DNA from: Halomonadaceae bacterium KBTZ08
GTDB taxonomy: Bacteria; Pseudomonadota; Gammaproteobacteria; Pseudomonadales; Oleiphilaceae
DNA: 32,000 nt
Assembly: GCA_048013405.1 (NCBI GenBank)
Contig: CP182108.1
Span: forward strand, 2,638,987 to 2,670,986
Direction: 5' to 3'
Part shown: one piece after another, positions 1 through 32,000 of the stretch
How the letters are laid out: every line of letters begins with the position of its first letter
How positions within the stretch are numbered: the stretch's first letter is position 1
Program-made: the position numbers and the translations under genes
Notes under the pieces: generated by a model
Told to the model about the DNA's origin: nothing
Database searches by the model: none
Seen by the model: the letters and a program-made list of their open reading frames with translations, nothing else

Positions 1-1219
<1,219 letters not shown>

Positions 1220-1386
1220 GGTTGCTCCCGTTGAACGGCGCCGCGCCACGCAGCACCTTGCAGATGGGTTGTATTCTGCATTAACCCTCAGCCAACTGGC
1301 CAGAGAGCGTTAACATGCCGCAGTGGCCCATGTAGACTGTGTGGCTGTTTTCAGCCGCATGTTGGCGGACGCTCCGGAGAGGGTGA

Positions 1387-3786
1387 GTGGCAATAAAGAG
1401 GTGGATCAACAACCGCACTGGTGGTTTCTGGATGCTGGCTGCCAGCATCGTGTTTGGCTGTGCGTCCGCCCAGGCCGGTCAGCCCCCTTCGGCGGCCGCC
1501 ATGGATTGGGTCGACTGGGATCAGCTGCCCCCCGCCCTGCAGGAGCAGGTGCCCGCCTACTGTGGCGGCGCCTATCGTCCCCCCGCCCTTGAAGCCGCCA
1601 GTTCGGAGGCCGGTTCGCCGGAAGGCGGCACCAGGCCGCTGGAGATTACCAGCCGCAACGCCCGTTACCGCATGCAGCAGACCCTGGAGCTCAAGGGCGA
1701 CGTCCGGGTCCAGCAGGGTGAACTCAGGGTGCGCAGTGACCGGGCCCGGTATGATCAGGCCAGTGGCGAGCTCGACCTTGAGGGTGATGTGGTCAGTCGG
1801 GCGCAGGGGGCGCTGCTCACCGGCAACCAGGCGCGCACGGATGACCAGGGCGGCGAGCTGACCCTCCATACTGCGCGCTTCCTGCTCCATGACAGCCGCA
1901 TGCGGGGCAGCGCGGGCCGCATCGAGCGCACCGGCGAGGCCGCCATGGGCATTCATCAGGCGGTCATGACCACCTGCCCGCCAGGCCAGGATGACTGGTC
2001 GCTCGCGGCAAGCGGGGTGGAGCTGGACCGCGCCAGTGGCTTTGGGACCGCCCGCCATGTCCGGTTGCGGGTAAAGGACGTGCCTTTACTGTACGTGCCC
2101 TGGGTCCGCTTCCCCATTGATGACCGCCGTCACACCGGCTTCCTGTACCCCACTTTCGGGTCGTCCACCACTGGCAATGGGGTCTTCGTGGCCGCCCCCT
2201 TCTATTTCAACCTGGCGCCTCATTACGACGCGACCTATACCCCCCAGTTCGTCCAGGGGCGAGGCTACTTTTCGGAGCTGGAAACACGGTACCTGAGCCG
2301 TTTCGGGCAGACGGATGTGCAGCTGGGCTATATCGCCAATGATTCCGAATTTGACTCGGACAATCCGGGAGAGGACGGGGAGCGCTGGGGGCTGGATGTG
2401 ACCAGTAACGCCGATTTCGGGGGCGGCTGGTACGGGGATCTGGACTACGCGGTGGTCTCCGATGACGATTACGCCACCGACCTCAACCGCACGCTCGATA
2501 TCCAGCAGGACACGCATCTGCGGCGCAACGGGCAGCTGCGCTACAGCCAGCCGGGCCTGGACTTTTCCGCCGCGCTCCGGGGCTTCCAGACCATTGACCC
2601 GGCCATTCCAGAGGGCGACCGGCCCTACAGCCAGCTGCCTCGCCTGCAGCTGGATCTCAGTACCCGCAGTGGCAACTGGTATGCCAGCCAGGAAACGGAA
2701 TACAACTACTTCTGGCGTGACAACGACGGCCTCCAGGGGTTGGAAGCGGCGACCGGCCACCGGTTGCGCGCCCGCCCGGAAGTGGGCTGGGAGCTGCGCG
2801 GTCTGTCCGGATTTGTGGACACCTCCGTCATGCTCGACCATACCGAGTACCAGCTGGACGACCTGGACCGGGAGGAGCGCTTCAGTCGCAGCGTACCCTT
2901 CGCGGATCTGGATGCCGGACTCTACTTTGACCGCTTCTTCGAATCCGGCGGGACCGCCTATACCCAGACCCTTGAGCCACGGCTGTATTACGTCTACTCG
3001 CCGCAACGCGACCAGAGCGACATCCCCAACTTCGATACCCGGCTCAATTCCTTCCACTTCAACCAGCTCTTTGCCCGGGACCGCTTTGTGGGTGGCGACC
3101 GGGTGGGCGATAACAACCGCCTCACGACGGCCCTGACCTCTCGGGTGTATGATAGGGAGGCAGGCATCGAGCGGGCCCGGCTGAGCTTTGGCCAGATCCA
3201 CCGCTTCGACAATGAGAAGGTGGCGCTGCCCAACGGCATGGGGGCGGATGCGGACCGGACATCGCCCTACGCCGGTGAGCTGCAGCTGCGCCCGCTGGAA
3301 ACCATGGATCTGCGCATTACCGGCCAGTGGGATAACCGGGCCCATAAAACGGTGAGAGGGCGCAGCCAGCTCGGCTTCCATACCCGCGACTACCGGAACC
3401 TGCTCAATGCCGGCCATACCTATGACGCGGCCACCGATCTTGAGCAAGCGGATGTGAGCGGCGTGCTGGCGCTGGGTGAACAGACGAGCCTGATTGGCCG
3501 CTGGCTTTACGATATGGACAATGAGGCAACGGCGGGCACGCTCCTGGGCGTTGAGTACACCAGCTGCTGCTGGAACCTGCAGTTCGTGGCCCAGCGCTAC
3601 CGCACCCGGAACGAGGGCCTGGACACCCGCTTGCTGTTCCAGGTCAAGCTGCTCGGGCTCGGTGGCAGCGGCAGTGCCGGTGAAACGGCCCGCGATGCCA
3701 TTCCGGGTTTCGGTCGCCGTGGTGCCACCCGCGAGCGACCGAGCCCCGACCAGCTGCGGCGGCCAGCGCGGGCGCGGTGGCCCTGA
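1387..3786 (+). CDS. lptD: LPS-assembly outer membrane protein LptD
   Basis: 799-aa ORF with a GTG start after GGAGAGG. Signal peptide ...MLAASIVFGCASAQA. Large beta-barrel-type sequence. Immediately followed by surA-pdxA-rsmA, the conserved lptD operon context. Confidence 0.9.
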   Translation: MAIKRWINNRTGGFWMLAASIVFGCASAQAGQPPSAAAMDWVDWDQLPPALQEQVPAYCGGAYRPPALEAASSEAGSPEGGTRPLEITSRNARYRMQQTLELKGDVRVQQGELRVRSDRARYDQASGELDLEGDVVSRAQGALLTGNQARTDDQGGELTLHTARFLLHDSRMRGSAGRIERTGEAAMGIHQAVMTTCPPGQDDWSLAASGVELDRASGFGTARHVRLRVKDVPLLYVPWVRFPIDDRRHTGFLYPTFGSSTTGNGVFVAAPFYFNLAPHYDATYTPQFVQGRGYFSELETRYLSRFGQTDVQLGYIANDSEFDSDNPGEDGERWGLDVTSNADFGGGWYGDLDYAVVSDDDYATDLNRTLDIQQDTHLRRNGQLRYSQPGLDFSAALRGFQTIDPAIPEGDRPYSQLPRLQLDLSTRSGNWYASQETEYNYFWRDNDGLQGLEAATGHRLRARPEVGWELRGLSGFVDTSVMLDHTEYQLDDLDREERFSRSVPFADLDAGLYFDRFFESGGTAYTQTLEPRLYYVYSPQRDQSDIPNFDTRLNSFHFNQLFARDRFVGGDRVGDNNRLTTALTSRVYDREAGIERARLSFGQIHRFDNEKVALPNGMGADADRTSPYAGELQLRPLETMDLRITGQWDNRAHKTVRGRSQLGFHTRDYRNLLNAGHTYDAATDLEQADVSGVLALGEQTSLIGRWLYDMDNEATAGTLLGVEYTSCCWNLQFVAQRYRTRNEGLDTRLLFQVKLLGLGGSGSAGETARDAIPGFGRRGATRERPSPDQLRRPARARWP

Positions 3787-3808
3787 ACCCAATCACATTG
3801 AGGTAAGC

Positions 3809-5122
3809 ATGACTCTGAAACGACAGCGTCCTTCCAACCTGCTGGCCCTGATCCTGCTGGCCTGCCTGCCCATGCTCGCGGCTGGGGCCGACCGCCAGCC
3901 CCTGGACCGCGTCGTGGCCGTGGTGGACGAGGGCGTGGTGCTGCAGTCCGAACTCCAGGCGCGGATGCAGCAGATCCGTTCACGCATGAATGCCCAGGGG
4001 ACGCGGCTGCCGCCGGAATCCGTGCTGCAACAGCGGGTGCTGGATCAGCTCGTGCTCGAAGAGATCCAGATCCAGCGGGCCCGCAAGATGGGGATGCGCA
4101 TTGGGGATTCCGAACTCAACGACGCCATGCGCAACGTTGCCCGCAACAACGGCTTCAGCAGCCTGAACGCGTTCGAGCAGGCGCTGGCCAGCGAGGGGAT
4201 GAGTTTCCAGCAGGCACGGGAGCAGATCCGGCGCGAGATGCTGGTCAGCCGGGTCCAGCAGCAGCGCGTGGGCCGGCGCGTGCGCGTGACGGAACGGGAG
4301 GTGGACAACTTTCTCAGCTCCGCCCAGGCCCAGGATCAATCCGGCATTGAACACCTGCTCGGTAACATCCTGATCAAGGTGAACAACTTCAATGATGAAG
4401 AGCAGGTCCAGGCTGCCCGCAGCAAGGCCGAATCCATCCAGCAACGGCTGGAAGACGGGGCGGACTTCCGGGAGCTGGCCGTTGCCGAGTCAGACGGGCG
4501 TAAAGCGCTGGAAGGCGGTGAGCTGGGCTGGCGCACCGGCCAGGAACTGCCCTCGCTGGTGGCCGACACGATTCCCAAGCTGGATGTGGGCGAACCCTCG
4601 CAAGTACTGAAGAGCGGCAGCGGTTTCCATGTGGTCACGCCCCTGGACCGCCGGGGCCAGGATTCCGGGAAGGTCGTCCAGCGCAAGGTGAGCCACATCC
4701 TGGTCAATACCCAGAACCGCTCGGCCTCCGAGGCGGAATCGCTGATCCGCGACATCCAGTCACAACTGAGCAACGGGGCCGACTTTGCAGCCCTGGCCCA
4801 GGAATACTCCGACGACCCCGGCACCGTTTCCGATGGGGGTGAGCTGGGATGGGTTGGTCCTGGTGAAATGGTACCGGCGTTTGAGGACACCATGATGAAT
4901 ACGCCGGTGGGCGAAACCAGTGACCCCTTCCGTTCCCGGTTTGGCTGGCACATCCTGAAGGTTGAGGATAAGCGCCAGGCCGAGAAAAGCGACCAGGCCC
5001 GGCGTAACAAGGCACGCCAGGCATTGCAGCAGCGCCAGTACGAACTGGAACTCCAGAACTGGTTGAGCCAGATCCGTGAGGAAGCCTACGTGAACGTGAA
5101 ACTCGGGGAGGACCAATCGTGA
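3809..5122 (+). CDS. surA: Periplasmic chaperone / peptidyl-prolyl isomerase SurA
   Basis: In-frame ATG at 3809 after GAGGTAAG gives [49 protein letters not shown]..., a signal peptide plus SurA N-domain. Two parvulin PPIase-like segments (..GGELGW..). The 3494 start in the ORF track overlaps lptD and is rejected. Confidence 0.9.
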
Positions 5123-6126
5123 GTCGCCCAGCACGCCTGGCGGTCACGGCGGGTGAGCCAGCCGGCATTGGGCCGGACCTGTGCCTCAGCCTGGCTGAGC
5201 GCGAGCGGGAAACCGAACTGGTGGTGGTTGCGGACGCCGAGCTGATGCGCGAGCGCGCCCGCGAGCTGGGATTGACGGTGCGGGTTGAGTCCTGGGAGCC
5301 GGACCAGCCCATTCCCACCGAAGCCGGGGTGCTTCCGGTCTGGTCCGTCGCCTCCGTTGCCACCACCGGCGCCGGGCAGCTGAACCCGGATAATGCCGCT
5401 TATGTGCTGCGCACGCTTGAAGCGGCGGTGGAAGCCTGCCAGCTCAGCATCGTGGATGCCATGGTCACCGCGCCGGTGCACAAGGGCGTGATCAATGAAG
5501 CCGGTATCCGCTTCAGCGGCCATACCGAATTCCTGCAGGAAAAGACCGGTGCCAGTGGTGTGGTGATGATGCTGGCCACGGAAGGGCTGCGCGTGGCGCT
5601 GGCCACAACCCATCTGCCGCTGCGGGCGGTGCCCGATGCCATCCAGGGGGATCGCCTGAGCCGTGTGCTGCACATCCTTGATGCCGACCTGCGCAAGCAT
5701 TTCGGCATCGACCAGCCCCGGATCCTGGTGGCCGGCCTGAACCCGCATGCCGGCGAAGGCGGCCATCTTGGCTGCGAGGAGATCGATGTGATCGAGCCCC
5801 TGTTGGCACGGCTGAACAGTGAGGGCATGCACCTGGTGGGCCCGCTGCCGGCAGACACCCTGTTTACGCCCTACAATCTGGAAAAGGCGGATGCAGTGCT
5901 CGCCATGTACCACGACCAGGGCCTGCCCGTGCTCAAGCACAAGGGATTTGGCCGCGCCGTGAACATTACCCTGGGCCTTCCGATCATCCGCACCTCCGTG
6001 GATCACGGCACAGCCCTGAATCTGGCCGGCACCGGGCAGGTTGACGCCGGCAGCCTGCATGAAGCCATCGACACCGCGGCCCATATGGTGGGCCAGCGGG
6101 AACAGACACGGCAGGAGCGCGCATGA
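5119..6126 (+). CDS. pdxA: 4-hydroxythreonine-4-phosphate dehydrogenase PdxA
   Basis: 335-aa ORF with a GTG start overlapping the surA stop (GTGA). PdxA-like motifs are present (..[11 protein letters not shown].., ..[13 protein letters not shown].., ..[10 protein letters not shown]..). Confidence 0.9.
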
Positions 6127-6935
6127 GCCGACCGCCAGGCCACCAGGCGCGCAAGCGTTTTGGTCAGAACTTCCTGCACGACGCGGGGGTGATCGACCGC
6201 ATCGTGGGGGCCATCAACCCGGCGCCGGAAGACAACCTGGTGGAGATTGGGCCCGGCATGGGGGCGTTGAGCCAGCCACTTCTGGAGGCCTGCCCTTCGC
6301 TGCAGATGATTGAGCTGGACCGGGACCTGATCCCGGGCCTGCGGGCCCAGTTCTTCCGTTACCCGGAACTCAGCATCCACGAAGGCGATGCCCTGCGCTT
6401 TGATTTCAGGACCATCGCCGACAAGGGGCCCATCCGGGCGGTGGGCAACCTGCCGTACAACATCGCCACGCCCCTGATCTTCCACCTGATGGAATACGGG
6501 GATGTGGTCCGCGACATGCACTTCATGCTCCAGAAAGAAGTGGTGGAGCGCATGGCCGCGGCGCCGGGCGAGAGCCAGTGGGGCCGGCTGGCCATCATGA
6601 CCCAGTACCGGTGCCGGGTGCAGCCGTTGTTCACGGTGGGGGCGGGCGCCTTCAGCCCGGCACCCAAGGTGGAATCCGCCATTGTGCGGCTGATTCCCCA
6701 CGAGACCATCCCCAACCCCGCCCATGACACGGAACTGCTGGCCAGGGTTGTGCGCACGGCCTTTAACGCGCGGCGCAAGACCCTGCGCAAGGCGCTGGCC
6801 CCGTTTTTCGGGGACGAGGACTGGCAGCGGCTGGGCATTGAACCGATGCTGCGCCCCCAGAACCTGACCCTGAAGGACTATGTGATGCTGGCCAACGATC
6901 TGTACGCACAGCGAGGCAACGGGAGTACGGAATGA
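6123..6935 (+). CDS. rsmA: 16S rRNA (adenine1518/1519-N6)-dimethyltransferase RsmA/KsgA
   Basis: 270-aa ORF, ATGA overlap with pdxA. N-terminus ..[12 protein letters not shown].. and SAM motif ..[12 protein letters not shown].. are typical of KsgA. Confidence 0.9.
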
Positions 6936-7738
6936 GCGAGTACGCCATTGGCGACATTCACGGCTGCCACGACACCCTGCGACTGCTCATGGACCGTCTC
7001 GGGTTCAGCCCGGACCGGGACCGGCTCTGGTTCGTGGGGGATCTCATCAACCGTGGGCCCAAGTCCCTGGAATCCCTGCGCCTGGTGCGGGACCTGGGCG
7101 ACAATGCTCTGGTCACCCTGGGCAACCACGACATGCACTTTCTGGCCGTTGCATTGGGCGGGCATGCGCCCCGGCCCAAGGACACCCTCCAGCCCATCCT
7201 GGAAGCGCCTGATCGCCATGGTCTGATTGAGTGGCTGTTGCAGCAGCACTTTGCGGTACCCGACTCCGAGCGTGGGCTGCTGATGGTCCATGCCGGGATT
7301 CCGCATCTGTGGACGGCGGAAGAGGCGGTGGATTACAGCCGGGAGCTGGAGGCCGTACTCCAGAGCAGCGAGGCGACGCGTTATTTCCGCGAGATGTACG
7401 GGAACCGGCCGCAACGCTGGGACGACGCCCTTGAAGGCATGGACCGGTGGCGGATGATCACCAATTATTTCACCCGCATGCGCTTTGTGGCCCGGGACGG
7501 CACGCTGGACCTGGCCACCAAGGAGGGCGCCGGCGCCGCTCCCGAGGGCTTTGCGCCCTGGTTCCAGTACCCTCGGCCGGACTCGGCGGAACTGATGTTC
7601 GGGCACTGGGCGGCCCTGGAAGGCCGCACGGGGACGCCCGGCGTTCACGGGCTGGACACGGGCTGCGTCTACAACGGCCAGCTCACCGCAATGAACCTTG
7701 ATACCCAGGAGATGATCCGTGTTGACCCCTGCGACTGA
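6932..7738 (+). CDS. apaH: Bis(5'-nucleosyl)-tetraphosphatase, symmetrical (ApaH)
   Basis: 268-aa ORF, ATGA overlap with rsmA. Metallophosphatase motifs are present: YAIGDIHGC, GDLINRGP, GNHD. Confidence 0.9.
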   Translation: MSEYAIGDIHGCHDTLRLLMDRLGFSPDRDRLWFVGDLINRGPKSLESLRLVRDLGDNALVTLGNHDMHFLAVALGGHAPRPKDTLQPILEAPDRHGLIEWLLQQHFAVPDSERGLLMVHAGIPHLWTAEEAVDYSRELEAVLQSSEATRYFREMYGNRPQRWDDALEGMDRWRMITNYFTRMRFVARDGTLDLATKEGAGAAPEGFAPWFQYPRPDSAELMFGHWAALEGRTGTPGVHGLDTGCVYNGQLTAMNLDTQEMIRVDPCD

Positions 7739-8126
7739 TACCGGATTGGCGGCGGGAAACTGGCTGGCAACAGGCGCTGTGCTGGGTGGTCTGGCCGTGG
7801 CGGCGGGCGCGTTTGGCGCGCATGCGCTTGAAGGCAAGCTCTCGAGCCATTACATGGGCGTGTTCGAGACGGCCGTCCAGTACCAGATGTTCCATGCGCT
7901 GGCGTTACTGGGGGTGGCGCTGATCGGCATGATTCGGCCGGATGCGTCCTGGCTGGTGCCGGCGGCCTGGGCCTTTCTGGTGGGCATTCTCCTGTTCAGT
8001 GGCAGTCTGTACGCCCTGGTTCTGAGTGGTACCCGCATTCTGGGGGCGATTACGCCGATCGGGGGGGTGGCCTTTTTGATTGGCTGGGTCTGCCTGGTGA
8101 TGGCCGGGGTACGGCTGGGGGCTTGA
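7719..8126 (+). CDS. DUF423 (YgdD-like) small inner-membrane protein
   Basis: 135-aa hydrophobic ORF with about four predicted TM helices and the ..AAGAFGAHAL.. motif typical of DUF423. The GTG start at 7719 overlaps the apaH end by 20 nt; the true start may be slightly downstream. Confidence 0.65.
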   Translation: MLTPATDTGLAAGNWLATGAVLGGLAVAAGAFGAHALEGKLSSHYMGVFETAVQYQMFHALALLGVALIGMIRPDASWLVPAAWAFLVGILLFSGSLYALVLSGTRILGAITPIGGVAFLIGWVCLVMAGVRLGA

Positions 8127-8210
8127 AGCTGGCTGCTTTAAGCCTCAGTTTTATGGAAGGTGGTCTCCGGCTCCCTTCCTGCAGTTCTACTGGCGCACCG
8201 AGCGAACGAT

Positions 8211-8411
8211 ATGAAGATCGAACTGAACGGCGAAAACACTGAAGTCAGCGACGGCGCCAGCATCCAGGCACTGGTGGAGCAGCTGGAACTCACCGGGCGG
8301 CGCATTGCCGTGGAAGTGAACGAAGAGATTGTGCCCCGCAGCGAGTATGGCTCCCATCAACTGGCCCCTGGTGATCGCGTGGAGGTTGTGCATGCGATCG
8401 GCGGCGGCTGA
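8211..8411 (+). CDS. thiS: Thiamine biosynthesis sulfur-carrier protein ThiS
   Basis: ATG at 8211 gives a 66-aa protein, MKIELNGENTEV...VEVVHAIGGG, with the C-terminal GG of the ThiS/MoaD family. Directly upstream of thiG. Confidence 0.85.
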   Translation: MKIELNGENTEVSDGASIQALVEQLELTGRRIAVEVNEEIVPRSEYGSHQLAPGDRVEVVHAIGGG

Positions 8412-8444
8412 GCCGGCACCAATCAGGCCCCTGAAACGAGAGAG

Positions 8445-9248
8445 ATGATGACCAACGAGACCCCCCAGGACGCGCGCCTCACCATTGACGGCACCCCCTA
8501 CCAATCCCGCCTGCTGGTGGGAACGGGCAAATACGCCAGCTGGGAACAGGCCCGTGCGGCCATTGAGACCAGCGGGGCGGAGATGGTGACCATGGCGGTG
8601 CGGCGCACCAACCTGGGCCAGAACCCGGACGAACCCAGCCTTCTGGACATCGTCTCGCCGGAGCAGTACACGCTGCTGCCCAATACCGCCGGGTGCTACA
8701 ACGCCAGGGATGCCGTGCGCACCTGCAAGCTGGCGCGCGAGCTGCTGGACGGCCACAACCTGGTCAAGCTGGAGGTTCTGGGCGATGAGAAGACCCTTTA
8801 CCCGGACGTGACCGAGACCCTGAAGGCGGCGGAACAGCTGATCGACGACGGATTCCGGGTCATGGTCTACACCAATGACGACCCGCTGATCGCGCTCAGG
8901 CTGGAGCGCATGGGGTGTGTGGCGGTCATGCCGCTGGGCGCCCCCATTGGCTCCGGGCTGGGCATCCAGAACCGCTACAACATCCGCACCATTGTTGAGA
9001 ACGCCAGTGTTCCGGTGTTGGTGGATGCAGGCGTGGGCACGGCTTCGGACGCCAGCGTGGCCATGGAACTGGGCTGTGATGGCGTCCTGATGAACACCGC
9101 CATCGCCGAGGCCAGGGAGCCGGTCCGCATGGCCAGGGCCATGGGCAAGGCCATTGAAGCCGGTCGTGACGCCTACCTCGCCGGCCGTATGCCCAAAAAA
9201 GCCTACGCGAGCGCCTCATCGCCGTTTGACGGCACCTTCTTCCAGTGA
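8445..9248 (+). CDS. thiG: Thiazole synthase ThiG
   Basis: 267-aa ORF with ..[10 protein letters not shown].., ..LPNTAGC.., ..[13 protein letters not shown].., typical ThiG motifs. The start may be 8445 or 8448 (tandem ATG). Confidence 0.9.
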
Positions 9249-9442
9249 CCGCTGGGGCGTAAGAGCCCCAGCCCCGTGTGACAGGCCCCGACCGCGCTTT
9301 GGCCGACCCTGTGCCCAACCCGGCGATAGGGTCGATTTGTATAAATTGTGGGCGAAAGCCTGTGCCTCTGCTATACAAATAGAGGGGAGGCGCAGTCCAT
9401 AGAGCCTCCTACTCAGTCAAAGCCGTGATCGTGGAGGACCAC

Positions 9443-10528
9443 ATGAAAACAATGCTAAGCGGGCTTCTGTTCGGCGTCCTGCTCCTTTCGGGCGGGATGG
9501 CAACAGCGCAGACCGGCAAGACCCTCAACGTATTCACCTGGGAAGGCTATGTGCTGCCTGAGGAGGTTGAAGCCGTTAACAAGCTGCTTGAGCGCAAAGG
9601 GTATGACTACCGGGTGCAGGTTATTGAGCCGTGGGCGGAGGGCCCGTCCCAGATGTTCAACGTGATGCGCAGCGGCAACGTGGACATCAGCTTTCTCACC
9701 CTCAACTACATCAAGATGCAGGGGGGCAAGATCCAGTCGCTGTTGCAGCCCATCAACACGGATTCCCCACGACTTACCAATTACGACGCTCTGAACGACG
9801 ACCTGACCCAGATTTCAATGGGCATGGATAATGGTGAGCCCCTCTACATTCCCTGGGGCGGGGGCGCCTACGGCATCTGGGCCAACATGGACAAACTCTC
9901 CAAGGATGAGCTGCCCCAGTCGGTGAACGACCTCTGGAACGATCGCTGGGAGGGTAAACTCTCGCTCACTCAGGGCCAGATCCAGCCCAACATTGCCCTG
10001 GCGTTGATGGCCCAGGGGAAAGAGCCGTTCCACATCAACGAGCTGGCAGGGGACCGTGCCGGACTGGGTAAATACTCCAAGGCGGACACAGCCCTGCAGC
10101 GCAAGATGAACGCCCTGTACGACCAGGTTGGCAATTTCTGGTCCGATGGGCCGGTATTCAGCGACGACCTCCTCCTGGTTGCCTCCTACGGCCCCGGCGT
10201 ATCAGCCCACAATGCCGAAGGCGGTAACTGGGAGCTGGTCTCCTTTGAGGAAGGGAATACAGTTTGGCTGGACACGATCAACTTCAGTTCAGAGCTCTCC
10301 GGTCGGAAACTGGAAGCGGCGGAAATCTTTGCCAACTACTTCATTGGCAAGAAGGTCCAGGAGCGGGTGGTTGAAGGACTGGGTATGGTCGCCGCCTCCA
10401 GCAAGGTGGACTCCAACCCGCTGATCGAGGACAACCCGAACTTCTTTGACTCGGCCATGTTCTGGCCTCCCTATGACAGTAAGGCCAACAACGTGATGAA
10501 GATCATCTCGGATCGGGCGATGGAGTAA
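9443..10528 (+). CDS. Periplasmic solute-binding protein, PotD/PotF-like ABC substrate-binding family (orphan)
   Basis: ATG at 9443 after GGAGGA gives MKTMLSGLLFGVLLLSGGMATAQ (signal peptide). This is followed by ..LNVFTWEGY.., characteristic of polyamine-type SBPs. No permease or ATPase gene is adjacent. Confidence 0.7.
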   Translation: MKTMLSGLLFGVLLLSGGMATAQTGKTLNVFTWEGYVLPEEVEAVNKLLERKGYDYRVQVIEPWAEGPSQMFNVMRSGNVDISFLTLNYIKMQGGKIQSLLQPINTDSPRLTNYDALNDDLTQISMGMDNGEPLYIPWGGGAYGIWANMDKLSKDELPQSVNDLWNDRWEGKLSLTQGQIQPNIALALMAQGKEPFHINELAGDRAGLGKYSKADTALQRKMNALYDQVGNFWSDGPVFSDDLLLVASYGPGVSAHNAEGGNWELVSFEEGNTVWLDTINFSSELSGRKLEAAEIFANYFIGKKVQERVVEGLGMVAASSKVDSNPLIEDNPNFFDSAMFWPPYDSKANNVMKIISDRAME

Positions 10529-10557
10529 ACCATCCAAGTCGCCGCTAAGTGAACTCG

Positions 10558-10590
10558 CAGCGGCCATTGCCAAAGGGCAATTGGCCGCTG
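10558..10590 (+). terminator. Stem-loop downstream of the solute-binding protein gene (possible intrinsic terminator)
   Basis: CAGCGGCCATTGCC-AAA-GGGCAATTGGCCGCTG forms a stem of about 14 bp with one bulge, 30 nt after the stop codon. The trailing U-tract is weak (GTTTGC). Confidence 0.35.
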
Positions 10591-10654
10591 GTTTGCTGGA
10601 TATCCTCCTGAGCGACTCTTTGGGAGGTGGCGTTGCGTCAATTCCGACCAGGGC

Positions 10655-10816
10655 TCAGGTCTTGTCGTTGGTCTGACGACGCTTGGCCAGTTCCTTTTTC
10701 GCCCAATCGCCAGCGTGCCGCATCTCTTGCCGCAGTGATTCGATCTCGGATTGTGTCAACCGCCGGTGCTTTCCGGAGGTATCCTGTTTCGCCTTGTGTG
10801 AGTTGGTCGATGTCAT
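10655..10816 (-). CDS. Hypothetical small basic protein (53 aa)
   Basis: Not in the ORF track (too short). Minus-strand ATG at 10816 gives MTSTNSHKAKQDTSGKHRRLTQSEIESLRQEMRHAGDWAKKELAKRRQTNDKT, with TGA at 10655-10657. An AGAGG lies about 9 nt upstream. The charged helical-looking sequence is more protein-like than the overlapping 92-aa frame. Confidence 0.3.
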   Translation of the reverse strand: MTSTNSHKAKQDTSGKHRRLTQSEIESLRQEMRHAGDWAKKELAKRRQTNDKT

Positions 10817-10922
10817 AATGAAACGCCTCTTTCCGATCGTTGTTTATTGGCTGGCCATCTTTGTTCTCCGTGCCGGCCCGCATTGTGTCTTTGGCAACCA
10901 AACGTAATCTACCCATTTGGAT

Positions 10923-11064
10923 GTTAGCCGCGTGCCCGAGTGGCGCAATCTGGGGTCTGGAACTTGTCAGCCCAGGAGAACCGGTTTCTATCCACGCGCC
11001 CGCGTGGGGCGCGACTGGGCGGCTATAACCGCCGCTGCAAGGGAATCAAGGTTTCTATCCACGC
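10923..11064 (-). CRISPR. Remnant (trailer end) of a type I-C-like CRISPR array: degenerate terminal repeat, 33-nt spacer, intact 32-nt repeat, 35-nt spacer, then a repeat truncated after 14 nt by the IS
   Basis: The intact repeat at 10984-11015 reads GTCGCGCCCCACGCGGGCGCGTGGATAGAAAC on the minus strand, a near match to the classical I-C repeat GTCGCGCCCCGCACGGGCGCGTGGATTGAAAC. Positions 11051-11064 repeat the first 14 nt (plus-strand reading) exactly, then diverge into the IS end. Positions 10923-10950 (GTTAGCCGCGTGCCCGAGTGGCGCAATC) are a decayed copy. The 67-nt period (32+35) is typical of I-C. Confidence 0.8.
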
Positions 11065-11115
11065 TGTTAGTGGCCAATTAAAATGACCCACTACTGGCCA
11101 TTAATTTTGACCCAC
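11065..11115 (+). repeat. IS21 left terminal inverted repeat region with two transposase-binding-type subrepeats
   Basis: TGTTAG + TGGCCAATTAAAATGACCCAC (11071-11091) + TAC + TGGCCATTAATTTTGACCCAC (11095-11115). Confidence 0.7.
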
Positions 11116-11179
11116 CTCCGGGTGGCCGTCAGGCCACAGAACCAGCTACTGTCCTCCGCTTTTGTTAATGGCCGAGGGC

Positions 11180-12709
11180 ATGTCAGTGAAGGAGTGGGTT
11201 GTGATACACAAGATCAAGGCATTGCACGACAACGGCCAGGGCCTGTCGATCCGCGCCATCAGCCAGGAGCTGGGCGTATCCCGCAACACCGTGCGTAAGT
11301 ACCTGCGCATGGACGAGAGCGCGATCGGTCACCAACTGGACGATCCCGCCCGTACCAAGCGACTGGATGATTACCGGGATTATCTCGTTTATTTATTGGG
11401 CGAGTTTCCCAAGCTCAGTGCCGTCAAGATTGCCCGTAAGCTTCGGGCCAAGGTTGGGGAGCTGCCGGTATCGGATCGCTCCATACGCCGCTACGTGCAC
11501 ACACTCAAGGACGAAGTGGCTGTGGCCCAGCTGCGCTACTATGAGCCCATCGTGGACGATGTGGCGGGGGTTCAGTGCCAGGTGGATCCCGGTGAGTTGC
11601 GCGGGGTGTTGATCGGTGGTGAAGAACGCACACTGCACTTTGTGGTGTTCGTGCTGTCCTACTCGCGGTTGATGTACGTGGGCCTGGTCTTTCGCCCGCT
11701 GGATACGCAGACCTTTATCCAGCTCCACGATGAGGCCCTGCGTTACTTCGGTGGCCTGCCCGAGGAGTGCGTTTACGATCAGACCAAGCTGGTGGTGATC
11801 AACGAACAGTACCGCGAGCTCACCCTCAACCAGCGCTTCCACGAGTACGCCACTGCGGCCGGGTACCGGATCCATGCCTGTGAAGGCTATGACCCGGAGA
11901 GCAAGGGCAAGGTGGAGTCCGGCGTGAACTACGTCAAGCAGGATTGTCTCTACGGGGAAGTCTTCCGGGATCAGGCGCATGTGCGCGAGCACGTGCAGGA
12001 CTGGCTTGAGAGCGTGGCCAATGTGCGGATCCACGGCACCACCGGGGAGCCGCCCCGGGAGCGCTTTGAGCGCGACGAACGCCAGCACCTGAAGGCCTAT
12101 CTCGCACCGGCTTGCGTGCACTCAGTGGCCCGCCAGACCCGCCGCGCCGACAAGACGGGCCTGATCGCGTGGAAGGCCAATAAGTACTCGGTGCCCATGG
12201 CCTGGCAACAGGCGCGGGTGGGCGTTGTGGCCTCCGACGACGGCCAGCTCCACATCAGCGATCTGAATACGGGCGAGGTTATTGCCAGTCACACCCTGTC
12301 CGCCGACAAAGGTCGGATCATCAAGAACAACCACCACTACCGGGATCATGAGCAACGTCTGGATAAGCTGGAAGCCGACATTCGTGAACAGCTCGGCCAA
12401 GAGACAGGGCAGCGGTTGTGCCAGCAGCTCAAACGCTCTGGGCCCCGGATTTACAAGGATCAGCTGGTGGCGGCCAGGGAGCTGCTCAGCCACCACGCCC
12501 CCGTGGATCCCCAGTTGATCATGACGGTGGCCGATCGCCCCGGCATGACCGCCACGCGTTTGAGACGCTATCTGGAGGCGGCCGAGGCGGCCACCCAGCG
12601 CCAGCGAGAGCCGGAACCGGTTCCGGGGGCCGGTCAGGCACTGGATCTGAGCGCTTACCAGCAGCTTGGCCACTCCAGCGGCCAGGAGGTAACCCATGAG
12701 CCAGCTTGA
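11180..12709 (+). CDS. istA: IS21-family transposase IstA (HTH + DDE integrase core)
   Basis: ORF 11162..12709. N-terminal HTH ..GLSIRAISQELGVSRNTVRKYL.., a DDE-type core (..CQVDPGE.., ..VYDQTKLVV.., ..PESKGKVE..) and the IstA C-terminal region. The start is uncertain: ATG 11168, ATG 11180, or GTG 11201, which has an AAGGAG 6 nt upstream. Confidence 0.9.
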   Translation: MSVKEWVVIHKIKALHDNGQGLSIRAISQELGVSRNTVRKYLRMDESAIGHQLDDPARTKRLDDYRDYLVYLLGEFPKLSAVKIARKLRAKVGELPVSDRSIRRYVHTLKDEVAVAQLRYYEPIVDDVAGVQCQVDPGELRGVLIGGEERTLHFVVFVLSYSRLMYVGLVFRPLDTQTFIQLHDEALRYFGGLPEECVYDQTKLVVINEQYRELTLNQRFHEYATAAGYRIHACEGYDPESKGKVESGVNYVKQDCLYGEVFRDQAHVREHVQDWLESVANVRIHGTTGEPPRERFERDERQHLKAYLAPACVHSVARQTRRADKTGLIAWKANKYSVPMAWQQARVGVVASDDGQLHISDLNTGEVIASHTLSADKGRIIKNNHHYRDHEQRLDKLEADIREQLGQETGQRLCQQLKRSGPRIYKDQLVAARELLSHHAPVDPQLIMTVADRPGMTATRLRRYLEAAEAATQRQREPEPVPGAGQALDLSAYQQLGHSSGQEVTHEPA

Positions 12710-13436
12710 GCAGACCGTGGCCCGTTACCGCAGCCTGCGCCTGAGCGCGGCGGCGGACGAACTGACAAGCCTGTTGGCGCAAGCGGAAGCCAACGAGATG
12801 TCGTATCTGAGCTTCGCCGACCGGCTTGCCGAACACGAGCTGATCCAGCGACAGGACAAGCGGATCCGGCGCAATCGCAAAATGGCGGCCTTCCCCGCTG
12901 ACAAGCACCTGGAGGGGTTCGATTACCGCTACCAGACCACCATCACCAAGCGCCAGGTCAACGCCCTGCTGGACTTCCAGTTCATCGATGAGCGCAACAA
13001 CCTGGTGTTCATCGGCCCGCCCGGCGTGGGCAAGACCCACCTGGCCATCGGCATCGGCCACAAGGCCGTGGAGGCCGGCTACCGGGTCCTGTTCCGCAAC
13101 GCCCTGGATCTGGTCGAAGAGCTGGAGCTGGCCGAGATGAAGGGCGAGCTCAAAAAGCGGGTCAGCCAGCTGGCCAAGTACGACCTGTTGATCATCGATG
13201 AGCTGGGCTATCTGCCGATGACCCGCCAGGCAAGGTACAACCTGTTCCAGCTGATCAACAGCCTGTACGAGTACCGCTCGATCATCCTGACCACCAACAA
13301 GGACTTCACCAGCTGGGGCGAGTTCTTCCACGACGACAACGTGGCGGTACCGGTCATCGACCGGGTCATCCACCATTCACACATCTTTATGCTGGGAGGA
13401 GAAAGCTATCGGCTGAAGCAGAAAACCAAGACCTAG
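12696..13436 (+). CDS. istB: IS21-family transposition helper ATPase IstB
   Basis: 246-aa ORF overlapping the istA end. Walker A is GPPGVGKTHLA and Walker B is LLIIDELGY, within a typical IstB/DnaC-like AAA+ sequence. Confidence 0.92.
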   Translation: MSQLEQTVARYRSLRLSAAADELTSLLAQAEANEMSYLSFADRLAEHELIQRQDKRIRRNRKMAAFPADKHLEGFDYRYQTTITKRQVNALLDFQFIDERNNLVFIGPPGVGKTHLAIGIGHKAVEAGYRVLFRNALDLVEELELAEMKGELKKRVSQLAKYDLLIIDELGYLPMTRQARYNLFQLINSLYEYRSIILTTNKDFTSWGEFFHDDNVAVPVIDRVIHHSHIFMLGGESYRLKQKTKT

Positions 13437-13446
13437 ACTATGAAGG

Positions 13447-13500
13447 GTGGGGCAATTTTATTGGCCAAAGGTGGGTCAAAATAGATGGCCATTGACAGCA
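13447..13500 (-). repeat. IS21 right terminal inverted repeat region with two subrepeats
   Basis: The reverse complement reads TGCTGTCAA + TGGCCATCTATTTTGACCCAC (13491-13471) + CTT + TGGCCAATAAAATTGCCCCAC (13467-13447), matching the left-end motifs. Confidence 0.7.
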
Positions 13501-16500
13501 GCGAACGGGCATCCACGATATCTACGGCCTGCAGGAAATTTTCTGAGCTGCCTACGCGGCAGCGAACCCATCCGTGGCGGTCGTTACCCCTGCGGTAGTT
13601 TTCTGAGCTGCCTACGCGGCAGCGAACGGCTCGGAAGAAGTTGCGGGTGATGTGCTTGTTTTCTGAGCTGCCTACGCGGCAGCGAACGCGACAGCTTCCA
13701 GCCTGCGTACAGCGTGGATTTTCTGAGCTGCCTACGCGGCAGCGAACGGTCAGCTCCGCGATTTCCCGGCTGGACATTGTGTTTCTGAGCTGCCTACGCG
13801 GCAGCGAACGTCCAGGATGCCCGCAAGTATGCAGACCTGGATTTCTGAGCTGCCTACGCGGCAGCGAACGGCCAACCTTTGGGGCGAGGACAAGGTCTCT
13901 CTTTTCTGAGCTGCCTACGCGGCAGCGAACAACTTTACGACGCTTTTCGGGAAGGCTCGGAATTTTCTGAGCTGCCTACGCGGCAGCGAACGATATGACG
14001 ATTCAGGATGATGAATCAGTGATTTTCTGAGCTGCCTACGCGGCAGCGAACCGGCTTGTCAAGCTAAAGGCTGGCTACGCAAGTTTCTGAGCTGCCTACG
14101 CGGCAGCGAACTCGTCGTCATCCCAGTTTTTTGCCTGCTCTTTTTTCTGAGCTGCCTACGCGGCAGCGAACCTATGGGATTACGCTACCGCTGCTGTGCT
14201 ACATTTCTGAGCTGCCTACGCGGCAGCGAACTAAGAACTGCGAGGGGTCCGGCCATCTTCTCTGTTTCTGAGCTGCCTACGCGGCAGCGAACCTCGGTGA
14301 TCTTGATATAACGTACTCGGTCCATTTCTGAGCTGCCTACGCGGCAGCGAACGCCCGCCTGATGGGGTTCTATCAGGGTCTGAAGTTTCTGAGCTGCCTA
14401 CGCGGCAGCGAACAAATAATGGCGGACAGAATGATGGAAATGTTCTTTCTGAGCTGCCTACGCGGCAGCGAACCGAAGCATGAGTCAAAACGTATACACC
14501 ACAGTCTTTCTGAGCTGCCTACGCGGCAGCGAACTGCTGCCCATGTTGAGCCATCTGGGGATGATATTTCTGAGCTGCCTACGCGGCAGCGAACCTTAAC
14601 GTACGTTTCAACCGTCTGGTAGGTGTTTTCTGAGCTGCCTACGCGGCAGCGAACCACTCCTTCCGGTTAAGACAACCAGTCGTATATTTCTGAGCTGCCT
14701 ACGCGGCAGCGAACGACCGTCGCGCCCTGGTGCTCGTGTAGCGACTTTTCTGAGCTGCCTACGCGGCAGCGAACGGGCAAGCTCGGAAAGCGCTACTGGG
14801 ATGTATTTTCTGAGCTGCCTACGCGGCAGCGAACGTGGTAATGATCATATTTCATGAGGGGTTACCATTTCTGAGCTGCCTACGCGGCAGCGAACGTCTT
14901 ATGCGGAAAGGCAGCGCCAGAGCGGGGATTTCTGAGCTGCCTACGCGGCAGCGAACAATCACCAACGTCAATCCCGTCGCTGCCACTCTTTTCTGAGCTG
15001 CCTACGCGGCAGCGAACGGTCATCGACAATGAGCGCAGTAAGCCGCTTGATTTCTGAGCTGCCTACGCGGCAGCGAACAAGGAACGGTTTAATAGCGAGG
15101 CCGGCATGACTTTTCTGAGCTGCCTACGCGGCAGCGAACTCGCTTAGACAATGGTTTGTCGACTGCCTCCATTTCTGAGCTGCCTACGCGGCAGCGAACA
15201 TCGAAGACGGCATTATCCGGCGGCTCTCTCGCTTTCTGAGCTGCCTACGCGGCAGCGAACCCGACCTTGGGCGTAGCCTGACAGGGCGTTGTTTTCTGAG
15301 CTGCCTACGCGGCAGCGAACGAAAGAGGGGACGTAAAAACGGCAACCAATCATTTCTGAGCTGCCTACGCGGCAGCGAACAGGGAAACGTGGTCTTTTTT
15401 GAGGCCCGGTAGTTTCTGAGCTGCCTACGCGGCAGCGAACCGCTGATATTTGAAACTTTAGGCGAACTGTTCTTTCTGAGCTGCCTACGCGGCAGCGAAC
15501 AACTTCCTTTGTAATGCCGCCCGCGTTCCTGCTTTCTGAGCTGCCTACGCGGCAGCGAACTGAGCCAGACCCTGAACCTGTTCTTCCTGTTCTTTCTGAG
15601 CTGCCTACGCGGCAGCGAACTGGGACAGTATGACTGTTGCCGCCGCTCGCCATTTCTGAGCTGCCTACGCGGCAGCGAACGGCGAAAAGATGGCGTACAT
15701 GATTACGTACAGTTTCTGAGCTGCCTACGCGGCAGCGAACTTCCCCGACATGGCCACGTCGCCCGGCCAGTATTTCTGAGCTGCCTACGCGGCAGCGAAC
15801 ATCCTTCATAATCTCGTGGATGTCCCGACCTTTTTCTGAGCTGCCTACGCGGCAGCGAACCTGGCAGACGGTTGCAGCTTACGTAAGCTCTGGTTTCTGA
15901 GCTGCCTACGCGGCAGCGAACGAGGAGGCTGTGGCGTGGCGGGTAAGCCACCCGTTTTCTGAGCTGCCTACGCGGCAGCGAACGGATGATGAGGGCTTCA
16001 CGGAATTCGATGCCTTTTCTGAGCTGCCTACGCGGCAGCGAACATCGTCGGCGTCTTGTGCCCAGTCTCGGAGTTTTTCTGAGCTGCCTACGCGGCAGCG
16101 AACGCTGGCTCATTGAGTTTTTAAGCTGGCTGCATTTTCTGAGCTGCCTACGCGGCAGCGAACTTCGGCGAAGTTGCAGCTGCTGATCTATTTTCTTTCT
16201 GAGCTGCCTACGCGGCAGCGAACGATTTGACGGACCTTGGCTGCGTGCTTGCGGATTTTCTGAGCTGCCTACGCGGCAGCGAACAAACCGGCCTGCACGT
16301 CCACCCGGAATACGACTTTTCTGAGCTGCCTACGCGGCAGCGAACGCGGTTTGTAGGCTTAAACTCCCGCGCAGCCGTTTCTGAGCTGCCTACGCGGCAG
16401 CGAACGCGGCGAAAACCTAGTGTTTGGTACCGCGGCATTTCTGAGCTGCCTACGCGGCAGCGAACGCTAACGGCGGCTACCTGTCTGGCAGGTCAGCTTT

Positions 16501-17370
16501 CTGAGCTGCCTACGCGGCAGCGAACCTCAGTTTCCGGGAATCAACTACTGGGCACGATTTCTGAGCTGCCTACGCGGCAGCGAACCCGGGGAAAAGGCGG
16601 AAGCCTCCCCGGAGCGGTTTCTGAGCTGCCTACGCGGCAGCGAACGCAATGGGTACACGCTCGCATGGCGGGCGAATTTTTCTGAGCTGCCTACGCGGCA
16701 GCGAACGCCCGTTCTGTTTTATCAAGGGCATGACCAGCTTTCTGAGCTGCCTACGCGGCAGCGAACACGATCCGACAAACGCCAGCCACCGGGGGGCATT
16801 TCTGAGCTGCCTACGCGGCAGCGAACTTGCGGTACCGGACAAGCTCGCGGGGCGTTATTTTCTGAGCTGCCTACGCGGCAGCGAACACATAGGACCATGG
16901 CCGGAAAAGACGCCTATGCTTTCTGAGCTGCCTACGCGGCAGCGAACGTGGACGCCGACTGGATGCTCGGTCGCCTTAATTTCTGAGCTGCCTACGCGGC
17001 AGCGAACCATAGTCATCCGTGATCTTGCCAAAACTAATATTTCTGAGCTGCCTACGCGGCAGCGAACACTCAGGTTGTAGTTGTTTATGACACATCAGGA
17101 TTTCTGAGCTGCCTACGCGGCAGCGAACAATATGTTTCGCGCCAGCGCGGGCAATATCACTTTTCTGAGCTGCCTACGCGGCAGCGAACATCAACAGCAT
17201 CAACGGGGCGGCGATACAGCTTTTCTGAGCTGCCTACGCGGCAGCGAACATTCACTCGCGTCAGTTCTGCGTATATAGAAACTTTCTGAGCTGCCTACGC
17301 GGCAGCGAACCTGGACGACCAAATCGAAGAGTGGGATCGCCATTTCTGAGCTGCCTACGCGGCAGCGAAC
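13501..17370 (-). CRISPR. Type I-F CRISPR array: 64 identical 28-nt repeats plus a 6-9 nt repeat stump at the IS junction; 64 spacers
   Basis: The plus-strand repeat is TTTCTGAGCTGCCTACGCGGCAGCGAAC. The minus-strand sense is GTTCGCTGCCGCGTAGGCAGCTCAGAAA (compare canonical I-F GTTCACTGCCGTATAGGCAGCTAAGAAA). I located 64 repeat starts by hand, from 13540 to 17343. Periods are 60, 61 or 62 nt (spacers 32-34 nt). The leader-proximal repeat is 17343-17370, next to cas6f. The distal end is cut at 13501-13506 (GCGAAC) by the IS. Confidence 0.97.
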
Positions 17371-17500
17371 TAGAACCGAAAAAGCATAAGTCTCTGATTG
17401 TTAAAGAGCAAGAGCCCAAAAGGCCTCCAAAACCCTTTTTGGAGGCCTTTGTGTAGGTGGTTGATTTTAAAGTTTGTTTTTGAAGCTTCTCAAAAAGGGT
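17371..17500 (-). promoter_or_regulatory. AT-rich CRISPR leader between cas6f and the first repeat, with a candidate sigma70 promoter
   Basis: 130-nt AT-rich spacer. On the minus strand, TTGCTC (17411-17406), 17 nt, then TATGCT (17388-17383) lies 12 nt upstream of the first repeat, downstream of the cas6f terminator hairpin. Confidence 0.5.
17418..17450 (-). terminator. Intrinsic terminator-like hairpin after cas6f
   Basis: A perfect 11-bp stem GGCCTCCAAAA / TTTTGGAGGCC (17422-17432 / 17437-17447) with a 4-nt loop, extended by A:T pairs. On the minus strand it is followed by TTTTGGG. It lies about 50 nt downstream of the cas6f stop. Confidence 0.6.
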
Positions 17501-18064
17501 TCAAAAACAGGGTACCGTTGCATGGTCACTCAGGCCATAAGCGTTAAAGGTGCCAGGCACCGGCTCGTTTTTGGGAGCACTCTGCTCGATAAAACAATGG
17601 AAACGCTGGCGGGTGCTCTGGCTTCGCAGTACAAGAAATGGCAATGACGGGGTTTGTTCCACCTTTGCAGGTATTGCATCAGCCGCCTGTTCATAGGTTT
17701 CATCGTGGCGTTTCATACGCCGTCGCCGCAGTCGTTCCACGTTGGTCTTGAACTGGCGGCGCTTGAAAATACGGTGCTCGGCGTCAGCCGGAACGGGATT
17801 AATACCACTGCTTGCCGTCTGTTCGGAGAGGCCCCGGAGCCAGTCAGTGGCCATCAGGCTCTCCAGTCGCTGTGGCGTTGAGTGCACCCTGAGCACGCTC
17901 CCCAGCGAACGGGGAGCTGTGGAATAGCCAGGGAAGCTGACACCCACGTCGGTCCACTGCTCATTGGCCAGTTGCCGGTGCAGTTTGCTGAAAAGCGCAC
18001 TCATCAGAACCGGCGGCGTGAACTCCGGATCGGGAAGCACCTCAAGCTCAATGTAGTGCGACAT
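17501..18064 (-). CDS. cas6f: Type I-F CRISPR endoribonuclease Cas6f (Csy4)
   Basis: 187 aa. MSHYIELEVLPDPEFTPPVLMSALFSKLHRQL...VGVSFPGY closely parallels the Csy4 N-terminus (MDHYLDIRLRPDPEF..LMS.LF.KLH). It is the last gene before the array. Confidence 0.93.
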   Translation of the reverse strand: MSHYIELEVLPDPEFTPPVLMSALFSKLHRQLANEQWTDVGVSFPGYSTAPRSLGSVLRVHSTPQRLESLMATDWLRGLSEQTASSGINPVPADAEHRIFKRRQFKTNVERLRRRRMKRHDETYEQAADAIPAKVEQTPSLPFLVLRSQSTRQRFHCFIEQSAPKNEPVPGTFNAYGLSDHATVPCF

Positions 18065-19107
18065 TACTCGCCTCCTTCGCCGAATACCCCACCCCGGATC
18101 AGCGTTGCCATCACGAAGTGCTGGTTGCCCGCGTCAGCCGGTTTCTTGTCCTTGAGGATCCAGTTGTCCAGCAGTGAGTAGAAGTCTGCTTTCTGTTTTG
18201 GCTGGCGGTAGGCGGCTCCCTTGGTGGTTACGGAGCCGTAGGGCTCAACAGCGATAGGGCCGACGTCGTCGCCGTTGTCCGTGGGGTACCAGGTGTCGAT
18301 GGTCCTGATGGCGTTGCCAAGTTTCTGGGAGTGGATGCCGGCAATGCCATCAACGCTGTATAGGGTTTTGCTTTTGGTGCGGTTGCCCTGGTTCAGGATG
18401 AGTTCCTGGGAGGGGAAAACTTCCTGGCCATCCCCAATGCGGACGGCTGCACTGATTTCCAGAAGCAAGTGCTCCCGATCTTCCAGGGCCGCCTGGATGT
18501 GCGAGGCCAGTTCGGCAACCTGCTGTTTTTCCGTGTCTTCAACGTTAAAGTTCCGCATGGGGACATTGAAGGCATCAAAGCGCCATTGCTGGCTTCGCTC
18601 TCCTTTCTGGAGCCGACTGACGTCAACCTGGACCTCTTCCGCACCCATGCGATTGCGCCACAGAAAGCGGCCATTGGCCAGGTTGGTCGCATAACGGAAG
18701 GCGAGTGCCTCAAAACCATGCTTATCGCGGTATTCGTTCACAACCTCGCGGAGGCGGTCTTCATAAGGGGCGTTGTTGCAAGCGGAGGGAGTGCCCGTGC
18801 CGCCGAGCACCCTCAGTGTAAAACGCACCACCAGCGTATCGTCTGTGTTGGGAAGGGCGGCTACATCCACGGTTTGCAGGTTGGGGTTCTCGATGTCGGC
18901 ATCGATCTTGGCGGCATCCTGTTGCTTGGCTTTAAGCCGATTGGAAATGGTGCCGCGGACGGATTTCTCCCGGATTGACACGGGTTTCCAGTGCTCTGAA
19001 TGGGCCCGGTCGTCCCAGGTGGTGCTGAACATGAGGCCATCGGAGGGGTCCAGCTTGCGTTCAAACGCGAGGACGGAAGCGGTTTTGAGTGCGTCGTTTT
19101 TAGCCAT
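18064..19107 (-). CDS. csy3: Type I-F Cascade backbone subunit Csy3 (Cas7f)
   Basis: ATG at 19107 (AGGAG 8 nt upstream) gives a 347-aa protein, MAKNDALKTASVLAFERKLDPSDGLMFS.... Position and size fit Csy3. The TAATG overlap with cas6f supports the call. The longer 19251 start would overlap csy2 and is rejected. Confidence 0.9.
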   Translation of the reverse strand: MAKNDALKTASVLAFERKLDPSDGLMFSTTWDDRAHSEHWKPVSIREKSVRGTISNRLKAKQQDAAKIDADIENPNLQTVDVAALPNTDDTLVVRFTLRVLGGTGTPSACNNAPYEDRLREVVNEYRDKHGFEALAFRYATNLANGRFLWRNRMGAEEVQVDVSRLQKGERSQQWRFDAFNVPMRNFNVEDTEKQQVAELASHIQAALEDREHLLLEISAAVRIGDGQEVFPSQELILNQGNRTKSKTLYSVDGIAGIHSQKLGNAIRTIDTWYPTDNGDDVGPIAVEPYGSVTTKGAAYRQPKQKADFYSLLDNWILKDKKPADAGNQHFVMATLIRGGVFGEGGE

Positions 19108-19109
19108 TA

Positions 19110-20132
19110 TTAAAGCTCCTGTGATGGGGTTGAGCTGGTGTTTTGGGTTTCTGCAAAGTCGTTCTGAAGTTGGTAAAGACCTGTTTCGGGGTCTGTCTCG
19201 GGATACCAGAGCATGTCCGCTGGCGTTCTCAATCGATGGGGACTCACCCATTGCCCGATTGAGAACAGGCTTTCAACAAACCGGAATGGGACGGAGGCGT
19301 CCCGGCAGTTGTTGACCTGTCCCTCTCCAAGAGTTTCCGTCAGTGCCCCGAATCCGACCGGTATGGGAACAAACCAGCCAGGGCGGGACGGGCGCCGTAC
19401 CTGCCATTCGGTGTCGTTCTGGGTTTCCTCGCCTGCGCCAGCACTATCGGAGTTCGTGGCCTGGATGTTCAGCCGGGAGAGGTCCAGCCAGGCATCCAGA
19501 AGCGAGGTTTCCGGATCATGCTGGCGGCGTTCGTGCCAGTGCTCGTGCAGAAGATCGTTGCGCAGCACGAGGGAGAACCCTGGCAGCAGCTTGTAGGTCA
19601 GTTGGCGGAATTGGCTCTGCGCCTCGTTTGTATCGTCGCTCAGCGCCACTAGAGAGGAGTGGGTGCGTCGGCCGGGCGCGTTGGTTGTGGGGGCATCGGG
19701 TAGCACGGTTCCGCCGGCTACCCGCATATCGCCGAGCATCTCACGAACGGCCTGGGCCGTTGAGTCCTTCTCCGCATCGGGGGCGTCACAAAGCGCCCCG
19801 AAAACCGAAAACACAAGACTGATGTCCAGGTGGATGCGGCCTTCTTCAACAATAGCGGCTGTCTCACCCTTATGGTTGACCGGGTTGCGGGTCAGGTGAA
19901 GGGCATTGACGTAACCGGACTGCGAGGCCTGGGCCTCATGGCGGTGGCAGACCACGCCCACACCATTAAAGTAGAGGTCCATGCCGGCGGCCTGGATCTG
20001 TCTTTCCAGGGCATGCATGAGGCCCACGAATGCCGTCATGGCAGGGAAGCCCCAGGTCATGGGCCCGGAAATGGCATTGGCGTTCTGCACCCTGATGCGG
20101 GGCAGCACCAGTAGGGCTTGCGCGTCAGACAT
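19110..20132 (-). CDS. csy2: Type I-F Cascade subunit Csy2 (Cas5f)
   Basis: 340 aa. MSDAQALLVLPRIRVQNANAISGPMTWGFPAMTAFVGLMHALERQ is a typical Csy2 N-terminus. It overlaps the csy1 end by 8 nt. Confidence 0.9.
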   Translation of the reverse strand: MSDAQALLVLPRIRVQNANAISGPMTWGFPAMTAFVGLMHALERQIQAAGMDLYFNGVGVVCHRHEAQASQSGYVNALHLTRNPVNHKGETAAIVEEGRIHLDISLVFSVFGALCDAPDAEKDSTAQAVREMLGDMRVAGGTVLPDAPTTNAPGRRTHSSLVALSDDTNEAQSQFRQLTYKLLPGFSLVLRNDLLHEHWHERRQHDPETSLLDAWLDLSRLNIQATNSDSAGAGEETQNDTEWQVRRPSRPGWFVPIPVGFGALTETLGEGQVNNCRDASVPFRFVESLFSIGQWVSPHRLRTPADMLWYPETDPETGLYQLQNDFAETQNTSSTPSQEL

Positions 20133-21423
20133 GGGGAAGCACCTCCTGCAGTTCGTCCAGTCTTTCCTTCAGTTGCTTGGACCAGTGGTCGTACTCGGTA
20201 TCCGAAACGGGAAGGGCGGCTTCAAGGCTGCCGTTGAGCCAGGCGGCGAATGTCTGGCGAATGTGGAGTGGCCAGTCGATGGTCGCGTGGTTGTCGGCAA
20301 ATGCCTCGTCGACCCGTGTGCGGTCCGGATCGAGCCAGTGGGCTTCCGCCTCAGGGAGGTCGCACTCCTCATGGCGGCTCCAGCCAGGCTCCGCCGAGTG
20401 GAGTTCGCTGGTGAAGAGGATCAGCTCATCGATCAATGCATGGATGAATTCGTCCCGGTGTTCCCGGGTAGCGGCGGTGGGTTTAGGGTCCGACTTGAGA
20501 AACGCCCTGAGGTCCCTCACAAGCTCTCGGGTCGTGGTTCGTTTCCCGAAAATCTTGAATGCGGAGGCGACCCGCAGGGGGAGGCGAGCATCCGGGGAAT
20601 GCCATGTTGGCGGAAGCGATCTCAGCAGGTAGTTGACGCCTCCACGTTCGCTGTTGAGCTGGGAGATATTCTGCGGTTTGGAACCGCCGAATTTCTGGAT
20701 GGCGAGATCGGGGTAAAAGCGGACCTCGGTATCGGAATACGCTCCGTTCCGGCGGGCTTGGCGAGCTGCTTTGGCGCTTTCCCCGAAACGGTCCTCGTTG
20801 ATGGTCCGGTACACATCATGGGCCAAGGAGGTGGCGTAAAGCGGGGCCAGCAAATGGAACTGGGAGTCGTCGCTCGGGTCATCTCCCGTCAGCCAGTAGA
20901 ACTGTTTGGCTCTGGTGTGGGAAGCGTAGGTGCCTGCGGGCTCCGTGATGCCGGCAAAGGCACTGACCCATTCCAGGGCTAGCTCCCGATCCTCACTCAG
21001 CGCGGCGATCAGTTCCGGGTCTTGGCGCAGGGCGCGTTCAAGCAATGACTCACCATTGAGCTCAATACGGAGAAACTTATAAACGTCCAATTGGGCGGCG
21101 TTGCCCACCACATCAGGGCTGAAGTTCGTTTTCAGGAGGTGGCTTCCCACAAAGGGATGATCTGGAAGCTGCTCTGGGGGGGCGTACAGATTGGTCCCTT
21201 TGGCGTCGGGGTGGATGGGCTTGAGGGAATGGGTGACGACCTGGAGCTGATTGACGCGTTTTGCCGCCTGTTCGAGCCAGGTGCTGAATTGGTGTTGCTG
21301 CGCCAGGGCGTTCCGTTTGTCGGGGTCGCTCTGGGTTTTGAGTTTGGTTTCCAGGCGCGCGTTGATGAAAGAGTTTATGAGCTCCCTCAGTTGAGACGCC
21401 TCTTCCGATACAGTGTTTTCCAT
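20125..21423 (-). CDS. csy1: Type I-F Cascade large subunit Csy1 (Cas8f)
   Basis: 432 aa, located between cas2-3 and csy2. The Csy1-like N-terminal region reads ..FINARLETKLK...QLQVVTHSLKPIHPDAKGTNLY... Confidence 0.88.
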   Translation of the reverse strand: MENTVSEEASQLRELINSFINARLETKLKTQSDPDKRNALAQQHQFSTWLEQAAKRVNQLQVVTHSLKPIHPDAKGTNLYAPPEQLPDHPFVGSHLLKTNFSPDVVGNAAQLDVYKFLRIELNGESLLERALRQDPELIAALSEDRELALEWVSAFAGITEPAGTYASHTRAKQFYWLTGDDPSDDSQFHLLAPLYATSLAHDVYRTINEDRFGESAKAARQARRNGAYSDTEVRFYPDLAIQKFGGSKPQNISQLNSERGGVNYLLRSLPPTWHSPDARLPLRVASAFKIFGKRTTTRELVRDLRAFLKSDPKPTAATREHRDEFIHALIDELILFTSELHSAEPGWSRHEECDLPEAEAHWLDPDRTRVDEAFADNHATIDWPLHIRQTFAAWLNGSLEAALPVSDTEYDHWSKQLKERLDELQEVLPHV

Positions 21424-21444
21424 AATCGCCTCGTAGTGTCCGGC

Positions 21445-24400
21445 TTAATCCTGGTTTGAAAAGCCAATCAGTGGGTTGAAGCGCCAACCTTGATCATTGT
21501 TCCGAAGGCTCAGCTTTCCAAACTTCGCGGCGCATTCCATTAAGTCCATCTCCATGTTGTCAGCAAGTTGGTTTAATAGTGTCATATAATCCGTTTCAAC
21601 CCAGGGCCCTATGGCAGTCTCCTGGGGAGAATTAAGCGTGATTCGATGGAGCTTACTTTTTTCCACCTGGCGGTAGATGGTCTCCCCTCGCTTCTCGCCG
21701 TTCGCTATTTCGTGCAACACGAAATCCTCTTCCGTCTCGTCAGGCAAAAGGACGAGCTCGGACTCTTGAGCCGTTCTTTCACGGAATGGCTTCCACTGCT
21801 GAAGGACGCCGGTCAGGTGGGCGTAAGGCAGATAGTGGAAGCTGTAAGCGCCCAGAACCGGTTCGCTGCGGCGCTTCGCCTTTTGGCGTGGTGACAGCGC
21901 CTGGCCGCTGTCAGTGTCTTGCGAAGATTGGCCGTCTGGCATTTCCGGTGCCACGAGCAGCTCTTCCAAACGGGCGTGTTCCAGGTCACAAAGATTGCCT
22001 TGGGGGTCCAGTTTCGGCCGTCTTAGAAGGCGCGGTCGCGAGTCGATCACCTCGTATTCGTCTGGGGTCAGCACGTCGCTGAGTGAGTGGCTGCGGAGTT
22101 GCCATTGGCCGTATCCCTCGAATCCGGGCCGCATGAACGCAGGCTCCGCGGGCCGCTTCAATGCTGCGAGGTTTTTGTCCAGAAGGAAAACGTTGGGCTG
22201 TTCCGGCGTGATGGTGCGATGGCGCACAACACGGCCGGCAAGCTGGATGATGGAGCGCATGGAAGAGGGTTCCACGATGGCCCAGTCATAGTCGTGATCC
22301 CGCCCCACCTCGGTCACCGGCGAGCCCAGCACGATAAAGAGCTGGTCCGGTTCCGGGTGGCTATCCAGCTGGCCCCGGATTTCTGGTAGCTCGAAAACAG
22401 CCTTTTCATCCGAACGGCTAAGCGCACGATCAAGATGATGCTCGATCGCGGAACGCACCAGCAGTGGGAACTGCGAATGGTAGACGCACAGGTGGATGCG
22501 CGTACCGGTGACGCCTTCCAGAGCGTACATGGCCTCGGCGACCTGGATCAGCGGATCAATGTTGGCCATGCGGATGAGGCCGAAACTGACACGTTTGCCC
22601 GTCTTGGGGTCCTCCGTATGATGCCGGCCGTGCAGGGTTTGGCTGTGTTCCAGGAATTGCTTGGCCAGGCTGCTGGGGATTTCCGTTTTGTGCACGCCTT
22701 CGGGCAGGTTGTTGATGAGGGCGCCACGACGCCTTACAGCATGCTGGCTGAGTTTCCGGGTTCGCTGGTGGGCGAACTCGGCATGCGCTTCCCCGAACGC
22801 TTGTTTGGAGTCGCAATTGTGATGAGTGCGCTGATGTTCATCGAACCAGGCACAGCAGACGTTAGCGGGGCGGCTGGACTCGCCCCGGTTCTTCTGGTAC
22901 TCCGCGCGCCCGGCGCGGTACGCATCGAAAAGGCCCATTGCCAGGTCCGGGGTTATGGTTGCTGACGAGAGTATGAGCCGGGTGCCAAGAAGGCCGGCCC
23001 AGAATGTTAGCCGGGTCAGCGCATGGAGGTCGTTCAGGGCAAAATCGTCGATTTCGTCGAGTACCAGGTCGCTACTCAGCAGGCGCAGCATGGGAGCAAT
23101 CTGGTGGCCGCTCTTGAGGCTTTCGGTGGCTGGCATGAGGTGGTCGACCGTGCAGCTCAGGATGGGGGCTGAAAGCAGGGAGCGCGTATGCGGATCATCG
23201 GCAACCCGGTTCAAAAGGGGATGGTCATCAATGTTGCCTTCAAAGTAGACATGCGAATCTTCACTCATCAATCCTTGTGAGGAAGCGGACCCAGCCTTCT
23301 CTGCCTGCTCCTCATAATAGTCGTGAAGCACCCGGTTGGCGGCGCCGCCGACCCTGATGGCGAGCTCGTCTTCACCCAGGCCCAGGCGTTGCCGGTACGC
23401 CTGGCCGGTCTGCAGCGTCAGCGTGCGTAACCCCAGGGCAATGGAAAAGCGGGCACCGCGATTGGGATCCGCCAGAGCGTAAAGAATGCGCCCGTTGGCC
23501 AGGGTTTTTCCGCACCCGGTTGAGGCCATGTTGATGCCAAAGAAGCCCTGATCCTGGCTCTTCTGGCGGAGTGATTCCGCAAGGTCAAAGGCGTGGTCCT
23601 GCCAGCGGAAACGGCTGTTGCTGCTGCGCTTCCGGAACCCTTTATGGCGCCCGAGGCGTGGGAGGTAGCGTTCGACACCGGGCAGATTGTGGGCAATTTC
23701 CATAGAGGTCTTCATGACCCCCAGGATGTGCTCGTCCAGTGGTTGATTGAACGCTCCTGTTTTCCTGTCGGTGTTGGCGAAAACCGGGTAATCCGGTTCA
23801 CCCTCGTACCGGTACTGTTTTTCAGTAAGGCTAGAGTAGTGGTGGTCCGCCAGCATCAGCGACAATCTGGTCAGATGCATCAGATAGGCGTTATCAAGGT
23901 AGCCTCCGGAGGGGTGGCGTCGAGCCTGAAGCCGACGGGCTACTTTCGCTGCCTGGTTCTGCCATTTCTCGGTGGTAACAGGGGTTGGATGTTCAAACGC
24001 CCAATAGGGTTTTAGGTCGCTCGGTGACGTGGACTGGGTCCGCTCATTCCACTCAGCGTCAATGATTCCCGGAATGTTACGCAGTTGGCCGGCACGCAGG
24101 CTGTCTGGTTTGGCCCCCCATCTTGACTTATCAGTGGGCATCGCGGGCAGGCGGTGATGGGACAGGATCAGCCATCCAATGGCGGCCGCTAGTGGTGGAA
24201 GGTTGGCGAGCGGGTAGTCTGTCTGTTCCGTAAGGCCATCCTGCTGAAGGCTGTCCATAAACGCCTTGTCGGAGACCGAGTTGGTTGAGGCAAGTCGTTC
24301 AAGCCAGGCTGCGTCATCGTCGCTTCCCACAAATGCTTGGAAGAGCCTCAGAGATATCCATTCATGGCGGATCAGGTTCTTCTGCTGGGCATCGGCACCG

Positions 24401-24813
24401 CCTCGGAGCCGGTTCTGGAAGGCGGCACAGACTTTACCGAGGTCATGCATGAGCGCGGCCATGGCAGCCAGCAGTTTGATGTCCTCGCCGGTATGCCAGT
24501 CGTTCTCATCCATGGAACGACGAATGTCGTGGGTGGTGGTATTGGTGGGCACAGTACCTGTCGCGCTGAATTGGCGGGCATTGCCCACAATCCATAGGAG
24601 CTCACTGTGGTCTTTGCCTCGGATCCAGTGGCAGGCCACGGCTGTGTTCTTTCGGGCTTTTTGTCTGAGCAGTTTGCGCAGGGTGTTCAGGCCTTCCTGG
24701 GTGATCGGTGTCTGCCAGGTGCGTTCACCCTTGCGCTCAGCGAACTGATCGAGGATCCGGCGGGTTTCGGTGAGCGCACGGCCGCTGCACTGGGATACCA
24801 GCAGTATGTTCAT
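21445..24813 (-). CDS. cas3: Type I-F Cas2-Cas3 fusion protein (Cas2/3: Cas2 domain + HD nuclease + SF2 helicase)
   Basis: 1122 aa. N-terminal Cas2-like region MNILLVSQCSGRALTETRRILDQFAERKG.... HD region ..LMHDLGK... Helicase Walker A ..ASTGCGKT.. and DExD-like ..LVLDEIDD... Size and position between cas1 and csy1 are diagnostic for I-F. Confidence 0.93.
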   Translation of the reverse strand: MNILLVSQCSGRALTETRRILDQFAERKGERTWQTPITQEGLNTLRKLLRQKARKNTAVACHWIRGKDHSELLWIVGNARQFSATGTVPTNTTTHDIRRSMDENDWHTGEDIKLLAAMAALMHDLGKVCAAFQNRLRGGADAQQKNLIRHEWISLRLFQAFVGSDDDAAWLERLASTNSVSDKAFMDSLQQDGLTEQTDYPLANLPPLAAAIGWLILSHHRLPAMPTDKSRWGAKPDSLRAGQLRNIPGIIDAEWNERTQSTSPSDLKPYWAFEHPTPVTTEKWQNQAAKVARRLQARRHPSGGYLDNAYLMHLTRLSLMLADHHYSSLTEKQYRYEGEPDYPVFANTDRKTGAFNQPLDEHILGVMKTSMEIAHNLPGVERYLPRLGRHKGFRKRSSNSRFRWQDHAFDLAESLRQKSQDQGFFGINMASTGCGKTLANGRILYALADPNRGARFSIALGLRTLTLQTGQAYRQRLGLGEDELAIRVGGAANRVLHDYYEEQAEKAGSASSQGLMSEDSHVYFEGNIDDHPLLNRVADDPHTRSLLSAPILSCTVDHLMPATESLKSGHQIAPMLRLLSSDLVLDEIDDFALNDLHALTRLTFWAGLLGTRLILSSATITPDLAMGLFDAYRAGRAEYQKNRGESSRPANVCCAWFDEHQRTHHNCDSKQAFGEAHAEFAHQRTRKLSQHAVRRRGALINNLPEGVHKTEIPSSLAKQFLEHSQTLHGRHHTEDPKTGKRVSFGLIRMANIDPLIQVAEAMYALEGVTGTRIHLCVYHSQFPLLVRSAIEHHLDRALSRSDEKAVFELPEIRGQLDSHPEPDQLFIVLGSPVTEVGRDHDYDWAIVEPSSMRSIIQLAGRVVRHRTITPEQPNVFLLDKNLAALKRPAEPAFMRPGFEGYGQWQLRSHSLSDVLTPDEYEVIDSRPRLLRRPKLDPQGNLCDLEHARLEELLVAPEMPDGQSSQDTDSGQALSPRQKAKRRSEPVLGAYSFHYLPYAHLTGVLQQWKPFRERTAQESELVLLPDETEEDFVLHEIANGEKRGETIYRQVEKSKLHRITLNSPQETAIGPWVETDYMTLLNQLADNMEMDLMECAAKFGKLSLRNNDQGWRFNPLIGFSNQD

Positions 24814-25790
24814 GAGCTGGTACCTGCTTTGAGTGTTGCCGGGACGGTTTTAACGGTGTCGATCATGAAATCGAGAGCTTCGTTACGGGATAAGAGCTCA
24901 ATACAGGATTGCCTGAAGTCCTGTTCCTCATCGCCCCGGACCGCTGAGATGAACGCCTGGGGCAGTATCGTGGCGTCCTTGATCAGGTCGGCAATATCGA
25001 ACACCAGTCCGCCGCGCCGCGTCTTGCCATGCAGTACGGACAGCCCGTGTGGCAATCCGAGGACCCAGGCCGCCGTGGCTCCGAGTCCATAGGCGAGGTA
25101 ATTGCCATGGTCGAGGAACCGGTTGGCGGGATCGGTACCGGTTCCGCGCTTGGCCCTGGAGAAATCACCGTAGTTCACTGATGCAGCTGCAAGGCTGAAC
25201 AGCTTCTTGGTGAGTCGCGCTTCTTCGGTAAGAAGGGCTGTATTATCCGGCGCCTGCTTTATGGCGTTTTCGGATTCCTGCAGCAGCGGTTCGAGCTGTT
25301 GCGCTTCAATCCGGAAGTTGTTGTCAGCGAGGAGCCGATTGTTGAGCCATACATCGCGGATGCGCTGCAAGCGGGCTTGTTGGAACAATCGGGCGGCGTT
25401 GAGCCTCTGTTCGTCGTCAAACCAGAAGGCAACCCAGCTCTGAAGGTACTCGGTGGGGCGGTATTCGGATTGGGGCGAGAACCAGGAAACATCGAACTCG
25501 ACTTCGTTCGCACTGAAAAGCGGTGTCCCGCCGCCGCCACAGAAGCCGAGCATGACGCCAGCCTTGGCAAGCTCCCTGACCGCAGCCTGTGTTATGGATG
25601 TTCCGGTTCCCAGCAGAACGGACGAGGTATTTGCGATTGGGATGTTCCAGTAGAGAGATCGCTTGGCCTCATCGGTCACAAAGGCAACACGGCCTCCTTT
25701 CACCAATACACGGCAGTGCTCCAGGAAGTAGATGTTGGCCCGCTTGCTGATCAGGATTGTTTTCAGGTCACTTGGTGAAAGGTCATCCAT
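24810..25790 (-). CDS. cas1: Type I-F CRISPR integrase Cas1
   Basis: ATG at 25790 gives a 326-aa protein, MDDLSPSDLKTILISKRANIYFLEHCRVLVKGGRVAFV..., typical of Cas1f. ATGA-type overlap with cas2-3. The 25922 start in the ORF track adds 44 non-conserved residues and runs into the WYL gene. Confidence 0.92.
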   Translation of the reverse strand: MDDLSPSDLKTILISKRANIYFLEHCRVLVKGGRVAFVTDEAKRSLYWNIPIANTSSVLLGTGTSITQAAVRELAKAGVMLGFCGGGGTPLFSANEVEFDVSWFSPQSEYRPTEYLQSWVAFWFDDEQRLNAARLFQQARLQRIRDVWLNNRLLADNNFRIEAQQLEPLLQESENAIKQAPDNTALLTEEARLTKKLFSLAAASVNYGDFSRAKRGTGTDPANRFLDHGNYLAYGLGATAAWVLGLPHGLSVLHGKTRRGGLVFDIADLIKDATILPQAFISAVRGDEEQDFRQSCIELLSRNEALDFMIDTVKTVPATLKAGTSS

Positions 25791-25878
25791 GGTGTCTGCC
25801 CGTGTTTCCTGATGATTTGAGTATTGTAGTAGGTAGGCTAACAGCGGGCCTGCCCCACATAACGCATCACTGGTGGAA

Positions 25879-26844
25879 TCACCAGTACAAGCCGTGCATG
25901 CGTGAGACCTGGTCCGCAACATCCCGCCTCAATGCCTCGGGACCAATCACTTCCACGTCGGGCCCATAACGGAGAACTTCCATAACCAACTCCGTTGGGT
26001 CCGCGTAGGGTACGTAGAGGTGGAAAAAGCCATCGGCGGTCCATTGGCTCTGCTGGTCCGGGTGCCACAGTTCCTCGGCGCTCCAGCGCGCCGCCCGTGG
26101 TGAGAAGCAAAGATGGGCCGTTTGGCGCGCTTCGCCGGTGAAGATGCCGAAACTGGTGCCAAATTCGGCGTCCAGGGTTTCGGGCGGGCATTCATGGGCG
26201 TTGCTGCTGGTGACGCAAGTGGCGTTGATCCGGTCCAGCGAGAACAGGCGCAGCGCCCCGGTTTCATGGCACCAGCCCAGCAGGTACCAGTTGGAGCGGT
26301 AGTGCAGCAGCCGCTGCGGGCTGATGGTTCGTTCCTGCGTCTGCTCCCGGCTGCGGCTGGTGTAGCGAACATGGAGCTGGAGGCCACGAAGGGTCGCCTC
26401 GGCCACATTGCGGAAGATGGACTCCGGGGCATGGCGGGCCAGGATGGGCTGGATCCGGATGCGTTCGCTCAGGCGCTGGGCCGTGTCGCCGTCGTCGCCC
26501 AGAAGCTCCCGGATGCGGTTCTTGAGCGGGGCCAGGTGCGGCGTCATCAGCCCGGGCTGGACGGCTTCCAGCAGTTGCTCGCTGGCCAGCAGGGCGTGGA
26601 GCTCGCTGGCGTTCATCCAGAAGCCGGGGAGCTCGAAAACCGGTTCCTCGGGGTCGTATTCGTGGCCGTTGTGCTCGCGGTTGTAGGTGATGGGCGCGCG
26701 GAGGATGTCGCGCATGAACTGGAAGTCGCGCGTGATGGTGTTGCGCGAGGCCTCCAGGGATTCCATGAACCGCTGCATCGGCACCGGCGAACGCGCCGAG
26801 CGCAGCATGTCATGGATGCGGTAGATGCGTTCGATCTGGCTCAC
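25879..26844 (-). CDS. HTH-WYL-WCX transcriptional regulator (YafY/CapW/BrxR-like)
   Basis: 321 aa, GTG start at 26844 (AAGGA 6 nt upstream). N-terminal winged-HTH ..MQRFMESLEASRNTITRDFQFMRD... Central WYL domain ..SPQRLLHYRSNWYLLGWCHETGALRLFSLDRI... C-terminal WCX-like ..VPYADPTELVMEVLRYGPDVEVIGPEALR... It lies 88 nt upstream of cas1 on the same strand. Confidence 0.85.
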   Translation of the reverse strand: MSQIERIYRIHDMLRSARSPVPMQRFMESLEASRNTITRDFQFMRDILRAPITYNREHNGHEYDPEEPVFELPGFWMNASELHALLASEQLLEAVQPGLMTPHLAPLKNRIRELLGDDGDTAQRLSERIRIQPILARHAPESIFRNVAEATLRGLQLHVRYTSRSREQTQERTISPQRLLHYRSNWYLLGWCHETGALRLFSLDRINATCVTSSNAHECPPETLDAEFGTSFGIFTGEARQTAHLCFSPRAARWSAEELWHPDQQSQWTADGFFHLYVPYADPTELVMEVLRYGPDVEVIGPEALRRDVADQVSRMHGLYW

Positions 26845-27051
26845 TGGACGTCCTTATGGGGCTGCTTATGCGCCTCTTGAACACCATCTTTAGCACAGGT
26901 TTCTCATGGATTTGAACCAGTGGCAAGGGGGGTAAAGATAAACCGGGCTTAATTGGGCTGGCTTGTCACCATTGACGGGGAAGTTGTAAGCTTTATCCAG
27001 GTTCTGGCAAAAGCCATGGAAACAGGGAATAGAGAAGCAAGGAGCAAGGGA

Positions 27052-27936
27052 ATGGCAGATTTCAGGATTCAGGCCACTGTGGGTCAGGGTGGAGACAACC
27101 GCGCGAATGACTGCAAGCTGATATGCGCCCTCCTCAATGTCTATGCCCGCAAAAAGGGAAAGGACACCGTTGAAATCAAGAAAAAGGCCGACTCGGATGT
27201 CATTACCGCAATAGAGGGGTTTCAGAAAGATCAACTGGGTATGGACAAGCCCGACGGTCGTGTTGACGTCGGTGCTGGCACCTGGCGTGAATTAAACAGG
27301 GTTCTGAAATCCACCCGCACCACAAAGTCGATCACCCCACCCGAAAACGGCGTTATAACCTGGAAAGCGGAAGGCAATGAAGGCGGCCCCTTCCACAGCC
27401 GTATCCTGCACGTCCCAAGTCAGTGGTCTGGCCTGACATTGGGGCGCGGTTACGATATGAAATACCGGGAGAAAGCGGCTATTGTCTCGGCTTTGACGAA
27501 AGTTGGTGTCAATGGAGATAAAGCCAAGCGGATCAGTCACGGTGCGGGTAAAAGTGGCGGGAAGGCGAGACAGGTTATCATTGATCAGGATCTTCTGGAT
27601 TTTGAGATAAGCCCGAAGGGGCAGCTTCAGTTGTTTGAGCAGGTTTACGGTGAGTATGTTGAAAGGGCCAAGCGACTTTCTTTGACGAACAGGTATGCAA
27701 AAAAATATAAGAAAACTGAGTGGGGGAGTCTCAACCCAAAAATAAAGAATGTTCTTGTGGATTTGACGTATCGTGGCGATTATAGGCCGGATACCATGAA
27801 ATTTCTACAGAAGCACGTTTCAAATAATGATTTTAGTAAATTTAAAATAGAATTGGAGAAAAGGGGTAATTGGTCAAACGTGCCAGAAAATCGTTTTCAG
27901 GCACGGGTTTCCTATTTAAATGAAGGTTCAGGGTAG
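27052..27936 (+). CDS. Peptidoglycan-binding-domain protein with a C-terminal pesticin/T4-lysozyme-like (muramidase-type) domain; no signal peptide
   Basis: ATG at 27052 (AAGGAG 7 nt upstream), 294 aa. The N-terminal PG_binding_1-like segment is ..ITAIEGFQKDQLGMDKPDGRVDVGAGTWRELN... The C-terminal segment is ..WKAEGNEGGPFHSRILHVPSQWSGLTLGRGYDM...WGSLNPKIKNVLVDLTYRGDY.., resembling the lysozyme-like E...T-x5-D arrangement of pesticin-family toxins. The assignment is from motif recognition only. Confidence 0.6.
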   Translation: MADFRIQATVGQGGDNRANDCKLICALLNVYARKKGKDTVEIKKKADSDVITAIEGFQKDQLGMDKPDGRVDVGAGTWRELNRVLKSTRTTKSITPPENGVITWKAEGNEGGPFHSRILHVPSQWSGLTLGRGYDMKYREKAAIVSALTKVGVNGDKAKRISHGAGKSGGKARQVIIDQDLLDFEISPKGQLQLFEQVYGEYVERAKRLSLTNRYAKKYKKTEWGSLNPKIKNVLVDLTYRGDYRPDTMKFLQKHVSNNDFSKFKIELEKRGNWSNVPENRFQARVSYLNEGSG

Positions 27937-27940
27937 AGGT

Positions 27941-28414
27941 ATGACAATGTTTTCATTGTTAAAGAGGGCTGGGATGATGTTGGTTATAGGGGGGGCGGCC
28001 TCACTTACTTATGCGCAACCCTATTTCCAGGTGCCAGCTGATGTCTCTGAGCTGAAAGCTGAACGTCTTAACGGCGTTATATTCCGCTATATCGAATTTT
28101 TTGACTACCCTTGTTTGCGCCTTGAAACGCTGGCCCTGAGCGAGGGGAGTCTATCGGTTGACGCACAAAAAGACATCTGCAGCCTTACTCCCAAAGGAGA
28201 AGATCCGATAACCTTTAAGAAGAATGTGACCTCTGTCGTTTCTGATGATATTAAGGAGCAAGATGCGAGTTTTTCATTTCGTGCAGAGTACGTTCTAGCC
28301 GAAGTAAGTGCGCCAATCTTCTATACCGACTGCAACGTGAAGGTTGAAACGACGGGTGCGCTGGGCGAGGTCAAATGCGGTCCGAGGAAGCAACTCGATC
28401 TTGATGCTGAGTGA
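27941..28414 (+). CDS. Sec-exported small protein with four Cys (candidate periplasmic immunity protein)
   Basis: ATG at 27941 or 27947, just after the upstream stop (27934-27936), with GAGG upstream. MTMFSLLKRAGMMLVIGGAASLTYA/QP is a cleavable signal peptide. The mature protein is about 130 aa with four Cys and no recognisable enzymatic motif. It shares the low G+C of the preceding gene. Confidence 0.55.
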   Translation: MTMFSLLKRAGMMLVIGGAASLTYAQPYFQVPADVSELKAERLNGVIFRYIEFFDYPCLRLETLALSEGSLSVDAQKDICSLTPKGEDPITFKKNVTSVVSDDIKEQDASFSFRAEYVLAEVSAPIFYTDCNVKVETTGALGEVKCGPRKQLDLDAE

Positions 28415-29252
28415 GCCCTTGCTCGGGCGTTGCGTCTTCACCCAGCGCGGTGGGCGCAGGAATGACCATAGGATAGCCCTCTGGAAGTTGAATAACCCGG
28501 CATTGGAGGCCGTAGACCGCTTCCAGGGTTGGGGGTCTCAGCACCTCCTCCGGTGCGCCTTCGGCAAAGACCACGCCGTTGTGGAGCAGCATCATGCGGT
28601 CGGCGTACTGGGCGGCCAGGTTGAGGTCGTGCACCGCCACCAGCAGGGCAACGCCCTGGTCCGCGAGGCGTCGCAGCTCGCGGAAGATCAGTTGCTGGTG
28701 GGCTGGGTCCAGCGCCGAGGAGCATTCATCCAGCAACAGCAGTAGTGGTCCGGGTTGCTCCCAGATCTGCGCCAGCACGCGGGCGAGTTGGACGCGTTGC
28801 TGCTCGCCGCCCGAAAGGGTGGGGACAAGGCGTTCGCCGAGCTGGGCAATGTCCAGGCGGTTCAGGAGTTCGTCGATCACCCGGCGCCGCTGGGCAGTAC
28901 TTTCGCGCGGGCGGCCGAGGGCGATGACTTCCCGCGCCGTCATGGGGAACTGCAGCTCAACGCTCTGGGGCATGACGGCGCGGTGGCGCGCGAGGTCCGA
29001 CTGGCGCCATTCCGACAGGGCGTGTTCGCCAAAGCGAACCCGGTCGGCATCCAGTTCAATCTCGCCGGCCAGTGCCCGGATCAGGGTGGATTTGCCGGCG
29101 CCATTGGGTCCGAGAAGCGTCACCACCTCGCCCGGCTTCAATGTCAGCGAGAGGTCCTGGATGATGGGTTGGCCGCCAAGGTGGACGGAGATGGCGTTGG
29201 CTTCCAGTACCGCGGTGTGTTGGAACAGGGGCGTTGGGTCGTTCGGCATCAT
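28371..29252 (-). CDS. hmuV: Hemin ABC transporter ATP-binding protein HmuV
   Basis: 293 aa. Walker A GPNGAGKST, signature LSGGEQQRV, Walker B LLLLDE. ATGA overlap with hmuU. The C-terminal tail is unusually long and overlaps the convergent gene by 44 nt. Confidence 0.88.
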   Translation of the reverse strand: MMPNDPTPLFQHTAVLEANAISVHLGGQPIIQDLSLTLKPGEVVTLLGPNGAGKSTLIRALAGEIELDADRVRFGEHALSEWRQSDLARHRAVMPQSVELQFPMTAREVIALGRPRESTAQRRRVIDELLNRLDIAQLGERLVPTLSGGEQQRVQLARVLAQIWEQPGPLLLLLDECSSALDPAHQQLIFRELRRLADQGVALLVAVHDLNLAAQYADRMMLLHNGVVFAEGAPEEVLRPPTLEAVYGLQCRVIQLPEGYPMVIPAPTALGEDATPEQGLTQHQDRVASSDRI

Positions 29253-30289
29253 CAGGCAAACCGGTTACGCATCAGTAGAAACAGGAAAAACGGCCCGCCA
29301 AGCAGTGACATGACCAGCCCAATGGGCAGTTCCGCAGGGGCCACGACCACCCGGGCCAGGCAGTCGGCCAGAACGAGCAGGGCGCTGCCGCCCAGCGCGC
29401 AGGCGGGTAACAGGAGCCGGTGGCCGGCCCCGAAGAGCTGGCGCAAAAGGTGGGGGATGACGAGCCCTACGAACCCGATCAGCCCGGTCACCGCAACGGC
29501 CGCGCCCACGCCCAGGGTGGCCAGTACGATGGCGCCGCGTTTGACCCAGTTTGTGGAGTAACCAAGGTGGCCGGCGACGGGCTCGCCCAGCAGAAACGCA
29601 TCCAGCGGCCGAGCCAGCGCAGGTGCCAGCACCAGGGTGGCCAGCATCCAGGGCCCCGCGACCCAAAGGTCCGCCCACCGGGCGTGGGCCAGGCTGCCCA
29701 TGCTCCAGAAGGTGAGCGAGCGCAGCGCGTTGTCGTCCGCGAAATAGGTCAGGATGCCGGTTCCGGCGCCAGCAATGGCATTGATGGCGATGCCCGCGAG
29801 CAGCAGCATGGCGACACTGGTCTGGCCCTGGCGCTGGGCGATCTTCCAGGCACTGAGGGTGGTGATGGCGCCACCGGCGAAGGCGGCCAGCGGCAGCGCC
29901 CATTCTCCGGCGAGCTGGGTCCAGCCCGACAGCGAGGAGCCGCCAAGCACGATCACCGCCACGGCGGCCAGCGCGGCGCCACTGGAGACCCCGATCAGGC
30001 CCGGGTCGGCCAGCGGGTTGCGGAACAGGCCCTGGAGCAGGGCGCCGGAAACCGCCAGTACGGCGCCGGTCAGGGCGCCGAGAAGCAGCCGAGGCAGGCG
30101 CACGTCCCAGACCACGAACTGCGCATTGCTGTCCTGGGGTAACCCGCCAACCATCATGTGGAACAGCTCATGGGTGGCCACCGGATAGGCACCGCTGGAG
30201 AGCGACAATACCGAGGCCATGGCCAGGGCGATGGCAAGGCCGCCATAGCCGATGGCCGGTGGCAGGCGTTGGGCGGTATCAGTGTGCAT
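29252..30289 (-). CDS. hmuU: Hemin ABC transporter permease HmuU (FecCD family)
   Basis: 345-aa polytopic membrane protein with typical FecCD sequence (..RNPLADPGLIGVSSGAAL.., ..LLLAGIAINA..). It lies between hmuT and hmuV. Confidence 0.88.
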   Translation of the reverse strand: MHTDTAQRLPPAIGYGGLAIALAMASVLSLSSGAYPVATHELFHMMVGGLPQDSNAQFVVWDVRLPRLLLGALTGAVLAVSGALLQGLFRNPLADPGLIGVSSGAALAAVAVIVLGGSSLSGWTQLAGEWALPLAAFAGGAITTLSAWKIAQRQGQTSVAMLLLAGIAINAIAGAGTGILTYFADDNALRSLTFWSMGSLAHARWADLWVAGPWMLATLVLAPALARPLDAFLLGEPVAGHLGYSTNWVKRGAIVLATLGVGAAVAVTGLIGFVGLVIPHLLRQLFGAGHRLLLPACALGGSALLVLADCLARVVVAPAELPIGLVMSLLGGPFFLFLLMRNRFA

Positions 30290-31136
30290 CGGCGGTTGCC
30301 TTGGCTTGCGGTACCACGGAGGCGACCTCGGCCATTGCCTTGGGCAGCCGGGGCCCGAAGCCCAGAAGGAGCATGGCGTTGGCGCTCAGGTGGTGCCCCT
30401 GGTTCCAGGCGTCGAGCTTCCTGAGCGCTGGCCAGTCGTCCGCCGCGAACTGTCCGGGGTTGGCTTCGGCGATGACGATGGCGTCCGGCGCGGCGGCGAG
30501 AAAAGACTCCCGGCTGGCCGGCTTATACCCGGAGACGTCCTGCAGGGCGTTTTCAAGACCCAGCGAGGCCAGCAGGGCATCCGCCGAGGTGTCCTGGCCC
30601 GCGAGCATCAGCCCACGGTTGCCGGCGGCCAACAGAACCAGGACCCGGGCTTGGGCCTTGCCTTTCATTGTCTGGCGGATCGCCTTGATTCGCTTGGCCA
30701 TGGTCTGGGTCAGCTCCTGGGCTTGGCGTTCGCGATTGACGAGATCGCCAACCCGGCGGATGCGTTCCATGGCGGCCTCGGGGGTGCGCGCCACTGGCAG
30801 CTGGAAGACGCTGACGCCGGCGTTTTCAATCCGCCGCAGCGTCTTGTCCGGCCCGGCCTCTTCCGTGGTGATCAGCCGGGTTGGCTTCAGCGACAGGATG
30901 CCTTCCAGAGGGAGCGCGCGCAGATAACCAACCTTGGGGAGCTTGTTCACGACCCTGGGCGGGTAGTGACTGGTGGTATCCACCGCCACCAGTTGGTCCG
31001 CCGCGCCTAGCGCGGCGATGGTTTCGGTGATGGCGCCGTCGGCGCTGATGGTTCTGGGTTCAGCGTGAGCCGTTGATGCGAACGTGATGAACACCAACGA
31101 CCACAAGAGGGCGAGCCTTGGAGCGGTGCGTGTCAT
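30279..31136 (-). CDS. hmuT: Hemin ABC transporter periplasmic binding protein HmuT
   Basis: 285 aa. Signal peptide MTRTAPRLALLWSLVFITFASTAHA. Class III (helical backbone) SBP-like sequence. Overlaps hmuU by 11 nt. Confidence 0.85.
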   Translation of the reverse strand: MTRTAPRLALLWSLVFITFASTAHAEPRTISADGAITETIAALGAADQLVAVDTTSHYPPRVVNKLPKVGYLRALPLEGILSLKPTRLITTEEAGPDKTLRRIENAGVSVFQLPVARTPEAAMERIRRVGDLVNRERQAQELTQTMAKRIKAIRQTMKGKAQARVLVLLAAGNRGLMLAGQDTSADALLASLGLENALQDVSGYKPASRESFLAAAPDAIVIAEANPGQFAADDWPALRKLDAWNQGHHLSANAMLLLGFGPRLPKAMAEVASVVPQAKATADAH

Positions 31137-32000
31137 GATTCAGTCTCGTCCTGAAAGTCAACGTCCACCCAGCGCACCTTGGGGTGGCCGCTGGTGCCGG
31201 CGTCGTTGTAATAGCTGACTACCTGGAGCGCGTAGACCGGGGCCTGTTCGTCGGTCCTGTCGGTATCGATCAGGTAGACCCGGTAGTTGGGCCAGAGTTG
31301 ATGTTCGCCCTGAAGGTTGTAGGCGTACCAGGATTGGTCGGAGAAGATGCCGCCGGTGGTGTCGGCGCGGTAATGGCCGGTGATGTCACCCCCTTCGGGG
31401 CTTGTGGTGGCGCTGTTGTAGTTCTTGGCCTCGCTCCAGGCCATGGGGCCGAAAACGCCCGCGTCGCCGTTGCCGGAGACGCCGCTGTTGCTGCGCAGGT
31501 ACAGGTTCCGTTCCTGCACGCCCACCTTGATGTCCCAGCTGCTGGCGGTGTCGCAGTCAACACTGGCGTTGCTGTCAAAGTCGAAGCAGGCTTCGCCGCC
31601 GCTGCTTGGCAGTGTGCCCGAGAATGACGCGCTCGTGGCGAAGGCGCTGTTGCCCGCGGGCTGGACGTCGAAATCGAACTGGAACTCGGCGCCGCCATTG
31701 GCGGCCGGGTAATCGAACTGGTTCACCCTGAGCCGGGCGTAGCTGTCGCCCTCAGCCGAGCGAAGCAGCCAGCCATTGTCCGGGTTGGCGGACACGGTGT
31801 GGGTCTCCCGGTTGTAGGTGTACCAGGCGTCCCCGAATTCCGTGACGACGGCGTCGCTGGTCCAGGAGTCGGGGGCGCTCAGGGTGGCCAGCAGGTGTTC
31901 CTTTTCGCTGTCCGCCGTAGCGTTCAGGAAGACGCTGGCGTTGGGGGAGCCGTCCTCGGTGTAGAAGTCCGACTGGGCCACACCGACCGCGCCGGCCACA
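31133..32000 (-). CDS. HmuY-like heme-binding family protein, C-terminal part (gene continues beyond the window end)
   Basis: The open frame runs to the window edge and ends with an ATGA overlap onto hmuT. Segments such as ..WDIKVGVQERNLYLRSNSGVSGNGDAGVFG.. and ..YALQVVSYYN.. resemble the HmuY family. The heme-uptake context supports this. Confidence 0.5.
   Translation of the reverse strand, partial: VAGAVGVAQSDFYTEDGSPNASVFLNATADSEKEHLLATLSAPDSWTSDAVVTEFGDAWYTYNRETHTVSANPDNGWLLRSAEGDSYARLRVNQFDYPAANGGAEFQFDFDVQPAGNSAFATSASFSGTLPSSGGEACFDFDSNASVDCDTASSWDIKVGVQERNLYLRSNSGVSGNGDAGVFGPMAWSEAKNYNSATTSPEGGDITGHYRADTTGGIFSDQSWYAYNLQGEHQLWPNYRVYLIDTDRTDEQAPVYALQVVSYYNDAGTSGHPKVRWVDVDFQDETES

What the first reader, a model, noticed from the sequence alone, without database searches (positions are those of the whole stretch)
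10923..13567. IS21 element sits at the junction between two different CRISPR repeat families, with no target-site duplication
Left flank: immediately left of the IS the sequence is GTTTCTATCCACGC. This is the first 14 nt (plus-strand reading) of the 32-nt I-C-like repeat seen intact 67 nt earlier. Right flank: immediately right of the IS the sequence begins (GCA)GCGAAC, the last 6-9 nt of the 28-nt I-F repeat. A 33-nt spacer and 64 intact I-F repeats follow. Orientation: both arrays have their crRNA sense on the minus strand. The IS therefore replaces the trailer side of the I-F array and the leader side of the I-C-like array. Target duplication: the flanking octamers (ATCCACGC versus GCGAACGG) are unrelated, so the 4-8 bp duplication expected of a simple IS21 insertion is absent. 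Interpretation: this fits an IS-mediated adjacent deletion, or recombination between two IS copies. Either would have removed the DNA between the arrays, possibly older I-F spacers, the I-C leader and an entire I-C cas operon. It would be a caught-in-the-act example of an IS erasing one CRISPR-Cas system while leaving its neighbour intact.
Basis: partly seen in the sequence, partly recalled or inferred. Interest (0 to 1): 0.75.

Follow-up and report, generated by a model that had tools for sequence, protein, structure and literature searches.

The report
IS21 joint fusing two CRISPR arrays
A 2.4-kb IS21-family mobile element, lacking the short duplication a normal insertion leaves, joins the last stub of a type I-C CRISPR array to an intact type I-F CRISPR-Cas system; relatives show that a full I-C system once sat here, which makes this a clear but not unprecedented case of a mobile element removing or swapping out an immune system.

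Summary
An IS21-family element (window 11065-13497, 2433 bp, istA+istB) has on its left a 14-nt piece of a 32-nt type I-C repeat. On its right is a 9-nt piece of a 28-nt type I-F repeat, then a 33-nt spacer and 64 perfect I-F repeats. More than 40 other copies fix the IS ends, and three relatives carry 5-bp target duplications. Here the flanking 5-mers are CACGC and GCAGC, so there is no duplication.

The source is Halomonadaceae bacterium KBTZ08, a Salicola relative. In Salicola sp. Rm-C-2C1-2 the same site holds a 58-repeat I-C array and cas3-5-8c-7-4-1-2. The flank there is 95-99% identical to the window, against 72-84% for the backbone. No KBTZ08 protein falls in the 90% clusters of those I-C Cas proteins. 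KBTZ08 has at least four more IS copies.

One correction: relatives carry either I-C or I-F in a single slot between a WYL regulator and thiG, with an identical cassette boundary. The IS joint may therefore record a cassette exchange rather than a deletion between tandem neighbours.

IS21-family insertion into I-C arrays and IS inactivation of CRISPR-Cas are both published. This is a new member of a known kind, of moderate interest.

The parts
8500..11064 (.). Tract nearly identical to Salicola sp. Rm-C-2C1-2. It covers thiG (8445-9248, +), the PotD/PotF-type solute-binding protein (9425-10528, +), orf53 (10655-10816, -) and the I-C trailer region. The IS cuts it off on the right.
   Evidence: Sliding identity to L003 is 72-84% up to about 8500, then 91-99% (mostly 94-99%) as far as the array stub. 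Protein accessions XOZ32979 and XOZ32980.
10919..10983 (-). Decayed extra I-C repeat (about 10919-10950) followed by a conserved pseudo-spacer (10951-10983)
   Evidence: Aligns with the Rm-C-2C1-2 trailer. The pseudo-spacer matches L003 at 27 of 29 positions.
10984..11015 (-). Intact 32-nt type I-C repeat, the trailer-terminal repeat of the former array
   Evidence: Only full copy in the window. It has the GCGTG loop variant of the relative's terminal repeat, not the array consensus GCACG. Weak Rfam CRISPR-DR9 match on the minus strand, E=0.35.
11016..11050 (-). The single remaining I-C spacer (35 nt)
   Evidence: It is not shared with the relative's array and has no exact match in JGI metagenomes.
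11051..11064 (-). Truncated I-C repeat: 14 nt, the 3' part in crRNA sense
   Evidence: Identical to the first 14 nt (plus strand) of the intact repeat and cut exactly at the IS left end.
11065..13497 (+). IS21-family insertion sequence, 2433 bp. The left inverted repeat carries the L1 and L2 repeats (11071-11091, 11095-11115). istA is 11201-12709 and istB is 12696-13436. The right inverted repeat carries the R2 and R1 repeats (13447-13467, 13471-13491). There is no target-site duplication.
   Evidence: Protein accessions XOZ32981 and XOZ32982.
13498..13506 (-). Truncated I-F repeat: 9 nt, the 5' part in crRNA sense (GTTCGCTGC)
   Evidence: (family D7).
13507..13539 (-). I-F spacer next to the junction (33 nt). 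It lacks the downstream repeat hairpin, so it probably cannot be matured by Cas6f; this is an inference.
   Evidence: No exact match in JGI metagenomes.
13540..17370 (-). Type I-F CRISPR array: 64 identical 28-nt repeats and 63 spacers, with no degenerate terminal repeat
   Evidence: The relative L044 has the same repeat, and its last two copies are degenerate.
17371..17500 (-). I-F leader
   Evidence: Lies between cas6f and the first repeat. L044 has a 130-nt leader in the same position.
17501..25790 (-). Complete type I-F cas operon: cas1 (24810-25790), cas2/3 (21445-24813), csy1 (20125-21423), csy2 (19110-20132), csy3 (18064-19107) and cas6f (17501-18064)
   Evidence: Pfam matches. Identity to metagenome contig L044 is 93-98% over most of the operon (96-98% from csy3 to cas2/3), falling to about 90% at the far end of cas1. 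Protein accessions XOZ32983-32988.
25791..25878 (-). Boundary between WYL and the cas cassette. The window switches from Rm-C-2C1-2-like to L044-like sequence about 33 nt after the WYL stop codon (about 25846).
   Evidence: Three-way alignment A3. BLAST end points agree.
25879..26844 (-). HTH-WYL-WCX regulator, lying upstream of the cas operon on the same strand
   Evidence: Pfam WYL, WCX and HTH_11. PADLOC CRISPR-associated WYL, E=1.8e-38. 90.7% identical to the WYL gene that precedes I-C cas3 in Rm-C-2C1-2.

Best explanation
The IS is a rearrangement joint, not a simple insertion. Its left end keeps the target of an insertion into the second-oldest repeat of a type I-C array; the expected duplication there was CACGC. 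Its right end keeps the target of an insertion into a type I-F repeat; the expected duplication there was GCAGC.

The most likely route is homologous recombination between two same-orientation copies of this multi-copy IS, one in each array. That leaves one hybrid copy and drops everything between the copies. The crossover could have been within one chromosome that carried both systems. It could equally have been between a resident cassette and incoming DNA from another Salicola lineage, with the IS serving as one homology arm.

The outcome is that the I-C leader, roughly 56 or more repeats and the whole I-C cas operon are absent from this genome. What remains of I-C is a dead stub of 1.4 repeats with no leader and no cas genes. 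The I-F system (cas1 to cas6f, leader and 64 repeats) stays intact behind the WYL regulator and is presumably the working system. Only its spacer next to the junction has probably become unusable.

Shown: the anatomy, the missing duplication, the intact I-C system at the same site in a relative, the absence of those I-C Cas proteins from KBTZ08, and the additional IS copies. Inferred: the order of events and which recombination route was taken.
For: The IS ends are fixed to the base by more than 40 copies, and 5-bp duplications are seen in three relatives. The flanks CACGC and GCAGC are unrelated, and each continues into a different repeat family.

At the same site in Rm-C-2C1-2 there is a 58-repeat I-C array, a leader and cas2-1-4-7-8c-5-3. 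The adjoining flank is 95-99% identical to the window. The window's intact repeat matches that array's degenerate terminal repeat.

None of the six I-C Cas 90% clusters contains a KBTZ08 protein, whereas all 13 KBTZ08 proteins queried with a matching gene start were in the collection. KBTZ08 encodes at least 4 further IstA copies: XOZ32168, 32859, 33643 and 34206. Another Salicola-like strain, L045, has a copy of the same IS about 4 kb from the same SBP gene and in the same orientation.

The window's IstA differs from the other copies at 10 of 502 residues, which argues against an assembler collapsing or mis-joining identical repeats.
Against: The IS shows no clear chimeric step against its nearest relatives. 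No relative with I-C and I-F in tandem was found, and none with an IS in either array. The resulting structure is identical to what a single IS would produce through an adjacent deletion. The 90% cluster test would miss a divergent I-C system elsewhere in the genome.
Confidence: 0.55

Rival explanations
1. A single IS caused an adjacent deletion. One copy inserted into one array of an ancestor that carried I-F and I-C side by side. An intramolecular transposition of one IS end into a repeat of the other array then deleted the DNA in between, leaving the same IS without a duplication.
For: It gives exactly the observed structure. It needs only one resident copy at the locus. IS21-family transposases act on single and tandem elements and can fuse replicons (PMC10122671).
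Against: It requires a tandem I-F/I-C ancestor. Four related loci each hold a single system in this slot. Adjacent deletion specifically by IS21-family elements was not documented in the papers read here.
Confidence: 0.3
2. Assembly artefact. The assembler joined the left flank of one IS copy to the right flank of another, so the I-C and I-F arrays are not truly adjacent.
For: The IS is multi-copy in this genome. Metagenome contigs with the 95.7% identical IS often show mismatched flanks (L047, L049, L052), and L047 shares its left flank with L048 but has a different right flank.
Against: The record is a single 3.42-Mb contig. This copy's IstA is unique in the genome, differing at 10 of 502 residues from the other copies. 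A mis-join would leave the rest of the I-C array and its cas operon elsewhere in the assembly, yet no KBTZ08 protein clusters with the I-C Cas proteins.
Confidence: 0.06
3. Ordinary insertion. The IS inserted once into a pre-existing hybrid I-C/I-F repeat, and the duplication has since decayed or was only 2 bp (GC).
For: Both flanks touch the IS with GC, and both repeats contain ACGCG.
Against: Three relatives of this IS make clean 5-bp duplications. The 5-mers CACGC and GCAGC agree at 1 of 5 positions. The adjoining repeats are perfect, so local decay is unlikely.
Confidence: 0.03

Closest known systems
IS21 family insertion sequences (IS21, IS5376, ISCfr8, ISRso19)
   Same: Two genes, istA (HTH plus DDE/rve transposase) and istB (AAA+ helper). 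Ends are TG...CA. Each terminal inverted repeat holds two repeats (L1/L2, R1/R2), as described for the family (PMC10122671). Length is 2.4 kb, and relatives make 5-bp duplications.
   Different: The closest annotated element is only 75% identical (ISCfr8) and the closest unnamed copies in Marinobacter and Acinetobacter are 83-85%. By the usual naming thresholds this is probably an unnamed element; that judgement is from my own knowledge. This particular copy lacks a duplication.
IS21-family (ISRso19-like) insertion in the type I-C CRISPR array of Xanthomonas citri pv. citri (PMC6889575)
   Same: An IS21-family element sits inside a repeat of a type I-C array.
   Different: That case is described as an insertion that leaves the array on both sides. 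Here the two sides belong to different CRISPR types, and the I-C cas operon is missing.
IS transposition into cas genes that inactivates CRISPR-Cas (PMC10359306)
   Same: A mobile element abolishes a CRISPR-Cas system.
   Different: Those are simple insertions into cas genes with target duplications. Here a whole cas operon and array are absent, the joint has no duplication, and a second CRISPR-Cas type remains intact.
WYL-domain regulators next to diverse defence systems (BrxR family, PMC9122601)
   Same: An HTH-WYL-WCX regulator lies immediately upstream of the defence operon, and different systems follow it in different strains.
   Different: Here the alternative cargo consists of two CRISPR-Cas subtypes exchanged at an identical boundary within one genus. 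Regulation by this protein has not been tested.

Membership tests
IS21 family insertion sequence | istA encodes an HTH plus DDE (rve) transposase | tested here: met
   NCBIfam transpos_IS21 equivalog, 256 bits against a cutoff of 160. Pfam rve, rve_3, HTH and Mu-transpos_C_2.
IS21 family insertion sequence | istB encodes an AAA+ helper ATPase immediately downstream, overlapping istA | tested here: met
   Pfam IstB_IS21, E=2.4e-78. It overlaps istA by 14 nt.
IS21 family insertion sequence | Terminal inverted repeats ending 5'-TG...CA-3', with multiple internal repeats | tested here: met
   54-nt inverted repeats, 74% complementary. Two 21-nt repeats at each end. The ends are conserved in more than 40 copies.
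IS21 family insertion sequence | Short (4-8 bp) target-site duplication at a simple insertion | tested here: not met
   This is a feature of an insertion event, not of the element itself. Relatives have 5-bp duplications. This copy has CACGC against GCAGC. That marks this copy as rearranged and does not count against family membership.
Type I-F CRISPR-Cas | cas1, fused cas2-cas3, csy1 (cas8f), csy2 (cas5f), csy3 (cas7f) and cas6f, with 28-nt repeats | tested here: met
   All six Pfam families match with E values of 1e-15 or lower. 64 Rfam CRISPR-DR4 repeats.
Type I-F CRISPR-Cas | Interference and adaptation activity | not testable with these tools
   All ORFs are intact and all 64 repeats are identical, which is consistent with activity but does not prove it.
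Type I-C CRISPR array (remnant) | 32-nt repeat of the I-C type, associated with cas3-cas5c-cas8c-cas7-cas4-cas1-cas2 | tested here: met
   The association is shown only in the relative. Rm-C-2C1-2 has 58 repeats differing from the window's repeat at 2 positions, next to a full I-C operon at the same site. The window itself holds no I-C cas gene.
Type I-C CRISPR array (remnant) | At least two repeats separated by a spacer | tested here: inconclusive
   One full repeat, a 14-nt piece of a second and one decayed copy. Taken alone this would not qualify as an array. Homology to the relative's trailer end makes the assignment secure.

The most novel reading that the evidence does not exclude
The slot between the WYL regulator and thiG in Salicola is a site where whole CRISPR-Cas subtypes (I-C or I-F) are exchanged as cassettes behind a retained regulator. 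KBTZ08 would then have captured an exchange in which a multi-copy IS21 element, present in both arrays, served as the portable homology arm. On this reading the I-C stub is the scar of a subtype swap, or even imported passenger DNA, rather than of a deletion between neighbouring systems.
Probability: 0.35. Interest if true: 0.55.

Novelty: new member of a known kind. Interest (0 to 1): 0.35.

Why it matters
This is a clean, base-resolved natural example of how a bacterium loses or swaps one adaptive immune system while keeping another. An ordinary insertion sequence serves as the joint. The comparison with relatives also points to a conserved chromosomal slot, behind a WYL regulator, that holds different CRISPR-Cas types in closely related halophiles. 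That is useful for studying how CRISPR-Cas types turn over in natural populations. It does not reveal a new mechanism.

Tried and rejected
Searches that found nothing or could not reach the data:
- Exact-protein look-ups of IstB, Cas6f and the heme ABC ATPase in the gene-position index returned nothing. The KBTZ08 chromosome is not indexed, so the rest of the genome could not be read.
- The genome-contig scan with the IS left end found 40 loci, mostly Marinobacter and none from Salicola or KBTZ08. It fixed the IS ends but gave no other copy from the source genome.
- JGI metagenome scans for the I-C stub spacer and for the I-F spacer next to the junction returned 0 hits each. No ancestral uninterrupted array was found.

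Tests that gave no signal:
- Self-targeting as a driver of the loss. All 64 I-F spacers and the I-C spacer were compared with the relatives' I-C module, the IS and the window. Only chance matches of 12-17 nt (up to 20 nt with mismatches) appeared.
- A chimeric IS as a trace of crossover. Mismatches against the 94-96% identical copies are spread out with no step. The 10 IstA differences from the other KBTZ08 copies lie at residues 87-398 and are uninformative.
- Shared spacers between the window's I-F array and L044, or between the I-C stub and Rm-C-2C1-2: none.

Ideas considered and rejected:
- A 2-bp GC duplication, or a pre-existing hybrid repeat, was rejected against the 5-bp duplications in relatives.
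- The TGTTAGCC motif at 10923 and at the I-F cassette boundary resembles the IS end (TGTTAG), but it is only an 8-mer, which is within chance for 64 kb of two-strand sequence.
- The 325-aa protein of L045 and the window's 327-aa ORF are unrelated.

Full report
**What is in the sequence**

Window 11065-13497 is a 2433-bp IS21-family element.
- It has imperfect 54-nt terminal inverted repeats. Each contains two copies of a 21-nt repeat. This is the L1/L2-R1/R2 layout described for the family (PMC10122671).
- istA is 11201-12709: NCBIfam IS21 transposase, 256 bits against a cutoff of 160, plus Pfam rve and HTH domains.
- istB is 12696-13436: Pfam IstB_IS21, E=2.4e-78.

To the left lies GTTTCTATCCACGC (11051-11064). 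It is identical to the first 14 nt of an intact 32-nt repeat at 10984-11015, and a 35-nt spacer separates the two.

To the right lies GCAGCGAAC (13498-13506), the last 9 nt of a 28-nt repeat. A 33-nt spacer follows, then 64 perfect copies of that repeat at 13540-17370. Rfam calls all 64 as CRISPR-DR4 on the minus strand.

A complete type I-F operon follows on the minus strand, in the order cas6f, csy3, csy2, csy1, cas2/3, cas1. Beyond it is an HTH-WYL-WCX regulator. Only the IS coordinates needed tightening.

**IS ends and target duplication**

The ends were fixed from other copies.
- An 84.7% identical copy on an Acinetobacter johnsonii plasmid aligns over 1-2433 and diverges from the window exactly at both ends.
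- A scan of species-representative genomes with the left end gave 40 loci, mostly Marinobacter. Their 35 different left flanks all break at TGTTAG, and several contigs are the collapsed IS itself at 2423-2431 bp.
- Metagenome copies at 95.7% identity are again exactly 2433 bp.

Three independent relatives carry 5-bp target duplications: AAGCC (L001), GCGTT (L019) and CCGAG (L048). In the window the flanking 5-mers are CACGC and GCAGC. The duplication is genuinely absent, and each flank continues into a different CRISPR repeat family.

**Source genome**

Exact protein matches identify 'Halomonadaceae bacterium KBTZ08', a single 3,423,457-bp contig. The consecutive accessions are:
- XOZ32979: SBP
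- XOZ32980: orf53
- XOZ32981 and XOZ32982: IstA and IstB
- XOZ32983-32988: Cas6f to Cas1f
- XOZ32989: WYL regulator
- XOZ32992: heme ABC ATPase

This order reproduces the window's gene order. The same genome encodes at least four further IstA proteins (XOZ32168, 32859, 33643, 34206). They are identical to each other and 98% identical (492 of 502 residues) to the window's copy. No paper mentions the strain.

**The ancestral I-C locus**

The solute-binding protein left of the stub is 98% identical to that of Salicola sp. Rm-C-2C1-2. In that genome the same gene is followed by orf53 and a type I-C array of 58 repeats. The array consensus is GTTTCTATCCACGCGCCCGCACGGGGCGCGAC, and the degenerate terminal repeat has a GCGTG loop. 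A leader and cas2-cas1-cas4-cas7-cas8c-cas5-cas3 follow, all on the minus strand.

The window's intact repeat carries the GCGTG variant, so it is the trailer-terminal repeat. The decayed repeat and pseudo-spacer to its left are also conserved. The IS therefore cuts the second-oldest repeat. About 56 repeats, the leader and seven cas genes are missing.

None of the 90% clusters of Cas1c, Cas2, Cas4, Cas5c, Cas7 and Cas8c contains a KBTZ08 protein. In contrast, every KBTZ08 protein that I queried with a matching gene start was present in the collection. This argues for loss rather than relocation. It also argues against a mis-assembly, which would have left the operon elsewhere in the chromosome.

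**One slot, alternative cassettes**

Other relatives change the picture.
- Metagenome contig L044 has thiS-thiG, an old-yellow-enzyme gene, and then an I-F array with the same repeat (31 copies, the last two degenerate, no shared spacers). The same I-F operon, a WYL regulator and an ankyrin gene follow.
- In Rm-C-2C1-2 a WYL regulator sits directly upstream of I-C cas3 and is followed by ankyrin genes.
- A third I-F contig, L054, again has WYL followed by cas1.

Homology between the I-C and I-F versions stops at the same point in all of them, 33 nt after the WYL stop codon. The stretch between WYL and thiG is therefore a single slot that holds either I-C or I-F in the genomes found. No tandem arrangement was seen.

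**The window is a mosaic**

| Window segment | Nearest relative | Identity |
|---|---|---|
| Backbone 1-8500 | L045 | 87-92% |
| Backbone 1-8500 | Rm-C-2C1-2 and L044 | 72-86% |
| 8500-11064 (thiG to I-C stub) | Rm-C-2C1-2 | 95-99% |
| I-F operon | L044 | 96-98% |
| WYL gene | Rm-C-2C1-2 | 90.7% |
| WYL gene | L044 | 76-83% |

The window switches from Rm-C-like to L044-like sequence exactly at the cassette boundary. All homology to relatives ends at 26843, the WYL start codon. Put simply, KBTZ08 has I-C-allele flanks on both sides, with an I-F cassette plus the IS in place of the I-C operon and array.

A further relative, L045, has SBP, then a 325-aa protein and a TonB-dependent receptor. A 94% identical copy of the same IS follows in the same orientation, and the contig ends inside it. 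The IS is therefore active around this hot spot in the population.

**Mechanism**

The two flanks imply two separate target joints. One is in an I-C repeat, with an expected duplication of CACGC. The other is in an I-F repeat, with an expected duplication of GCAGC. Three routes give the observed structure:
- (a) Recombination between two direct IS copies in a chromosome carrying both systems.
- (b) Recombination between an IS in a resident array and an IS on incoming DNA from another lineage, with the second crossover in thiG or WYL.
- (c) Insertion of a single IS followed by intramolecular transposition, giving an adjacent deletion.

I favour two-copy recombination, routes (a) and (b) together, at about 0.55. 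The reasons are that the genome holds at least five copies, a copy sits at the same hot spot in L045, and the locus is visibly recombinogenic. Route (c) gets about 0.3.

The sharp identity step at about 8500, and the different identities of the two Rm-C-like flanks (95-99% against 90.7%), fit route (b) somewhat better than a single in-situ deletion. They do not prove it.

Assembly artefact gets about 0.06. The contig is closed, this IS copy is unique in sequence, and no I-C cas genes turn up elsewhere. However, metagenome contigs of this IS do show chimeric flanks, so confirmation with reads is still desirable.

**Consequences (inferred)**

The I-C stub has no leader and no cas genes, so it is inert. 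The I-F system has intact ORFs, a leader and 64 identical repeats, so it is probably active. The spacer at 13507-13539 is followed by only 9 nt of repeat, which cannot form the hairpin that Cas6f binds. It should therefore not give a mature crRNA; this rests on established knowledge of I-F crRNA processing.

Whether older I-F spacers were lost cannot be decided. The lack of a degenerate terminal repeat, which L044 has, hints at truncation.

**Comparison with what is known**

- An IS21-family element inside a repeat of a type I-C array has been reported in Xanthomonas citri (PMC6889575).
- IS insertion into cas genes that inactivates CRISPR-Cas has been surveyed (PMC10359306).
- WYL regulators next to varied defence systems are known (PMC9122601).

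What is specific here is a joint without a duplication between arrays of two CRISPR types. There is also comparative evidence for a whole operon lost or replaced, and for subtype exchange at a fixed boundary behind a retained regulator. I class it as a new member of a known kind, with interest of about 0.35. The cassette-swap reading has a probability of about 0.35 and would deserve interest of about 0.55.

**Checks that gave nothing**

- No I-F spacer targets the I-C module, the IS or the window.
- No exact match was found in JGI metagenomes to the I-C stub spacer or to the I-F spacer next to the junction.
- The IS shows no chimeric step.
- The rest of the KBTZ08 chromosome could not be read.

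Noticed in passing
window 8500-10900 compared with 1-8500: Identity to Salicola sp. Rm-C-2C1-2 jumps from 72-84% to 95-99% inside thiG and stays high as far as the I-C stub. This looks like a recent recombination tract that the IS cuts off on the right.
   Followed up: partly
window 17500-25800; L044 2275-10564: The I-F cas operon is 96-98% identical to a metagenome contig whose backbone is only 74-86% identical. The I-F cassette therefore moves between lineages.
   Followed up: partly
window 25791-26844; L053 6702-7700; L044 1220-2218; L054 1-787: An HTH-WYL-WCX regulator precedes either I-C cas3 or I-F cas1 in different Salicola lineages. Homology ends 33 nt after its stop codon in all of them. 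The window's WYL is 90.7% identical to the copy linked to I-C, although here it is followed by I-F.
   Followed up: partly
window 26844-28414: All homology to relatives stops at the WYL start codon. The next two ORFs (327 and 164 aa) have no Pfam, NCBIfam or PADLOC match, and the sequences as I called them are not in the protein collection. A heme ABC transporter (hmuV/U/T-like, 28371-31136) follows, which Rm-C-2C1-2 lacks.
   Followed up: partly
L045 11088-15827: The closest backbone relative has no CRISPR after SBP. It carries a 325-aa membrane protein and a TonB-dependent receptor, followed by a 94% identical copy of the same IS in the same orientation. An inverted fragment resembling an IS end (GTTGCCACTAACA, 14871-14884) lies 34 bp to the left of that copy.
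   Followed up: no
L003/L053 I-C cas genes (protein clusters): Cas2, Cas4 and Cas5c of the Salicola I-C system fall in 90% identity clusters with proteins from other halophile genera. Cas2 clusters with Spiribacter salinus, S. pallidus and Vreelandella (Halomonas) utahensis, and Cas4 with V. utahensis; Cas5c clusters only with unnamed metagenome (ENA and Logan) sequences. This points to transfer of this system between families of halophiles.
   Followed up: no
window 11016-11050 compared with L003 11639-11673: The oldest I-C spacer differs completely between the window and Rm-C-2C1-2, although the trailer and terminal repeat on one side are about 93-100% identical. This is unexplained. Spacer loss in one lineage or recombination within the array are possible causes.
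   Followed up: no
window 13540-17370: All 64 I-F repeats are identical and there is no degenerate trailer repeat. Several long spurious ORFs are called across the array, for example 13433-13777, 15213-15809 and 16227-17080.
   Followed up: no
L047, L049, L052: Metagenome contigs carrying the 95.7% identical IS have mismatched flanks. L047 shares its left flank with L048 but has a different right flank. These are probably chimeric assemblies across a multi-copy IS, which is a caution for any argument based on a missing duplication in short-read assemblies.
   Followed up: partly

Follow-up and report, generated by a model that had tools for sequence, protein, structure and literature searches.

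A WYL-domain regulator and a conserved putative promoter element without a -35 hexamer at the head of a type I-F cas operon

The type I-F cas operon of Halomonadaceae bacterium KBTZ08 is headed by a co-oriented gene encoding a WYL-domain regulator, and a conserved element is found in the 88-nt gap between the two. We consider it likely that regulator and element constitute a dedicated switch on the cas promoter, probably one that senses single-stranded DNA (ssDNA). In the proposed mechanism, a homodimer-type wHTH-WYL-WCX factor would target a dedicated promoter devoid of a -35 hexamer in front of cas1f. Its WYL domain would bind ssDNA arising from phage attack, DNA damage or interference, as homology to DriD, PafBC, CapW and BrxR suggests, and ligand binding would reposition the wHTH domains, turning cas transcription on. 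Activation in the style of DriD, PafBC and DdaA is slightly favoured, and derepression in the style of CapW and BrxR is a lesser but serious possibility. The proposal builds on the domain architecture of the protein, its linkage to cas genes, the conserved and genome-unique element and the history of module replacement at the site. The window analysed here comprises 32,000 nt of contig CP182108.1 (positions 2,638,987 to 2,670,986, forward strand), and all coordinates refer to it (Table 1).

Table 1. Features of the window around the WYL regulator gene and the type I-F cas operon
Feature	Coordinates	Strand	Basis or remark
Type I-C array stub, remnant of a former I-C system	10923..11064	minus	sequence reading; I-C repeats match
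Type I-F CRISPR array, about 64 repeats	13501..17370	minus	repeat families
Type I-F cas operon, complete	17501..25790	minus	Pfam and NCBIfam equivalogs
cas6f	17501-18064	minus	Pfam and NCBIfam equivalogs
csy3	18064-19251	minus	Pfam and NCBIfam equivalogs
csy2	19110-20132	minus	Pfam and NCBIfam equivalogs
csy1	20125-21423	minus	Pfam and NCBIfam equivalogs
cas2-3f	21445-24813	minus	Pfam and NCBIfam equivalogs
cas1f	24810-25790	minus	TIGR03637, E 3e-150
Composite cas-promoter element (model R1 match)	25823..25892	minus	48.9 bits, E 2.7e-13 in the window
-10-like hexamer TAGCCT (TAnnnT), TG at -15/-14	25835..25840	minus	position conserved across I-C, I-E and I-F loci
TGGGGCAG motif, about -29 to -22	25850..25857	minus	columns invariant or nearly so in alignment A5
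Candidate operator of the WYL protein: dyad TACTG-N10-CAGTG, overlapping the stop codon of the WYL gene	25868..25887	minus	N10 spacing conserved across the clade
WYL regulator gene	25879..26844	minus	ORF and translation (321 aa), Pfam, PADLOC, AlphaFold
Domain limits in the WYL protein (residues)	wHTH 1-70; linker helices about 79-128; WYL about 141-215; WCX about 240-320
WYL gene leader/promoter region, conserved, about 87 nt	26845..26931	minus	alignment with L053; related-strain contig diverges at 26931
Divergent two-gene cassette (about 295-aa protein and 164-aa signal-peptide protein)	26932..28379	plus	absent in related strain

The regulator gene is intact and begins with GTG, ahead of which lies AAGGA, a Shine-Dalgarno-like site. 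In its product, Pfam located HTH_11 at residues 6-54, WYL at 143-208 (E 6.7e-21) and WCX at 240-316 (E 4.2e-15), and the AlphaFold model (pLDDT 81) displayed helices and strands in the order wHTH, WYL beta-barrel and WCX, the architecture that defines the class of CapW, BrxR, DriD, PafBC and DdaA. An earlier note on this DNA had described a protein of this layout lying co-oriented with cas1 and ending 88 nt before it, which agreed with the ORF, with Pfam and with the coordinates of the WYL stop codon (25881-25879) and the cas1 ATG (25790), both on the minus strand. The protein was matched by PADLOC profile PDLC01457 ('WYL; CAS-I..VI associated_signaling') over residues 3-304, aligned to positions 2-228 of the 229 in the profile (E 1.8e-38) and by a second profile, PDLC01652 (E 2.2e-33), and the NCBIfam search returned no family above cut-off. 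In the WYL domain, R172, C192 and R199 are invariant and R183 is near-invariant in the family alignment, and all of them are kept in the window protein; this conservation is compatible with the WYL ligand groove, described as composed of basic residues and a cysteine (PMC4012209).

The assignment to the CapW/BrxR class made in the earlier note held for the domain layout but not for kinship. Judged by sequence and by predicted fold, the nearest solved relatives are DriD and PafBC, which are ssDNA-activated activators, and not CapW or BrxR. Foldseek placed DriD (E 1.6e-16, TM 0.60-0.63) and PafBC (about 1e-13) first, whereas BrxR and CapW ranked 16th or lower, with E values of 1e-11 to 1e-9 and a TM of about 0.35. 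With phmmer, PafBC reached 7e-20, BrxR 6e-6 and CapW 3e-3.

It was observed that the association of the regulator with cas genes extends far beyond this genome. All 13 evaluable homologues of its clade (clade 1, 55-100% identity, 99% SH-aLRT support) lead a co-oriented type I cas operon located 45-190 nt downstream, the exception in spacing being L015, in which a 0.75-kb insertion separates the WYL gene from the operon. These operons belong to type I-F (six), I-C (four) and I-E (three); a second clade is found ahead of I-F and I-C operons, and still more distant relatives precede I-G. In an order-wide sample chosen without regard to cas content, 19 of the 36 evaluable homologue loci head cas operons, and the checked neighbours of a sister clade of 17 included no cas genes, those identified by Pfam being ordinary metabolic or transport genes. 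The co-occurrence of orthologues with cas genes, which the earlier note had named as a check, is thus far above chance, and WYL-led loci make up about one in six of the I-F loci in the bacterial order (11 of 65 sampled genomes). The same comparison contradicted the notion of a switch dedicated to type I-F, since members of one clade, and even near-identical regulators, head I-C, I-E and I-F operons. The link is therefore conserved across genomes without being confined to I-F, and the arrangement, which is real, is probably functional.

The gap itself, which had been suggested for footprinting (25791-25878), proved to contain a conserved cis element. Its layout was the same in 13 of 13 clade-1 loci: the dyad TACTG-N10-CAGTG is followed by TGGGGCAG and, after a spacer of exactly 9 nt, by a TAnnnT hexamer. 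The dyad resembles an SOS box (CTG-N10-CAG), and its centre would lie at about -49.5 relative to the predicted start of transcription; a conserved GTG[AG]TGC (25870-25864, GTGATGC in the window) precedes TGGGGCAG. The conserved block spans -22 to -59, and in alignment A5 the -35 position of the composite element was occupied by variable sequence, with no -35 hexamer. Both the -10 assignment and the transcription start, predicted near 25828 on the minus strand, are read from positional conservation. In fact, the TACAAT that the earlier note had singled out at 25828-25823 does occur there and is the better hexamer, but the conserved one is TAGCCT, 12 nt upstream (25840-25835). As had also been noted, no convincing terminator was found: the consensus scan of 25600-27200 returned no intrinsic terminator, and the sole hairpin in the gap, which overlaps the WYL stop codon, lacks a U-tract and folds no more stably than shuffled sequence. 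A sigma-54 reading of the conserved block was rejected by manual check, given that the GG and GC dinucleotides are wrongly spaced.

When the 3.42-Mb genome was scanned with model R1, one significant match was retrieved, in the WYL-cas1 gap, the next best scoring 11.5 bits. Across 667 kb, the model returned one match per clade-1 locus and none elsewhere, and it recovered L015, which had been left out when it was built, at E 9e-6. The dyad might be considered a mere side effect of the Tyr-(Trp)-stop codons that are conserved at the C-terminal end of the regulator. This was ruled out by L014 and L017, in which the element begins 37 nt past the WYL stop codon, and by L015, in which it lies 0.75 kb away; since the dyad is kept away from the stop codon in these loci, a coding constraint does not explain it. 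Besides the 13 clade-1 loci, a search with a strict pattern detected it in 13 of the 15 clade-2 loci, and in the remaining two it was recognisable by eye.

The neighbourhood of the array records how the present arrangement arose. Positions 8000-10896 of the window share 93% identity with sequence flanking the I-C array of the L001 genome, the I-C repeats of the stub match as well, and the WYL protein of L001, 91% identical to that of the window, leads a I-C operon. On the other side, homology to L001 ends 9 nt before the -10, so that the join falls within the promoter element, and an IS21 element is located at the far end of the I-F module. In this genome, the WYL gene stayed in place while the I-C module behind it gave way to the I-F module, and the regulator gene with its promoter element behaves as a subtype-independent cassette. 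Such a history raises the question of whether the juxtaposition is a relic, the WYL gene having belonged to the replaced I-C system and the I-F operon no longer being under its control. The matching flank and stub, together with the end of homology just before the -10, speak for this reading; it is nevertheless improbable. The sequence beyond the join retains TAnnnT at exactly 9 nt and TG at -15/-14, which would be expected if the donor had been another WYL-led locus. Moreover, relatives at 57-80% identity likewise lead I-F operons (L054, L055, L013, L014 and L017), and the gene is intact with every family-invariant residue preserved.

The target of the regulator could also be sought on its other side, where 207 nt of common intergenic region separate the WYL gene from the divergent cassette, and the protein might control this lysozyme-like cassette (27052-28414) instead of the cas genes. 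Pfam and PADLOC returned no match for the cassette. Contigs of a related strain, from three runs holding this DNA that are probably DNA metagenomes and not RNA, cover 25180-26931 and resume at 28380, leaving the cassette out, and it is also missing from all orthologous loci, which show three other upstream contexts in front of a constant downstream cas operon. Homology to relatives upstream of the WYL gene ends at 26931. The imperfect repeat at 26894-26922, proposed earlier as an operator, did not withstand comparison, only 5 of its 8 positions being kept in L053, the closest relative sharing the same leader, and scans of window and genome with model R1 found no copy of the element upstream of the WYL gene. 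A strain-specific cassette is not a conserved partner, and with the conserved element confined to the cas gap, control of the cassette appears very improbable.

How the regulator would act on the cas promoter can be weighed between activation and repression. A repressor of the CapW/BrxR type would place a WYL dimer on the dyad and the conserved block, shut an extended -10 promoter and be released by ssDNA, a reading that we regard as tentative. It agrees with the three-domain layout and with the place of the gene in front of a defence operon, and the tested defence-linked WYL regulators (Sll7009, BrxR, CapW and the DdmDE WYL protein) are all repressors that bind inverted repeats. The conserved block lies where a bound protein could obstruct RNA polymerase, and the TGn extended -10, with TG at -15/-14 in about 8 of the 13 elements, could allow initiation independent of an activator. 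These points are opposed by the closer sequence and fold of the activators DriD and PafBC, the missing -35 hexamer, weak -10 hexamers (TAGCCT, TACAAC and similar) and a generic consensus scan that found no sigma-70 promoter in 25600-27200. Given this closer kinship to the two activators, an inducible repressor is not the sole reading, and perhaps not the best one.

A different division of labour would assign the dyad to LexA as an SOS box through which LexA would repress the cas promoter, with the WYL protein acting through the -26 block, resulting in dual control by DNA damage. The flanks of the dyad, TACTG and CAGTG, are identical to those of the recA box of this genome, so LexA might bind in place of the WYL protein, and several clade-2 dyads are AT-rich and near the SOS consensus. 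The two WYL clades have different recognition helices and yet share the dyad, whereas the -26 block is clade-specific, TGGGGCAG in clade 1 and TTTTGAC in clade 2. The boxes of lexA and recA in this genome read CTGT-N8-ACAG and the cas dyad CTGG-N8-CCAG, its position 4 being mostly G where the canonical base is T; the SOS box of Escherichia coli ruvAB also has the CTGG...CCAG form. Against LexA, the dyad tracks WYL genes: it is present at all examined cas-linked WYL loci, lies near the promoter in only 4 of 40 I-F loci, at most, without a WYL neighbour, and occurs around about none of 20 WYL homologues that do not adjoin cas genes. Moreover, wHTH proteins that act as homodimers require a dyad, and TACTG-N10-CAGTG is the sole strong one in the element. 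Operation by LexA is on balance unlikely.

What is known of type I-F regulation concerns mainly quorum sensing, CRP and H-NS-like factors, and the earlier note had supposed a WYL switch at such an operon to be an undescribed mode. The link between WYL proteins and CRISPR is already known: PDLC01457 is a curated profile for it, CRISPR-Cas accounts for 21 of 210 BrxR-linked systems (Picton 2022), WYL genes adjoin cas1 of I-F systems in a 2026 Shewanella paper, and the Moraxellaceae activator DdaA was demonstrated experimentally to drive transcription of Acinetobacter I-F cas genes and interference, more so after UV (PMC12392091). The window protein resembles the CRISPR-associated WYL class of Makarova et al. 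(2014, PMC4012209) in its full-length profile match, its wHTH and WYL domains and its cas-adjacent gene; that class was defined by computation, and descriptions of those of its members that adjoin I-F, I-C or I-E operons include no operator, ligand or regulatory sign. Within the searchable literature, Sll7009 of Synechocystis is the only cas-adjacent WYL regulator that has been tested experimentally; compared by description, it is a repressor dedicated to a type I-D locus, thus of another subtype and phylum, and Picton 2022 reported no significant similarity between Sll7009 and BrxR.

Among characterised proteins, DriD of Caulobacter crescentus is the best structural match and shares the homodimer-type single-gene architecture. 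Its target promoters have no -35, and in them a fixed distance separates the DriD site, a dyad, from the -10 (PMC13004042). However, identity amounts to only 20-22%, the DriD box (CGAC-N7-GTCG) overlaps the -35 position where the window dyad is centred further upstream, and DriD controls a DNA-damage regulon while the window element has a single genomic site. PafBC of actinobacteria, an ssDNA-activated activator operating by sigma adaptation on promoters with a TAnnnT-type -10, is the best sequence match among solved structures. PafBC promoters also have no -35 and use a -26 motif (PMC11804915). Unlike the window protein, PafBC combines two WYL proteins, as a heterodimer or a fusion, in an asymmetric role; it is found in Actinobacteria and controls a large regulon. 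DdaA binds about 50 bp upstream of the start (PMC12392091); compared by description, it is a global regulator encoded away from cas genes, with the motif CGWCA-N5-TGWCG, whereas the window protein heads its operon. CapW (CBASS) and BrxR (BREX) share the three domains, likewise precede a defence operon and have ssDNA as their known ligand, but they are repressors. A multi-gene DNA-damage regulon, a trait of the DriD, PafBC and DdaA type, is not seen here, with one significant element copy in the genome.

To our knowledge, how type I CRISPR-Cas systems sense the need for their activity is poorly understood. As a speculative extension, the regulator and its element may represent a portable, subtype-independent 'ignition cassette': a DriD/PafBC-like, ssDNA-triggered activator and a promoter without a -35, the dyad possibly being shared with LexA, that would be kept at the 5' end while I-C, I-E, I-F and I-G modules are swapped by recombination inside the gene or the element. 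Since Cas3 generates ssDNA during interference, a positive feedback on interference and primed adaptation might follow once a target has been struck. The interval 25823-25893 offers a short and concrete DNA target on which activator and repressor roles of cas-linked WYL proteins could be cleanly told apart. The exchange of cas modules behind an unchanged regulator shows a route by which CRISPR subtypes replace each other at one chromosomal site, and, if the proposal is correct, a switch that is encoded locally and senses ssDNA would add a general layer of control, inducible by damage or infection, at I-F loci and equally at I-C, I-E and I-G loci.

The gene heading the I-F cas operon encodes a WYL regulator, for which Pfam recognized HTH_11, WYL and WCX domains, and a Shine-Dalgarno-like AAGGA lies 7 nt upstream of its start codon. 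On the same strand, it was followed by cas1f, cas2-3f, csy1, csy2, csy3 and cas6f, each fitting its I-F equivalog model, and, after cas6f, by an I-F array of ~64 repeats. The gap between the WYL stop codon (25881-25879) and the cas1 ATG (25790) comprised 88 nt, in which neither a consensus sigma-70 promoter nor an intrinsic terminator was found by promoter and terminator scans. The sole hairpin at the gap overlapped the WYL stop codon, had no U-tract and was no more stable than shuffled sequence. All that the earlier note had stated as fact about this locus (321-aa protein, co-orientation, gap length, no convincing terminator) was borne out.

The WYL family comprised 653 members at E <= 1e-10, and loci (L numbers, from other genomes or contigs) were drawn from reference genomes, metagenome contigs and 401 same-order genomes, the latter selected independently of cas content. 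A co-oriented type I cas operon was found downstream in all 13 evaluable homologues with at least 55% identity: I-F in the window, L054, L055, L013, L014 and L017; I-C in L001, L002, L053 and L016; and I-E in L003, L004 and L015. In the order-wide sample, 19 of the 36 evaluable homologue loci headed a cas operon, and the family stood directly upstream of cas1f in 11 of 65 other cas1f-carrying genomes. More distant WYL relatives headed I-G operons (L008, L010, L011). The linkage of WYL orthologues to cas genes, which the earlier note had proposed as a comparative check, was thus observed; of its dedicated I-F switch, the cas linkage stood and the I-F specificity did not, since the same clade heads I-F, I-C and I-E operons.

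The divergent two-gene cassette upstream of the WYL gene, whose proteins had no Pfam or PADLOC matches, was missing from a closely related strain. Public metagenome contigs of that strain spanned 25180-26931, continued into an upstream region like that of L053 and resumed at 28380, and the cassette is therefore strain-specific. At least three other upstream contexts were seen among WYL orthologues; what stays constant beside the regulator is a cas operon, not any upstream gene. In five loci (L004, L005, L014, L015, L017), a near-perfect CRP-type palindrome, TGTGA-N6-TCACA, was located ~50-70 nt before the start of the WYL gene, reading TTGTGACGAAGGTCACAAA in the WYL promoter region of L015; it was missing from the window's WYL leader. 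This palindrome may place those WYL-cas units under cAMP-CRP/Vfr, a form of control known from I-F systems.

In a maximum-likelihood tree, the clade of the window protein (clade 1; 99% SH-aLRT) included six I-F, four I-C and three I-E members and one not evaluable, and a second cas-linked clade (clade 2) included eight I-F and five I-C members and two without cas genes. No cas genes were found among the neighbours checked in the sister clade (n = 17); those identified by Pfam included a phosphorylase, a Na/Pi transporter and an AMP-binding enzyme. Subtype labels were scattered over the tree as if at random, and different subtypes occurred behind near-identical regulators (L041 I-F and L042 I-C; L014 I-F and L015 I-E; L003 I-E and L054 I-F). 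Some WYL-led I-F loci of clade 2 carried an extra ORF between cas1f and cas2-3f, of 209-275 aa in L045, L047 and L051 and of 106 aa in L041. A tandem pair of WYL-family genes (PafB/PafC-like) was present in L048 and L050, with no cas genes found nearby.

The WYL protein of the window was 91% identical to that of L001, from a Salicola species; in that genome, the flank of the I-C array shared 93% identity with window positions 8000-10896. This flank and the retained stub of an I-C array indicate that the I-F array and operon, with an IS21 at the far end, replaced I-C cas genes behind the WYL gene. Towards the WYL gene, L001 identity extended through the final two thirds of that gene and for 45 nt past its stop, where it broke off. 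The 87-nt leader and the first 150-200 nt of the gene were nearest to L053, at 72-95% identity over windows of 60 nt, and the remainder was nearest to L001 (up to 100%), a pattern that marks the gene as a recombinant mosaic. The break falls between TGGGGCAG and the -10, and the incoming I-F sequence retains TAnnnT at the proper spacing, which fits an exchange between two WYL-led loci.

Alignment of the sequence downstream of the WYL stop across clade 1 revealed a composite element before the first cas gene, consisting of a dyad TACTG-N10-CAGTG, [AG]TGC, 6-7 variable nt, TGGGGCAG with variants, exactly 9 nt and TAnnnT. TG at -15/-14 often preceded TAnnnT, the first cas start codon lay 31-58 nt beyond it, and no conserved -35 hexamer was found in the alignment. 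In the window, transcription is predicted to start near 25828, placing the dyad centre at -49.5.

Features of the WYL-cas locus and its surroundings in the window
Feature	Position	Strand	Remarks
Stub of I-C array	10923-11064		Kept in the window
-10-like hexamer TAGCCT (TAnnnT)	25840-25835	-	Alignment
TGGGGCAG motif	25857-25850	-	Alignment
Dyad TACTG-N10-CAGTG	25887-25868	-	Alignment
WYL gene	25879-26844	-	Intact ORF, 321 aa, GTG start
Divergent cassette	26932-28379		~295-aa protein and 164-aa protein with signal peptide

That the element is a side effect of C-terminal codons was ruled out by its position in L014 and L017, where it begins 37 nt past the WYL stop, and in L015, where it adjoins the I-E cas3 gene, 0.75 kb from that stop. 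A sequence model trained on 12 loci, leaving out L015, returned a single copy for each clade-1 locus and no others across 667 kb, recovered L015 at E 9e-6, and gave a single significant copy in the 3.42-Mb genome of the window. The clade-2 element was CTGG-ATAAATCA-CCAG followed by GACAGG, TTTTGAC, ~11 nt and TAnnnT; with a strict pattern, 13 of 15 loci were recovered and no other site in 678 kb, and in the remaining two it could be seen by eye. Two clade-2 elements, the first directly behind the WYL stop and the second ahead of the cas operon, flanked a small gene for a hydrophobic protein in L038 and L046, which appears to be a second gene under the same control site. In L034 and L040, the element was retained after the WYL stop and no cas genes follow, so that they look like loci that have lost their cas operon or had it replaced; two ORFs farther on in L034 is an AP-endonuclease-2-type TIM-barrel gene.

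No dyad was found around 20 WYL homologues not adjoining cas genes. Of 40 I-F loci without a WYL neighbour, only eight carried any dyad of this kind in the 481 nt preceding cas1f (3.3 expected by chance), and only four had one near the promoter. The dyad tracks the WYL gene, and this tight association favours binding by the WYL protein. However, the dyad also resembles an SOS box, differing from the genome's own recA and lexA boxes (TACTGT-N8-ACAGTG-like) chiefly at position 4 and its mirror position, and is common to both WYL clades despite their unlike recognition helices, the -26 block differing by clade; given this, LexA may bind it, either by itself or jointly with the WYL protein. A canonical AT-rich SOS box, CTGTAAAAAATGACAG, was observed ~115-125 nt upstream of cas1f in L083 and L084, two I-F loci without a WYL neighbour from one genus, where it possibly reflects direct LexA control of the operon.

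The earlier note had likened the protein to CapW and BrxR, and the structure-prediction check pointed elsewhere. By sequence, in a comparison with solved structures, PafBC (E 7e-20), PafC (2e-11) and DriD (~1e-6) preceded BrxR (6e-6) and CapW (3e-3); by fold, the AlphaFold model (pLDDT 81) best matched DriD (E 1.6e-16, TM 0.60-0.63), then PafBC, with BrxR and CapW behind (TM ~0.35). DriD, PafBC, CapW and BrxR alike bind ssDNA. The invariant R172, C192 and R199 and the nearly invariant R183 fit the basic-residues-plus-cysteine ligand groove of Makarova et al. 2014 (PMC4012209), who also mentioned a fused WYL region in some I-C Cas3; residues 140-320 matched positions 133-316 of the 1009 in PADLOC PDLC01766 (Cas3c; E 7e-18), so that a fused WYL-WCX region is present in some I-C Cas3 proteins. 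The predicted geometry of the window promoter shares features with DriD targets, which have no -35 and in which the spacing between DriD site and -10 is fixed (PMC13004042), with the -26 motif read by PafBC (PMC11804915) and with the palindrome of DdaA, ~50 bp upstream of the start (PMC12392091).

With fair confidence, the WYL protein would most likely be a local regulator dedicated to the cas promoter, its probable signal being ssDNA. As for the sign of this regulation, we lean towards activation. In favour of it, the nearest relatives are activators, the putative promoter lacks a -35 and the -10 hexamers are weak. Derepression is somewhat less likely; for it speak the defence-linked WYL regulators tested to date, all of them repressors, and the extended -10 of many elements.

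A WYL gene heading a cas operon is an already known arrangement, and the protein matched PADLOC PDLC01457, a curated CRISPR-associated WYL profile, along its entire length (E 1.8e-38). Regulation of CRISPR-Cas by wHTH-WYL proteins was predicted by Makarova et al. 2014. In Picton et al. 2022, CRISPR-Cas made up 21 of the 210 systems found behind BrxR homologues, a 2025-26 preprint named CRISPR-Cas among the partners of defence-associated WYL proteins, and a 2026 Shewanella paper noted WYL genes adjoining cas1 in I-F systems. Moreover, the WYL activator DdaA raises I-F cas transcription and interference in Acinetobacter (PMC12392091), and the mode of regulation is hence not undescribed, as the earlier note had supposed. 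In the searchable literature, no WYL regulator encoded beside an I-F, I-C or I-E operon was found to have been studied experimentally. New here are the promoter element that the loci share, the finding that it is unique in the genome, the shuffling irrespective of subtype, and the closer kinship of the regulator to activators.

Follow-up and report, generated by a model that had tools for sequence, protein, structure and literature searches.

Between a WYL gene that adjoins a CRISPR-Cas system and the heme-uptake operon of Halomonadaceae bacterium KBTZ08, a strain of which we found no mention in the literature, lies a pair of short genes, and the locus raises the question of whether this pair is a weapon against other bacteria, a part of the neighbouring defence machinery or a leftover of a phage. 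We addressed this question within a 32-kb window (the whole stretch of 32,000 nt that was analysed), in which both open reading frames were confirmed in the same orientation at 27052-27936 (gene 1) and 27941-28414 (gene 2), with open frames at 26953/27052-27936 (+) and 27920/27941-28414 (+). An earlier sequence-only reading had described the pair as a sharply AT-rich cassette, and this description was borne out: G+C content of the segment 26845-28414 was 0.482, the minimum among all 1570-nt segments of the window (mean 0.608, standard deviation 0.041). The range of 35 to 43% G+C given in that reading is true of local minima (0.30 to 0.47 at 27700-27999) but not of the average. G+C at third codon positions was 0.53 in gene 1 and 0.50 in gene 2, versus 0.76 to 0.84 in hmuV, hmuU, hmuT, the WYL gene and lptD.

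On the left border of the cassette, G+C content dropped from 0.65 to 0.47 across 26700-26999, and the intergenic stretch that separates gene 1 from the minus-strand WYL gene (26845-27051) holds both this edge and the gene 1 ribosome-binding site, AAGGAG, at 27039-27044. A promoter scan of this intergenic region gave no site above shuffle expectation, no strong inverted repeat was present, and terminator and repeat searches there returned nothing above chance. On the right, G+C content was back at 0.59 to 0.65 from 28400 on. The right edge is marked by the C-terminal tail of the open reading frame of hmuV, the heme ABC ATPase gene (28371-28457, minus strand): the match to NF010068 stops at residue 265 of 293, leaving 28 non-homologous residues, and this tail overlaps the 3' end of gene 2 by 44 nt. 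Composition thus supports horizontal acquisition of the cassette and agrees with the earlier proposal of a recent foreign insertion. The insertion is not, however, unique to KBTZ08, since the same junction between cassette and hmuV is present in a related metagenomic contig. The cassette forms the last element of a variable hotspot bounded by core genes, in the order IS21, CRISPR array, cas genes, WYL gene, cassette.

Gene 1 (27052-27936, plus strand) encodes a putative effector of 294 amino acids, identified by fold search and homologues; its product matches, with 100% identity, the hypothetical protein listed by NCBI as ACMDCT_12305 for Halomonadaceae bacterium KBTZ08, and alignment of homologues favoured the ATG at 27052 as its start. 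Direct sequence searches were uninformative. The protein matched no Pfam family at an E value of 1 or lower, neither the protein nor its family profile matched anything in sequence searches of the PDB, and scans of both gene products against NCBIfam, PHROG, PADLOC and Pfam yielded nothing useful. Kinship to pesticin became visible only through fold search and profile-profile comparison. The AlphaFold2 (AF2) model of gene 1 (pLDDT 91.8) is folded from about residue 10, and no signal peptide was found, in agreement with the lack of an export signal noted previously. Foldseek searches of the PDB returned pesticin structures as all 11 best matches (E values of 1.3e-04 to 4.7e-03, probability 1.00), followed by the AbLys1 and EC340 endolysins and T4 lysozyme. 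Hence, the lysozyme-like fold foreseen for the C-terminal domain was found by structure, and profile searches with the protein itself stayed empty. This pesticin-like muramidase domain spans residues ~100-294 (27349-27933, plus strand) and is also indicated by matches of relatives to PF16754, obtained for 22 of the 26 homologues (E ≤ 0.1, best 1.1e-06). Several relatives score 19 to 22 bits against the PF16754 cut-off of 25.8; judged by sequence, the gene 1 family has diverged to the margin of what this model covers.

Alignment of the family profile with Yersinia pestis pesticin by hhalign (probability 79%, E = 1.6e-05) was confined to pesticin residues 171-243 and placed E110 (27379-27381), T129 (27436-27438) and D135 (27454-27456, all plus strand) on pesticin E178, T201 and D207 (template numbering is shifted by one, with the start codon clipped). 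These predicted catalytic residues were invariant among 26 aligned sequences, with a spacing of 19 residues between Glu and Thr and 6 between Thr and Asp. The sequence-only reading had assigned the catalytic Glu to an AEG motif (E107), about 22 residues ahead of the Thr. The interval from Thr to Asp stands, but the Glu is not E107, because the family-invariant triad is E110/T129/D135; pesticin E178 aligns with E110, in NEGG.

The N-terminal domain of gene 1 (residues ~1-95, 27052-27336, plus strand) resembles PG_binding_1, a three-helix fold, in structure, its own sequence falling below the Pfam threshold. Foldseek matched it to SleB-N (6tci), SleC (9h68) and CtpB (4c2h) with root mean square deviations of 2.3 to 2.7 Å and probabilities of 0.97 to 0.99, and PF01471 was matched by 6 of 26 family members (best E = 1.8e-06). 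The peptidoglycan-binding and lysozyme-like domains proposed earlier were thereby both recovered. [quoted passage not shown] In one homologous locus (L001), the same N-terminal domain heads a neighbouring protein with a CHAP domain, conceivably because this strongly conserved PG_binding_1-like domain has a second role in marking a polymorphic class of cell-wall effectors for T6SS loading.

Gene 2 (27941-28414, plus strand) encodes a putative immunity protein of 157 amino acids, so designated on the basis of conserved pairing and a Sec leader. Its ATG lies 5 nt past the TAG of gene 1, and an AGAGG sequence overlaps the gene 1 stop codon, an arrangement indicating translational coupling of the two genes. 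The predicted Sec signal peptide comprises residues 1-25 (27941-28015, plus strand), with K8 and R9 in the n-region followed by the h-region, and cleavage at TYA|QP. Sequence and AF2 model confirmed what had been noted of the start position, the leader and the four Cys residues: the model (pLDDT 80.7) is all-beta, with eight strands and disordered residues 1-28, and the Cys residues are found at positions 58, 80, 131 and 146. C131 and C146 are invariant in the family and C58 and C80 are conserved within the subfamily of the window; the mature protein is probably stabilised by two disulfides. Gene 2 had no Pfam match, and its model had no credible fold match in the PDB (best E = 0.089, beta-propeller fragments). 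The family is small and unannotated, with 136 cluster representatives among 1.84 billion proteins, as counted by exhaustive search; a word-indexed search with the immunity profile gave only 7 proteins. The pesticin immunity protein Pim was considered as a homologue and rejected, as hhalign of a 24-sequence immunity profile against Pim gave a probability of 0.07 (E = 0.71); the earlier comparison with Pim therefore holds for size and not for homology.

Bacteria use the T6SS to fire such cell-wall toxins at their neighbours. As in T6SS effector-immunity pairs, a leaderless effector is accompanied here by an adjacent, co-oriented gene whose product is predicted to be periplasmic, matching the target compartment of the toxin. 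Homologues of gene 1 numbered 222 in protein searches and 262 as loci in species-representative genomes. Among loci of other genomes that encode both effector domains, 34 of 38 had a gene 2 homologue as the next gene downstream, with tandem immunity paralogues at three loci, and all of these gene 2 homologues had N-terminal signal or lipoprotein-like leaders. T6SS linkage was observed for 10 of the 38 two-domain loci, and T6SS markers for 8 of the 25 loci having at least 8 kb on both flanks, counts that do not represent independent events because they come from few lineages (Marinobacter, Pseudoalteromonas/Colwellia). Gene order in Marinobacter(aceae) was clpV-hcp-vgrG-x-x-[effector]-[immunity]-rhs and in Pseudoalteromonas and Colwellia vgrG-PAAR-x-x-rhs-...-[effector]-[immunity]; Pseudoalteromonas shioyasakiensis SDCH90 is among the carriers whose pair lies in a T6SS cluster. 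One PGAP-annotated locus contained tssH, Hcp, TssI/VgrG, PAAR, RHS and immunity 49 followed by the effector-immunity pair, and in the main T6SS cluster of Thioclava, tssH and an LprI lysozyme inhibitor precede a relative consisting of the C-terminal domain only. Where T6SS markers were absent, the pairs stood as orphans, flanked by housekeeping genes or placed in islands, one of them 2.5 kb from a Tae4 effector.

Conserved genes of unknown function also separate the effector from vgrG or PAAR (270 and 270 amino acids in Marinobacter, 383 and 340 amino acids in Pseudocolwellia), and a Pfam scan returned no family for them. As a guess, they might serve as adaptors.

Occurrence of homologous pairs in annotated T6SS clusters supported, and sharpened to T6SS cargo, what had been put forward as the simplest reading, that of a toxin with a periplasmic immunity protein resembling bacteriocin or T6SS cargo. 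We consider it likely that the cassette represents an orphan T6SS antibacterial effector-immunity pair obtained by horizontal transfer. The alternative, that gene 1 encodes a pesticin-like bacteriocin which diffuses after release by lysis and enters cells through an outer-membrane receptor, with gene 2 encoding its immunity protein, is in our judgment improbable. The pesticin-Pim system of Y. pestis plasmid pPCP1 does offer the closest solved fold, the same triad and the same logic of a toxin with periplasmic immunity, and a heme-uptake operon adjoins the cassette on the hmuV side. Gene 1, however, has neither the TonB-box nor the FyuA-binding domain of pesticin, a bacteriocin that is diffusible; the resemblance of gene 1 to pesticin is restricted to the muramidase region, its N-terminal domain has the PG_binding_1 fold and not that of a translocation or receptor-binding domain, and neither a lysis gene nor a receptor gene adjoins it. 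In addition, homologues reside within T6SS clusters, and gene 2 is unrelated to Pim.

A further alternative accepts a T6SS-type origin and denies offensive use in this strain: in a genome without a compatible T6SS, the immunity gene would persist for defence alongside an effector that is silent or in decay, or the pair would be DNA that hitchhiked in recently. No T6SS gene was found within the 32-kb window, the cassette is compositionally foreign, the majority of homologous loci are orphan, and orphan immunity islets are known from the literature. Against this stand a full-length gene 1 with every family-invariant residue kept, its good ribosome-binding site and its coupling to gene 2. The related contig, moreover, retains both genes at the same site while these diversify, which argues for ongoing selection on the pair. 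We therefore regard this alternative as rather unlikely, albeit one to be reckoned with. In favour of an effector-immunity pair, divergence was uneven within pairs and bore an arms-race signature. At locus L093, identity was 65% for the immunity protein versus 81% for the effector, showing quicker change on the immunity side. Locus L094 is a mosaic in which the C-lobe of the effector (residues ~204-289) and most of the immunity gene have been swapped between near-identical flanks, pointing to this lobe as the likely surface of immunity specificity.

The setting of the cassette had also suggested a regulated lysis or abortive-infection module of the CRISPR/defence island under control of the WYL regulator. 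The cassette is indeed divergent from the WYL gene, which encodes an HTH-WYL-WCX protein, and we add that the WYL gene directly adjoins cas1 of a complete type I-F system and points in the same direction as cas1; one homologous pair (L088) was likewise found among defence-like genes. Yet no WYL, Cas1, Cas3f or Csy homologue occurred at any other homologous locus examined, so that the survey for recurrence beside WYL regulators came out negative, and PADLOC gave no credible match (none for gene 1, only E = 0.04 for gene 2). Without a holin, a muramidase in the cytoplasm has no access to the wall, and export of an inhibitor is sensible only against a toxin that reaches the periplasm. Orphan T6SS effectors and defence systems are, furthermore, known to share variable hotspots without functional coupling (bioRxiv 10.64898/2026.08.01.741415). 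Such a module is accordingly very improbable. Only a little less far-fetched is a functional link to the divergent WYL regulator in KBTZ08 itself, in which phage infection or CRISPR signalling would derepress the pair and the muramidase would lyse the cell itself or its kin. Proximity of the cassette to the WYL gene and type I-F CRISPR-Cas looks coincidental, reflecting a shared variable hotspot and no shared function.

Descent from a prophage endolysin or a phage lysis cassette is hardly credible. The fold is T4-lysozyme-like, and two distant relatives (28 to 31% identity) lie on prophage-like contigs of IMG/VR, L096 near an integrase and an HTH regulator and L095 near a RecT gene. Both of these loci are, however, pairs of an effector and an LprI-like inhibitor, and neither is in a lysis cassette. 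Moreover, tblastn found no match in 50,697 phage genomes, which speaks against the idea that the homologues are prophage endolysin or spanin genes; the 2 loci in 2.9 million viral contigs contrast with the 262 in species-representative genomes, and no holin or spanin gene adjoins the cassette in the window.

Taking the cassette as an orphan T6SS effector-immunity pair, we propose the following mode of action. The gene 1 product, having no signal peptide, would be made in the cytoplasm, presumably be loaded as cargo on an Hcp/VgrG/PAAR spike and enter the periplasm of Gram-negative neighbours by injection; we infer such T6SS-dependent delivery for KBTZ08. There, the N-terminal domain would bind the peptidoglycan of the target cell, and the pesticin/T4-lysozyme-like domain, acting as a muramidase with E110 as the acid together with T129 and D135, would cut the glycan strand and cause lysis. 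Exported by Sec into the periplasm of the producer, the gene 2 product would neutralise effector arriving from sister cells through direct binding.

None of this will surprise a T6SS specialist, and yet a function is here proposed for a family annotated only as 'hypothetical protein' (222 protein-search matches, 262 loci), and an immunity family of ~136 clusters without a Pfam model or solved fold is placed with its effector family. The peptidoglycan-binding and pesticin toxin of VgrG spikes evidently also circulates as a free two-gene cassette in marine and halophilic Gammaproteobacteria. A toxin-like pair beside a WYL gene and CRISPR-Cas, we caution, need not be a defence system, since the same hotspots hold offensive as well as defensive cargo.

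Comparison with known systems places gene 1 and gene 2 as an uncharacterised member of a known toxin class. Orphan, mobile MIX V effector-immunity cassettes circulate among marine gammaproteobacteria (PMC4549250); they are bicistronic, lie away from T6SS clusters beside mobile elements and can be used by a resident T6SS. They belong to another effector class, with the MIX marker and other toxic domains, and their likeness to the present cassette is one of genomic behaviour only. Pesticin-like domains are common as C termini of WHIX T6SS effectors, whose adjoining genes mostly encode signal-peptide proteins presumed to confer immunity (PMC12135965). This cargo is delivered via the WHIX domain, whereas gene 1 has a PG_binding_1-like N-terminal domain. 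In two further cases, experiments established that the combination of peptidoglycan-binding and pesticin domains, fused to VgrG, acts as a T6SS muramidase, and a Sec-exported immunity protein goes with it (PMC9620997, PMC9927483). One of them, VgrG3cp-TsiV3cp of Vibrio cholerae E1, combines such a toxin, proven to be a T6SS-dependent muramidase, with a downstream cognate immunity gene, and its essential Asp corresponds to pesticin D207 and to D135 in gene 1 (PMC9927483). VgrG3cp is VgrG-fused and encoded in the main T6SS cluster, whereas the copy in the window is an orphan outside a T6SS cluster. In TssI2-TsiI2 of Vibrio fluvialis VflT6SS2, a PG_binding domain likewise precedes a pesticin-like muramidase domain, whose E844, T863 and D869, shown by mutagenesis to be essential, have the same 19/6 spacing as the triad of gene 1 (PMC9620997). 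TssI2 acts in the periplasm, and a small Sec-exported immunity protein (TsiI2, 127 amino acids) is encoded directly downstream, as is predicted for the cassette (PMC9620997). [quoted passage not shown] The cassette is best read as the free-standing form of the module characterised on VgrG in TssI2 and VgrG3cp.

The product of gene 1 (27052-27936, + strand), the putative effector, was 100% identical to hypothetical protein ACMDCT_12305 of Halomonadaceae bacterium KBTZ08, and that of gene 2 (27941-28414, + strand), the putative immunity gene, was 100% identical to ACMDCT_12310. The start of gene 1 was set by homologue alignment and by a ribosome-binding site (AAGGAG, 7 nt 5' of the ATG at 27052); the longer reading from a TTG at 26953 was not supported, as the homologue alignments begin with the Met encoded at 27052. 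The gene 2 start codon comes 5 nt past the gene 1 stop codon, which is overlapped by a purine-rich ribosome-binding site, and this spacing and placement indicate translational coupling of the two genes. The G+C content of 26845-28414 (0.482) was the minimum among all 1570-nt windows of the 32 kb (mean, 0.608; sd, 0.041), and GC3 was 0.50 to 0.53 in the cassette versus 0.76 to 0.84 in the flanking WYL, hmuV, hmuU, and hmuT genes. The AT-rich two-gene cassette claimed in the sequence-only reading is therefore real, and a chance fluctuation is excluded.

No Pfam, NCBIfam, PHROG, or PADLOC model matched the gene 1 protein's own sequence, nor did any PDB sequence. Its 222 homologues, all of approximately 290 to 330 aa and 40 to 51% identical, were nearly all without annotation; among 26 representatives, however, 22 matched PF16754 (Pesticin) and 6 matched PF01471 (PG_binding_1). 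A confident AlphaFold model built on the homologue alignment (pLDDT, 91.8) had pesticin crystal structures as its best eleven PDB neighbors, followed by T4-lysozyme-like endolysins, which established the lysozyme-like fold, and residues ~10 to 90 matched the peptidoglycan-binding domains of SleB, SleC, and CtpB in structure comparison. When the pesticin sequence from pPCP1 was compared with the family profile, E110, T129, and D135 aligned with pesticin E178, T201, and D207. All three are intact and invariant in the family alignment, as is E107. The catalytic motif proposed earlier was thus nearly right, with the Glu being E110 and not E107. The spacing of 19 and 6 residues is identical to that of E844, T863, and D869 in TssI2, which are essential by mutagenesis (PMC9620997). 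As read initially, gene 1 encodes no signal peptide, and its product is a 33-kDa candidate cargo in which no MIX, FIX, RIX, or WHIX-type marker was detected.

The Sec signal and four cysteines ascribed to gene 2 were likewise found: its leader is typical (K8, R9, a hydrophobic core, and TYA|QP), C131 and C146 occur without exception in both subfamilies, and C58 (in a YPCLR motif) and C80 are kept in its own subfamily. The model (pLDDT, 80.7) showed an eight-stranded all-beta domain from residue ~35, with no credible neighbor among solved structures. This is a small family, with 136 representatives (50% identity) in a search of 1.84 billion proteins, and no Pfam model matched it. Kinship with Pim was rejected, since profile comparison found the two unrelated.

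A scan with one genome per species yielded 262 loci of the gene 1 family, and 38 non-redundant loci encoding the two-domain form were surveyed. A gene 2 homologue lay directly downstream of the effector in 34 of these 38, and three carried two tandem immunity paralogues behind one effector (L026, 10931-11816; L031, 10857-12354; L035, 10916-11834; Cellvibrionaceae or Pseudomonadales). Among the 25 loci whose flanks extended 8 kb or more on each side, 8 carried T6SS markers, a count that overstates independence because the linked loci belong to a small number of lineages. The gene order in Marinobacter and Marinobacteraceae was clpV, hcp, vgrG, two uncharacterized genes, effector, immunity gene, and rhs, and in Pseudoalteromonas, Pseudocolwellia, and Colwellia the pair closed a vgrG-PAAR-...-rhs cluster. 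In P. shioyasakiensis p1, the genes directly preceding the pair are annotated by PGAP as tssH, Hcp, TssI/VgrG, PAAR, RHS, and an immunity 49 family protein. The pairs at the remaining loci were orphans, set between unrelated housekeeping genes, beside an integrase, or on an island that also carried a Tae4 effector and defense-like genes. In the main T6SS cluster of Thioclava, a catalytic-domain-only relative came after both tssH and an LprI lysozyme-inhibitor gene; in other relatives the pesticin-like domain was fused to Amidase_3 or to PG_binding_1 repeats and a TseH-like domain.

Several further features of these loci were observed. LprI/DUF1311-type inhibitors replaced the gene 2 family beside muramidase relatives in Thioclava (L092, 11471-12615) and on a prophage-like contig (L096, 4968-6334); this one toxin domain has thus acquired immunity partners of at least two unrelated folds. 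In Pseudocolwellia (L001, 9471-10729), a second pair directly follows the first, its toxin also beginning with the PG_binding_1-like N-domain, here joined to a CHAP amidase domain, and its next gene encoding a 147-aa signal-peptide protein; homologues of both proteins lie ~2.5 kb upstream of the pair in another locus (L010, 6509-8328). Cell wall toxins of more than one type thus appear to start with this N-domain. Between vgrG/PAAR and effector/Rhs, conserved uncharacterized genes encode proteins of 270 and 270 aa in Marinobacter (L002, 4683-6304; also L017, L019, L027, L030, and L038) and of 383 and 340 aa in Pseudocolwellia (L001, 636-2806); none matched Pfam, and they are candidate adaptors or chaperones.

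In the window, the cassette is the final item of a variable island flanked by core genes. To the left lie lptD, surA, pdxA, rsmA, thiG, and a solute-binding protein gene, then an IS21 element (istA/istB, 11162-13436), which directly adjoins a type I-F CRISPR array (13540-17370; 64 perfectly identical 28-nt repeats and 63 spacers), and a complete type I-F cas operon (Cas6f, Csy3, Csy2, Csy1, Cas3f, and Cas1f). A 198-aa ORF within the array (15213-15809) is spurious. An HTH-WYL-WCX gene (25879-26844) abuts cas1 in the same orientation and overlaps its longest ORF by 44 nt (25879-25922); the Cas1f match begins only at residue 56 of that ORF, so that the true cas1 start is probably further downstream and the WYL gene at the head of the cas operon. 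These neighbors had raised the alternative of a WYL-regulated, defense-linked lysis or abortive-infection module, which was not supported: homologues of WYL, Cas1, Cas3f, and Csy were absent from every other fetched locus. Linkage to phage genes was likewise not seen: 50,697 phage genomes contained no match, and 2.9 million viral contigs only two distant loci, both effector-LprI-like inhibitor pairs. The first of these has integrase and regulator genes nearby and the second a RecT gene, and a lysis cassette surrounds neither.

On the right lies a heme ABC transporter, with a 288-aa ORF downstream of hmuT (31133-31999, - strand) that had no NCBIfam match at E ≤ 1e-10. HmuV homology ends at residue 265 of 293, and the remaining tail (28371-28457, - strand), 28 residues past the end of the family model, lies antisense to the last 44 nt of gene 2, as expected if the cassette insertion displaced the native hmuV stop codon, which it probably did.

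Closer relatives of the cassette were found only on short metagenomic contigs. One (L093) encodes an effector and an immunity protein 81% and 65% identical to those of the window. Another (L094, 1-1118, from SRR12122875), aligned to 27441-28548, is a mosaic: nucleotide identity was 95 to 100% in 27441-27660, 48 to 68% in 27660-28320 (effector residues ~204 to 294 and most of the immunity gene), and again 78 to 93% beyond 28320 and on into the 3' end of hmuV, with scattered single-base substitutions and 91% identity retained in the right flank. A related organism thus carries the cassette at this very site, but with the effector C-terminal ~90 residues and most of the immunity gene exchanged jointly. 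This suggests a specificity module swapped by recombination at a conserved insertion site, a pattern that would be expected of a toxin-antidote pair under diversifying selection, and nominates the effector C-lobe as a candidate immunity-binding surface.

The simplest initial reading, a wall-degrading toxin with periplasmic immunity, is upheld and, by the T6SS linkage of family members, narrowed to T6SS cargo. By analogy with the characterized VgrG-fused homologous module (PMC9620997, PMC9927483), the gene 1 protein would be injected into the periplasm of neighboring cells, where its N-domain would bind peptidoglycan and its pesticin-like domain cleave the glycan strand, and the exported gene 2 protein would neutralize it in kin cells. 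Pesticin-domain T6SS effectors are established (TssI2, VgrG3cp, and 448 WHIX proteins with pesticin-like C termini [PMC12135965]), as are orphan mobile effector-immunity cassettes in marine bacteria (PMC4549250) and their colocation with defense systems in "genomic armories" (bioRxiv 10.64898/2026.08.01.741415). Whereas the module is fused to VgrG in TssI2 and VgrG3cp, the effector in the window is free-standing; the pair is a free-standing, previously uncharacterized example of an established effector class, with an undescribed immunity family.
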